Shown here one piece after another: positions 1-37,318 of a DNA stretch of 37,318 nt. A model generated the notes under the pieces. That model was not told the origin of the DNA, made no database searches, and worked only from the letters and a program-made list of their open reading frames with translations. Made by a program: the position numbers and the translations under genes. Source of the stretch: Thermoplasmatota archaeon (GTDB lineage Archaea; Thermoplasmatota; E2; JACPAO01; JAHFTW01). Numbering within the stretch: the stretch's first letter is position 1; each line of letters starts with the position of its first letter. The stretch is from the NCBI GenBank assembly GCA_046352715.1, contig JBHELM010000228.1, positions 1 through 37,318 of the forward strand, read 5' to 3'.

Positions 1-77
1 TGGGCCGCCGGGGCCGCCGGGGCCGCCGGGGCCGCCTGGGCCGCCGAGGCCGCCTGGGCCGCCGGGGCCGCCTGGGC
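1..77. repeat. Exact 77-bp copy of window end 37242..37318 (circular-contig overlap)
   Basis: Base-by-base comparison of 1..77 with 37242..37318 shows identity. The overlap is limited by the window edges. Confidence 0.95.
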
Positions 78-176
78 CGCCGAGGCCGCCAGGGCCGCCA
101 GGGCCGCCAGGGCCGCCAGGGCCGCCAGGGCCGCCGAGGCCGCCGGGGCCGCCAGGGCCGCCGGGGCCGCCTGGGC
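1..176 (+). repeat. 9-bp in-frame tandem repeat NRG-GCC-GCC, 20 units (distal half of a ~35-unit array)
   Basis: Direct reading gives units TGG/GGG/GAG/AGG + GCCGCC in the order W G G G W E W G W E R R R R R E G R G W. Confidence 0.95.
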
Positions 177-240
177 CGCGCGCAAGAAGGCTGTCCTCAC
201 CATGCGCGACATCGTTCTCGAAGAACTCCGCAGGGCCTAG
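1..240 (+). CDS. 3' part of the triplet-repeat protein gene (continues from 36633..37318 across the circular junction)
   Basis: Frame 1 is open from base 1 to TAG 238-240. It reads (W/G/E/R)-Ala-Ala x20, then the tail RKKAVLTMRDIVLEELRRA. The frame is continuous with the open frame at the window end once the 77-bp overlap is removed. Confidence 0.7.
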   Translation, partial: WAAGAAGAAGAAWAAEAAWAAGAAWAAEAARAARAARAARAARAAEAAGAARAAGAAWAARKKAVLTMRDIVLEELRRA

Positions 241-294
241 TCTGTCTCGGCAACCTCAAAACCCCAGGCCACGGTCCAACCCGCGAGGCCCAAA

Positions 295-1209
295 ATGCCG
301 ACCCTGGAGAACCGCAGCCGCGACCTGACCCCCCTCAAGCAGGGCCTCAACTTCTTCGTGGACGCCACGGACGGCAGCGACCTCAACTCGGGCCTCTACC
401 CCGGCCAAGCGGTCGAGACCTTCGAGCAGGTCGTCGCCAACATCGAGGACCGCATCGCCAAGGGGCAGCGCGTCACCGGCCTCCACATCGAGCCCGGCGA
501 CTACGACGAGAACGTGGTCATCCCCCGCAGCATCGAGCGCCTCACCATCACCGGCCGGGGCGGACCCGGCAGCGTCAGCGTGAACGCCGTCGGCGCCAAC
601 GCGGACGCCATCACCGTCCACGGCCGCGATGTCCGCCTGGAGAACATCAACGGCGCGGGCACCGGCACCGGAGCGGGCCTGGTCGTGACCGGCCGCCGCT
701 TCTCGGCGGACGCCTGGTGCAAGTTGGAGAACCAGGACGGCACCGGCAAGGCGCTCGTCCTCGGCCCCGGCCTCGTCGCCGACATCAACGCGGGCCTCGC
801 CGACAAGGGCGACTTTGCCCGTTTCGAGGGCACTCTGTTCGCCTACGCCGCGCAAGCCGTCGTCCTCCAGGGCAGCGACTACGGCGCGAGCGGCCAGAAC
901 GAGTTCATGGGGTGCCGGAGCCTCGGCATCACGGGCGCGCACTTCGCCGAGGCGCACCTCGCGGGCGGCGCGGCCTCCCTGCACTACAGGGACCTCCGCA
1001 TCAAGGGCCACTCGTTCGAGTTCGGCACCGACGACGACGGCGTGGTCATCAACCCCACGCGGTTCCTGGACCTCAACGACGACAACGGGAACCAGGGCAA
1101 GGTGGAGGACTCGTCGTTCCCGGTCGCCAAGGCGGGCGCGCAGAACGTGGTCTCTACGCTCCTGGTGGGTGTGGGGAACCACTTCACGGACGGCGACGCG
1201 GCGTTCTAG
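295..1209 (+). CDS. Right-handed beta-helix (pectate-lyase-fold) protein, tailspike/depolymerase-like
   Basis: 304-aa ORF with strong third-position GC. The N-terminus FFVDATDGSDLNSGLYPGQAVETFEQ resembles the cap of pectin-lyase-fold proteins. The rest is Gly/Asn/Asp-rich with short periodic strands. Confidence 0.6.
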   Translation: MPTLENRSRDLTPLKQGLNFFVDATDGSDLNSGLYPGQAVETFEQVVANIEDRIAKGQRVTGLHIEPGDYDENVVIPRSIERLTITGRGGPGSVSVNAVGANADAITVHGRDVRLENINGAGTGTGAGLVVTGRRFSADAWCKLENQDGTGKALVLGPGLVADINAGLADKGDFARFEGTLFAYAAQAVVLQGSDYGASGQNEFMGCRSLGITGAHFAEAHLAGGAASLHYRDLRIKGHSFEFGTDDDGVVINPTRFLDLNDDNGNQGKVEDSSFPVAKAGAQNVVSTLLVGVGNHFTDGDAAF

Positions 1210-1236
1210 GCTTCGGGTCGAAGCGTCTAAGGCACG

Positions 1237-1476
1237 ATGCGCGCTCCTCGCTGCATGACGTTCAGCGTCACCCCTGTCCCCTCCGCCACCCTGACCATCA
1301 CCGCCGCCGCCAGCACGGGCGGCGACGGCTCGACCTCGACGGTCGCCATCACCCACGCCGTCACCGGCTGGGTCCAGGGCTCCCTCATGGTGTTCGCCTA
1401 CTGCGCGGACCCGTCGAGCGCCGAGGCCATCCGCAGCCTCCTCCAGGCCGCCGAGAACGTGAAGCCCCTGCTCTAG
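1237..1476 (+). CDS. Hypothetical protein (79 aa; alternative start ATG 1255)
   Basis: ORF with high third-position GC. No recognisable motif. Confidence 0.5.
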   Translation: MRAPRCMTFSVTPVPSATLTITAAASTGGDGSTSTVAITHAVTGWVQGSLMVFAYCADPSSAEAIRSLLQAAENVKPLL

Positions 1477-1486
1477 GCGGCTGGGC

Positions 1487-1642
1487 ATGGACGACGCGGC
1501 GTGGCCGCGCAGGAGCATCGTGGGCGGCCCTCGTCGCCGTGGCCGCCGCGTCACGCTGCCCGCCGCTGCCACGCGCATCCGTGACGCCCTCACCGCCCTC
1601 CTCGCGCTCCGCCGCCGCCCACCCGGAGCCACCCCCGCATGA
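1487..1642 (+). CDS. Small Arg-rich protein (51 aa), possible ribbon-helix-helix DNA binder, coupled to terL
   Basis: Not in the ORF track because it is under 60 aa. It runs ATG 1487 to TGA 1640-1642, and the stop overlaps the terL ATG as ATGA. RRVTLPAAATRIRDALTALL looks like a strand-helix RHH start. Third-position GC is moderately high. Confidence 0.4.
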   Translation: MDDAAWPRRSIVGGPRRRGRRVTLPAAATRIRDALTALLALRRRPPGATPA

Positions 1643-3087
1643 CACTCGCCACGCTCGGCACCACGCCCCTGCTGGACGACGACCTCATGCGCCACCTGGT
1701 CAAGACCGAGGACATCGGCACCCTCGTCCAGGGCCTCTTCGGCTACGACCTCTCGCCCGGCCAGGAGCGCATCGCCAGCACCGTTGCCTTCCCACGGGGC
1801 CGCGAGCGCGTCACCGTCCTCGCCCCCACGCGCTACGGCAAGACCCGCTCGTTCAGCCTCGGCCTCGCCACCCGCTTCCTCGTGGACCCCAAGCCGCTCG
1901 TCGTGGAGGCAATCGGCCCCTTGGAGGAGCAGGCCCAGATTCTCCGGGGCTACATGGCCCACGCCATCATCCGCCAGCCTCTCCTCGGCGCGATGGTGGA
2001 CAGCCGAGGCGGCAGCACCGTCGAGGCGCTCAAGAAGGAGGTGTCGCACAAGCGCATCACGTTCACGGACGGCAAGCAGTTCACCGTCCGCACCGCGCAG
2101 GGCGACGCCGACCGCCTCATGGGGTCGGGCGGCGACATCATCGCCAAGGACGAGGCGTGCCTCATCAGCCCGGAGGCCGACGCGAAGATTGCGCGTATGC
2201 TCGGCGACTCTCCGGAGGCGGAACTCTACGAGTTGGCGAACCCGTGGCACCGCGAAAACGCCTTCTTCAAGCACACGCAGGACCCCTCCTTCACGAACAT
2301 CCACATCCCCATCGAGCAGGCGCTCGCGGAGGGCCGCATCGACCCCCGCCACCTCGCCGACATGAGGCGCGACATGGCGCCCACCATGTATCAGGTCCTC
2401 TACCTCTCGCAGTTCCCCGACATCGCCGAGGACCAACTTATCCCGTGGGGGTGGATTCAGCGCGCCGTCCGTGCGACGCCGCCGGGCAAGCCCAGGTGGT
2501 CGCCGCCCGCTGGGCAGGGGTGGCGTAGGCAGGCGGGCGCTGACATCGCGGAGGGCGGCCTGGACAAGACCGTCGTGGCGCGCGGGTGGCGCCGCTTCGA
2601 GGAGAAGCGCCTCGTCGTCCTGTCGTGGAGGTCTTGGCAGATTGCGGACACGATGGAGACCGCCACCCGCATCGACGCGGAACTGGAGGCGGACGAGACC
2701 GTGGCGGTGGACGAGAACGGTGTCGGGAAGGGCGTCGCCGACTACTTGCGCCGCATGGGTCGCACCGTGTTCGGGTTCAAGGGCGGCAGGAAGGCCAGGA
2801 ACCCGGAGCGGTTCTTCAACGCCACGAGCGAGGCGCTGTGGTTGCTCCGGCGCGGCATGGAGGAGGACCTCGTTGAACTCCATGACCCACCGCAAGCGGT
2901 TATGACGGACCTGACGAAGTGGCGCTGGAAGGTGGTGGGCGGGCGCATCAAGGTCGAGGTGGAGGGCGGGAAGGAGGGCGGGAACTCGCCGGACCACGGG
3001 GACGCCTTAGCGATGATGAACTACTCGGAGGCGGGCGGGGAGCGTGGCAGGCGGATTCAGGGTCGTGACCCGTTGGGGATGCGCTGA
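1639..3087 (+). CDS. terL: Terminase large subunit
   Basis: 482 aa. It has Walker-A-like APTRYGKT, Walker-B-like IIAKDEACLI, and nuclease-domain acidic motifs GADIAEGGLDKT and SPDHGDALAM. The portal gene lies downstream. Confidence 0.85.
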   Translation: MTLATLGTTPLLDDDLMRHLVKTEDIGTLVQGLFGYDLSPGQERIASTVAFPRGRERVTVLAPTRYGKTRSFSLGLATRFLVDPKPLVVEAIGPLEEQAQILRGYMAHAIIRQPLLGAMVDSRGGSTVEALKKEVSHKRITFTDGKQFTVRTAQGDADRLMGSGGDIIAKDEACLISPEADAKIARMLGDSPEAELYELANPWHRENAFFKHTQDPSFTNIHIPIEQALAEGRIDPRHLADMRRDMAPTMYQVLYLSQFPDIAEDQLIPWGWIQRAVRATPPGKPRWSPPAGQGWRRQAGADIAEGGLDKTVVARGWRRFEEKRLVVLSWRSWQIADTMETATRIDAELEADETVAVDENGVGKGVADYLRRMGRTVFGFKGGRKARNPERFFNATSEALWLLRRGMEEDLVELHDPPQAVMTDLTKWRWKVVGGRIKVEVEGGKEGGNSPDHGDALAMMNYSEAGGERGRRIQGRDPLGMR

Positions 3088-3103
3088 GAACCATCATGGA
3101 AAG

Positions 3104-3150
3104 TTAATATATTTGCCACGACTACAGGAGGGGTGGTGACACACACCATG
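3104..3150 (+). promoter_or_regulatory. Promoter-like element P1 (AT-rich box + GCCACGACTAC box + CA-rich leader)
   Basis: TTAATATATTTGCCACGACTACAGGAGGGGTGGTGACACACACCATG. Bases 3115..3152 match 24328..24365 at 37 of 38 positions. Confidence 0.5.
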
Positions 3151-3480
3151 CACCTGAACCCCCGCCTCCGCGACGCCCTCCTCGTCCTCCTTGCCCTCTG
3201 GCTCGGCGCCTACGTCCACGAATCCATCCACAGCGTCCAGTCCGCCGCCCTCGGCAACGGCTGGAGCGTCCCCTACCTCCGCCCCATGCCCTTCCCCTCC
3301 GACTGTCCCCCCGAGTGGCTCGGCTGCACCGACATCGGCGAGGGCGCCCACACCTCCTTCTGGACCGGCGAGGGCGTGGCCTACCTGGTCGAGGCCATCG
3401 TGACATCGCTCTACACCTACATCTTCCTGACCATGAAGCGCAAGCCCAAGGAGGCCACGGATGCCGACGCCGCCGAGTGA
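3133..3480 (+). CDS. Small membrane protein with an HExxH (HESIH) motif; start ambiguous (GTG 3133/3136 or ATG 3148)
   Basis: Hydrophobic segments ALLVLLALWLGAYV and VAYLVEAIVTSLYTYIFLTM flank HESIH. Third-position GC is strong. P1 lies immediately upstream. Confidence 0.65.
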   Translation: MVTHTMHLNPRLRDALLVLLALWLGAYVHESIHSVQSAALGNGWSVPYLRPMPFPSDCPPEWLGCTDIGEGAHTSFWTGEGVAYLVEAIVTSLYTYIFLTMKRKPKEATDADAAE

Positions 3481-3916
3481 CTTCCTCGACCGCTGGAACG
3501 CCCTCCGCGCCATGAGCGACGAGGACCTCCGCTCCGCCTACCGTGCGAGCCTGGACGAGCGCCACCGCCTCGACCCCACCACCATGCCAGCGGGCCTCAT
3601 CGACGCCAACCTGCGCGCCTTCGACACCCTCCTCAAGAACGGCCGGAGCCGCGAGGGCATGGTCGGCTTCGTGCGGGCGAGCGAGCAGGTTGCCCTCCGC
3701 AAGCGTGAGCGCCTCGCCCGCGAGCAGCAGACCGGGGGGGGTCGGCGATGCCTGACCCGAAGGACCTGGCGACCCGGTGCGCCGAAGCGGCAGCGGGCTT
3801 CATCCTCGCCAACCGCAAGGGCCTCGCCGACCCCAGCCTCGCCGCCGTCTGGGCGGAGGCCATCCGCCGCGAGGTCCACCTCGCGGCCACGCCGCGCCCG
3901 CCGCCGGGCTGCGTGA
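3461..3916 (+). CDS. Hypothetical protein; the ORF as read looks coding only up to the G8 tract at 3734..3741
   Basis: AAGGAGG sits 6 nt upstream of ATG 3461. The codon bias collapses after the G8 run. Removing one G gives ...TGGVGDA followed by stop TGA 3753-3755. Confidence 0.45.
   Translation: MPTPPSDFLDRWNALRAMSDEDLRSAYRASLDERHRLDPTTMPAGLIDANLRAFDTLLKNGRSREGMVGFVRASEQVALRKRERLAREQQTGGGRRCLTRRTWRPGAPKRQRASSSPTARASPTPASPPSGRRPSAARSTSRPRRARRRAA
3734..3741 (+). repeat. G8 homopolymer at a gene junction
   Basis: Read directly: accGGGGGGGGtcggcgATG. Confidence 0.95.
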
Positions 3917-4059
3917 AGTGCGGCGCCGCGCCGGAGGGCACCCTCACGAACGTCACGACCGGCAAGCCGGAGGCGTTCTGCCGGGAGTGCGCGGTGCGCG
4001 CCATCGACGCGGGCTCGCACGGCCAAGACCGTCCGCTCCACGGAGACCCGGCGGCATGA
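3748..4059 (+). CDS. Hypothetical zinc-ribbon-like protein (CxxC ... CxxC)
   Basis: 103 aa with GCVKCG and FCRECA motifs. Third-position GC is high from ATG 3748 onward. Confidence 0.65.
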   Translation: MPDPKDLATRCAEAAAGFILANRKGLADPSLAAVWAEAIRREVHLAATPRPPPGCVKCGAAPEGTLTNVTTGKPEAFCRECAVRAIDAGSHGQDRPLHGDPAA

Positions 4060-4280
4060 GCGCCGACGACCGTAGCCAGCACCAGGAGCAATGTGGCAAG
4101 GTTGGATGGTGTGTTTGGGGCGCGAAGGACTGTCCGGCGCGCGAGGTTCCGTGGTGGCGCCCCTTCGCCCTCGCTGCCTGCTCCGCTGCGGGCTGGATGC
4201 GAGAGGAGGCCCGCATCTGGGGCCGCCTGTTCAAGGCCGTCTTTGAGGCCCTGTTCGGCGGAACCAAGTCGAAGAAGTGA
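4056..4280 (+). CDS. Hypothetical small Trp/Cys-rich protein (74 aa)
   Basis: ATG 4056 overlaps the upstream stop as ATGA. Only the distal part of track ORF 3777..4280 looks protein-like. Confidence 0.55.
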   Translation: MSADDRSQHQEQCGKVGWCVWGAKDCPAREVPWWRPFALAACSAAGWMREEARIWGRLFKAVFEALFGGTKSKK

Positions 4281-4327
4281 AGCACCTCCCAACCAGTCAC
4301 CCCACGGCGCTCGGGCCAACAGCATCA

Positions 4328-4374
4328 AGGGGAGCCGGGACCCGAGCGCCCGGTGTGTGTAGCCCGGCTCCCCT
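4328..4374 (+). terminator. Strong GC-rich stem-loop (12-bp stem), terminator- or attenuator-like
   Basis: 4328-4339 aggggagccggg pairs perfectly with 4363-4374 cccggctcccct. It sits in the only non-coding gap between the P1 gene set and the portal gene. There is no adjacent U-tract. Confidence 0.45.
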
Positions 4375-4417
4375 CCAACTCGCAGCCCTTTTCACAAGGG
4401 ACAGGCATCGAGGCCCC

Positions 4418-5743
4418 ATGCAGGCGGCCACGCCCGAGCAGGTCCGCGCGGGCATCGAGCGCAACGACGACGGCAAGCCCGAGCGCGCCGTCAGCCTCCG
4501 CCGCGCCACCGAAGCCGCCCGCCGAGGCGCGCAGGCCGCCGCCCGCAACGGCGCCGCCCGCCTCGACTGGCGGACCTGCGAGGCCATCGTCAAGCAGGAG
4601 CCGTTCATCGAGCGGTGCATCACGAAACAGACCGGCGACCTCGTGAAGCACGGTTTCAAGGTGGTCAAGAGGGGAACGGAGGAAGTCCACCCCGACGACG
4701 ACCTGGTGCAGGCGTGGCTCGCCGACTCGGAGGCGTTCAGCCGCGTCCGGCAGGCCCTCGTCTATGCCCACGTTCACCGCATCGGCGGCCTCATGGAAAT
4801 CGAGTGGGACGACGACGGCGCCCCCGACACGCCGGTCTCCGAGTCGGCCGTGCCCGTCGCGGCCCATATCATCGACCCCGTGGGCATCCGCTTCGAGAAG
4901 GGCCGCAAGGGCGCGGAGAAGGGCGTGGAGTTCCTCGTGCAGGAACGCTACGGCGAGAAGCCCGTGGTCCTGCACCCCGACCGCTACGCCCGCTTCCACT
5001 TCCACTTCCTCGGCGAGCCCTTCAGCAGCGTCGAGGTGGCGTATCACGCCTGCATGGCGAAGGTGAAGGGCGACCAGGGCACCGGGGAGTTCGTGTTCAA
5101 TGCCGGGCAACCCAAGGTCCACGCCATCGTCAAGGAGGCCAAGCCGGGCGAGATTGAGGACACAATTGAGATGGTGAACTCGCCCGACTTCGTGCGCGGC
5201 TACGTCACCGACGAGCGCACCACGTTCACGCAACTCAACCCCGTCGGCTTCGACCCCACCCCTTTCTATGCCGAATGGAAGGGCTCCGCCGCCGCTGCCG
5301 TCGGCGTCCCGGTCGCGCTCGCGGAGGGCGTCCAGGCGGGCGCGGTGACGGGCTCGGAGACCAACCTCGCCGACTACCACTCGGACCTCCGCCTGGTCGA
5401 GGTGGTGCTGCTCCAGCCGTTCTTCAAGCGCCTCATCAAGGGGCTCCTGGGCGCGGTGGACTTCGACATCCGGTGGAACGACCCGCCGACGCTGCCGACC
5501 GTGGAGTCCTCGCAGCGGCGCGAGAAGGCCGCCGCGCTCAACCAGTTCATCGCGGCCGGGCTCACGAAGGAGGCCGCCGCCCGCGAGGCGGGCTTGAAGT
5601 TGTCGCCCGACGACTTCGAGCCGGATGCGCCCGTGCTGCCGCCGGTCGAGCCAGGCCCCGGTGGCGCTCCGCCGCGCGAGACCGTGCCGCGCGTCGTGCC
5701 GCCCGGCGCGCAGCCGCCCGCGCCCGCCCCGGCTGCGGCCTGA
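4418..5743 (+). CDS. Portal protein
   Basis: 441 aa from ATG 4418. The track start GTG 4277 is rejected because 4277-4417 lacks codon bias. It lies between terL and the MuF-like gene and has a Pro-rich C-terminus. Confidence 0.7.
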   Translation: MQAATPEQVRAGIERNDDGKPERAVSLRRATEAARRGAQAAARNGAARLDWRTCEAIVKQEPFIERCITKQTGDLVKHGFKVVKRGTEEVHPDDDLVQAWLADSEAFSRVRQALVYAHVHRIGGLMEIEWDDDGAPDTPVSESAVPVAAHIIDPVGIRFEKGRKGAEKGVEFLVQERYGEKPVVLHPDRYARFHFHFLGEPFSSVEVAYHACMAKVKGDQGTGEFVFNAGQPKVHAIVKEAKPGEIEDTIEMVNSPDFVRGYVTDERTTFTQLNPVGFDPTPFYAEWKGSAAAAVGVPVALAEGVQAGAVTGSETNLADYHSDLRLVEVVLLQPFFKRLIKGLLGAVDFDIRWNDPPTLPTVESSQRREKAAALNQFIAAGLTKEAAAREAGLKLSPDDFEPDAPVLPPVEPGPGGAPPRETVPRVVPPGAQPPAPAPAAA

Positions 5744-6543
5744 TGCCGCCGTTCATCCGGCCCCTGGCCGACCGCTTCCAGGTCGAGGCGTGGCTCGCCA
5801 TCCAGCGGGACCTCCTGAAGGTCGCCCGCATCCTGCACCCGAGGGCCTACGGGCTCGGGGCGAAGAAGGCCGAGCAGGAACTCCAAGTCACCGACCTCCT
5901 CGACCCACGCGGGCAGGCGTTCACGTTGGAGTTCAACTACCGGAGCATCCGGTCCCTGACGGCGCGCACGAGCGTCCTGGTGGAGGACGCGGTGCGCGAG
6001 GGCATCCGCGAGGGGCTCGGCGTGGACGACATCGTGAAGCGCATGGACCGCCTGCTGGAGGGTCGCGTGGCGACCGTGGCGACCATCGCGCGCACGGAGG
6101 CGAACCGCGCCGCGAACTGGGGCCGATTCAACGGGTGGCGCCGCTCCGGCGTCGTGCGGCGGAAGGAGGCCATCGCCACCTTGGATGACCGTGTGCGCCC
6201 CGACCACCTTGAGGCCCACGGCGAGGTCGTGCCGCTCGACGCCGTGTTCCATGAGGGTGCGGCTGCGGGGAAACTGGCGCCGCCGTGGGACCCGAACTGT
6301 CGCTGCACTATCGCGCCCGTGACCGGCCTCTCCGAGCCGGGGCGGGACCGCGAGGAGGCGGACACGTTCGCCCGCGAGCAGGGCATCGACCTCGCCGCCA
6401 AGCGCCACGCCATCCCTGGCCTCGTCGCCTTCGAGGATGAGTATGCCGCCGCCCTCGCCCAAGCGTGGCGCGCGGGGAAGGCGCATCTCATCGAGGCGTT
6501 CCGCAACGCCAATCAGGGAGCCGTCCCCATCCAGGAGCCATGA
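5743..6543 (+). CDS. Head morphogenesis protein, SPP1 gp7 / Mu F family
   Basis: Motifs ARTEANRAANWG ... DDRVRPDHLEAHGEVVPLD ... PPWDPNCRCTIAP. ATG 5743 overlaps the portal stop (TGATG). Confidence 0.8.
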   Translation: MPPFIRPLADRFQVEAWLAIQRDLLKVARILHPRAYGLGAKKAEQELQVTDLLDPRGQAFTLEFNYRSIRSLTARTSVLVEDAVREGIREGLGVDDIVKRMDRLLEGRVATVATIARTEANRAANWGRFNGWRRSGVVRRKEAIATLDDRVRPDHLEAHGEVVPLDAVFHEGAAAGKLAPPWDPNCRCTIAPVTGLSEPGRDREEADTFAREQGIDLAAKRHAIPGLVAFEDEYAAALAQAWRAGKAHLIEAFRNANQGAVPIQEP

Positions 6544-6821
6544 AGCAGGTCCCCGAGGGCAGCGAGCCGGTGGGCGCGTCGTGCCCAACGTGCGGCGCGG
6601 ACCTAGTGGCGCCGCCCGGCGACGACGGCGTGGCGTGGTGCCCACGCGACGGGTGCGAGGAGACCTCGTTCGGGTTCGTGCGTCACCTGCTCATGGTGGT
6701 CAAGCGCCCGAAGCGTGACCCGGAGCAGCCGCCCGCGCCCCTGCCGGTGCCGGAGGTCCACCCGGTCGAGACCGTGGACGACCTCGTGGACAGCCTCGAC
6801 GGTGCGCTCGATGTCCTTTGA
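6540..6821 (+). CDS. Small zinc-ribbon protein (93 aa)
   Basis: ATGA overlap with the upstream stop. Motifs CPTCG ... WCPRDGC. Confidence 0.55.
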   Translation: MKQVPEGSEPVGASCPTCGADLVAPPGDDGVAWCPRDGCEETSFGFVRHLLMVVKRPKRDPEQPPAPLPVPEVHPVETVDDLVDSLDGALDVL

Positions 6822-7200
6822 GGTCCGGCTCCCGAAGTCCCTGCGGAAGGGCTACCGGGCCAAGGAGAAGCGCGACCGCATCCTCCTCGCCGTGAGCCTG
6901 GAGGCCGAGCGGCGCGCGAAGTTGAAGGCGCCCGTGAACCACGGCCGCCTCCGCTCAAGCATCGAGGGCGGCGTGGACGACCAAGGTGGCTTCGTGCGCG
7001 CGCAGACCACCTACGCCGCGTTCAACGAGTTCGGCACCATGTCGCGCGGCGCACAGACCGACCCCGGCCCGACGCCCTCGTGGTATCAGCACAGCGGCAG
7101 GCCGGGCGGCTTGGAGGCCACGCCGTTCCTCCGCCCAGCCGTCCAGTCGATGCGCGGCGCCGACATCGCAGATATCGCGCGCAGCAACTCGCAGGATTGA
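6811..7200 (+). CDS. HK97 gp10-like head-tail joining / tail completion protein
   Basis: 129 aa. NHGRLRSSIEGG ... VRAQTTYAAFNEFGT matches the gp10-family pattern TG.LR.SI ... YA..vEfGT as I recall it. Confidence 0.55.
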   Translation: MSFEVRLPKSLRKGYRAKEKRDRILLAVSLEAERRAKLKAPVNHGRLRSSIEGGVDDQGGFVRAQTTYAAFNEFGTMSRGAQTDPGPTPSWYQHSGRPGGLEATPFLRPAVQSMRGADIADIARSNSQD

Positions 7201-7231
7201 AGTAGGTCCTTCAGGGTATGAGCGAACGGGG

Positions 7232-8389
7232 ATGCAGAGCGGAGCGACTCCGACCGATGCGGTGACGGAGCGCAGGCTCACGCGCGTCAGCCTCCTCGTG
7301 CCGCAAGCGCCCTGGCCCGACATGGCCCTCGGCGCCGAAGCCGACGGCGAGCGCGTGTTCCCTGCCGTCATCATCCGCGAAGGCGTGTATGTTCCCGGCA
7401 TCGGCAACCCCAACGGCGAGCGGTTCTTCCTCTCGAAGGAGTTCCTCGCCAAGGTCGCGCCCAGCGGCGAAGGGAAGCGCGTGGACCTCGACCACTCGGA
7501 CAAGCCCGAGGACGAGGTTGGCGTCATGCGCCAGGTCGGCATGGAGGAGGCCGCGATGCGCGCGAACCTGCACCTCCAAGCGAACCGCCCCCGCTTCGCT
7601 GACGCCATCTCGTTCGTGGAGGGCCGCCTGAAGGCGAAGCGCGTCCCGAACGTCAGCATCGAACTGGAGAACATCGTCACCCGTCCCGCCAAGACGCCCG
7701 AGGAGAAGGCCGCGTGGGACCACGCCGCCATCGACGCCACGATGGAGGGCGTCGCCATCCTCCCGCTCGGCGCCTGCTCGGACAAGGCCGGGTGCGGCAT
7801 CGGCCTCGCCGCGAAGCAGGCCGGATTCACAGTCCTCGCCCTCCAGGGCGGCGACAACAGGAAGGACAAGCCCATGTGCAACGACCCCAACATGGTCGTG
7901 TCCCTCCAGGCCGAGAAGAAGGCCCTGGAGGACCGACTCAAGGAGAAGGAGACCGCCCTCGCCGAGGCGAAGGCGCAGACCACCACGCTCACCAACGAGC
8001 GCGACACGCTCAAGGCCACCGCCGCCGAGCGCGAGAAGCAGGACATCGAGGACCTGACCGAGGCCGTCAAGGACGCCCTGCCGCAGGGCACCGAACTCGC
8101 CACCGTCGTCGGCGACAAGCCCACGGTCGCGTCCCTCACGGTGGCCCTCAAGGCGCTCACCATCGCCAAGCCCGCCCCCAGCGGCGGCGACGGCAAGCCC
8201 GCCGTCCGCCTCGGCGGACGCACCACCGCCCCGTCCACCCGCAGCGATGCGCCCTCGGGCGCCGACCGCGACGCCCGCGTGAAGGCCCTGCGCCTCAAGC
8301 ACGGCCTCCCGGAGAAGTCCAACCTCCCCCCGTCCATGCGGCGGAACTCGGAGGCCCGCCTCCTCGCCCAGGCGGAGGACGCCGAGTAG
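7232..8389 (+). CDS. Prohead protease / scaffolding-like protein with a coiled-coil C-terminal half
   Basis: 385 aa immediately upstream of the major capsid gene. The N-half contains VDLDHSDKPEDEVG. The C-half is a Lys/Glu/Ala-rich heptad-like segment (LQAEKKALEDRLKEKETALAEAKAQ). Confidence 0.5.
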   Translation: MQSGATPTDAVTERRLTRVSLLVPQAPWPDMALGAEADGERVFPAVIIREGVYVPGIGNPNGERFFLSKEFLAKVAPSGEGKRVDLDHSDKPEDEVGVMRQVGMEEAAMRANLHLQANRPRFADAISFVEGRLKAKRVPNVSIELENIVTRPAKTPEEKAAWDHAAIDATMEGVAILPLGACSDKAGCGIGLAAKQAGFTVLALQGGDNRKDKPMCNDPNMVVSLQAEKKALEDRLKEKETALAEAKAQTTTLTNERDTLKATAAEREKQDIEDLTEAVKDALPQGTELATVVGDKPTVASLTVALKALTIAKPAPSGGDGKPAVRLGGRTTAPSTRSDAPSGADRDARVKALRLKHGLPEKSNLPPSMRRNSEARLLAQAEDAE

Positions 8390-8423
8390 GGGCGGACCCC
8401 CTACACCTGACAGGAGGCAAGAC

Positions 8424-9305
8424 ATGACCAACACGCGCACCATCCTCGGCCTCGCCGCCACGGCGACCGGGGATGTGACCGACCTCATCCCGGCGGACAC
8501 CTACTCCGACCGGGTGCTGGAGACCCTCTACGCCGCCCGCAAGTTCGCAGGCATCATCTCGGCCGTCAAGGAGGACCTGACGGCCAAGGCGGGCGACACC
8601 GTGCAGGTGCCCTACATGAACCCCCGCACGGCGCAGGGACCCATCGGGCAGGGCACCGCTCTCGTCGCCAACGCGACCACGACCGGCACCTACCCCATGA
8701 CGCTCGCCAAGTTCGGCGACTACGACCTCGTGAACCGCGAGGTGTTCGAGGACCAGACCATCTTCACGCAGGAGGACTTCATCAACAACATGGGGTCCGC
8801 CCTCGGCGTCAAGGTGGACGACCTCAACTTCACGGCGCTGGAGACCGCCGTGGCCGCGTCGAGCGAGACCCTCGCCGTCGCGGGCACCCTGACCGACCTC
8901 TACGACCAGGTGGTCGAGTTGAAGGCCAAGATGAAGAAGCTGAACGTGGTCCCCACCCACCTCATCGTCGGCCCCGACCAGGAGGCGCAGTTCCTCAAGG
9001 ACACCAACCAGGGCATCCGCGAGATGCAGACGAAGGTGAACGAGAACGGCGACCTGCTGAAGGTCGCGGGCCTGGAGTGCATCGTGTCCTCGCTCGCCAA
9101 TGCGAACGCCTCGACGGCGAGCATGGTGCAGGCCATCGTCATCGACGCCAACCGCGCGCTCGGCGAGGCGTGGGGCCGCCGCCCCGACACCACCGTGGAC
9201 GCGGTGAGCAAGGCGGAGTCGGACCAGGTGAAGCTCGTCACCTGGATTCGCTACACCTGCGCCGCGCTCGACCTCAAGGCCATCGGGCACATCAAGAACC
9301 CGTAG
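8424..9305 (+). CDS. Major capsid protein
   Basis: 293 aa. AGGAGG sits 6 nt upstream of the ATG. It follows the scaffold/protease gene, and its composition and size are typical of HK97-fold capsid proteins. Confidence 0.75.
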   Translation: MTNTRTILGLAATATGDVTDLIPADTYSDRVLETLYAARKFAGIISAVKEDLTAKAGDTVQVPYMNPRTAQGPIGQGTALVANATTTGTYPMTLAKFGDYDLVNREVFEDQTIFTQEDFINNMGSALGVKVDDLNFTALETAVAASSETLAVAGTLTDLYDQVVELKAKMKKLNVVPTHLIVGPDQEAQFLKDTNQGIREMQTKVNENGDLLKVAGLECIVSSLANANASTASMVQAIVIDANRALGEAWGRRPDTTVDAVSKAESDQVKLVTWIRYTCAALDLKAIGHIKNP

Positions 9306-9371
9306 GCCCACCAGGTCCTCCTCCTCCTCCTCCCTTTTTCTACCCCTTCGATTTTCCACGGCACGGTCATC

Positions 9372-9764
9372 ATGTCCGAGACCCCTGCCGCCGCGCCTGC
9401 GGTGCCGCCTGCCCCCGCCCCGAGCGGGCGCGCGACCACCACGCAGGACATCAAGGGCCGCCCGGCCCCACCCGCGCCGCAGGCCAAGACCACCCCGAGC
9501 AACGCCAACGAGGCCAAGTTCGGCCGCAAGACCCCCGCCGTCCGCGTCACCTACCTCGGCCCCCAGGAGCCGGTCGTCACCGTCGGCAACCCCCCGATGC
9601 GGTGGCAGAAGGGCGTCCAGACCCGCGAGACCCGCGAGTTCTGGGACGCCGCCGAGGGCCTCCAGTTCGATGGCCTCAAGTTCGGCGACCTCGCCCCACC
9701 CATCTACAAGGAGGACGACCCGCGCAACCTGCGCCCCGCCTTCAAGGTCGAGCGCCTCCCGTAG
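9372..9764 (+). CDS. Hypothetical structural-module protein (Pro/Ala-rich N-terminus), possible head accessory protein
   Basis: 130-aa ORF with strong codon bias, directly after the capsid gene. Confidence 0.6.
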   Translation: MSETPAAAPAVPPAPAPSGRATTTQDIKGRPAPPAPQAKTTPSNANEAKFGRKTPAVRVTYLGPQEPVVTVGNPPMRWQKGVQTRETREFWDAAEGLQFDGLKFGDLAPPIYKEDDPRNLRPAFKVERLP

Positions 9765-9810
9765 GCGGACCTCGGCACCCTTTTCCCTTCCCTCCAACCT
9801 CCGGGTCCTC

Positions 9811-10530
9811 GTGTCCGGCGAGTCCTTCGTTTCTTGGACCCAGACAGCCATCACCACGCCGGACGAAATCCGCAAGATGACCGGCCTCAAGCAAGAGACC
9901 GACATCCCATCGGCGGACCTGACCGCGCTCATCTCGAAGGCGCAGGTCCTCGTCACGCAGGAACTCTCCGAGCGCATCCACGACGTAGCCCTGTGGGGCG
10001 GCATCGACGGCGCAAACACCCGTTTCGCCCTGCCCGCCCGCTTCACCGGCCGCGTCCTGCTCGATGTCCTGAACACGCAGGACGAGAAGGCGGGCATCCA
10101 GGTCCACCTCCGCCGCATCACCGCGACGGGGCCGCCGACCTACGACGCCGCCACCGTGTCGAGCGTCGATGCGCTGCACGGCCAGGTCGTCCTCTCCGCC
10201 GCGCCCGACCCGTCCATCTACGACTCCGTGCGCTTCACCGGCTTCCTCGTGCGCGCCGCCGTCACCAAACAGCGGTTCATGGCCTGCGTGGAGTTCTACG
10301 CCGCGCACCTCGCCCTGACGCGCGCCCGTGGCCCCGGCCGCGTCGTGCCCTCCAACCCGAACGCCACGAGCGACAAGGGCGGGGAGACCATGTTCTCCAC
10401 GGGCACGTTCCTGAAGCTCTACGAGAAGGAACTCCGGGGCCTGCGGAACGTGCGCGGCGGCGTCGCTGCGACGCGCGCCGACCGGCCCGACCGCACCGGC
10501 TACGTCCCAGCAGAGGCCGACTGGTCTTGA
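9811..10530 (+). CDS. Head-tail connector (gp6-like) protein
   Basis: GTG 9811. The N-terminus TTPDEIRKMTGLKQETDIPSADLTALISKAQVLV resembles gp6-like connector starts. The gene position fits. Confidence 0.45.
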   Translation: MSGESFVSWTQTAITTPDEIRKMTGLKQETDIPSADLTALISKAQVLVTQELSERIHDVALWGGIDGANTRFALPARFTGRVLLDVLNTQDEKAGIQVHLRRITATGPPTYDAATVSSVDALHGQVVLSAAPDPSIYDSVRFTGFLVRAAVTKQRFMACVEFYAAHLALTRARGPGRVVPSNPNATSDKGGETMFSTGTFLKLYEKELRGLRNVRGGVAATRADRPDRTGYVPAEADWS

Positions 10531-11024
10531 CGCTCGACATCACCGCCCCGCTCGGCGACCTGTTGGATGGCTTCCAGGCGGTCACGGCCGAGCGGACGCA
10601 GACATTCCGGTTCGTGGAGTGGGGCAAGCACTACTCGCAGCGCGTGTTCAGCGAGCGCGTCGGCGCGGGCGAGGGGATGTTCACCATCCGCGAGGTCTCC
10701 AACCCGACCAGGAACGCCGACATGGGAGGCGGCGCGGCGCTCAACGTGCAACAGGTCGATGTCATGGTGTGGTTCAGCGACGGCGACGACCTCTCCGCCA
10801 CAGGCGTCAGCCCGACGGCCATGAGCCGCTTCCGCACCGCCATCGTGGCCGCCGCGACCGCGCGCATCCGGGCGAACGAGAAGGCCGTCACCGGCTCCAG
10901 GTTCACGCAGGTCGTGAACGTCCTGCGGAACGCCGACACCCTCGTCGGCGCCTCCGACCTCGCGACCCTCAACGCCCTCGTCATCCTCACCGTGCAGGGC
11001 GAGGGCGACTCCGTGTATGCCTAG
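10527..11024 (+). CDS. Hypothetical head-tail joining protein
   Basis: TTG 10527 overlaps the upstream stop as TTGA. 165 aa. It lies between the connector gene and the major tail gene. Confidence 0.5.
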   Translation: MTLDITAPLGDLLDGFQAVTAERTQTFRFVEWGKHYSQRVFSERVGAGEGMFTIREVSNPTRNADMGGGAALNVQQVDVMVWFSDGDDLSATGVSPTAMSRFRTAIVAAATARIRANEKAVTGSRFTQVVNVLRNADTLVGASDLATLNALVILTVQGEGDSVYA

Positions 11025-11030
11025 CCGCGC

Positions 11031-11052
11031 CGACTCGATGACCTCTTAAGCC
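11031..11052 (+). promoter_or_regulatory. Conserved 22-nt intergenic motif, copy A (CGACTCGATG-N5-TTAAGCC) with a 3-codon mini-ORF
   Basis: CGACTCGATGacctcTTAAGCC. The mini-ORF is ATG 11038 ... TAA 11047-11049. A second copy lies at 19413..19434. Confidence 0.4.
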
Positions 11053-11082
11053 GCCGCGTCGGTGTGCGCGTCGGGAGCCCTC

Positions 11083-11979
11083 ATGTCGTCCACGCCTGGC
11101 AAGGATGCAGTTGTCCGTTGGGTCCAGGAGACCGTGGCGGGCACCACGCCCGCCAACCCGGCGCTCAAGTTGTTCTCGAAGGAGACCCTGAAGTGCAGCC
11201 TCAAGTTGGACATCGGCCAACAGGAGAGCATGGACATCGGCAACGTGGACGTTGAGGACCTGTTCAGCGTCCAGAACGACTACGACATCGTGGTCGAGTG
11301 CCACCTCTGCGATGTGGACCGCATCCTCGACTTCGTGGACCGCGCCGCCAACAACACCCTCAACCCCTACACGCTGGAATACATCCCGGACGTTTCCGCC
11401 GCGACGAAGCACTACTACCGTTGCACCGGCTGGGTCCTGAAGGCCCTTGACCTCAAGGTCGGCGAGAACGCCCCGTGGGTCGCCACGCTGACGTTCGAGT
11501 GCGGCGTCATCGCCGCCCCCGTCACCGTGGACCCCGGCATCGGCATCGGTTCCAGAGAGGCCAAGAGCGCCATCGTGGACACCATCAAGCACTTCGCCAG
11601 CGGCGCGGTCACGATGGACGCCGCCGCGTGGGCCATCCTCGTCGGCGGCTTGAGCGTCAAGTTCGAGAACGATGTGGGCGTGAAGCGCACGATGGGCCAG
11701 AAGGACCCTGTGAACACGCTCACACAGTCGGCGACCCGCCGCATCTCGGGCAGCGTGGACCTCTCGCTGGACGACGGCGCCAAGGCGCAATGGGACCGCG
11801 TGGTCGCCGCCGCCGCGCACACCATCGCCATCCCCTTCGGCGGGACCGGCCAGCAACTCCTGACCCTCACGGGGGTCAGCTTCCCCAGCATCGAGGTCGA
11901 GTCCAACACGGACGACGATGTGCTGATGGGGTCGCAGGACTTCACGGCCACCGGCTACACGCGCGGCCTCGTCCCGTAG
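11083..11979 (+). CDS. Major tail (tube) protein
   Basis: 298 aa from ATG 11083, with GGGAG 6 nt upstream. It lies immediately upstream of the chaperone/frameshift pair and the tape measure gene. Confidence 0.6.
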   Translation: MSSTPGKDAVVRWVQETVAGTTPANPALKLFSKETLKCSLKLDIGQQESMDIGNVDVEDLFSVQNDYDIVVECHLCDVDRILDFVDRAANNTLNPYTLEYIPDVSAATKHYYRCTGWVLKALDLKVGENAPWVATLTFECGVIAAPVTVDPGIGIGSREAKSAIVDTIKHFASGAVTMDAAAWAILVGGLSVKFENDVGVKRTMGQKDPVNTLTQSATRRISGSVDLSLDDGAKAQWDRVVAAAAHTIAIPFGGTGQQLLTLTGVSFPSIEVESNTDDDVLMGSQDFTATGYTRGLVP

Positions 11980-12006
11980 GGGCAGGACAACCAAGGGGCT
12001 ACACAC

Positions 12007-12405
12007 ATGGAGACCTTCCAGTTCGAGTGGATGAACGGCGGCCAAGCGTTCGACTTCAGCGCCGCGCGCCTGTCCCTCCACGCCTACCGCTTGGCGCTCG
12101 CCGCCAAGGCGCACACGCTCATCGAGGCCACGAAGGGCCTGACCAATGCCACCGTGCAGGAGGTCAAGGAGGAGGTCCTCGCCGAGGCCCGCCGCGCCGC
12201 CCTCATGGAGCAGATGAACGTCCTCGTGTTCGACGCCCTGTGCCAAGTGGACAAGAAGGTCGAGGCACTCGGCCTGTCCAAGGTCATCGCGCTCCTCGGG
12301 AGGGACGACTTCCTGGCCGTCAGCCGGGCCGTCGGCAAGGGCCTCAAGACGAAGGCCGAGCCGGGCGAGGTCGCCGACCCAAACGTGGACTCGCTGCCGA
12401 AGTAA
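12007..12405 (+). CDS. Tail assembly chaperone (gpG-like)
   Basis: 132 aa directly upstream of the tape measure gene. A slippery heptamer lies near its 3' end. Confidence 0.7.
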   Translation: METFQFEWMNGGQAFDFSAARLSLHAYRLALAAKAHTLIEATKGLTNATVQEVKEEVLAEARRAALMEQMNVLVFDALCQVDKKVEALGLSKVIALLGRDDFLAVSRAVGKGLKTKAEPGEVADPNVDSLPK

Positions 12406-12638
12406 GCCGCCTCCAGACGCAGGCGGCTCGCTTCGCGGCGGTCCTCGGGCTCACCGTCGAGGCGGTGTGGCACACGCCTATCCTGGAACTGGAACTCATG
12501 GTCGCGGAGAAGGCGCGCTTAAACGGCAAGTCCTTCCGCCGCAACCTGCTCCCGCACGAACAGGAGACCAAGGAGCAGGGGCAAGCGTTCGCCCGGCGCC
12601 TTGAAGCCTCCGGGAGGGCAAGCCGTGGCGCAGATTGA
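12007..12638 (+). CDS. Tail assembly chaperone, -1 frameshift product (gpGT-like)
   Basis: After CCCAAAC the -1 frame stays open and protein-like (PKRGLAAEVSRLQTQAARFAAVLGLTVEAVWHTPILELELMV...) up to TGA 12636-12638. Confidence 0.6.
12378..12384 (+). promoter_or_regulatory. -1 programmed frameshift slippery heptamer C_CCA_AAC
   Basis: Perfect X_XXY_YYZ in the zero frame of 12007..12405. A hairpin 12405-12412 / 12421-12428 lies downstream. Confidence 0.65.
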
Positions 12639-15189
12639 CGAACTCCTCATCCGCATCAAGGGCGACATCTCCGAGTTGGAGAGCGCCCTGGAGGACGCGG
12701 ACGGGGAGATGTCGTCGTTCGGCGACAAGATGACCGCCATCGGGGGCGCTGTGGGGAAGGGATTGCTCGTGGCGGGCACGGCCGCCGCCGCGCTCGGGGC
12801 CGCCTCGGTCGTGGCCGCCTCGGACTTCGAGACCTCGATGGTCGCCGTCCGGCAGGATGTGAACGGGACCGCCGACGAGATGGCGGACCTGGAGCGCAGC
12901 ATCCGCGACATGGGCGCCAGCGGCCCCGTCGCCGCGAGCGACCTGGCGGGGGTCGCCGCGCGCCTGGGCGAGGTGGCGGGCATCGGCGCGGCCCAGATGC
13001 CGTTTGCGACGGACGCCGTGGTGAAGTTCAGCCAGGCCACCGGCACCGACCTCGCGCAGGCCACGGAGGTCATGGCGCAGTTCGTCCGCACCACCGGCCT
13101 CGCGCCCGAGGAACTGGACAACCTGGGGTCTGCCGCCGTCGCCTTGTCCAGCCAGTTCAAGGCGCCCGAGGCCGACCTGCTCGCCTTCGCGGAGCGGCTC
13201 GGCCCGGTCGGCAAGGAACTCGGCGTCACGCAGGACGCGCTCCTTGCCTTCGGCGCGACGTTCGTGGGCGCGGGCGTGGACGCAGGCAGGGGCGCCAACG
13301 CCGTCAAGGACATCCTGCTCGACATGGACGCCGCCGTGTCGGCCAGCGTGGACGGCGCCGCCGCCTTCGCGCAGGCGCAGCAGGCCATCGCCACCGCCAC
13401 GCTGGGGGTCTCTGCCGCCCAGGCCAAGGTCACGGAGGCTGAGAAGGCGCTTGCCGCCGCCCGCAAGACGAAGAACGAGGCCGCCATCGAGGCCGCCGAG
13501 GTGAGCCTGAAGGCGGCCAAGGCCGAGGAGAGCGCGCAGGAGGTCGCGCTCAAGACGGCGAACAAGGCGGCCGACACCGCCGTCAACGCGCAGCAGCGGC
13601 TCGAAGCGTTCGCCGCTGCGGCGGGCATGAGCGCCGAGGAGTTCAAGGTCGCGTTCCAGCAGGACGCCACGAGCGCCCTGGCCGAGTTCCTGTCCGGGCT
13701 CCAGCAGACGCAGCAGGCGGGCGGCGATGTGACCGCCCTGCTCAAGGGCATCGGCATCGAGGGCGGCGCCTCGGCGGACGCCCTGCTGCGCGTGGCCGGG
13801 TCCACGAACGCCGTGGCCGACGCGCTCGCCGTCAGCGAGTCGGCGTGGTCGGACAACAAGGCGCTCGCGGAGAACGCGGCCATTGCGACCGAGACCTTCG
13901 GCGCCAAGATGGCGACGCTGAAGAACCAGGTCATCGAGGTCGGCATCACCATCGGCCAAGCCATCCTCCCAGCCGTCGAGAAACTCGTCGGCGGCTTGGC
14001 GCCCCTGCTCACCTCGCTCGCGCCCGTGGTGCAGGACCTCGCGGGCATCATCGCGGGTGCGCTCGCCGACCTGCTGCCCATCTTGCAGCCGGTCCTTGAG
14101 GCGCTCGTCGGCCTCATCAAGGAACTCATCCCGCCGCTGAAGCAGGTCCTCGGGCCGGTCATGGAAATCGCCAAGACCATCGCGTCGAACTTGACGCCCG
14201 TGATTCAGGCGCTCACCCCCATCCTCGCCGCCCTCTGGAAGGTGCAGGCGGACCTCCTCGCCCCCATCCTGGAGGCGGTGAACCAGTTGCTCGCCGGGCT
14301 GCTGCCGGTCTTGGCCGACATCCTGGTCGCCGTCGCGCCGCTCATCCAGGTCGTCCTCGACCTCGTGCTGACGGCGCTCCAGCCGCTCCTCGACCTGCTC
14401 GGGCCGCTCATCGAGGCGCTCATGCCGGTCATCGTGACAATCGGGGAAATCGTCGCCATCGTCGCCGAGGGCTTGACGCCCGTGCTGCGCGTCCTCCAAC
14501 CAATCTTGGAGGTCGTGGGTGCCATCGTTAAGGCTGTCCTCACGCCGGTCATCCGGGCGTTCGGGACGGTCCTCCAGTTCATCGTCGGCATTATCCGCGA
14601 TGAACTCGCCGTCGAGTTCCAGTTCCTCGGCAAGGCCGCCGAGGTCGTCATGGCGGCATGGGAGCCGCTGAGGCGGTTCTTCGAGGACCTGTGGACCGGA
14701 ATCCAGTTGGCCTTCACGGTCGCCGCCGCCGCCATCGGCGGAGCGTGGGACGGCCTCGTGGGCGGCATTAAGGCCGCCATCAACCTCGTCATCTCCGGCA
14801 TCAACTGGCTAATCGGCGGATTGAACTCGCTCATCGACGGCATCAACACAATCGCCGAGAACGCCGCCGACCTCGGCGGTCTCATCGACGTTGTGGACGT
14901 TCCGAACATCCCGCACGTTCCCACCATCCCGCACCTCGACGTTGGCGGCCAGGTCCTCCGCGATGGCCTCGCCGTGCTGCACGAAGGAGAAATCGTCGTG
15001 CCCGCTGCCCAGGTGAACTCACCGTTTGCGCCAGGAATGGGCGGAGGCGGCGGGAACACGTTCGTCTTTGGCCCCGGCTCGGTCGTCGTGCCCGTGCAGG
15101 AACTCGGCCCCGACTTCGACGCCGACCGCACCGGCTCCGCACTCATGGAGGCCATGCAGCGGGCCGCCCGGAGCGTGGCCGCCGCATGA
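12625..15189 (+). CDS. Tail tape measure protein
   Basis: About 854 aa and Ala/Leu-rich. The core AASDFETSMVAVRQDVNGTADEMADLERSIRDMG resembles TP901-type tape measure proteins. GGGAGGG sits 6 nt before GTG 12625; the track start TTG 12601 is the alternative. Confidence 0.85.
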   Translation: MAQIDELLIRIKGDISELESALEDADGEMSSFGDKMTAIGGAVGKGLLVAGTAAAALGAASVVAASDFETSMVAVRQDVNGTADEMADLERSIRDMGASGPVAASDLAGVAARLGEVAGIGAAQMPFATDAVVKFSQATGTDLAQATEVMAQFVRTTGLAPEELDNLGSAAVALSSQFKAPEADLLAFAERLGPVGKELGVTQDALLAFGATFVGAGVDAGRGANAVKDILLDMDAAVSASVDGAAAFAQAQQAIATATLGVSAAQAKVTEAEKALAAARKTKNEAAIEAAEVSLKAAKAEESAQEVALKTANKAADTAVNAQQRLEAFAAAAGMSAEEFKVAFQQDATSALAEFLSGLQQTQQAGGDVTALLKGIGIEGGASADALLRVAGSTNAVADALAVSESAWSDNKALAENAAIATETFGAKMATLKNQVIEVGITIGQAILPAVEKLVGGLAPLLTSLAPVVQDLAGIIAGALADLLPILQPVLEALVGLIKELIPPLKQVLGPVMEIAKTIASNLTPVIQALTPILAALWKVQADLLAPILEAVNQLLAGLLPVLADILVAVAPLIQVVLDLVLTALQPLLDLLGPLIEALMPVIVTIGEIVAIVAEGLTPVLRVLQPILEVVGAIVKAVLTPVIRAFGTVLQFIVGIIRDELAVEFQFLGKAAEVVMAAWEPLRRFFEDLWTGIQLAFTVAAAAIGGAWDGLVGGIKAAINLVISGINWLIGGLNSLIDGINTIAENAADLGGLIDVVDVPNIPHVPTIPHLDVGGQVLRDGLAVLHEGEIVVPAAQVNSPFAPGMGGGGGNTFVFGPGSVVVPVQELGPDFDADRTGSALMEAMQRAARSVAAA

Positions 15190-18100
15190 CGCTGTTCGAG
15201 GTCATCGCCGACGGCTCCTCCTACCCGCCCGAGAAGGGGCGCTACAGCCTGCCGCCGCTGAACTTCACCGTCGCCCCCCGCGCCACCCTGACGTTCCTGG
15301 ACGACGACGGCGCCACCGGGCGCGGCCTGCGTCCAGGCATCACCGTCGTCCTCAACCGCGACGGCACCCCCGACTTCACGGGCGTCGCCCTCTCCCGCAA
15401 GCGCAAGCGCGGCGCCGACGGCGAGACCGTCACCATCGAGTGCGTCGGCCTGCACCACCGCCGCCTGAAGCGCCGCAACCTCCTCCCCTACACTTACGAC
15501 GAGGACGGCCTGCCCTCCACCACGCGCGACGCCGTGCGCGTGAACCCCTGGCGCAGCGTCATCGCCCGCGCGCCGCCCGGCGGAGCCATCGACGGCGACG
15601 GCCTCACGCAGGCCGTGGACGGGTTGCGCTCGGACCAATGGATGCAGGCGTTCATCGGCGCCGCCGTCATCCACCAAGCCGACTTCCAGGACAACAGGTG
15701 GCTCCGCCCGTCGCAGGTCGCCGTCGCCGGGAACACGCTCCAGGTCTATCAGGATGGCCCGAGCGGCGACACCCGGCCTTACCTCCAGCGCATCCGCGAC
15801 GGCGCCGCCACGTTCGCGGCGGGGGGCCAGGTCATCGAGAGCATCCCCATCGAGAACGGCGACCTCAACGTGGAGGCCATGAACCCCGTCGCCTCGGTCG
15901 AGGTCCTCCTCCTCGGCTCCTACGACGGAGCCAACGACCCCGTGCTGGAGGTCTGCCGGAACGCGCGGTCGGGCGCCCGCGTCTATGCAGCCGTGCCGCT
16001 CGCGCGCTCCGCTAACTACTTGGGCTCCGGGATGACCGCGTGGAGCGGCACCCTCGATGTGAGCGGCCTCGGCGGCGACGCGCAGAACAGCCTCGGCTAC
16101 CGCATCAGCATCCCCGGCGCGCAAGCCGCCACCACCACGAAGGCCGCCTACCTCCGCATCTTCGCGCCCCTCACGCAGGCGTGGGGCGCCATCCCCTACA
16201 CGGTGACGCCCTACTACGACGGTCAGACCGGAGCCACCTCGGGCGCGACGGTTTGGGTCGAGGATGACTTCGCGGGCATGGACATCCCGGCCGCCGTCGA
16301 GCGCCTGCGGAAGGGCACCATTGCGGACCCGGCACTCAACCCGTCGCCCTATTGGGATGCTTGGCAGACGGAGCCGGACGGGCACTTCTGGTTCGCGCCG
16401 CGCAGGGGCGAGTTCAAGCGCACCGTGCAGGCGACCGAGACCGATGTGCAGGTCCTCGAATACGAGGAGTTCGGGGAGGGCCTCGCGTATCAGACCGTCG
16501 GGCTCGGAGCGGGCAAGGGCGACGCGGAAATCAGCGTCATCGACCGCACGGAATACAGCGCGGGCGGCCTCTACGACAGCGACCGCGACCCAGCCGGAGC
16601 GACGCGGCTCTACGGCGAGGCGCCGCGCGTCCGCATCCTGCGCGACCAATCCATCAAGTCGAAGGTGGAACTCCGCCGCCGCTGCCGCGCGGTCCACAAG
16701 CGCGACCGTGACCCCCAGCCCCGCATCAAGGCCACGTTCACGCCGTTCAGCCGGGACGCCGTGGTCTCGCAGAGCAGCGGCGTCAAGTCCTGCATCCAAG
16801 CGGTGATGTTCGAGGACAGCAGCCCGACGATTGCCTACGACTTGAGCGGCGTCGGCAACCACTTGGTCCTCGCCAACGGTGCGGCGCGCGGCCCAAATGG
16901 TCGCGTCGGCCAAGGTCTCGAACTGGACGGCGTGAACGACTCGGCCAGCATCGCCCCCTTCAGGAACGGCGCGGGCGCCACCAACTCATTCGGCCTCGTG
17001 TTCAGCCTACGCCCGACCGCCGCCGCCATCGCGGGAAACGCGGCCTTCTACAAGCGCCAGAAGGTCAGCGACGGGATCACCTGGGTCGCCCGCTTCAACC
17101 TGAACAGCAACGGTTCTGTCAGCGTCAGCGCGGGCGACCCCGCCACCATTTTCAACATCACGAGCCCGGTTGGCCTCGTCGTCGCCGGGCTGGATTGCAC
17201 CGTCGGCTTCTCCTACAACGCGACCACGATGCGCGTGGAACTCTATGTCAATGGGGTCGTCGTGGCCTCGACTACGGCGCCCCGTGACCCAGGCTGGAAC
17301 GACCCCACCAAAACGACCGTCACCTACTTCACCGTCAGCGCCACGCACTACGGTGGCGGCGCGGACGAAATCGGCGCCTACAACCGCGCCCTCACCGCCA
17401 CGGAACACGCCTTCATCCACGCCGAGTTCCAAGCCAAACGCCACCTGCCCATCACGCTCCCCGGCGAAGTCACGCAGACCACCTACAGCGCGACCGGCAA
17501 CTACATCCTGCCCACCCCCGGCGACAGCGTGGAGGTCATCGACGCCGAGTGGCCCGTGGATGTGACCCTGCGCGCGACCGAGGCCGAACGCACCTTCGAC
17601 GGCGACTCCGGCGAAGGCATCACCATCAACTTCGGCGAGGAGAACCAGGACCCCGTGACCTCGGAGGTCTCGAACCGGGTGCAGGCGGAGCGCACCGCCG
17701 CCAAGCCCACGCCTGTCCTGTCGAGCGCGAGCGTTGGCTCGCCCGGCGTGAACTTCGACGCCACCCGCTACGGCCGGTTCCCCATCGTCATCCCCGAGGG
17801 CGTCGAGGTGGACCGCTGCCTCGTCAGCCTGCGGACGGTGCCGTGGCAAGCGACCGCGAAGGGCGCGGCGGCGGGCAGCATTAAGCCCGTGTTCATCGGG
17901 TCCACCGTGTTCGCCACGCAGACCATCGCGGCGGGCGGCAAGTGGGATTTCTTCACCACGGATTTCGCTGGGGGCGGGAGCGGCTACTATGTCATGGTGA
18001 GCCTGTTCTTCCCCGACGCGGATGGGGTGAGCCACCCGTTCGGTTCCTACATTAGCCTGAAGTCGGCGTCCTCGCAAATCGGCTTCGAGATTATGCGGCG

Positions 18101-18593
18101 CCAGAGCATGAGATACGCGGACGCCAGCCACGTCGGCGGGTTCGCGCATCAGAACAGTTGGGGCTTCTTCGCGGACCAGGACCCCGGCTCCGATGTGGGG
18201 GCGTTCGGCACCATCTTCAACTTCGACACCGCCTCCATTACGGTCACGTTGATTATTCAGTTCTACCGGGTGCCGGACCACGTTCACCAACTGGATTACG
18301 GCATCAACCAGTATGGCGACGCGGCCCCCATCTACGGCGAGGGCATCCGGTTCGCCATCGACCCCACGACGGACTCGCGCGGCGAGCCCACGAACTTCAC
18401 GGCGGAGCGGCACCCGCTCGCGTTCGGCGCAGCGAGCGGCCCCGCCAGCGCCCTCGTGGACCTGACCAACAGCCTCGGCACGGACGCCGCCGGGCGCATC
18501 TTCGCAGGTGAGCATTTCATCTACCTCCTCGGGACTGGCTTGTCCGTGGTGACGGTCACGCCCCTCCTCAAGTTCAAGGAGGCCGGAACGTGA
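15186..18593 (+). CDS. Large tail-tip / host-specificity protein with a LamG (concanavalin-A-like lectin) domain
   Basis: 1135 aa. ATGA overlap with the tape measure stop. The segment GNHLVLANGAARGPNGRVGQGLELDGVNDSASI ... VELYVNGVVVAS ... DEIGAYNRALTATEH fits the LamG/Laminin_G_3 pattern. Confidence 0.6.
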   Translation: MTLFEVIADGSSYPPEKGRYSLPPLNFTVAPRATLTFLDDDGATGRGLRPGITVVLNRDGTPDFTGVALSRKRKRGADGETVTIECVGLHHRRLKRRNLLPYTYDEDGLPSTTRDAVRVNPWRSVIARAPPGGAIDGDGLTQAVDGLRSDQWMQAFIGAAVIHQADFQDNRWLRPSQVAVAGNTLQVYQDGPSGDTRPYLQRIRDGAATFAAGGQVIESIPIENGDLNVEAMNPVASVEVLLLGSYDGANDPVLEVCRNARSGARVYAAVPLARSANYLGSGMTAWSGTLDVSGLGGDAQNSLGYRISIPGAQAATTTKAAYLRIFAPLTQAWGAIPYTVTPYYDGQTGATSGATVWVEDDFAGMDIPAAVERLRKGTIADPALNPSPYWDAWQTEPDGHFWFAPRRGEFKRTVQATETDVQVLEYEEFGEGLAYQTVGLGAGKGDAEISVIDRTEYSAGGLYDSDRDPAGATRLYGEAPRVRILRDQSIKSKVELRRRCRAVHKRDRDPQPRIKATFTPFSRDAVVSQSSGVKSCIQAVMFEDSSPTIAYDLSGVGNHLVLANGAARGPNGRVGQGLELDGVNDSASIAPFRNGAGATNSFGLVFSLRPTAAAIAGNAAFYKRQKVSDGITWVARFNLNSNGSVSVSAGDPATIFNITSPVGLVVAGLDCTVGFSYNATTMRVELYVNGVVVASTTAPRDPGWNDPTKTTVTYFTVSATHYGGGADEIGAYNRALTATEHAFIHAEFQAKRHLPITLPGEVTQTTYSATGNYILPTPGDSVEVIDAEWPVDVTLRATEAERTFDGDSGEGITINFGEENQDPVTSEVSNRVQAERTAAKPTPVLSSASVGSPGVNFDATRYGRFPIVIPEGVEVDRCLVSLRTVPWQATAKGAAAGSIKPVFIGSTVFATQTIAAGGKWDFFTTDFAGGGSGYYVMVSLFFPDADGVSHPFGSYISLKSASSQIGFEIMRRQSMRYADASHVGGFAHQNSWGFFADQDPGSDVGAFGTIFNFDTASITVTLIIQFYRVPDHVHQLDYGINQYGDAAPIYGEGIRFAIDPTTDSRGEPTNFTAERHPLAFGAASGPASALVDLTNSLGTDAAGRIFAGEHFIYLLGTGLSVVTVTPLLKFKEAGT

Positions 18594-19405
18594 GCAACTG
18601 GAAGGTGAACGGCACCACCCTCGACATCGGGGCGGTCAAGGTCACGATGGAGGCCGAGACCCTCTCCCTGGACGAGGCGCTGCGGACACAGTTCGCGGGC
18701 ATCCTGCACGGCCGCCAGCGCCGCCACCGCCTCGGCATCAACCTCCCCGCCCTCAAGTTCACGTTCTGGTTCTGGGGCGTGGCGCCCGACCGCTACGATG
18801 TCATGCAGCGCCTCCGCACCGACCTCAAGCGCGCCGCCAACTTCCTCGTGGAGGCCCCGGCCGCGCCGAACGAGTTCTATTTCGAGGGCGGCGTCAAGAC
18901 CATCCGGCTCGCCTGCGAGTCGATGCGCGTGGTTTACACGAACGGCGTTGGCCGCGTCGGCTTGGAGGTCGTCGCCACCCACATCGACCCCGAGGCCACC
19001 GAACTCCTCGGCCTGTCGAACGTGCAACTCGTGGGTGCCCCCGTCGTCACGGTCTCGAAGGTCACTTACCTCGTCGCCACCACGGCCCTGAACAAGACCG
19101 TCGTGGCGACCCCGACGCGCTCGTTTGAACTCATCATCATCACGCCCATCGCCACCGGCATCACCATCTCGGCGGCGGGCTTGAGCAACGGCATTTTCCG
19201 CACCGTGGCCCTCACCGCGACGGCGGTGGGCTTGAGCAACGGAATCACGCGGGGGGCCACGGCCACGCCGGGCAGCGCCGGGAGCCTAGTGCCCATCATC
19301 GCGTCGTTCCCCCAGGCGGCATCCGACGCCAACGGCACCCTGTCCGGCCTCAACAACAACCCGGCGGCCACGCCGTCGAACACGCCAACCCTCACCGTGA
19401 CTTAG
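18590..19405 (+). CDS. Tail protein (hypothetical) with an internal GLSNGI repeat
   Basis: GTGA overlap, with AAGGAGG 7 nt upstream. The 15-nt string gggcttgagcaacgg occurs at both 19177 and 19228. Confidence 0.55.
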   Translation: MSNWKVNGTTLDIGAVKVTMEAETLSLDEALRTQFAGILHGRQRRHRLGINLPALKFTFWFWGVAPDRYDVMQRLRTDLKRAANFLVEAPAAPNEFYFEGGVKTIRLACESMRVVYTNGVGRVGLEVVATHIDPEATELLGLSNVQLVGAPVVTVSKVTYLVATTALNKTVVATPTRSFELIIITPIATGITISAAGLSNGIFRTVALTATAVGLSNGITRGATATPGSAGSLVPIIASFPQAASDANGTLSGLNNNPAATPSNTPTLTVT

Positions 19406-19412
19406 GGCGCGG

Positions 19413-19434
19413 CGACTCGATGCGGTTTTAAGCC
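19413..19434 (+). promoter_or_regulatory. Conserved 22-nt intergenic motif, copy B, with a 3-codon mini-ORF
   Basis: CGACTCGATGcggttTTAAGCC. The mini-ORF is ATG 19420 ... TAA 19429-19431. Spacing to the flanking stop and start matches copy A. Confidence 0.4.
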
Positions 19435-19462
19435 AGCGAGGGGGTGCTTCAAGCGGGACCTT

Positions 19463-20299
19463 ATGGGAGCCGCGCTTGCCGACCTCCGCCGCCGCTTTGA
19501 TGAAGTGGTCATGCCGCACCTGCTCCCCGACGCGGTGAAGCGCCAAGAGGTCCGCAAGGCCCTCCGGCCAGTCGCGCCCGGCGTCCACGATGCCATCGCG
19601 CCGCACCGCCTCGACATCGCCCGCGTCCCGATGCGCGTGGACCGCAAGTTCCTGAACCCCGCGCTCCACTCCACGCGCCCGCAAGCGGTTCACCCCGCGA
19701 TGGTGCCGCCGTCCTTGCAGGCCAAGGTCGGTCTCCAGGGCCGCGCCCACCTCGCGGTCTATGAGGACACCGGCCGCTTCATGCGCCTCGCGGGCTACCG
19801 GCGCTCGCCGTTCGCCGTCGTGAGCGGCCAGCACCGCAACCTCCTCGCCCGCGTCATCCAGTCCCGCATGGCCGCCGACCTGAACTTCAACCTCACCGAC
19901 GAGGCGGCCACGGCGCGCACGAACAACGTCAAGGCCACGGGCGCGGGCACGACCCAGATGATGTTGAGCCTGACGACGAGCAACGACCAGACGAAGTTCA
20001 AGTATGGGTCTGGGGTGACGGCGCCCACGGAGAACGACACGAACATCCAGACCGCGCTCGGCGCCGACATCACGGCGGCTGGACTGTCCTACGACGACAC
20101 CGCGCACACCGCCACGATGTCCGGGTCCCGCCTGCACACGGAGGCGGGCTCCACCATCAACGAGATTGCGTGTTTCACGCGCTTCCGCTCGACGGCGGCC
20201 GTGAACTACTTCGCCCTCACCGACCACACCGCCATCTCGCCCGGTCAAGCCCTGGTGACGAACCAGACGGTCGCCATCTCCTACGTTTGGCAACTGTAG
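19463..20299 (+). CDS. Tail-fibre / collar-like protein
   Basis: 278 aa with codon bias throughout. The C-half (GSGVTAPTENDTNIQTALG ... STINEIACF ... ISYVW) resembles tail-collar fibre domains as I recall them. Confidence 0.45.
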   Translation: MGAALADLRRRFDEVVMPHLLPDAVKRQEVRKALRPVAPGVHDAIAPHRLDIARVPMRVDRKFLNPALHSTRPQAVHPAMVPPSLQAKVGLQGRAHLAVYEDTGRFMRLAGYRRSPFAVVSGQHRNLLARVIQSRMAADLNFNLTDEAATARTNNVKATGAGTTQMMLSLTTSNDQTKFKYGSGVTAPTENDTNIQTALGADITAAGLSYDDTAHTATMSGSRLHTEAGSTINEIACFTRFRSTAAVNYFALTDHTAISPGQALVTNQTVAISYVWQL

Positions 20300-20310
20300 G
20301 AGGAGCGCGC

Positions 20311-20580
20311 TTGGAGCCCGCCCCGGCCTACGTCCTGGTTCCGGCGAACGAGTGGGCGGACTTCAAGGAGACCGTGCGCGAGACCCGCCAGTTCGCAATG
20401 GAGGCCCGCGACATCGGCTTGTCGGCCAAGCAGACGCTCTCCGAGGTCGTCGCCCCAAAGTTGCTCAAGGTGGACGCGCACGAGGAGGCCATCCAGCAGA
20501 CCAACGGGGCGCTGTGGGCGTTCGGCATCATCGGCTCCCTCGTCGCCCTCCTGCTCGGCATCTTGGCGTGGGTGAGGTAG
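20311..20580 (+). CDS. Small protein with a C-terminal transmembrane anchor (lysis-module candidate)
   Basis: TTG 20311 sits 7 nt after AGGAGG. The C-terminus is ALWAFGIIGSLVALLLGILAWV. Confidence 0.5.
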   Translation: MEPAPAYVLVPANEWADFKETVRETRQFAMEARDIGLSAKQTLSEVVAPKLLKVDAHEEAIQQTNGALWAFGIIGSLVALLLGILAWVR

Positions 20581-20581
20581 G

Positions 20582-20782
20582 GTGCCCACGCGCCTCGCTG
20601 ATGTGGATGACCTCGCGCTCGCGGTCGGCCTTGTCCTGCTCACGCTCGGCCTGCTCGCCGCGCTCGTCCTGGTCTTGGCCCTCGTGCCCGGCAGCGACCA
20701 GGCGCGCGGCCAGGTCGTGACCGGCCTGCTCATGGCGCTCGCCTCGGCGTCGGCGTTCTTCTTCAAGGGCCGACGCGCTTAG
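20582..20782 (+). CDS. Small two-TM membrane protein, holin-like
   Basis: 66 aa. Hydrophobic segments LALAVGLVLLTLGLLAALVLVLALV and VVTGLLMALASASAFFF. Confidence 0.5.
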   Translation: MPTRLADVDDLALAVGLVLLTLGLLAALVLVLALVPGSDQARGQVVTGLLMALASASAFFFKGRRA

Positions 20783-20807
20783 GTAGGGGGAACGGGCTCG
20801 GCTCGCT

Positions 20808-21158
20808 ATGCGGCTCGTCGTGGATGTCCGCGAGGCAGAGGTCGGCCCTGGGCCGGAGCGCGGCACCGTGCGCGCGCACCTCGTCGTGGACCTCAAGCAG
20901 GCGGAGCGGCTCGTGGCTGATGGGTTCAGGGCGTTGCCTGCGGATGCGCGCGGCGCGGTCTTGGCGGACCTGCTGATGGTGAGCGACGACACGCTGGAGG
21001 TGGCGCGCACCGTCCTCGCCGAGCAGCCCGTGGTGGCCCGCCATTGTCGCCACGACGGCGGCCTGTCGGCGGAGGACTTCTGCGGGCGTGGGTGTCGCAG
21101 CCTGGTCGCGGCCTGCAAAGGCGGCCCGTGCAGCATGGATTCGCCCGGCTGCCGATGA
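20808..21158 (+). CDS. Hypothetical protein with a Cys-rich C-terminus; strand assignment uncertain
   Basis: 116-aa ORF. An in-register antisense ORF (20763..21053) shares the same codon phase. The + strand is favoured by amino-acid composition and operon context. Confidence 0.35.
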   Translation: MRLVVDVREAEVGPGPERGTVRAHLVVDLKQAERLVADGFRALPADARGAVLADLLMVSDDTLEVARTVLAEQPVVARHCRHDGGLSAEDFCGRGCRSLVAACKGGPCSMDSPGCR

Positions 21159-21271
21159 CCAAAGCCCAGAGGTCGCCTTCCTCGCTGCGTGATTGGCAAA
21201 GGCTTTTCTGCGCCGATTTCTTCGTAGCCGTGGCTAGGGGCAAGGCATAGGTCTCCAGCCATCGGAACAGG

Positions 21272-21313
21272 ACGCCGACCCCCCGCTTCTTGGCGGAGGA
21301 GGGGGGTCGGCGT
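21272..21313 (+). terminator. Strong stem-loop (13-bp perfect stem) ending the structural/lysis operon
   Basis: acgccgacccccc (21272-21284) pairs with ggggggtcggcgt (21301-21313). It lies in a 355-nt non-coding gap. There is no clear U-tract. Confidence 0.55.
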
Positions 21314-21400
21314 TGCCTCGTGTCCCGAAAGCGGTTGCCCTCACCACGGCCGGGCACTTTACCGCTTTGCTTTCCACCTAACCAATGTGCAGCCTTCAGA

Positions 21401-21430
21401 GTCGTGGCAAGTAAAATTACTTGGCCCGAC
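21401..21430. promoter_or_regulatory. 30-bp imperfect palindrome with an AT-rich core, operator-like
   Basis: GTCGtgGCAAGTAAaaTTACTTGgcCCGAC: 12 of 15 positions pair. It ends 10 nt upstream of TTGACC 21440. Confidence 0.35.
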
Positions 21431-21439
21431 TAATCGAGC

Positions 21440-21515
21440 TTGACCTTCCGGCCTGCCGTGTCTAAATCATAATATAGGCACGGCACCTAACGCGGAGACT
21501 AGGGCACACACCATG
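21440..21515 (+). promoter_or_regulatory. Promoter-like element P4 (TTGACC, 17 nt, TAAATC...; AT-rich box; CA-rich leader)
   Basis: TTGACC 21440-21445, a 17-nt spacer, then TAAATCATAATATAGGCACGGCACCTAAC ... TAGGGCACACACCATG. Confidence 0.5.
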
Positions 21516-22706
21516 TCCGCAAAGAGCCGCGCCCTCGAAGCCAGCCTCTCACTCGTGCGCGACCGCAAGGTGGGCGGCAACACCCACCCATCCATGCTGC
21601 GGCACCGCTACGTTTCCGCGTCCCGACTCGTCCAGATGACGGCCAAGGCCCTCATCACCGACATCCTCGCCGACGAGGACCGCGACCCCGAGGGCGCGCA
21701 TTGGGGCGAGGACGGCAACGCGAAGGCAGAGAAGAACCTCGCCGCCGTGAAGTGCCAGGAGCCAAGCCTCGCCGTGCCCATCCTGGGCACCGGCGTCGAC
21801 GGCGGCACCTCCGGGCCAAGCCTCTCTCCGTGGGTCCTCACCGGCCACCCGGACGGTCTCGCCATCACGACGACCGGCGAGAACGGAGCCGACCGTGACC
21901 CGTTCACCCTCGCGTGGTCCTTCAGCGGCGGCGCCGAGCGCGGCCTCGCCGTCCCCTGGTTCGCCACCATCTTCGAGAACAAGGCTCCCCTGTTCACGCC
22001 CGGCGCCGACAAGGTGGAACTCTACTACCGGCAGGGCCTCCTCTACCTCGCCATGCTCCACGCGATGCACGAGCGCCTGCGCGCCCGCGTCCTGCACCCC
22101 GCCGCCTGGCTCGCCGACGAGGACCCCCGCAAGCGCCCGTGGATGCTGCCCGAGACCCTGGAACCCAGCCAGGTCGTCGTCTGCATCCAACCATCCACGG
22201 AGCAGAAGCGCGAGCAGGCGTTCCCCGTGGACGCCGCCGCCTGCGCGAAGCACCTGGACTTCTACCTCCGCAAGGCCGCCGTCGTGGTCGAGGGCGTCGA
22301 GGCCAAGGACCCCGGCGTCGGCGAGCGGAAGTGGGACGCCGAGAAGGGCGCGGGCCTGGGCGAGTTCACCATCAAGGGGGCCATCCCCGTCCTCGGCGAC
22401 GACGAGGTGGTCCGCATCACCGCGCAGCGGCAGGCCGCGCAGATGCGCCGCGACGAGGCCGACGAGGAGGTCGAGCGCCTGACGACCGCGCTGCGGGACT
22501 ACTTGCGCGCCAAGGGCGTCGAGGAGGCAACGGTGCCGTGCGATGGTGGCTCGCCCTACCGGGTGGTTCTTCAGCGCACGAAGGGCGGGCTGCGGCATTT
22601 CGTCGTGGAGGACAGCGTGGCGCTGCGGGTCTATGGTGGGGTCAAGAAGGCGAAGCCAGCCTCCGCCGCGCCTGCTGCCGCGCAGACCGTGGCGGTGACG
22701 GCGTGA
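21513..22706 (+). CDS. Hypothetical protein, possible RecB-family PD-(D/E)xK nuclease
   Basis: 397 aa and the first gene after P4. Contains YVSASRL near the N-terminus, then WFATIFENK (hydrophobic strand + ExK), followed 17 aa later by RQGLLY (QxxxY). Confidence 0.6.
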   Translation: MSAKSRALEASLSLVRDRKVGGNTHPSMLRHRYVSASRLVQMTAKALITDILADEDRDPEGAHWGEDGNAKAEKNLAAVKCQEPSLAVPILGTGVDGGTSGPSLSPWVLTGHPDGLAITTTGENGADRDPFTLAWSFSGGAERGLAVPWFATIFENKAPLFTPGADKVELYYRQGLLYLAMLHAMHERLRARVLHPAAWLADEDPRKRPWMLPETLEPSQVVVCIQPSTEQKREQAFPVDAAACAKHLDFYLRKAAVVVEGVEAKDPGVGERKWDAEKGAGLGEFTIKGAIPVLGDDEVVRITAQRQAAQMRRDEADEEVERLTTALRDYLRAKGVEEATVPCDGGSPYRVVLQRTKGGLRHFVVEDSVALRVYGGVKKAKPASAAPAAAQTVAVTA

Positions 22707-23200
22707 GCGACCGCGACAAGGTGTGCCAGCCCTGCCTAGACAGGGCGGCGCGCGACAAGTGGTATCCCTTCACGAACCCCCTGGTCGCGGCGACCTCGGA
22801 GGAGTGCGGGTTCCACCCGCGCCTCGACAACTGGCGCCTCTACCGGACGCTCGCCACCGTCCAGCACTTCTCCCAGCAGCCCGAGGGCTGGAAGGACCGC
22901 CGCGCGCCAACCGCCATCACGCTCGAAGCCGGATTGGTCCACCGCCGGAACCTGGAGTGCATCGTGTTCGACTACGAGAAGGCGCTCCTCGACTACGCCC
23001 TAGAGCAGGGCCTCATCGAGCAGACCGACCACCGCAACACCGAGCGCGTCCTGCCGCGCAGCGTCCGCCTCTCCGCCAAGGGCGACGACGCGCTGCGGAC
23101 ATGGGTGCAGGCAGGGCGCAACGATGCTGGGGCAACGGCCGCGCAGAAACACCTCGCCTCCCTCGTCCCTTCGACCGTCATCCAGCAGGAGACCGCGTAG
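22703..23200 (+). CDS. Hypothetical protein (165 aa)
   Basis: GTGA overlap with the upstream stop. Only the distal part of track ORF 21914..23200 looks coding. Confidence 0.6.
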   Translation: MSDRDKVCQPCLDRAARDKWYPFTNPLVAATSEECGFHPRLDNWRLYRTLATVQHFSQQPEGWKDRRAPTAITLEAGLVHRRNLECIVFDYEKALLDYALEQGLIEQTDHRNTERVLPRSVRLSAKGDDALRTWVQAGRNDAGATAAQKHLASLVPSTVIQQETA

Positions 23201-23647
23201 ATGGGCGGCTGGAACCTGCCGCCCGGCGTCAGCGTAAGCGACATCCCCGGCAACCGCCCCGAGGACCTCGCCGCCGAGCGGATGGCCGAGACCACGCACG
23301 AGTTCTTCGAGCGCGCGCTCGCCCACTACGGGACACCCGAGCGCAACCCCGCCATGCGCCTCCTGTTCGACGCCATCGTGGCCCTGGAAGGCGACTACAA
23401 CGACTCCCTGTGTGACCTCGTGGTCGAGCAGGAAGTCCGCGACATCCAGGACGCGCTCTCCACGGAGGCGCAGGCGATGGACTACTACCGCTCGGAGGAC
23501 GACCACGAGGAGGAACTCGCGCGCAGCCAGGCCCGCACGAAGGAACTGGAGGACGACCTGCTCGAGCGGTGCGGCCACAGCGGGGAGGGCGCCGAGCATG
23601 AGGCGTGGTGCCCAGACCGCCCCAAGGAGGTCCACCGTCATGGCTGA
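23201..23647 (+). CDS. Hypothetical acidic protein (148 aa)
   Basis: The ATG directly follows the upstream TAG. Codon bias is strong. Confidence 0.65.
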   Translation: MGGWNLPPGVSVSDIPGNRPEDLAAERMAETTHEFFERALAHYGTPERNPAMRLLFDAIVALEGDYNDSLCDLVVEQEVRDIQDALSTEAQAMDYYRSEDDHEEELARSQARTKELEDDLLERCGHSGEGAEHEAWCPDRPKEVHRHG

Positions 23648-24026
23648 CCCGAAGGCGCTGCGCTACCCCCGCGAGGTCGAGTGCGACAACTGCGGACGCC
23701 CGACAATGGTGCCCGGCCCGCCCCCGCACCCCAACGCAAAGGTCCTCTGCGGTCTCTGCCTGGAACTCTCCGTCCACCACCTCGCGCCGCTGGAGAAGGC
23801 CCGCATCATGCGGGAACTGGCCGCCATCTCGAAGCGGGTGCAGGCGATGACGCTTGAGGAGTTGTGTGCCCTGCACCGGGACGACGGCAAGGTCACGCCG
23901 TCCACCCTCGGCGACGCCCTCCTGATGTCCTACCGTGGCTTCTACGGCATGGGCCGCCTGCTAACGCTGATGAACGAACACGGCATCCCGCTCCCCATCC
24001 AACCTCCTCCGGGAGCCACTCCATGA
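23640..24026 (+). CDS. Hypothetical zinc-ribbon-like protein (128 aa)
   Basis: AAGGAGG sits 9 nt upstream of ATG 23640. Motifs CDNCG ... CGLC. Confidence 0.6.
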   Translation: MADPKALRYPREVECDNCGRPTMVPGPPPHPNAKVLCGLCLELSVHHLAPLEKARIMRELAAISKRVQAMTLEELCALHRDDGKVTPSTLGDALLMSYRGFYGMGRLLTLMNEHGIPLPIQPPPGATP

Positions 24027-24301
24027 CCACGACCAAGACCATCCCGAAGCGCCGCGTGAAGAAGTCGCCGCGCGAGCGCCTGCAAGAAGCCAACGACGCC
24101 CTGGAGCGCCAGGTGGTGCGGCGGTTGAACCGGAGCCCGCCAGCGTCGTTCGAGGACCTCATCGAGGAGGGTTTGCTCACGGAGGGGAAGGCGAACACGA
24201 TGCGGGACCGCCTGCGAGGGCGGCTCGTGGTGGTAGGGGAGCGTCCGGCCAAGACCGGGCGGGGTCGGCCCCATGTCCTTTACAACGTCCTGCCCAAGTA
24301 G
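24023..24301 (+). CDS. Small basic protein, possible winged-helix DNA binder
   Basis: ATGA overlap. 92 aa with a Lys/Arg-rich N-terminus and a wing-like GRGRPHVLYNV near the C-terminus. Confidence 0.55.
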   Translation: MTTTKTIPKRRVKKSPRERLQEANDALERQVVRRLNRSPPASFEDLIEEGLLTEGKANTMRDRLRGRLVVVGERPAKTGRGRPHVLYNVLPK

Positions 24302-24311
24302 TCGGTCCGGC

Positions 24312-24363
24312 TAAAGTATAAGTATTAGCCACGACTACAGGAGGGTTGGTGACACACACCATG
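24312..24363 (+). promoter_or_regulatory. Promoter-like element P2
   Basis: TAAAGTATAAGTATTAGCCACGACTACAGGAGGGTTGGTGACACACACCATG, near-identical to P1 from GCCACG onward. Confidence 0.5.
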
Positions 24364-24906
24364 CAGAACCCTACCCCTATCCCCGGCACCCCTCCCAAGG
24401 AGGCCATCACCTTCGGTCCTTGGGTGAAGCGGGTCGGCAGCGAGCAGATGCTCTACTGCTGGACCTGCTCCGCCACCACCTGCAAGAGCAACCATGCCGC
24501 CCTCGGCTTCGAGAGCCTCGACGCGGCCAAGACCGATGCCGGGCACCACAACCGCATTTTCCACGAGGGCCGCCTGACCATCTGGGAGCGCATCGACAAG
24601 GACAGCGAGCGGGGCCAGGCCATCGCCGCCGCGCAGCCCGGCCGCGCGAGCGCCACCGCCTTCCTCCGCCTCGTCGCCACCAAGCAGGTCCGCACCCAGC
24701 AGAAGATGGTCGAGCGGGCCGCCAAGACTCTCGGCCTCACCGTCGAGAACTGCTCCGTTCCGGCGCGCGGCGGAGGCTTCTACGTCGGCCACCCGCGCTT
24801 CACCGGCCCCGGCGGCACCTTCGCTCCAGCCAAGTCCAAGGAAATCGGCAACGCCCAGGACGCCGCCCGTGCGCTCCAGGCCGCCGGTCTCCCCGTGGAG
24901 GCGTAG
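24346..24906 (+). CDS. Hypothetical protein; start ambiguous (TTG 24346, GTG 24349 or ATG 24361)
   Basis: ORF with codon bias. P2 lies immediately upstream. Confidence 0.65.
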   Translation: MVTHTMQNPTPIPGTPPKEAITFGPWVKRVGSEQMLYCWTCSATTCKSNHAALGFESLDAAKTDAGHHNRIFHEGRLTIWERIDKDSERGQAIAAAQPGRASATAFLRLVATKQVRTQQKMVERAAKTLGLTVENCSVPARGGGFYVGHPRFTGPGGTFAPAKSKEIGNAQDAARALQAAGLPVEA

Positions 24907-24909
24907 CGG

Positions 24910-25635
24910 GTGCAGGACGCCGAGCCAGTCCGCACCATCGGCGACCCCGCCCGCGAAGCCACCATGCCTCCCGGATGGCGCACCGCCCCCCTCTGCCTCG
25001 CGCCCTGCGCCTGCGCCTCGCCAGTCCACCCCGGCCTTCACCTTGAGCGCCACGGCCAGCAGGGGTTTCCCGCCTGCGCGTGGCCCAAGGACCACCCCGA
25101 GAGCGACGGCCACCTCTGCCTCCCCGCCGACCGCAACCGATTCGCCATCTGCCCCGAGTGCAAGCGGCTCGTTCCGAAGCGCGCCGCCGACCGCCACGCC
25201 GCCGCCTGCTACGGCCCCGGCACGAGCGACCCCAAGGTCCGCGAGCAGCGCGAGCGCCTGGCCTTCGCCGCCTACCTAGAGCAGCGCGCCAAAGAGTGCG
25301 GCGCTTGGGCGCCCTCGCAGGCGTGGCGCGACGAGGAGCGCGCCACCCTGGAGGCCAACCGCGCCAGCGGATTCGGCCACGGCTTCACCTTCGAGCAGGC
25401 TGGGCGCTGCATCGAATACGTCCGCCCGTGGGCCACCCACGCCTCGCGCGGCTTTGCCAGCATGGCCCACCAACTCCGGCAGCACGGCCGCGTCGCGCTG
25501 CACGGGAAGTTCATGGCCTCCTGGATTGCCGACTGGAACCGCCGCCTGGTCCTGCTGCGCCTGGAGCCTCTGACCAACGACTTCCGGGCGCTCGCCAAGG
25601 CGGCGATGCAGGCCAAGACCGAGGCGACCGCGTGA
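24910..25635 (+). CDS. Hypothetical Cys-rich protein (241 aa)
   Basis: ORF with codon bias. Contains ICPECKRL. Confidence 0.6.
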   Translation: MQDAEPVRTIGDPAREATMPPGWRTAPLCLAPCACASPVHPGLHLERHGQQGFPACAWPKDHPESDGHLCLPADRNRFAICPECKRLVPKRAADRHAAACYGPGTSDPKVREQRERLAFAAYLEQRAKECGAWAPSQAWRDEERATLEANRASGFGHGFTFEQAGRCIEYVRPWATHASRGFASMAHQLRQHGRVALHGKFMASWIADWNRRLVLLRLEPLTNDFRALAKAAMQAKTEATA

Positions 25636-25778
25636 CCGCCCTCCATCGGCACCTCCAAGACCTCCTCCGCGAGGCCATCACGCACGCGGTCGCGGCACAG
25701 TTCCACGGCCACCCGTTGCAGGTCGAGGAGAGACGCCGGTCCTTCGTCCTGATGACGCAGCGATGGAGGAAGCCATGA
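25632..25778 (+). CDS. Hypothetical small protein (48 aa)
   Basis: GTGA overlap at its start and ATGA overlap at its end. Confidence 0.45.
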   Translation: MTALHRHLQDLLREAITHAVAAQFHGHPLQVEERRRSFVLMTQRWRKP

Positions 25779-26248
25779 CGGTCTCGTTTGAGTCGGCCGC
25801 CGAAGCCCTAGAGCAGGCCGCCCGCGCCTTCCGCCTCGCCGCCGAAGCCCCCAACAAGGTCGCCCGCGACAACTGGCTCCGCAGCGCCAACGACAGCATC
25901 CGCCTCGCCAAACGCCTCGCCGCCCGCGCCGCCAGCGCGCAGCTGGTCGGCCAGAACGTCCAGGCCGCCAACCCCAGCAGCGCCCCCACCTACACCTTGA
26001 GGGAGCGCATCATGCTCGTCCTGCCCGACGACGCCCACCGCGCCCTGCCGGTGCGCGACATCATCGACGCCTTGGCCGACCAACCGGGCGGCGTCACGTT
26101 CGACAAGAGCAGGGTCCGCCACCTGCTGCGCGACTTGGAGGGCGCCGGGAAGGTCAAGGCCGGGATGCTGAAAGGGAGTCGCGTGGAGACCCGCTACTGG
26201 CGGACGACGAGGAACTGGCGTGAGGCTCCGCCACCCCTCCCCCTATGA
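25775..26248 (+). CDS. Hypothetical protein with a winged-helix-like C-terminal domain (alternative start ATG 25763)
   Basis: The C-terminus LRERIMLVLPDDAHRALPVRDIIDALADQPGGVTFDKSRVRHLLRDLEGAGKV has a wHTH-like pattern. Confidence 0.6.
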   Translation: MTVSFESAAEALEQAARAFRLAAEAPNKVARDNWLRSANDSIRLAKRLAARAASAQLVGQNVQAANPSSAPTYTLRERIMLVLPDDAHRALPVRDIIDALADQPGGVTFDKSRVRHLLRDLEGAGKVKAGMLKGSRVETRYWRTTRNWREAPPPLPL

Positions 26249-26280
26249 TTGCAGGTGGAGCAGGTCCCCCTCTGTGGTGG

Positions 26281-26340
26281 CTTGTTCGCTTGTTTCTTTT
26301 CTAGAATCGTTTCAGGGAAGTTATGAAATACGGGTGACGC
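26281..26340 (+). promoter_or_regulatory. AT-rich putative promoter/regulatory stretch, distinct from the P family
   Basis: Lowest-GC stretch in the window by eye: cttgttcgcttgtttcttttcTAGAATcgtttcagggaagttatgaaatacgg. Confidence 0.3.
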
Positions 26341-26907
26341 ATGACGCAGCAGGAACCGACGAGTCCAAGTGCAGAAGAAAAGGATGGAACTCCTTTGACA
26401 CCGGAAACAGTTTCCACGAGCAATAAGGGGGCGGGGGTCCGCGCAACGAGCCTGGAGGCGTTCCACAGCCTCGACCTCCACAAGGTCGCTGGGCTGCGCC
26501 GCCGCATCGCGGAACACCTCGCCGTCGTCGGGCGCTCCTCCACGCGGTTGATGTCGGAGGCGCTCACCCTCGACCTCCAGGGCATCTCCCCCAGGCTCGC
26601 GGAGATGAAGCGCATGGGCATCGTGGAGACCGACGGCCGCCTCGTGAACGCGACGGGCAAGGCGGCCCTGGCGTGGCGGCTCACGGAGAACGGTGCCCTG
26701 TGGTTGCGGGGGGAGTGGATGCCGCCGGAGGACCCGAAGGCGGGCTCGGCGAAGCGGAACGCGCGGGCGCGGTTCGAGCGGGCGCTCCAGGCGGTCCTCG
26801 CCACGAAGGACACGCGGGATGACAAGGTGCTTGTGCCGATGGGTCTCATGGTGGAGTTGCATGTTGCGGAGCGTCGGCTGCGGGAGGTCTTGGCGGGGCA
26901 TGACTGA
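26341..26907 (+). CDS. Winged-helix (MarR-like) DNA-binding protein; candidate regulator or replication initiator
   Basis: LRRRIAEHLAVVGRSSTRLMSEALTLDLQGISPRLAEMKRMGIVETDGRLVNATGKAALAWRLT fits an HTH-plus-wing pattern. The first ~30 codons use atypical A/T-ending codons. Confidence 0.6.
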   Translation: MTQQEPTSPSAEEKDGTPLTPETVSTSNKGAGVRATSLEAFHSLDLHKVAGLRRRIAEHLAVVGRSSTRLMSEALTLDLQGISPRLAEMKRMGIVETDGRLVNATGKAALAWRLTENGALWLRGEWMPPEDPKAGSAKRNARARFERALQAVLATKDTRDDKVLVPMGLMVELHVAERRLREVLAGHD

Positions 26908-27067
26908 CCCCGCCGGGTGCCCTAAAAGCCAAGCCAACCAAACCGCCTGATGCGCTCGCTCCACGCCGACCTCGTGCTGTCGTCCCCTCCATCGGGTGCC
27001 TAGTGGCTCGCCTTGAGGGCAAGGTCGCGGCCTACTCCGGGGCCATAATCGTCCTCAATCCTCCAGG

Positions 27068-27128
27068 ATAACTATAAGTATTTCACACGACTCACAAACC
27101 TCCTCCACGCAAAGGGAGCTACACCATG
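27068..27128 (+). promoter_or_regulatory. Promoter-like element P3
   Basis: ATAACTATAAGTATTTCACACGACTCACAAACCTCCTCCACGCAAAGGGAGCTACACCATG. Confidence 0.45.
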
Positions 27129-27434
27129 AAACAAGCGTTCATCGAGAAGAACTTCAAGCCAGGCTCGCTCGACCTCATCAAGAGGTGCGACCGCATCATC
27201 CGCGCCTATCAGGCACAGGGATTCCGACTGACCCTCCGCCAACTCTACTACCAGTTGGTGAGCGCCAACGTCATCCGCAACGAGGAGAAATCCTACATGG
27301 AGTTCAAGAACGAGTTCCTCCAGAAGGCCAGTCCGCCGGACCTCTTGCTCATCGACGGGCGGAGCGTGGCGGCGTGGTGTGAGCGTCATCTCGCGGAGAT
27401 GCGGGTTGCCGAGGAGGCGGCCGGTCATGCCTGA
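27126..27434 (+). CDS. Small protein with a TLRQLYYQLVS motif (possible stand-alone Top6A/Spo11-type CAP-like winged helix)
   Basis: 102 aa. FRLTLRQLYYQLVSANVIRNEEKSY resembles the catalytic-Tyr helix region of type IIB topoisomerase A-like proteins as I recall it. No Toprim-length continuation follows. Confidence 0.55.
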   Translation: MKQAFIEKNFKPGSLDLIKRCDRIIRAYQAQGFRLTLRQLYYQLVSANVIRNEEKSYMEFKNEFLQKASPPDLLLIDGRSVAAWCERHLAEMRVAEEAAGHA

Positions 27435-28002
27435 CGGCACGGACGGCGCGGCGAAGCCGCTCACCGCAGCGGCCCCACCCGTGCCCGCGCGTCCCATCCA
27501 GCCCGGCGACCTCGTGAAGTTCGCCGGGCGCGGGTGGTGCAGCGCCCTCGTCGGCGGCCCCGGCCGCGTCGTCGGCATCGACGGCAGCAGCGCGGAGGTC
27601 GAGGTTCTCACGCCGGGCGAGTGCCTGGGCAACAAGTTCCGCAAGGGCGAGCGGTTCTTCTTCGGCCTGCGCGAACTCGCCCACGCCGACGAGCCACCCA
27701 TCGACCAAGCCGCTCTCGACTTGGAGGCCGCCCGCGCCAAGGCGCGCGATGCCCTGGCCGCCAACGCCCTCCAGGCCGTCAAGTCCAAGGCCATCCGCAT
27801 CGAGGACGACGCCGCTTTCCCGCTCGCCGACGGCCTGCAACTCGGCAGCGTCGCCGAGACCGGCGACCTCCGCGTCATCGTCACGCAGGCCGACGGGAAG
27901 CAGGTCGCCGTCCAGTTGCACAACAAATGGCTCCACGGGGAGATGGGCGTGGCCGCGTTCATCCTGGCGAACTGCCATCCCGACGCGAAGCCGAAGAAGT
28001 AG
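27427..28002 (+). CDS. Hypothetical protein (191 aa)
   Basis: GAGGAGG sits 9 nt upstream of ATG 27427. The gene overlaps the upstream stop. Confidence 0.6.
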   Translation: MPDGTDGAAKPLTAAAPPVPARPIQPGDLVKFAGRGWCSALVGGPGRVVGIDGSSAEVEVLTPGECLGNKFRKGERFFFGLRELAHADEPPIDQAALDLEAARAKARDALAANALQAVKSKAIRIEDDAAFPLADGLQLGSVAETGDLRVIVTQADGKQVAVQLHNKWLHGEMGVAAFILANCHPDAKPKK

Positions 28003-28030
28003 TTTCACCCGGACAGGCTCCGGGAACGGT

Positions 28031-28056
28031 GGGGAGGCTGTGCAACCTCTCCCTTT
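28031..28056 (+). terminator. Terminator-like hairpin followed by TTT
   Basis: ggggagg (28031-28037) pairs with cctctcc (28046-28052), including one G-U pair, followed by cTTT. A second hairpin gcgacca/tggtcgc lies at 28059-28084. Confidence 0.35.
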
Positions 28057-28147
28057 GCGCGACCACGTTGTGTCACTTGGTCGCAGCACTTCCTCCCCAC
28101 CCCCGAAAGAGCCTAAAGCACGGCCGGACTTTCCGAGGACACTCACC

Positions 28148-28573
28148 ATGCAAGAGAACCCCGCCCAACAGGACCACGGCCTCCACCGCCGCGACGCACG
28201 AGGAACCTACCGCGCCCCCGCGAAGCCCGGCCGGAACGAGCCGTGCGAGTGCGGCAGCGGACGCAAATCGAAGAAGTGCCACCCCGACGGCCTCCAGCCC
28301 GTCGTCCGCCGCCTCATGGACTCCGGCACCTGCGCGGTCTGCAAGAAGCAGAGCGAGGTCATCCCGCTCCGCCACGAGGGTCTCCCTGGCTGGAACGTGG
28401 ACCTCTGTCCGTCGTGTGTCCGCGACCCCAAGGCGGTCGAGGCCGTCATCGCGGGCGCGCGCAGCAGCCTCGCGCAGGGCGCGCAGGGGGGCGTCGAGGT
28501 GGCTGCGATGGCGCAGGCCACAGGCGCCCTCACCCTCGGCCCCGCGCCGGAGCCAGAGGGGGGCTCGGCGTGA
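28148..28573 (+). CDS. SEC-C motif (zinc-binding) protein
   Basis: GRNEPCECGSGRKSKKCH matches the SecA C-terminal metal-binding motif. A second CxxC...CxxC lies downstream. Confidence 0.65.
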   Translation: MQENPAQQDHGLHRRDARGTYRAPAKPGRNEPCECGSGRKSKKCHPDGLQPVVRRLMDSGTCAVCKKQSEVIPLRHEGLPGWNVDLCPSCVRDPKAVEAVIAGARSSLAQGAQGGVEVAAMAQATGALTLGPAPEPEGGSA

Positions 28574-28713
28574 CGAAGCGCACCCCACTCCAGGAGTTCG
28601 CCGACGGCCTCGCTCTTATCCTCGGTGTCGCCGAGGACCTCGACGGCGACAAGGCCGAGCGCCTCATCGGCGGCGTGACCGAGTTGTGCCGCGCGGTGGC
28701 CCATGCCGACTGA
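28570..28713 (+). CDS. Hypothetical small acidic protein (47 aa)
   Basis: GTGA overlap with the upstream stop, plus codon bias. Confidence 0.45.
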   Translation: MTKRTPLQEFADGLALILGVAEDLDGDKAERLIGGVTELCRAVAHAD

Positions 28714-29419
28714 ACGCGGCATCCTGTTCCAGGACCGCCTCGTCCGCGCCCTCCTCCGGGACCTGAACCCCAAGACGCAGACCAGGCGCCTCGTCAAGCC
28801 ACCGCCGCGCGAGGGATGGCACCCGACCGTCGAACGCTACAACCCCACGGTCATCAACCGGCACGGCGACGAGGAGCCCGGCCCCGAGGTGTTCGGGGCC
28901 GCTGACGAGGAGCAGGGTCGCGTCTGTCCCTACGGTGCGCCGGGCGACCGCCTGTGGGTCCGCGAAGCGTGGCACCCGGTCTCGACCGGCGGCGTCCACT
29001 ACCGGGCCGACTGGAGCGGAGGCTTTACCTGCGGGTGCTTTGGCGTCGGGGTCGGTGGTCTGCCGAGGTGGCGGCCGAGCATCCATCTCCGCCGCGCCGA
29101 CGCCCGCCTGCTCCTTGAGGTCACGCAGGTCCGCGTCGAGCGCCTCCAGGACATCAGCGAAGCGGACGCCCGCGCCGAGGGCGTCGAGCCGAGCGGCAAC
29201 GGATGGCTCGGCCCCGCGCGCCCCGTGAAACAGCCCGTCGGCTTTGCTCGCAAGCAGCCCGGCGTAGTCCTCGGCCCGATGACCGAGCAGCGGCTCTACG
29301 CGACGGCCCACGAGGCGTTCATGCACCTGTGGGACAGCATCAACGGCGACCGCCCCGGCGCCTCGTGGGCGGAGAACCCGTGGGTGTGGGCCATCACGTT
29401 CCAGCGGGTGAAACCTTGA
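28703..29419 (+). CDS. ASCH-like domain protein (common phage family)
   Basis: ILFQDRLVRALLRDLNPKTQTRR ... GDRLWVREAW ... WRPSIHLRRADARLLLEVTQVRVERLQDISEADA ... NPWVWAITF fits a widespread phage family that I recall being annotated as ASCH. Confidence 0.6.
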   Translation: MPTERGILFQDRLVRALLRDLNPKTQTRRLVKPPPREGWHPTVERYNPTVINRHGDEEPGPEVFGAADEEQGRVCPYGAPGDRLWVREAWHPVSTGGVHYRADWSGGFTCGCFGVGVGGLPRWRPSIHLRRADARLLLEVTQVRVERLQDISEADARAEGVEPSGNGWLGPARPVKQPVGFARKQPGVVLGPMTEQRLYATAHEAFMHLWDSINGDRPGASWAENPWVWAITFQRVKP

Positions 29420-29874
29420 GCGAACCCGAGCCTGCACCCCAGACCTTCACCACCATCGAGTCGGCCTTGGCCTTCATCGGCCGCCGAATCGGCAGCATCG
29501 ACAAGACCGGACAAAACCAACACTTCCGGTATCGCTTCATCGAACACGCCGAGGTCGTCGCCCGGAGCGCCCCCCTTCTCCACGCTGCGGGCATCGTCGT
29601 CGTGCCAATCGTCCGCAACGTCGAGGTTCGCGACGTTGAGAAGGGCGCCATCGCCGTCGTCACCGTGGCCGTCCAGTTCCGCCGCTCGAAGGACGACCTC
29701 GTGGAGGCCGTCGTCGCCGGGGAGGGCATGGACTCGCAGGACAAGGCTGTCAGCAAGGCCATCACGCAGGCGTTGAAGCGCGCCTACATGACGGTCCTCG
29801 GTCTCGCGGTCAATGAGGGGTTGGACGACCGCGCGGACTTCAATCGCCCCCCGCCGCCGAGGCGGTCGCCATGA
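29416..29874 (+). CDS. ERF-like single-strand annealing protein
   Basis: TTGA overlap. QNQHFRYRFIEHAEVV ... AGIVV ... GEGMDSQDKAVSKAITQALKRAYMTVLGL resembles the ERF pattern f.Y..l.dv ... D..dKa..kA.t.A.Ky. Confidence 0.55.
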   Translation: MSEPEPAPQTFTTIESALAFIGRRIGSIDKTGQNQHFRYRFIEHAEVVARSAPLLHAAGIVVVPIVRNVEVRDVEKGAIAVVTVAVQFRRSKDDLVEAVVAGEGMDSQDKAVSKAITQALKRAYMTVLGLAVNEGLDDRADFNRPPPPRRSP

Positions 29875-30821
29875 CGAGCATCGAGTGGACCGACGCAACG
29901 TGGAACCCCCTGCGCGGCTGCACCGCCGTCAGCGAGGGGTGCCGCAACTGCTACGCGGCTGGGCAGGCGGCGCGCTTCAGCGGCCCCGGCCTGCCCTATG
30001 AGGGGCTTGCCAAGTTCACGCCGCAAGGTCCGCGTTGGACCGGCGAGGTCCGCCTCGTGCCCGAACACTTGGAGGACCCGTTGCGGTGGAGGAAGCCGCG
30101 TCGCGTGTTCGTGAACAGCATGAGCGACCTGTTCCATCCGGCCGTGTCCAACGAGTTCATCTCCTGCGTGTTCGCGGTCATGGCCGCCGCGCCGCAGCAC
30201 ACCTTCCAGGTCTTGACGAAGCGCCCGGAGCGGATGGCCGCGTGGTTCGAGTGGGCCGCGCAGCACCCACACCGCGAAGGCCCTGGCATCGGCGGCCCGC
30301 TCGCCGCGCTCGGTGAAGCCATCTGCAACTTCGAGGGCAACCTCCCAGCACCGTTCCATGAGGAGACAGACCTCTCTTGTCTCAAGGTGGCGTGGCCGTT
30401 GCCGAACGTGTGGCTGGGCACGAGCGTCGAGGACCAGGCCGCCGCCGAGGCGCGCATCCCGCATCTGCTCGCGTCGCCTGCCGTCGTGCGGTTCCTGTCG
30501 TGCGAACCCATGCTCGGCCCGGTGGACCTCCGCTCGGCCACGGCCTTCGGCATGGCTGACCCAGAAACGACCTGGGCGGCTGCGGCCCGCGCCCGCCGTC
30601 GGGTTGATTGGGTCATCGTCGGCGGCGAGAGCGGCAGGGGCGCGCGCCCGATGGACTTGGCGTGGGCTCGGAGCCTGCGCGACCAAGCCCAAGGAGCGGG
30701 CGCGGCGTTCTTCTTCAAGCAGGTAGGCGCCTGCGCGTCGGAGGCGTCGGCGAAGGGTGGCGCTCTCGCCGACATCCCAGAGGACCTACAGGTCCGCCAG
30801 TTCCCCGAGGTGCGCCCGTGA
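29871..30821 (+). CDS. Phage Gp37/Gp68 family protein (DUF5131)
   Basis: The N-terminus MTSIEWTDATWNPLRGCTAVSEGCRNCYA is the family signature, followed by FVNSMSDLFH. Confidence 0.85.
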   Translation: MTSIEWTDATWNPLRGCTAVSEGCRNCYAAGQAARFSGPGLPYEGLAKFTPQGPRWTGEVRLVPEHLEDPLRWRKPRRVFVNSMSDLFHPAVSNEFISCVFAVMAAAPQHTFQVLTKRPERMAAWFEWAAQHPHREGPGIGGPLAALGEAICNFEGNLPAPFHEETDLSCLKVAWPLPNVWLGTSVEDQAAAEARIPHLLASPAVVRFLSCEPMLGPVDLRSATAFGMADPETTWAAAARARRRVDWVIVGGESGRGARPMDLAWARSLRDQAQGAGAAFFFKQVGACASEASAKGGALADIPEDLQVRQFPEVRP

Positions 30822-30976
30822 CAGCACAGCCGGAGGGGCCGCCGTGCCCCCTCTGCGGCGTCACCCTACTCGAGGCCCCGTGCGTCAGCGTGAACGGCGA
30901 CAAGCCCGGCAACGTCCTCCCCTACCGCCACGCCGGGCGCGCACCGCCCAGCAGCCAAGGGAGGCTCCCGCTATGA
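30818..30976 (+). CDS. Hypothetical small protein (52 aa)
   Basis: GTGA overlap at its start and ATGA overlap at its end. Contains CPLCG. Confidence 0.45.
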   Translation: MTAQPEGPPCPLCGVTLLEAPCVSVNGDKPGNVLPYRHAGRAPPSSQGRLPL

Positions 30977-31575
30977 CAAACGTGACCGCCCATGTCCGCG
31001 CCGCCATCCGGGAACGCTTCCCACCCCCCGACTGGCTCGTCGCCTTCGAGGTCCAGTTCCCCCGCGACGAGGGAGGGTATCGCTTCGCCGACGCCGTGGC
31101 CTTCGACACCCGCAAGGGCGCCGGGATGGCGGTCCACGGCTTCGAGGTCAAGGTCAGCCGGGCCGACTGGCTCACGGAGGTCCGCAACCCGCGCAAGGCT
31201 GACCCTGGCCGCGCGTCGTGCGACTACTGGTGGGTGGTGGAGGGGAAGCCGGGCATCGTGAAGCCGGAGGAACTCCCGCACGGCGTCGGCCTCTATTCGC
31301 TGGGGGGCGGCGGCGAGGCCCTGCTGCTCGCCCGCATCCATGCCTCCGTCCGCGACCCGCGACCGGGCGAGCGTCCGCTTGAGCGCAGCCTCGTCGCCGC
31401 GTTCCTACGCCGCCAAGACCCGTTGGAGCCGCGCGCCTACTTCGCTGCCCGCGAGCGCGAGGCCGAGCAGCGCGGCTTCAACCGAGGCCGCAACGAAGCG
31501 GGCCGCCTAGCCCGCAAGAGAGACCGTCTGGAGCGCGCGGGCATCTCCGACGGCGTGGAGTTGAACCTACCATGA
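30973..31575 (+). CDS. PD-(D/E)xK nuclease-fold protein, MmcB-like
   Basis: YRFADAVAFDTRKGAGMAVHGFEVKVSRADW fits D ... E-x-K followed by SRaDf. Confidence 0.55.
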   Translation: MTNVTAHVRAAIRERFPPPDWLVAFEVQFPRDEGGYRFADAVAFDTRKGAGMAVHGFEVKVSRADWLTEVRNPRKADPGRASCDYWWVVEGKPGIVKPEELPHGVGLYSLGGGGEALLLARIHASVRDPRPGERPLERSLVAAFLRRQDPLEPRAYFAAREREAEQRGFNRGRNEAGRLARKRDRLERAGISDGVELNLP

Positions 31576-31829
31576 CACCCTGGTTTGTGGACCCCGTGCG
31601 GCGCTGTCACCACAACGCCGCTGCTTGCCCTGGACCGGAGACCCCGGAACAGAACTGCGGCGCCAGCATCTACCGCCACATCGTCTTTGAGAACCCGGAC
31701 GCGACCGGTCTCTACGACCACTTCACCGGCATCATCGAGGTTGGGCCGGTGCAGGATGATGGGCAGCGCAGGAACGCGCTCGCGGAGGCGGTGGCGCGGG
31801 CGCTGAACGAGGCGAAGGTGGTGCCGTGA
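31572..31829 (+). CDS. Hypothetical protein (85 aa)
   Basis: ATGA overlap plus codon bias. Confidence 0.6.
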   Translation: MTPWFVDPVRRCHHNAAACPGPETPEQNCGASIYRHIVFENPDATGLYDHFTGIIEVGPVQDDGQRRNALAEAVARALNEAKVVP

Positions 31830-32059
31830 GGTCGGACTCCTGCGCCCCCACCTACCCGTCCGGCATCGAACCGGAGTGCTTCACCCACGCCGTCGGTGAT
31901 GTGGCCTGCAACCTCCAGGTGGAGCAGGTGCTCGCCGTCGAGCCGCTGCTCACCGACAACGCCAAGGCCAAGATGCTCCGCAAGTTCACCTCCATCGACC
32001 AGGAGCCGCAAGGCATCTACGGCCGCACGGTCGCCCGAATGCACAGGTGGGTGGCATGA
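31826..32059 (+). CDS. Hypothetical protein (77 aa)
   Basis: GTGA overlap plus codon bias. Confidence 0.55.
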   Translation: MRSDSCAPTYPSGIEPECFTHAVGDVACNLQVEQVLAVEPLLTDNAKAKMLRKFTSIDQEPQGIYGRTVARMHRWVA

Positions 32060-32472
32060 CGAAGGCTTACAGCACCGACCTCCGCCGCCTGCCCCGCTTC
32101 AGCGTCGGCAGCAAGCGCGAGCCCAACCGCTACCTCATCCTCGTCGCCCACGACCCCTTGTGGAACACGCGCGACGCGCCCCTCGTCACCTACCCCGGCG
32201 GCAAGGTCCTCGGCCAAGCCTGGCTGGAGAGCCGTGGACCGTGGCTCGCCATCCTGCACCGCGACTTGACGATGGGGCCGGAGCCCCACTACTCGCTCCA
32301 GGCGCTCGCTCCGACGCGGCGGCACTTCGGTCAAGCCCCGCTCCGCGCGCTCCATGAGGCCGCACAGCGGGAGGCCGAGCGCATCGTGCGGGACTGGAAC
32401 GAGTTCGGCGTCAAGCCGACAGGCGACCAGGTGTTCTACTGGTCGAACTGGACGGGGAGGAGGCAACCATGA
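32056..32472 (+). CDS. Hypothetical protein (138 aa)
   Basis: ATGA overlap at 32056. The track start GTG 32047 is the alternative. Confidence 0.6.
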   Translation: MTKAYSTDLRRLPRFSVGSKREPNRYLILVAHDPLWNTRDAPLVTYPGGKVLGQAWLESRGPWLAILHRDLTMGPEPHYSLQALAPTRRHFGQAPLRALHEAAQREAERIVRDWNEFGVKPTGDQVFYWSNWTGRRQP

Positions 32473-32639
32473 CGCCCGAGGTCGAGCGCCGCGTCGGCAA
32501 CGAGCGAGAGGGCGGCTACAAGTTCCGCGCCCGCGCGCCCTGCATCGACGGCACCCTCAACGACCAAGAGGTCCTTGAGAGGTTCATCCAGCACCAGAAG
32601 CGGACCTGCCCCTGCTTCGCCGGAGGGAAGCGGGCATGA
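32469..32639 (+). CDS. Hypothetical small protein (56 aa), not in the ORF track
   Basis: ATGA overlaps at both ends. Translation is MTPEVERRVGNEREGGYKFRARAPCIDGTLNDQEVLERFIQHQKRTCPCFAGGKRA. Third-position GC is high. Confidence 0.5.
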   Translation: MTPEVERRVGNEREGGYKFRARAPCIDGTLNDQEVLERFIQHQKRTCPCFAGGKRA

Positions 32640-33046
32640 CCGGGCGCGGCCCCATCAAGGACGGCCTCATGCGGCGCCGCCGCTACTACTCGAACAAGGG
32701 CACCCGCTACGAGTCCGCGTTCTCCAACCGGCACCCCCCACCCATCCGGCCGGAGGAACTCGTGGACCTGGAGGCGGACCTGCGGCGGCGTCGCCGCATC
32801 CCGGCGAGCAGGCACGGCGTCGCCATCCTGGAGGAGGCCCTGGCCTCCCCCGAGGTTCCCCCTCGCGCTCCCCCTCCTAGCCCCCTCGCCGTCGCCGACT
32901 GGTCGCGGTGCGCCGCCGTGAAGAACGACGGCGACCGCTGCACGAGGCCGGGCCGGAAGCCGCTGCTGCCGTGGGGCAAGGACCCCCGCCGCCTCTGTGG
33001 TCTCCATCACCGTGTTCGTGCGAGCGTCGAGGTGCTGCCGCTTTGA
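32636..33046 (+). CDS. Hypothetical basic protein (136 aa)
   Basis: ATGA overlap. The C-terminus is CAAVKNDGDRCTRPG ... CGLHH. Confidence 0.55.
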   Translation: MTGRGPIKDGLMRRRRYYSNKGTRYESAFSNRHPPPIRPEELVDLEADLRRRRRIPASRHGVAILEEALASPEVPPRAPPPSPLAVADWSRCAAVKNDGDRCTRPGRKPLLPWGKDPRRLCGLHHRVRASVEVLPL

Positions 33047-33429
33047 CGGGTGGCATCTTGGACGCGACGAGCGCGCCCTACGTCAAGCGGCACGTTGAGG
33101 GCGGGTCCTGGATGGGCGGCCCGCCGGAGTGTCCTCGGCGTGGGGAGGACGAGTGCCGGAACCGGGAGTGCTTGGGCATCGAGCATCGGTCGGCGCAAAA
33201 CATCATCCACGCGGTCCTCCTCGCGGCTGACAGGGACCTTGCGGAGAGCGGGTTCGTCGTCGTGAAGCGCGGCGACTTGGAGGCCCTGTTCGAGCGCGAG
33301 GCGGACGGGAGCCTGCGGCGCCCGAACAGCCGAATCACGCAGGACGGCCGCTCCACGGGCCGCTTCTTCGCGCTCGACCGCCTCCACGCGGTCTTGACCG
33401 GCAGCAAACCAGGCGAGGCGAAGGCTTGA
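33043..33429 (+). CDS. Hypothetical protein (128 aa)
   Basis: TTGA overlap with the upstream stop, plus codon bias. Confidence 0.5.
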   Translation: MTGGILDATSAPYVKRHVEGGSWMGGPPECPRRGEDECRNRECLGIEHRSAQNIIHAVLLAADRDLAESGFVVVKRGDLEALFEREADGSLRRPNSRITQDGRSTGRFFALDRLHAVLTGSKPGEAKA

Positions 33430-33632
33430 CGAGCCACGAGGCAACCGCCTTCACGGGCGACAAGACCAACCCGGCCGCCGTCGCCGCCCACCTCCACAAG
33501 GGCGGCCTGCGCGACCCCGAGGTTCTCACCGGGCCGCGTGGGTTGCGTTTCTTCAGCGACCACGGCCTCACGGAGAGCAACCAGGCGGCGGTCATGGAGC
33601 GCCTCAAGGTCCTCGTGCAGGAGGCGGCCTAG
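33426..33632 (+). CDS. Hypothetical protein (68 aa)
   Basis: TTGA overlap with the upstream stop, plus codon bias. Confidence 0.5.
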   Translation: MTSHEATAFTGDKTNPAAVAAHLHKGGLRDPEVLTGPRGLRFFSDHGLTESNQAAVMERLKVLVQEAA

Positions 33633-33637
33633 TGGCG

Positions 33638-33769
33638 ATGTGCCGGTGCGGGTTCGACGCGAAGGGCGGGCAGGGCCACCTTGACACGCACCTCGCGTTC
33701 TACGCCCGGAGCCCGCCTGCGGAGCGGGCGCGGCATGGTCGAGTCGAGCCCCAGGTGGCTCCGCGATGA
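33638..33769 (+). CDS. Hypothetical small Cys protein (43 aa; alternative start GTG 33632), not in the ORF track
   Basis: Translation is MCRCGFDAKGGQGHLDTHLAFYARSPPAERARHGRVEPQVAPR. Its stop overlaps the next ATG as ATGA. Confidence 0.4.
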   Translation: MCRCGFDAKGGQGHLDTHLAFYARSPPAERARHGRVEPQVAPR

Positions 33770-33903
33770 ACCGGCTACTCGGCGGGTCCGCGCGCCTGCC
33801 CGGTGGGCGCGTCGTGCCCTGCTGCGAGTGCCACGCCGCCATCGGCGGAGGCCCATGCCTCGCCTGCATCCGGGCGCCGTGCGGGGAGGGCTGCGACTCG
33901 TGA
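33766..33903 (+). CDS. Hypothetical small Cys-rich protein (45 aa), not in the ORF track
   Basis: Translation is MNRLLGGSARLPGGRVVPCCECHAAIGGGPCLACIRAPCGEGCDS. ATGA overlap at its start and GTGA overlap at its end. Confidence 0.4.
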   Translation: MNRLLGGSARLPGGRVVPCCECHAAIGGGPCLACIRAPCGEGCDS

Positions 33904-34703
33904 AGGCCACGCTCGTCATCCTCCTCGCCGCCTGCGTGACCTGCGACGCCGTGGTCGGCGCACCGTGCCGCTACGTCAACCGCACCACGAACCGGCGAGC
34001 CACCGGCCTCACCCCGCGCCCCCACGCCGCCCGCTGCACCCTCGCCCGGCGGCTTCTTCCCCTTCCCTCCTTCAAAGTCCTCACGAGCATCGGAGACACC
34101 GACATGCAACCCAACGACAAGGCGCCCCCAGCGGCGCAGGAAAGCCAGCCAGCGACCGACAAGAAGCCCCGCGCCGCCCCTGTGAAGGTGAGCCTGGGCG
34201 ACGCCAACGAGGCGCTCCTCGCCAGGATGAAGGCCGAGGTGAAGGTGCCCGGCACCGACATCGGGCTCCTCACGCGCGGCGTGGAGACCGTGCTGCGGGA
34301 CCTCCAGGAGCGCCTCGACGCGAAGGGGAAGCACCAGACCATCGAGGGTGTCCTGGGGCGGCAGGTGAGCGTTCCCATCACGGCGTCGGCGGTGGTCGTG
34401 TTCAACGTGCAGGTCGCGGACGACGAGCCGGTGAGCTACGCCTTCGGGCTCGTGCCCGGCCGTGAGGGGGTGCTGCCGTTCAATGTGGAGGTCGGTGCTG
34501 TCCGGCGTGCGCCGCTGGAGCCGGAGGGGCGGAAGGTTGTGGACATGGGGCCGGAGGTGGACCCGACGGCCACGCCGTCGCCGGTCGGGCTCACGGAGTC
34601 GGGCAAGACCGGCGCCGGGCCGTCCATCGACCCCGACCGCGACCCCACCGTCCTCGCCGCCGAGAGCGAGCCAGAGGTGGACCTCGAAGCCCGCGCGAGG
34701 TGA
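33900..34703 (+). CDS. Hypothetical protein with an N-terminal Cys-motif segment; a strong internal start at ATG 34104 may give a 199-aa short form
   Basis: GTGA overlap at 33900. CVTCDAVVGAPCRYV...RPHAARC resembles small phage zinc-finger proteins. No in-frame stop precedes 34104, which has GGAGACACCGAC upstream. Confidence 0.5.
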   Translation: MKATLVILLAACVTCDAVVGAPCRYVNRTTNRRATGLTPRPHAARCTLARRLLPLPSFKVLTSIGDTDMQPNDKAPPAAQESQPATDKKPRAAPVKVSLGDANEALLARMKAEVKVPGTDIGLLTRGVETVLRDLQERLDAKGKHQTIEGVLGRQVSVPITASAVVVFNVQVADDEPVSYAFGLVPGREGVLPFNVEVGAVRRAPLEPEGRKVVDMGPEVDPTATPSPVGLTESGKTGAGPSIDPDRDPTVLAAESEPEVDLEARAR

Positions 34704-34906
34704 GCCCCGCGCTCCTCCGCCTGCTGCGCCTCCTCCGCCCGGCACCTCAACCCCTCCCTCTTCGCACCCGTCCAACCTCCCCGCCACCGTCGGCGTCGGA
34801 GGCGTGTCGTGGCAAGCGTGTTCCCTGCTCGTGCGGCAAGGCGCACCGCCTCGGCAGCAAGGCCCACCACGCCTAGCAGCCAACCCTCCTCCCCCTTCAC
34901 CACTCC

Positions 34907-34942
34907 TTTATATCACCAGGCGACGCTTCGAGTGCAGGGATG
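34907..34942 (+). promoter_or_regulatory. Weaker promoter-like element P6 (short AT box)
   Basis: TTTATATCACCAGGCGACGCTTCGAGTGCAGGGATG, at the end of a 236-nt C/T-rich non-coding gap. Confidence 0.3.
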
Positions 34943-35686
34943 CCCCCCGAGAAGAGACTCATCACAGCGCCCACCTGGGAACGCCAGGACGACGAAGGCG
35001 ACGAAGCATGGCGCGCCTTCAAAACCTACCGCGACCTCGGCCTCGACCGCTCCCTAGACTCCGCACGGCAGCGCCTCGGCAACCCGTCGGAAGGCTACAC
35101 CCGCGTCCTTGAAGGATGGTCGAGCGAGTGGTCGTGGGTGCGCCGTTGCGTGGACTACGAGCGCCACCTGGACACGAAGCGCCGGGCGGCTGCGGAGGCG
35201 GCCATCGTGGAGATGGCGGAGCGGCAGGCGCGGGACGCCATGAGCCTTCAGGCGGGGCTTCGTCCGTTCTTCGAGGCGCTCGCCTCCATGTCGGGCAAGA
35301 CGGCCTCCGAGTTGGTGGAGATGTCGCCGGTCGCGCTTGGGGTGCTGATGAAGGAGTTGGCGCCCGCGTTCAAGGCTGCGGCCGAGGTGGAGCGCAAGGC
35401 GAGGGGTGTGGAGGAGGTCAAGGTGAGCCTCCAGGGCACGGTCGTCGTGGATGGCTTGCGGCAGGCGTTCATGGAGCGCGCTGCGCGTCGTCGCGAGGGG
35501 GATGGGATGCACTCGGTCGGTGATGGCGCTGTCCCGGCGCCGGAGGCCGGGAGTGAACCTGGTTCAAGTTCCGTGGGGTCGGTCGTGGCCGCCGCCGTTC
35601 AGGTCCCGGCGATTCTGTCGCCCATCCTAGACGCGGCTGAACAGGGTTCAGAAAGCGAGGAGGAGCAGCACCTCCTCCCCGACTAG
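34940..35686 (+). CDS. HTH DNA-binding protein, terminase small subunit-like
   Basis: EAWRAFKTYRDLGLDRSLDSARQRLGNPSEGYTRVLEGWSSEWSWVRRCVDYERHLD matches a pattern I recall from phage small-terminase/HTH proteins (AF..Y...G..RSl ... WS..w.W..R...yd). Confidence 0.55.
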   Translation: MPPEKRLITAPTWERQDDEGDEAWRAFKTYRDLGLDRSLDSARQRLGNPSEGYTRVLEGWSSEWSWVRRCVDYERHLDTKRRAAAEAAIVEMAERQARDAMSLQAGLRPFFEALASMSGKTASELVEMSPVALGVLMKELAPAFKAAAEVERKARGVEEVKVSLQGTVVVDGLRQAFMERAARRREGDGMHSVGDGAVPAPEAGSEPGSSSVGSVVAAAVQVPAILSPILDAAEQGSESEEEQHLLPD

Positions 35687-35875
35687 GCGTTTCCGTTCTG
35701 CCCATTCCTTGAAGGTCTTGGCGGGCAGGCGCTCCGCCGCCTTCATGGTGCGGCGGTTGGGCCAGCGGCGCGCGCCGCCCAGGTGGGTGAGGTCGTGGGA
35801 CTCTTGGCCCGTGGCGTCGCGGCCGTCGCGGGACCTCGTGGCGGACCCGCCGCGCGAGTTCTTGGCGCTCGGCAT
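35648..35875 (-). CDS. Hypothetical small protein (75 aa); the only candidate minus-strand gene
   Basis: Near-total third-position GC across 35705-35875, but that wobble phase is shared with + ORF 35709..36002. The minus translation is more protein-like. Its 3' end overlaps the terS-like gene by 39 nt. Confidence 0.4.
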   Translation of the reverse strand: MPSAKNSRGGSATRSRDGRDATGQESHDLTHLGGARRWPNRRTMKAAERLPAKTFKEWAERKRLVGEEVLLLLAF

Positions 35876-36586
35876 CCCGCAACCCCCCGGCTCCGTGCCC
35901 CCGGCAGGAAAGGTTCAAAGCCCGGCCGTGTCTTTGCCGGGTGGGCCGAGGACGCTGAAACCCCCTCGTGGGGCTGTGGCGGACTCCTCGAAAGAGGACT
36001 AAGGCCCACCGCCGTCCGTCGGACACGGGCCGCCCCGCATGGGGGGTGTTGGCCGTCGCCGCCTGCCTGGCGGGAGGTTGTCGGCAACCATGCACCCTCG
36101 CCCTCGGCGCGTGTGCGCCATGCCCGCCCAAGCAGGGCATCAAGATAGCAACCAACCTGTCGCAGGCCCCAGCGGTTCTCCTCTGGTTCCTGCGCTGCTT
36201 CCCCCGGCAGCGACCGGGGGCGGCGCCCCGGCGCCGATAGGCCAACCGCCTCCCCACGACCGACCCCGCCCGCCAGGGAAAGGGGACGCTCGGGCTCGAT
36301 GGGGCACCCTCGGGAGAGGGCGAGGCGCGCGGCTCCGGGCCATCTAGGCGCCGTCCAAGCGCGCGCTCCTCGGGACGCTGGGGGGTGCGTGGCAGCGGCT
36401 CACGGTATCCAACCCGTGCCGACTTCACCGTCGGGGTGCCTGTCGCCTCGCAGCCATCGGTTCACCCCCGTTTTGGGCGAGGAGAGAGGGCGCCCTGCTA
36501 AGGCGCAACCTGGGACCCCGTGCGGCGCACTTGGCTGCGTGGCATGGGTCGGGCCTTGGTCCCTCTCCTCGCCGGACCAACCGGCC
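35876..36586 (+). ncRNA. Candidate large structured RNA / ORF-free GC-rich helix-dense region (function unknown)
   Basis: No frame shows the codon bias seen in the genes. There are many perfect GC helices, including 7-bp 35941-47/36003-09 enclosing two hairpins (one with a GAAA loop), 7-bp 36201-07/36214-20, a GGGA-loop hairpin at 36307-20, and 11-bp long-range 36476-86/36563-73. Confidence 0.3.
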
Positions 36587-36635
36587 TAAATCTATATACT
36601 TAGCACACCTACGCGCAGGTGAGGCCAACCACTTG
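36587..36635 (+). promoter_or_regulatory. Promoter-like element P5
   Basis: TAAATCTATATACTTAGCACACCTACGCGCAGGTGAGGCCAACCACTTG. It begins with the same TAAATC as P4. Confidence 0.45.
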
Positions 36636-37318
36636 CCCGCCCTCCTCGCATACCACAGCAACCCAGAACTGAAGCGCAAGCGCATCGCCATCATGCGGCA
36701 GCACCGCAAAGCCGACCTCCTCGCCGCCGGAGCCACAGGCGTCCCCAGCATGGGACAGAAGGGCTGCGCCGTCGCCTGCACCGTGGACGGCTACAACCAC
36801 GCCCGCTACCCCGTCGAACTCGGTCTCCCCGAAGAACTCGCCCACCTTGAGGACGCCCTCTTCGAGTCTCTCCACCGCGTCGGCGCCAACAAGGCTGGGC
36901 AGGACTGGCCGGTCCAGTTCCTCGAAGCCATCCCCGTCGGCGCGGACACGCACAGGGCGCACCACCGCATCATGGCGCGCATCCTGCGCGAGGTCGCGCT
37001 CGCGCCCGACATGAAGGACGAGTGGGGCGTCCGCGTCGCCGTCGAAGCCGTCGCCGCCCTCCATGACCAGTCGGCGGGCGGGACGCTGATGTGCGCCATC
37101 GACTCCTGGGCCGCCGAGGCCGCCGGGGCCGCCTGGGCCGCCTGGGCCGCCGAGGCCGCCGGGGCCGCCTGGGCCGCCGGGGCCGCCGAGGCCGCCGGGG
37201 CCGCCTGGGCCGCCGGGGCCGCCGGGGCCGCCGGGGCCGCCTGGGCCGCCGGGGCCGCCGGGGCCGCCGGGGCCGCCTGGGCCGCCGAGGCCGCCTGGGC
37301 CGCCGGGGCCGCCTGGGC
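36633..37318 (+). CDS. 5' part of the triplet-repeat protein gene (about 158-aa N-domain, then (W/G/E/R)-Ala-Ala repeats); continues at 78..240 after overlap removal
   Basis: The frame is open from TTG 36633 to the window end. The N-domain is LLAYHSNPELKRKRIAIMRQH...GQKGCAVACTVDGYNHARYPVELGLPEELAHLEDALFESL. The ORF is absent from the track because it has no stop inside the window. Confidence 0.65.
   Translation, partial: MPALLAYHSNPELKRKRIAIMRQHRKADLLAAGATGVPSMGQKGCAVACTVDGYNHARYPVELGLPEELAHLEDALFESLHRVGANKAGQDWPVQFLEAIPVGADTHRAHHRIMARILREVALAPDMKDEWGVRVAVEAVAALHDQSAGGTLMCAIDSWAAEAAGAAWAAWAAEAAGAAWAAGAAEAAGAAWAAGAAGAAGAAWAAGAAGAAGAAWAAEAAWAAGAAW
37107..37318 (+). repeat. 9-bp in-frame tandem repeat NRG-GCC-GCC, 23.5 units (proximal half of the array)
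   Basis: Direct reading gives the unit order W E G W W E G W G E G W G G G W G G G W E W G W(partial). Confidence 0.95.

Follow-up and report, generated by a model that had tools for sequence, protein, structure and literature searches.

Conserved AT-rich composite units ahead of gene blocks in an uncultured tailed virus, with a layout that hints at archaeal TATA-box promoters

The window, the whole stretch of 37,318 nt analyzed here, is the 37-kb genome of a tailed virus with a GC content of 70 % and is circular or terminally redundant. About 10 % of the window is intergenic, the only ORFs of more than 500 aa encode the tape measure and a tail protein, small holin-like membrane proteins are encoded 3' of the tail genes, and no tRNA genes or Rfam families were found in the window. 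A nucleotide search of a phage collection with the window gave no matches. The search with the capsid protein found no isolate relative, as its homologues were all metagenomic proteins, and the large terminase (TerL) had relatives at just 25-30 % identity. The lineage has no cultured member and no isolate relative, and its gene functions are mostly unassigned; a recurrent motif at gene starts would allow its transcription to be mapped, including the boundaries of units, probable start points and types of leader. The initial annotation had described five such elements, P1 to P5, and two weaker copies. These and the other features discussed are:

3098 to 3150, + strand: P1, with GGAAAG (3098-3103), TATA-like TTAATATA (3104-3111), GCCACGAC (3115-3122), TA (3123-3124), the purine block GGAGGGGTGGTGA, the CACACACC spacer and ATG at 3148
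4328 to 4374, + strand: conserved hairpin upstream of the portal gene, containing GGTGTGTG
4389 to 4420, + strand: weak TATA-like box TTTTCACA, starting 29 nt 5' of the portal ATG at 4418
21399 to 21433, both strands: palindromic double site, GAGTCGTGGC-AAGTAAAATTACTT-GGCCCGACTAA
21455 to 21515, + strand: P4, with GCCGTGTC (21455-21462), TAAATCATAATATA (21463-21476), GGCACGGC (21477-21484), CCTAAC, CACACACC and ATG at 21513
24023 to 24301, + strand: gene for a basic winged-helix protein of 92 aa, pI 11.3
24312 to 24363, + strand: P2, with TAAAG, TATAAGTA (24317-24324), GCCACGAC (24328-24335), TA (24336-24337), GGAGGGTTGGTGA, CACACACC and ATG at 24361
26318 to 26343, + strand: separate A/T box AAGTTATGAAATA, of another type and without a GCCACG box
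27068 to 27128, + strand: P3, with ATAAC, TATAAGTA (27073-27080), CACACGAC (27084-27091), SD-like AAGGGAG (27112-27118), CTACACC and ATG at 27126
28113 to 28150, + strand: degenerate copy, CTAAAG adjoining CACGGCC, with no TATA-like 8-mer
34907 to 34942, + strand: decayed copy, TTTATATC 33 nt 5' of the small terminase (TerS) ATG at 34940, GCCACG box gone
36587 to 36635, + strand: P5, with TAAATC, TATATACT, AGCACACC (36602-36609), TA, AGGTGAGG, CCAACCAC and TTG at 36633

The strings of P1 to P5 are all present on the + strand, each directly 5' of an ORF that is on this strand and has a high GC3. We scanned the 37 kb without bias for 12-mers containing 10 or more A/T, using a first-order Markov model as the null, and obtained seven clusters where 1.6 were expected (P1-P5, 21408-21423 and 26318-30), all of them intergenic. 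The 16-mers with at least 14 A/T numbered five, as compared to an expectation of 0.02 and no more than 1 in any of 300 simulations. The window's only long repeat of high identity is a direct repeat of 53 nt, at 89 % identity, between P1 and P2. The string ACAC(A/C)CCATG occurs three times (0.10 expected), and an A/T hexamer followed by CACGRC 4 nt on occurs twice (0.02 expected). We also built a scoring matrix solely from 18 sites in four relatives, leaving the window out. This matrix ranked P1 (35.6 bits), P2 (33.8), P5 (30.3), P3 (25.7) and P4 (21.4) among the top matches in the window, together with two new sites, one on the - strand (anchor 21406, 30.2 bits) and one on the + strand (anchor 21425, 26.0 bits); the best match per shuffle in 100 shuffles had a mean of 11.5 and a maximum of 23.5 bits. 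The claims that the boxes form one family, and that they are strand-specific, intergenic and each ahead of a gene block, are borne out by these results.

The weak copies fared differently. An element is indeed present near 28114, with its start at 28113, but both this and the copy at 34907 scored below 3.3 bits with the relatives' matrix and are decayed relatives of the motif rather than motif matches. The element at 28113 retains only the TAAAG plus CACGGC part and a GAGGACACTCACC-ATG leader, and the position of 34907, 5' of the small terminase gene, corresponds to that of a true site in a relative (L002 19865). The initial list of boxes was also incomplete, as it lacked the double palindrome at 21399-21433, the palindromy of P4 and the separate A/T box at 26318.

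The motif was found in five virus genomes, the window and four relatives from metagenomes, with protein identities of just 50-75 %. It is conserved at equivalent positions, four of which are syntenic: after the large terminase, before the nuclease, after the regulator and before the small terminase gene. It thereby passes the check set by the initial annotation, for which missing conservation in relatives would have counted against the elements. Sites orthologous to P1 lie directly 3' of TerL (L006 11483, L008 5231 and L009 11761). P2, which is flanked by GTAGTCG...CGACTAC, lies directly 3' of the 92-aa winged-helix gene and is syntenic with L002 12316 and L001 7884. P3 has a syntenic counterpart in L002 15047, both directly 3' of a gene for a regulator-like protein of 188 aa (26341-26907, phrog_2440; all Pfam and PDB matches of the protein were insignificant), and P4 has orthologs at L002 9120, L023 9554, L024 9978 and L001 5957. 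The A/T box at 26318, with a T-rich tract upstream and the 188-aa gene downstream, is conserved in L001 8921. The motif is absent from relatives at 44-71 % protein identity. Pattern scans for further copies returned the known relative and chance matches without context in IMG/VR, and, in JGI contigs, one chance match in a low-GC coding region and the known relative, which is roughly 36 kb long and present in about 45 samples. Taken together, the AT-rich boxes are real and conserved in related viruses.

Conservation at the same junctions could also arise if the units were non-regulatory, as gene-cassette junctions (moron-like or recombination linkers) or as RNA signals within a long transcript (an RNase site or an AU-loop hairpin). 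TerL is conserved 5' of P1 while the small genes 3' of it are unrelated between genomes, more distant relatives have neither the cassette nor the motif, copy pairs within one genome are near-identical, and RNA folding is conceivable for the palindromic copies. Co-variation is absent from the stems, however, and most copies are unable to fold; a hairpin or leader structure of the GGTG...CACC type showed no consistent pairing or covariation across copies. The strict tie to start codons and SD-like blocks, and the synteny before the nuclease and TerS genes, fit expression signals, and if cassettes are swapped at shared promoters, this would follow from the promoters rather than replace them as an explanation. 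We therefore regard a non-regulatory role as very improbable.

The unit is composite, and its full layout is common to 24 sites in the five genomes, nearly all of them intergenic and on the coding strand. From 5' to 3' it consists of GG(n)WAAG, an 8-bp TATA-like box, a GCCACG(R)C box and a TA step about 19 nt 3' of the TATA start, followed by a TTGAGG/GGTGA purine block, the CACACACC spacer and the start codon. The A/T box as a whole spans 14-16 nt, and the conserved part extends about 45 nt 3' of it. On its upstream side GG(n)WAAG is conserved in nearly all 24 sites (as GGAAAG, GGCTAAAG, GGGTAAG or GGCAAAG), its likeness to the TFB-recognition element being one of sequence only. The TATA-like 8-mers seen are TTAATATA, TATAAGTA, ATAATATA and CTATATAC, and the A/T part shows TATA-like sequence preferences beyond mere A/T richness. 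The CA-rich tract, which had been listed among the shared features, is the spacer between the SD-like GGTGA/GAGG block and the start codon rather than a separate element, and at 12007 and 28148 this spacer is found with no A/T box. With the start codon as a proxy for the transcription start, the distance from the TATA start is 44 nt at P1, P2, P4, L002 12316 and L002 15047, and 38-46, 29-34 or 53-56 nt at the other sites; P3 has the longest leader among P1-P5. The distance is never below 25 nt except at one site, which has another in-frame ATG at 31. A detail that fits the archaeal reading poorly is the annotated ATG of L002 7733, just 19-20 nt from the TATA box; at L008 5231 the ATG itself is at +29 from the TATA start. 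Counted by eye, 15 of 21 sites have TA at +18..21 from the TATA start, and about 14 of the 21 have a T-G/T-A step at +28..32; the transcription start to which these positions are related is a predicted, not a measured, one.

Being real and conserved, the boxes are very likely start signals of virus gene blocks, and in layout they come closer to archaeal TATA-box promoters than to bacterial ones. In published archaeal promoters the BRE is near -33, the TATA box near -27 and an A/T element near -10, with Y/R at -1/+1 and an SD of the GGDGRD type (PMC5316973, PMC4983044). The unit resembles the BRE-TATA promoters mapped in Thermococcus, Haloferax and Halobacterium, and those of the haloarchaeal virus BJ1, in its 8-bp A/T box with an A-rich element directly upstream. 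If transcription begins where predicted, it would also resemble them in an A/T step some 10 nt ahead of the start and in a pyrimidine-purine at the start itself. It differs from the archaeal core promoter in the GCCACG(R)C between TATA box and start and in the mirror image of this box at some sites. The GCCACG box is confined to one clade of viruses and has no counterpart in any known core promoter.

We give about an even chance to the reading that the boxes are strong archaeal promoters of the BRE/TATA type, marking virus transcription units, with a palindromic operator, perhaps for a winged-helix protein, at the P4-type sites. In such a promoter the A-rich GG(n)WAAG would occupy the place of the TFB-recognition element (BRE), the 8-bp A/T box would be the TATA box, and the -10 proximal element would have its counterpart in the TA step, about 19-20 nt 3' of the TATA start. 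Transcription would begin within TTG(A/G)G, at a pyrimidine-purine step about 29-31 nt 3' of the TATA start, and the mRNAs would start about 13-15 nt 5' of the start codon. The predicted starts are about 3133-3135 at P1, 24346-24348 at P2, 27103-27107 at P3, 21499-21501 at P4 and 36620-36622 at P5. Their leader would hold the SD-like GGTGA/GAGG block and the CACACACC spacer ahead of the start codon, so that each unit would carry transcription and translation signals together; awkwardly for this reading, at L001 5957 the AGAGGTG block would fall 5' of the predicted transcription start. Copies with the TATA box just 25-34 nt from the start codon would yield leaderless mRNAs. P1 would drive the variable small genes that separate the large terminase gene from the portal gene, P4 the operon of a RecB/Cas4-like nuclease (assigned by fold), and P5 an (Ala-Ala-X)n repeat gene with the large terminase gene farther on. 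The motif with its statistics, strand, position, conservation and synteny, the palindromy of the P4 class and the family-wide -29 signal described next are observations; initiation at the boxes, its start points, an archaeal machinery and a regulator are what we infer.

The family as a whole offers a second view of promoter geometry. In the GeneMarkS-2 scheme, the archaeal group D has a promoter box about 22-26 nt from leaderless starts, as compared to about 10 nt in bacteria (PMC6028130). We collected 87 gene starts with an upstream gap of at least 44 nt from 13 loci and observed, at family genes without an SD, a weak T/A element 29-27 nt 5' of the start codon. The signal is moderate: T at -29 was seen 29 times where 14.8 were expected (p = 1.6e-4, n=87), in a set that relies on automatic start calls and includes orthologous, non-independent sites. 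An artefact in which this T belongs to the stop codon of the upstream gene across a short gap was rejected, as the signal persists when only gaps of at least 44 nt are used. Other A/T peaks lie at -36..-34 and at -11/-10, and a de novo EM motif search in the family returned GCCT(C/T)AAG starting at -34..-31. Because the T/A element sits 29-27 nt 5' of SD-less starts, the geometry is that of archaeal leaderless genes and not the bacterial one.

This was further supported by a calibration based on one archaeal and one bacterial virus. An SD-like block was present on 39 % of the first genes in the virus family, 38 % in the haloarchaeal virus BJ1 and 81 % in the Streptomyces phage phiC31, and a TATA-like box at -32..-26 on 26 %, 25 % and 7 %, respectively. 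The family is further like the archaeal systems, BJ1 included, in its predicted leaders, which are short or absent, in first genes that lack an SD and have a box about 26-29 nt 5' of them, and in internal genes that carry an SD. BJ1 also uses CTTAAGCC and GTTAAGCC boxes resembling those of the window family. The dual pattern, SD-less first genes with an upstream box and the others with an SD, was present in the family at moderate strength, on sites that are not independent.

The alternative that the boxes are bacterial promoters, of the sigma-70 family and '-10 only' as in Actinobacteria or Deinococcota, or read by a phage factor as in T4 late transcription, we regard as less likely, though a serious rival. 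Here the A/T box would be the -10 hexamer, transcription would start about 7 nt later inside GCCACG, and the next conserved 25-30 nt would be a 5' leader with the SD-like block and the CA-rich spacer. The -10-like hexamer claimed for the boxes does exist, since every box holds a TAnnnT (TATATT, TATAAG, TATACT), which is trivial in an A/T stretch, and a purine lies 6-8 nt 3' of it; its bacterial interpretation is doubtful given the absence of a -35 and of a TG extension and the archaeal geometry in the family. A consensus scan for -35/-10 pairs gave no match in 18000-37318 and one weak match in 1-18000 (CTGAGA-N18-TATATT, at P1), no more than in shuffles, and the extended form TGnTAnnnT was sought with the TG found in none of the boxes. 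The -35 reported for P4 is present as TTGACC-N17-TAAATC at 21440-21468, but it is a poor match that the consensus scan did not call. An A/T box of 14-16 nt is far longer than a hexamer and has the conserved GG(n)WAAG upstream, and the fixed TA and TTGAGG downstream are not explained by a -10 hexamer. Before SD-less starts (group C) a Pribnow box at -12..-7 gave no pattern (n=87), as only -11/-10 was raised and T at -7 was at baseline (15/87), in contrast to the signal at -29; the share of first genes with an SD-like block is likewise far from that of phiC31.

Other properties of the genome lean towards bacteria. Hosts that are high-GC and non-halophilic in soil or sediment are mostly bacteria, the accessory genes (DUF5131, phrog_874, ERF, MuF and TerS) have their nearest isolate homologues in bacteriophages at 45-50 % identity, and the holin-like proteins after the tail genes would suit a bacteriophage. 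GC-rich hairpins after several operons fit bacterial termination, L043 and L044 have hairpin-plus-T structures 3' of the capsid gene, and C-rich, G-poor intergenic tracts are possible Rho entry sites; a search for hairpin-plus-T terminators found no excess in the window. On the opposite side, an endolysin was searched for in the window and none was found, nor was a sigma-like protein. Runs of at least four T are concentrated directly 3' of stop codons, a further hint in the archaeal direction. T4 late promoters, TATAAATA, are read with gp55/gp33. These and the actinobacterial '-10 only' promoters resemble the unit in their TATA-like 8-mer, the lack of a -35 and the several copies, each ahead of a phage gene block. 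They differ in that no gp55-like or sigma-like gene was found in the window and that the conserved sequence here runs about 45 nt 3' of the box. The box-to-codon distances (at least 25-29 nt, mode 44) also misfit a start at 7 nt plus a free leader, unless the whole leader is conserved for another reason.

Several other promoter types were considered and rejected. Promoters of T7-like single-subunit polymerases, which would be near-identical over about 23 bp in all copies, are not supported: no gene for such a polymerase was found, the A/T box varies strongly from copy to copy, and the ACGACTCAC shared by P3 and the T7 promoter is out of register. For sigma-54 (TGGCAC-N5-TTGC at -24/-12) we found GGCACGG at P4 and a reverse-strand TGGCAA without a correctly spaced TTGC, and the partner elements are missing both for the Bacteroidota type (TAnnTTTG/-33 TTTG) and for a UP-element with TTGCCA as -35. 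CCACGCC conforms to SSRCGCC, the BRE consensus of the eukaryote type, yet both its strand and its side relative to the TATA box are wrong for a BRE.

At the P4-type sites the GCCACG box is mirrored across the TATA box, GCCGTGGC-N14-GCCACGGC (CGTGGC-N14-GCCACG). The arms of P4 are complementary at 7/8 positions, and the orthologous sites are palindromic at 6/8 or better in 5/5 genomes as compared to 6.9 % in the null. The arms of the palindrome at 21399-21433 are the two divergent motif copies found by the matrix, and its centre is 54 bp from that of P4; this palindrome may serve as another operator or as a divergent promoter. The gene for the 92-aa protein is present in 5/5 motif-bearing genomes and absent from the motif-less L005 and L025, and it lies inside the operon that the palindromic P4 promoter would drive. 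In a single-sequence model the protein resembles PadR/GntR/MarR-like winged helices (Foldseek E-values of 0.012 or above). The P4-type copies are perhaps also palindromic operators, with the conserved 92-aa protein as the candidate binder. The GCCACG box would then be a half-site for a dimeric virus-encoded regulator positioned over the TATA box. That this protein binds the half-sites is offered purely as a hypothesis, and its assignment as the regulator, from co-occurrence and the single-sequence model, is a weak one.

A rival reading would make the unit mainly a binding site for a virus protein, an operator or a specificity factor site, with the core promoter elsewhere or weak and the A/T part as a bendable spacer. 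The palindromes in five genomes with a second one 54 bp away, the restriction of the motif to one clade and its absence from the relatives at 44-71 % identity, the co-occurring winged-helix protein, and a downstream half that is identical within each genome and different between genomes all speak for it. Most copies (class A), however, have a single good half-site, all copies are oriented to a gene at a fixed distance from the start codon, and the A/T part has its TATA-like preferences. We consider it improbable that binding is the main role, and binding would complement promoter function, not exclude it.

Known core-promoter-overlapping operators of dimeric winged-helix repressors, whether of the PadR/MarR/GntR type or of archaeal repressors blocking TBP/TFB, are alike in the inverted half-sites flanking the A/T box (P4-type), in the second site five helical turns off and in the candidate winged-helix gene in the operon. 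They differ in that most copies in the window keep the downstream half-site only and that the binder is a predicted one; the half-site spacing (14-bp spacer, about 20 bp centre-to-centre) and sequence are new relative to known winged-helix operators. The palindromic P4 sites and the co-occurring protein would make up a small, directly testable regulator-operator pair. The start-associated sequences of Cluster K and the stoperators of Cluster A mycobacteriophages are short conserved intergenic motifs in one orientation, some abutting the ribosome-binding site and some bound by repressor (PMC3203893, PMC9283540). They are 13-17 bp, not A/T-rich and present in 10-30 copies. The window instead has 5-7 copies of a composite of about 50 nt with a TATA-like box and no sequence similarity to those motifs, and only the leader part of the unit resembles a start-associated sequence.

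The long structural operon had been thought to have no element of its own. We found an A/T 8-mer exactly 29 nt upstream of the portal ATG in 4/4 genomes compared (the window, L006, L008 and L009). Candidate roles for the hairpin at 4328-4374 are a terminator, an antiterminator or a processing site.

Few features of a virus genome report the host transcription machinery, and promoter geometry is among them; in this family it is a moderately strong pointer to an archaeal host. The layout of the boxes is a hint that the host of the uncultured family is a high-GC archaeon. The accessory genes mostly look bacteriophage-like, and a genome this GC-rich and this little acidic does not match the archaea that would usually be suspected. 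Haloarchaea are the only well-known high-GC archaea, and they are excluded as host because the proteome is not acidic (median pI 6.9); the 'Halobacteriales' label of one MAG, with protein MCA1811492.1, probably reflects an error in binning or naming. MAGs with archaeal labels contain a 99 %-identical contig and two distant terminase relatives, and the MAG labels are mixed (Halobacteriales, Thermoplasmatales, Bathyarchaeota and several bacterial). A TerL-profile scan of genome contigs gave relatives at no more than 34 % identity, in MAGs of mixed taxa, and the contig L011 from a Thermoplasmatales-labelled MAG holds virus structural genes only and no host genes. As a tentative proposal, to be taken as a conjecture, the host may be a high-GC non-halophilic archaeon (e.g. 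soil or sediment Thermoplasmatota), with BRE/TATA promoters and the GCCACG operator by which the winged-helix protein would control the virus's own recombination operon. This would provide the first promoter grammar for such viruses. If the archaeal reading is true, tailed archaeal viruses would gain a new host group, and the host domain of metagenomic viruses would prove to be assignable from the positions of promoter signals.

The strings quoted in the initial annotation were each found at their coordinates, and the AT-rich boxes are a genuine conserved family of expression signals, as confirmed by chance statistics and by a matrix from relatives. In the window, 12-mers with at least 10 A/T form only seven clusters (P1 to P5, 21408–21423 and 26318–26330), all intergenic, vs 1.6 under a first-order Markov model, and 16-mers with at least 14 A/T were observed five times when 0.02 were expected. 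A 53-nt repeat with 89% identity is common to P1 and P2, and ACAC(A/C)CCATG occurs 3 times in the window (0.10 expected). Four related genomes were reached via the nuclease, terminase and capsid proteins: a ~36.1-kb JGI contig family, a 32.2-kb and a 23.5-kb Logan contig and a 38.6-kb IMG/VR contig. With a scoring matrix made from 18 sites of relatives only, scanning of the window on both strands ranked P1 (35.6 bits), P2, P5, 21406 on the − strand, 21425 on the + strand, P3 and P4 (21.4 bits) as the top seven, compared to a mean best score of 11.5 bits in shuffled sequence. Two weaker copies proposed earlier, at 34907 and 28114 (starting in fact at 28113), did not hold as copies of the motif, both scoring below 3.3 bits.

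The window (37,318 bp, ~70% G+C) is a siphovirus-like genome in which GC3 frame analysis placed every credible gene on the + strand.

Main genes of the window
1639–3087, +, large terminase (TerL)
4418–5743, +, portal
5743–6543, +, MuF-like
8424–9305, +, major capsid
12625–15189, +, tape measure
29416–29874, +, ERF recombinase
29871–30821, +, DUF5131
34940–35686, +, small terminase (TerS)

The proposal that the boxes are promoters delimiting modules is supported in substance. In the window, each unit heads a gene block.

Gene blocks headed by the AT-rich units
3104, +, P1: small variable genes, then a conserved hairpin, the portal and structural genes
21463, +, P4: RecB/Cas4-like nuclease through a 92-aa winged-helix gene
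24312, +, P2: three unknown genes
27068, +, P3: Spo11-like fragment and the next ORF
36587, +, P5: (Ala-Ala-X)n repeat protein, three further genes and the large terminase

The motif was also conserved at equivalent positions in related viral contigs, as had been asked of a real element: after TerL (L006 11483, L008 5231, L009 11761), before the nuclease gene or one gene earlier (L002 9120, L023 9554, L024 9978, L001 5957), after a 188-aa regulator-like gene (L002 15047) and before TerS (L002 19865), of which the box at 34907 in the window is a decayed ortholog. Since proteins are only 50–75% identical between motif-bearing genomes, the preservation of an intergenic unit of 45 nt shows that it is under selection. 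The motif was missing in L005 and L025 (nuclease protein 44–47% identical) and in L041–L044 (capsid protein 56–71% identical), and public viral and metagenome contigs contained none beyond the known relative. The 188-aa regulator-like gene itself is preceded by a conserved T-rich tract and another A/T box (AAGTTATGAAATA / AATGTTTCAAATA; window 26249–26340, L001 8880–8945), and appears to be served by a different type of promoter.

When copies are aligned on CAC in the box, the unit begins with (C)CGG / GG(n)WAAG and an 8–10-nt TATA-like stretch (TTAATATA, TATAAGTA, CTATATAC or ATAATATA), followed by (T)TGCCACG(R)C, 0–3 nt, TA, a G run, TTGAGG or (T/G)TGGTGA, (C)GACACACACC and the start codon. 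Class A comprises P1, P2, P3 and their counterparts, with the form ...GCCACGCCAATAGGGGGTTGAGGCGACACACC-ATG, and class B (P4, P5, L002 9120, L023 9554, L024 9978, L001 5957 and 11399, L009 7898) carries GCCACGG(N)CCTAAC. Downstream of the box, copy pairs are near-identical inside one genome and different between genomes. The CA-rich tract described as a shared feature is the spacer between the Shine-Dalgarno-like (SD-like) block and the start codon, and is also found where a gene has no A/T box (12007, 28148).

Window scans found no −35/−10 pairs, nor were intrinsic terminators in excess. The boxes lack a TG extension, and a conserved A-rich GG(n)WAAG lies on their upstream side. From the first nucleotide of the 8-bp TATA-like box, the start codon is 44 nt away at P1, P2, P4 and several relatives and 38–46, 29–34 or 53–56 nt away at other sites; the distance is never below 25 nt, except at one site with a second in-frame ATG at 31. 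Most sites have a TA step 18–21 nt and a T-G/T-A step 28–32 nt after the TATA start, and L008 5231 has its ATG at +29. Ordinary genes were represented by 87 starts from 13 loci with an upstream gap of at least 44 nt, strong sites left out, a gap limit that removes the artefact of upstream stop codons. Here A/T peaks at −29..−27 (T at −29 in 29 vs 14.8 expected, p = 1.6e-4, n = 87), with additional peaks at −36..−34 and −11/−10; a −12/−7 pattern was not seen in these 87 starts. An EM motif, GCCT(C/T)AAG, starts at −34..−31.

The archaeal layout has a BRE near −33, TATA near −27, an A/T element near −10 and Y/R at the start (PMC5316973), haloarchaeal elements are TTWT, CGAAA and WW at −10 (PMC4983044), and GeneMarkS-2 separates an archaeal 'group D', with a box ~22–26 nt from leaderless starts, from a bacterial 'group C' at ~10 nt (PMC6028130). 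The geometry of the virus family matches the published archaeal one, including 'group D'. Identical counts were used to calibrate it against a haloarchaeal virus and a Streptomyces phage.

SD-like blocks and TATA-like elements at −32..−26
This virus family, first genes: SD-like block 39%, TATA-like element 26%
Haloarchaeal virus BJ1: SD-like block 38%, TATA-like element 25%
Streptomyces phage phiC31: SD-like block 81%, TATA-like element 7%

BJ1 also has CTTAAGCC and GTTAAGCC boxes, like the weak element of the window's virus family. That the boxes are of archaeal type has, in our judgement, about an even chance of being right. The earlier interpretation as bacterial −10 boxes probably names the wrong kind of element, given the missing −35/−10 pairs and TG extension and the archaeal-type distances; bacterial −10-only promoters are a possibility to which we give less weight, roughly one chance in three. 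On the archaeal-type reading, the weak element would mark −29 from a leaderless start, and a strong TATA at −44 would put the start ~13–15 nt before the ATG, at the 5' edge of GGTGA/GAGG, so that one rule would cover both classes.

A hairpin upstream of the portal gene (4328–4374), a possible terminator of P1 transcripts, is conserved in four genomes (regions: window 4328–4396, L006 13085–13190, L008 6130–6210, L009 12470–12590). It always contains GGTGTGTG, the complement of the leader spacer CACACACC, and is followed by CCTTTTCA and, in the window, by the portal gene's TTTT element at −29. In four genomes an A/T 8-mer (TTTTCACA, TTTTCACG, TATAAACC, TTTTCAGG) starts exactly 29 nt before the portal gene, which in two of them lacks any SD. 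In the initial annotation the structural operon had no composite element of its own; because of this −29 element the operon probably has its own weak promoter and does not depend on read-through alone.

No known core promoter includes the GCCACG box. P4-orthologous copies have inverted arms around the TATA stretch (GCCGTGGC-N13/14-GCCACGGC), and arm complementarity of P4-type sites was at least 6/8 in five of five genomes vs 6.9% of null trials. The window holds a further 35-bp palindrome at 21399–21433, with both arms good motif copies and its centre 54 bp from that of palindromic P4. As GCCACG is clade-restricted, mirrored at P4-type sites and joined in the window by a second palindrome at a distance of five helical turns, a virus-encoded dimeric DNA-binding protein may sit over the TATA box. 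A 92-aa protein of pI 11.3 (24023–24301) is encoded at the end of the P4 operon by a gene that stops 10 nt short of P2; it is 60–85% conserved in all five motif-bearing genomes and is missing in both motif-less relatives covering that region. Modelled from its single sequence (pLDDT 79), it forms a winged helix like PadR/GntR/MarR factors, with weak E-values, and we hypothesize that it is the best candidate binder. The operator-like box of the element family is clade-specific. The 92-aa protein is also among the best-conserved non-structural proteins of the clade. The − strand copy at 21399–21433 faces an ORF-free stretch ending in a strong hairpin (~21275–21320), and could give a short antisense or non-coding transcript.

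If the archaeal reading is true, it has a bearing on which hosts tailed archaeal viruses infect. Besides the promoter geometry of boxes and ordinary genes, an archaeal host is favoured by the lack of a recognisable endolysin in 18590–21158, T-runs clustered right after stop codons (8/11 intergenic), a hairpin-free pyrimidine- and T-rich tract that follows the capsid gene of six genomes, the binning of a 15-kb contig with 99% identity into a 'Halobacteriales archaeon' MAG (protein MCA1811492.1 vs window 21513–22706), and MAGs with Thermoplasmatales (GC 66.7%) and Bathyarchaeota labels that contain distant terminase relatives. Against it, actinophages and Burkholderia phages have 45–50% homologues of DUF5131 and a phrog_874 protein, several operons are followed by GC-rich hairpins, two relatives (L043, L044) have classical hairpin-plus-T structures, and high-GC non-halophilic archaea are rare. 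The viral proteome is also not acidic (median pI 6.9), so replication in a salt-in haloarchaeon is not possible and the 'Halobacteriales archaeon' label is suspect; this label or the binning is probably wrong.

No nucleotide match to the window was found among 50,697 phage records, no relative of its capsid protein among isolates, and most of its non-structural proteins lack a family match. A 9-bp tandem array (GGGCCGCCN) is common to both window ends (2–179 and 37108–37318) inside one ORF, starting at 36633 and stopping at 240, and is translated as (Ala-Ala-X)n, where X is W, G, E or R; the genome is thus circular or terminally redundant, and the record opens it within a coding repeat. In the JGI relative the orthologous protein has 322, 326 or 330 aa depending on sample, showing that the repeat number is unstable. 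The terminase genes are kept apart by three genes and a 630-nt GC-rich stretch without credible ORF (36003–36632), between the small terminase operon and P5, which could be a packaging or replication site. The 397-aa protein at 21513–22706 contains the motifs ExK and QxxxY but hit nothing in Pfam or PHROG; its model shows a weak match to nucleases of the RecB/Cas4/lambda-exo type, and its C-terminus gave a faint, insignificant profile match to T4 MotA. Its gene is the most widely conserved non-structural gene of the family and often adjoins ERF. The first 60 aa of 27126–27434 resemble a Spo11/topoisomerase VI-A-type N-terminus (phrog_6247, motif RQLYYQ), and ORF 27379–28002 overlaps it by 56 nt in a different frame; this may be a split or frameshifted gene. 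The region 18590–21158 encodes two basic proteins of 270 aa, one tail-anchored protein, a holin-like protein with two TM segments and a 116-aa protein rich in Cys. Directly after the major capsid gene, a pyrimidine-rich tract with T4–T5 runs (CCCTTTTCCCTTCTTCC-like) and no hairpin is present in the window (9306–9360), L006, L008, L009, L041 and L042; at this position L043 and L044 carry a GC hairpin with a T-rich tail.
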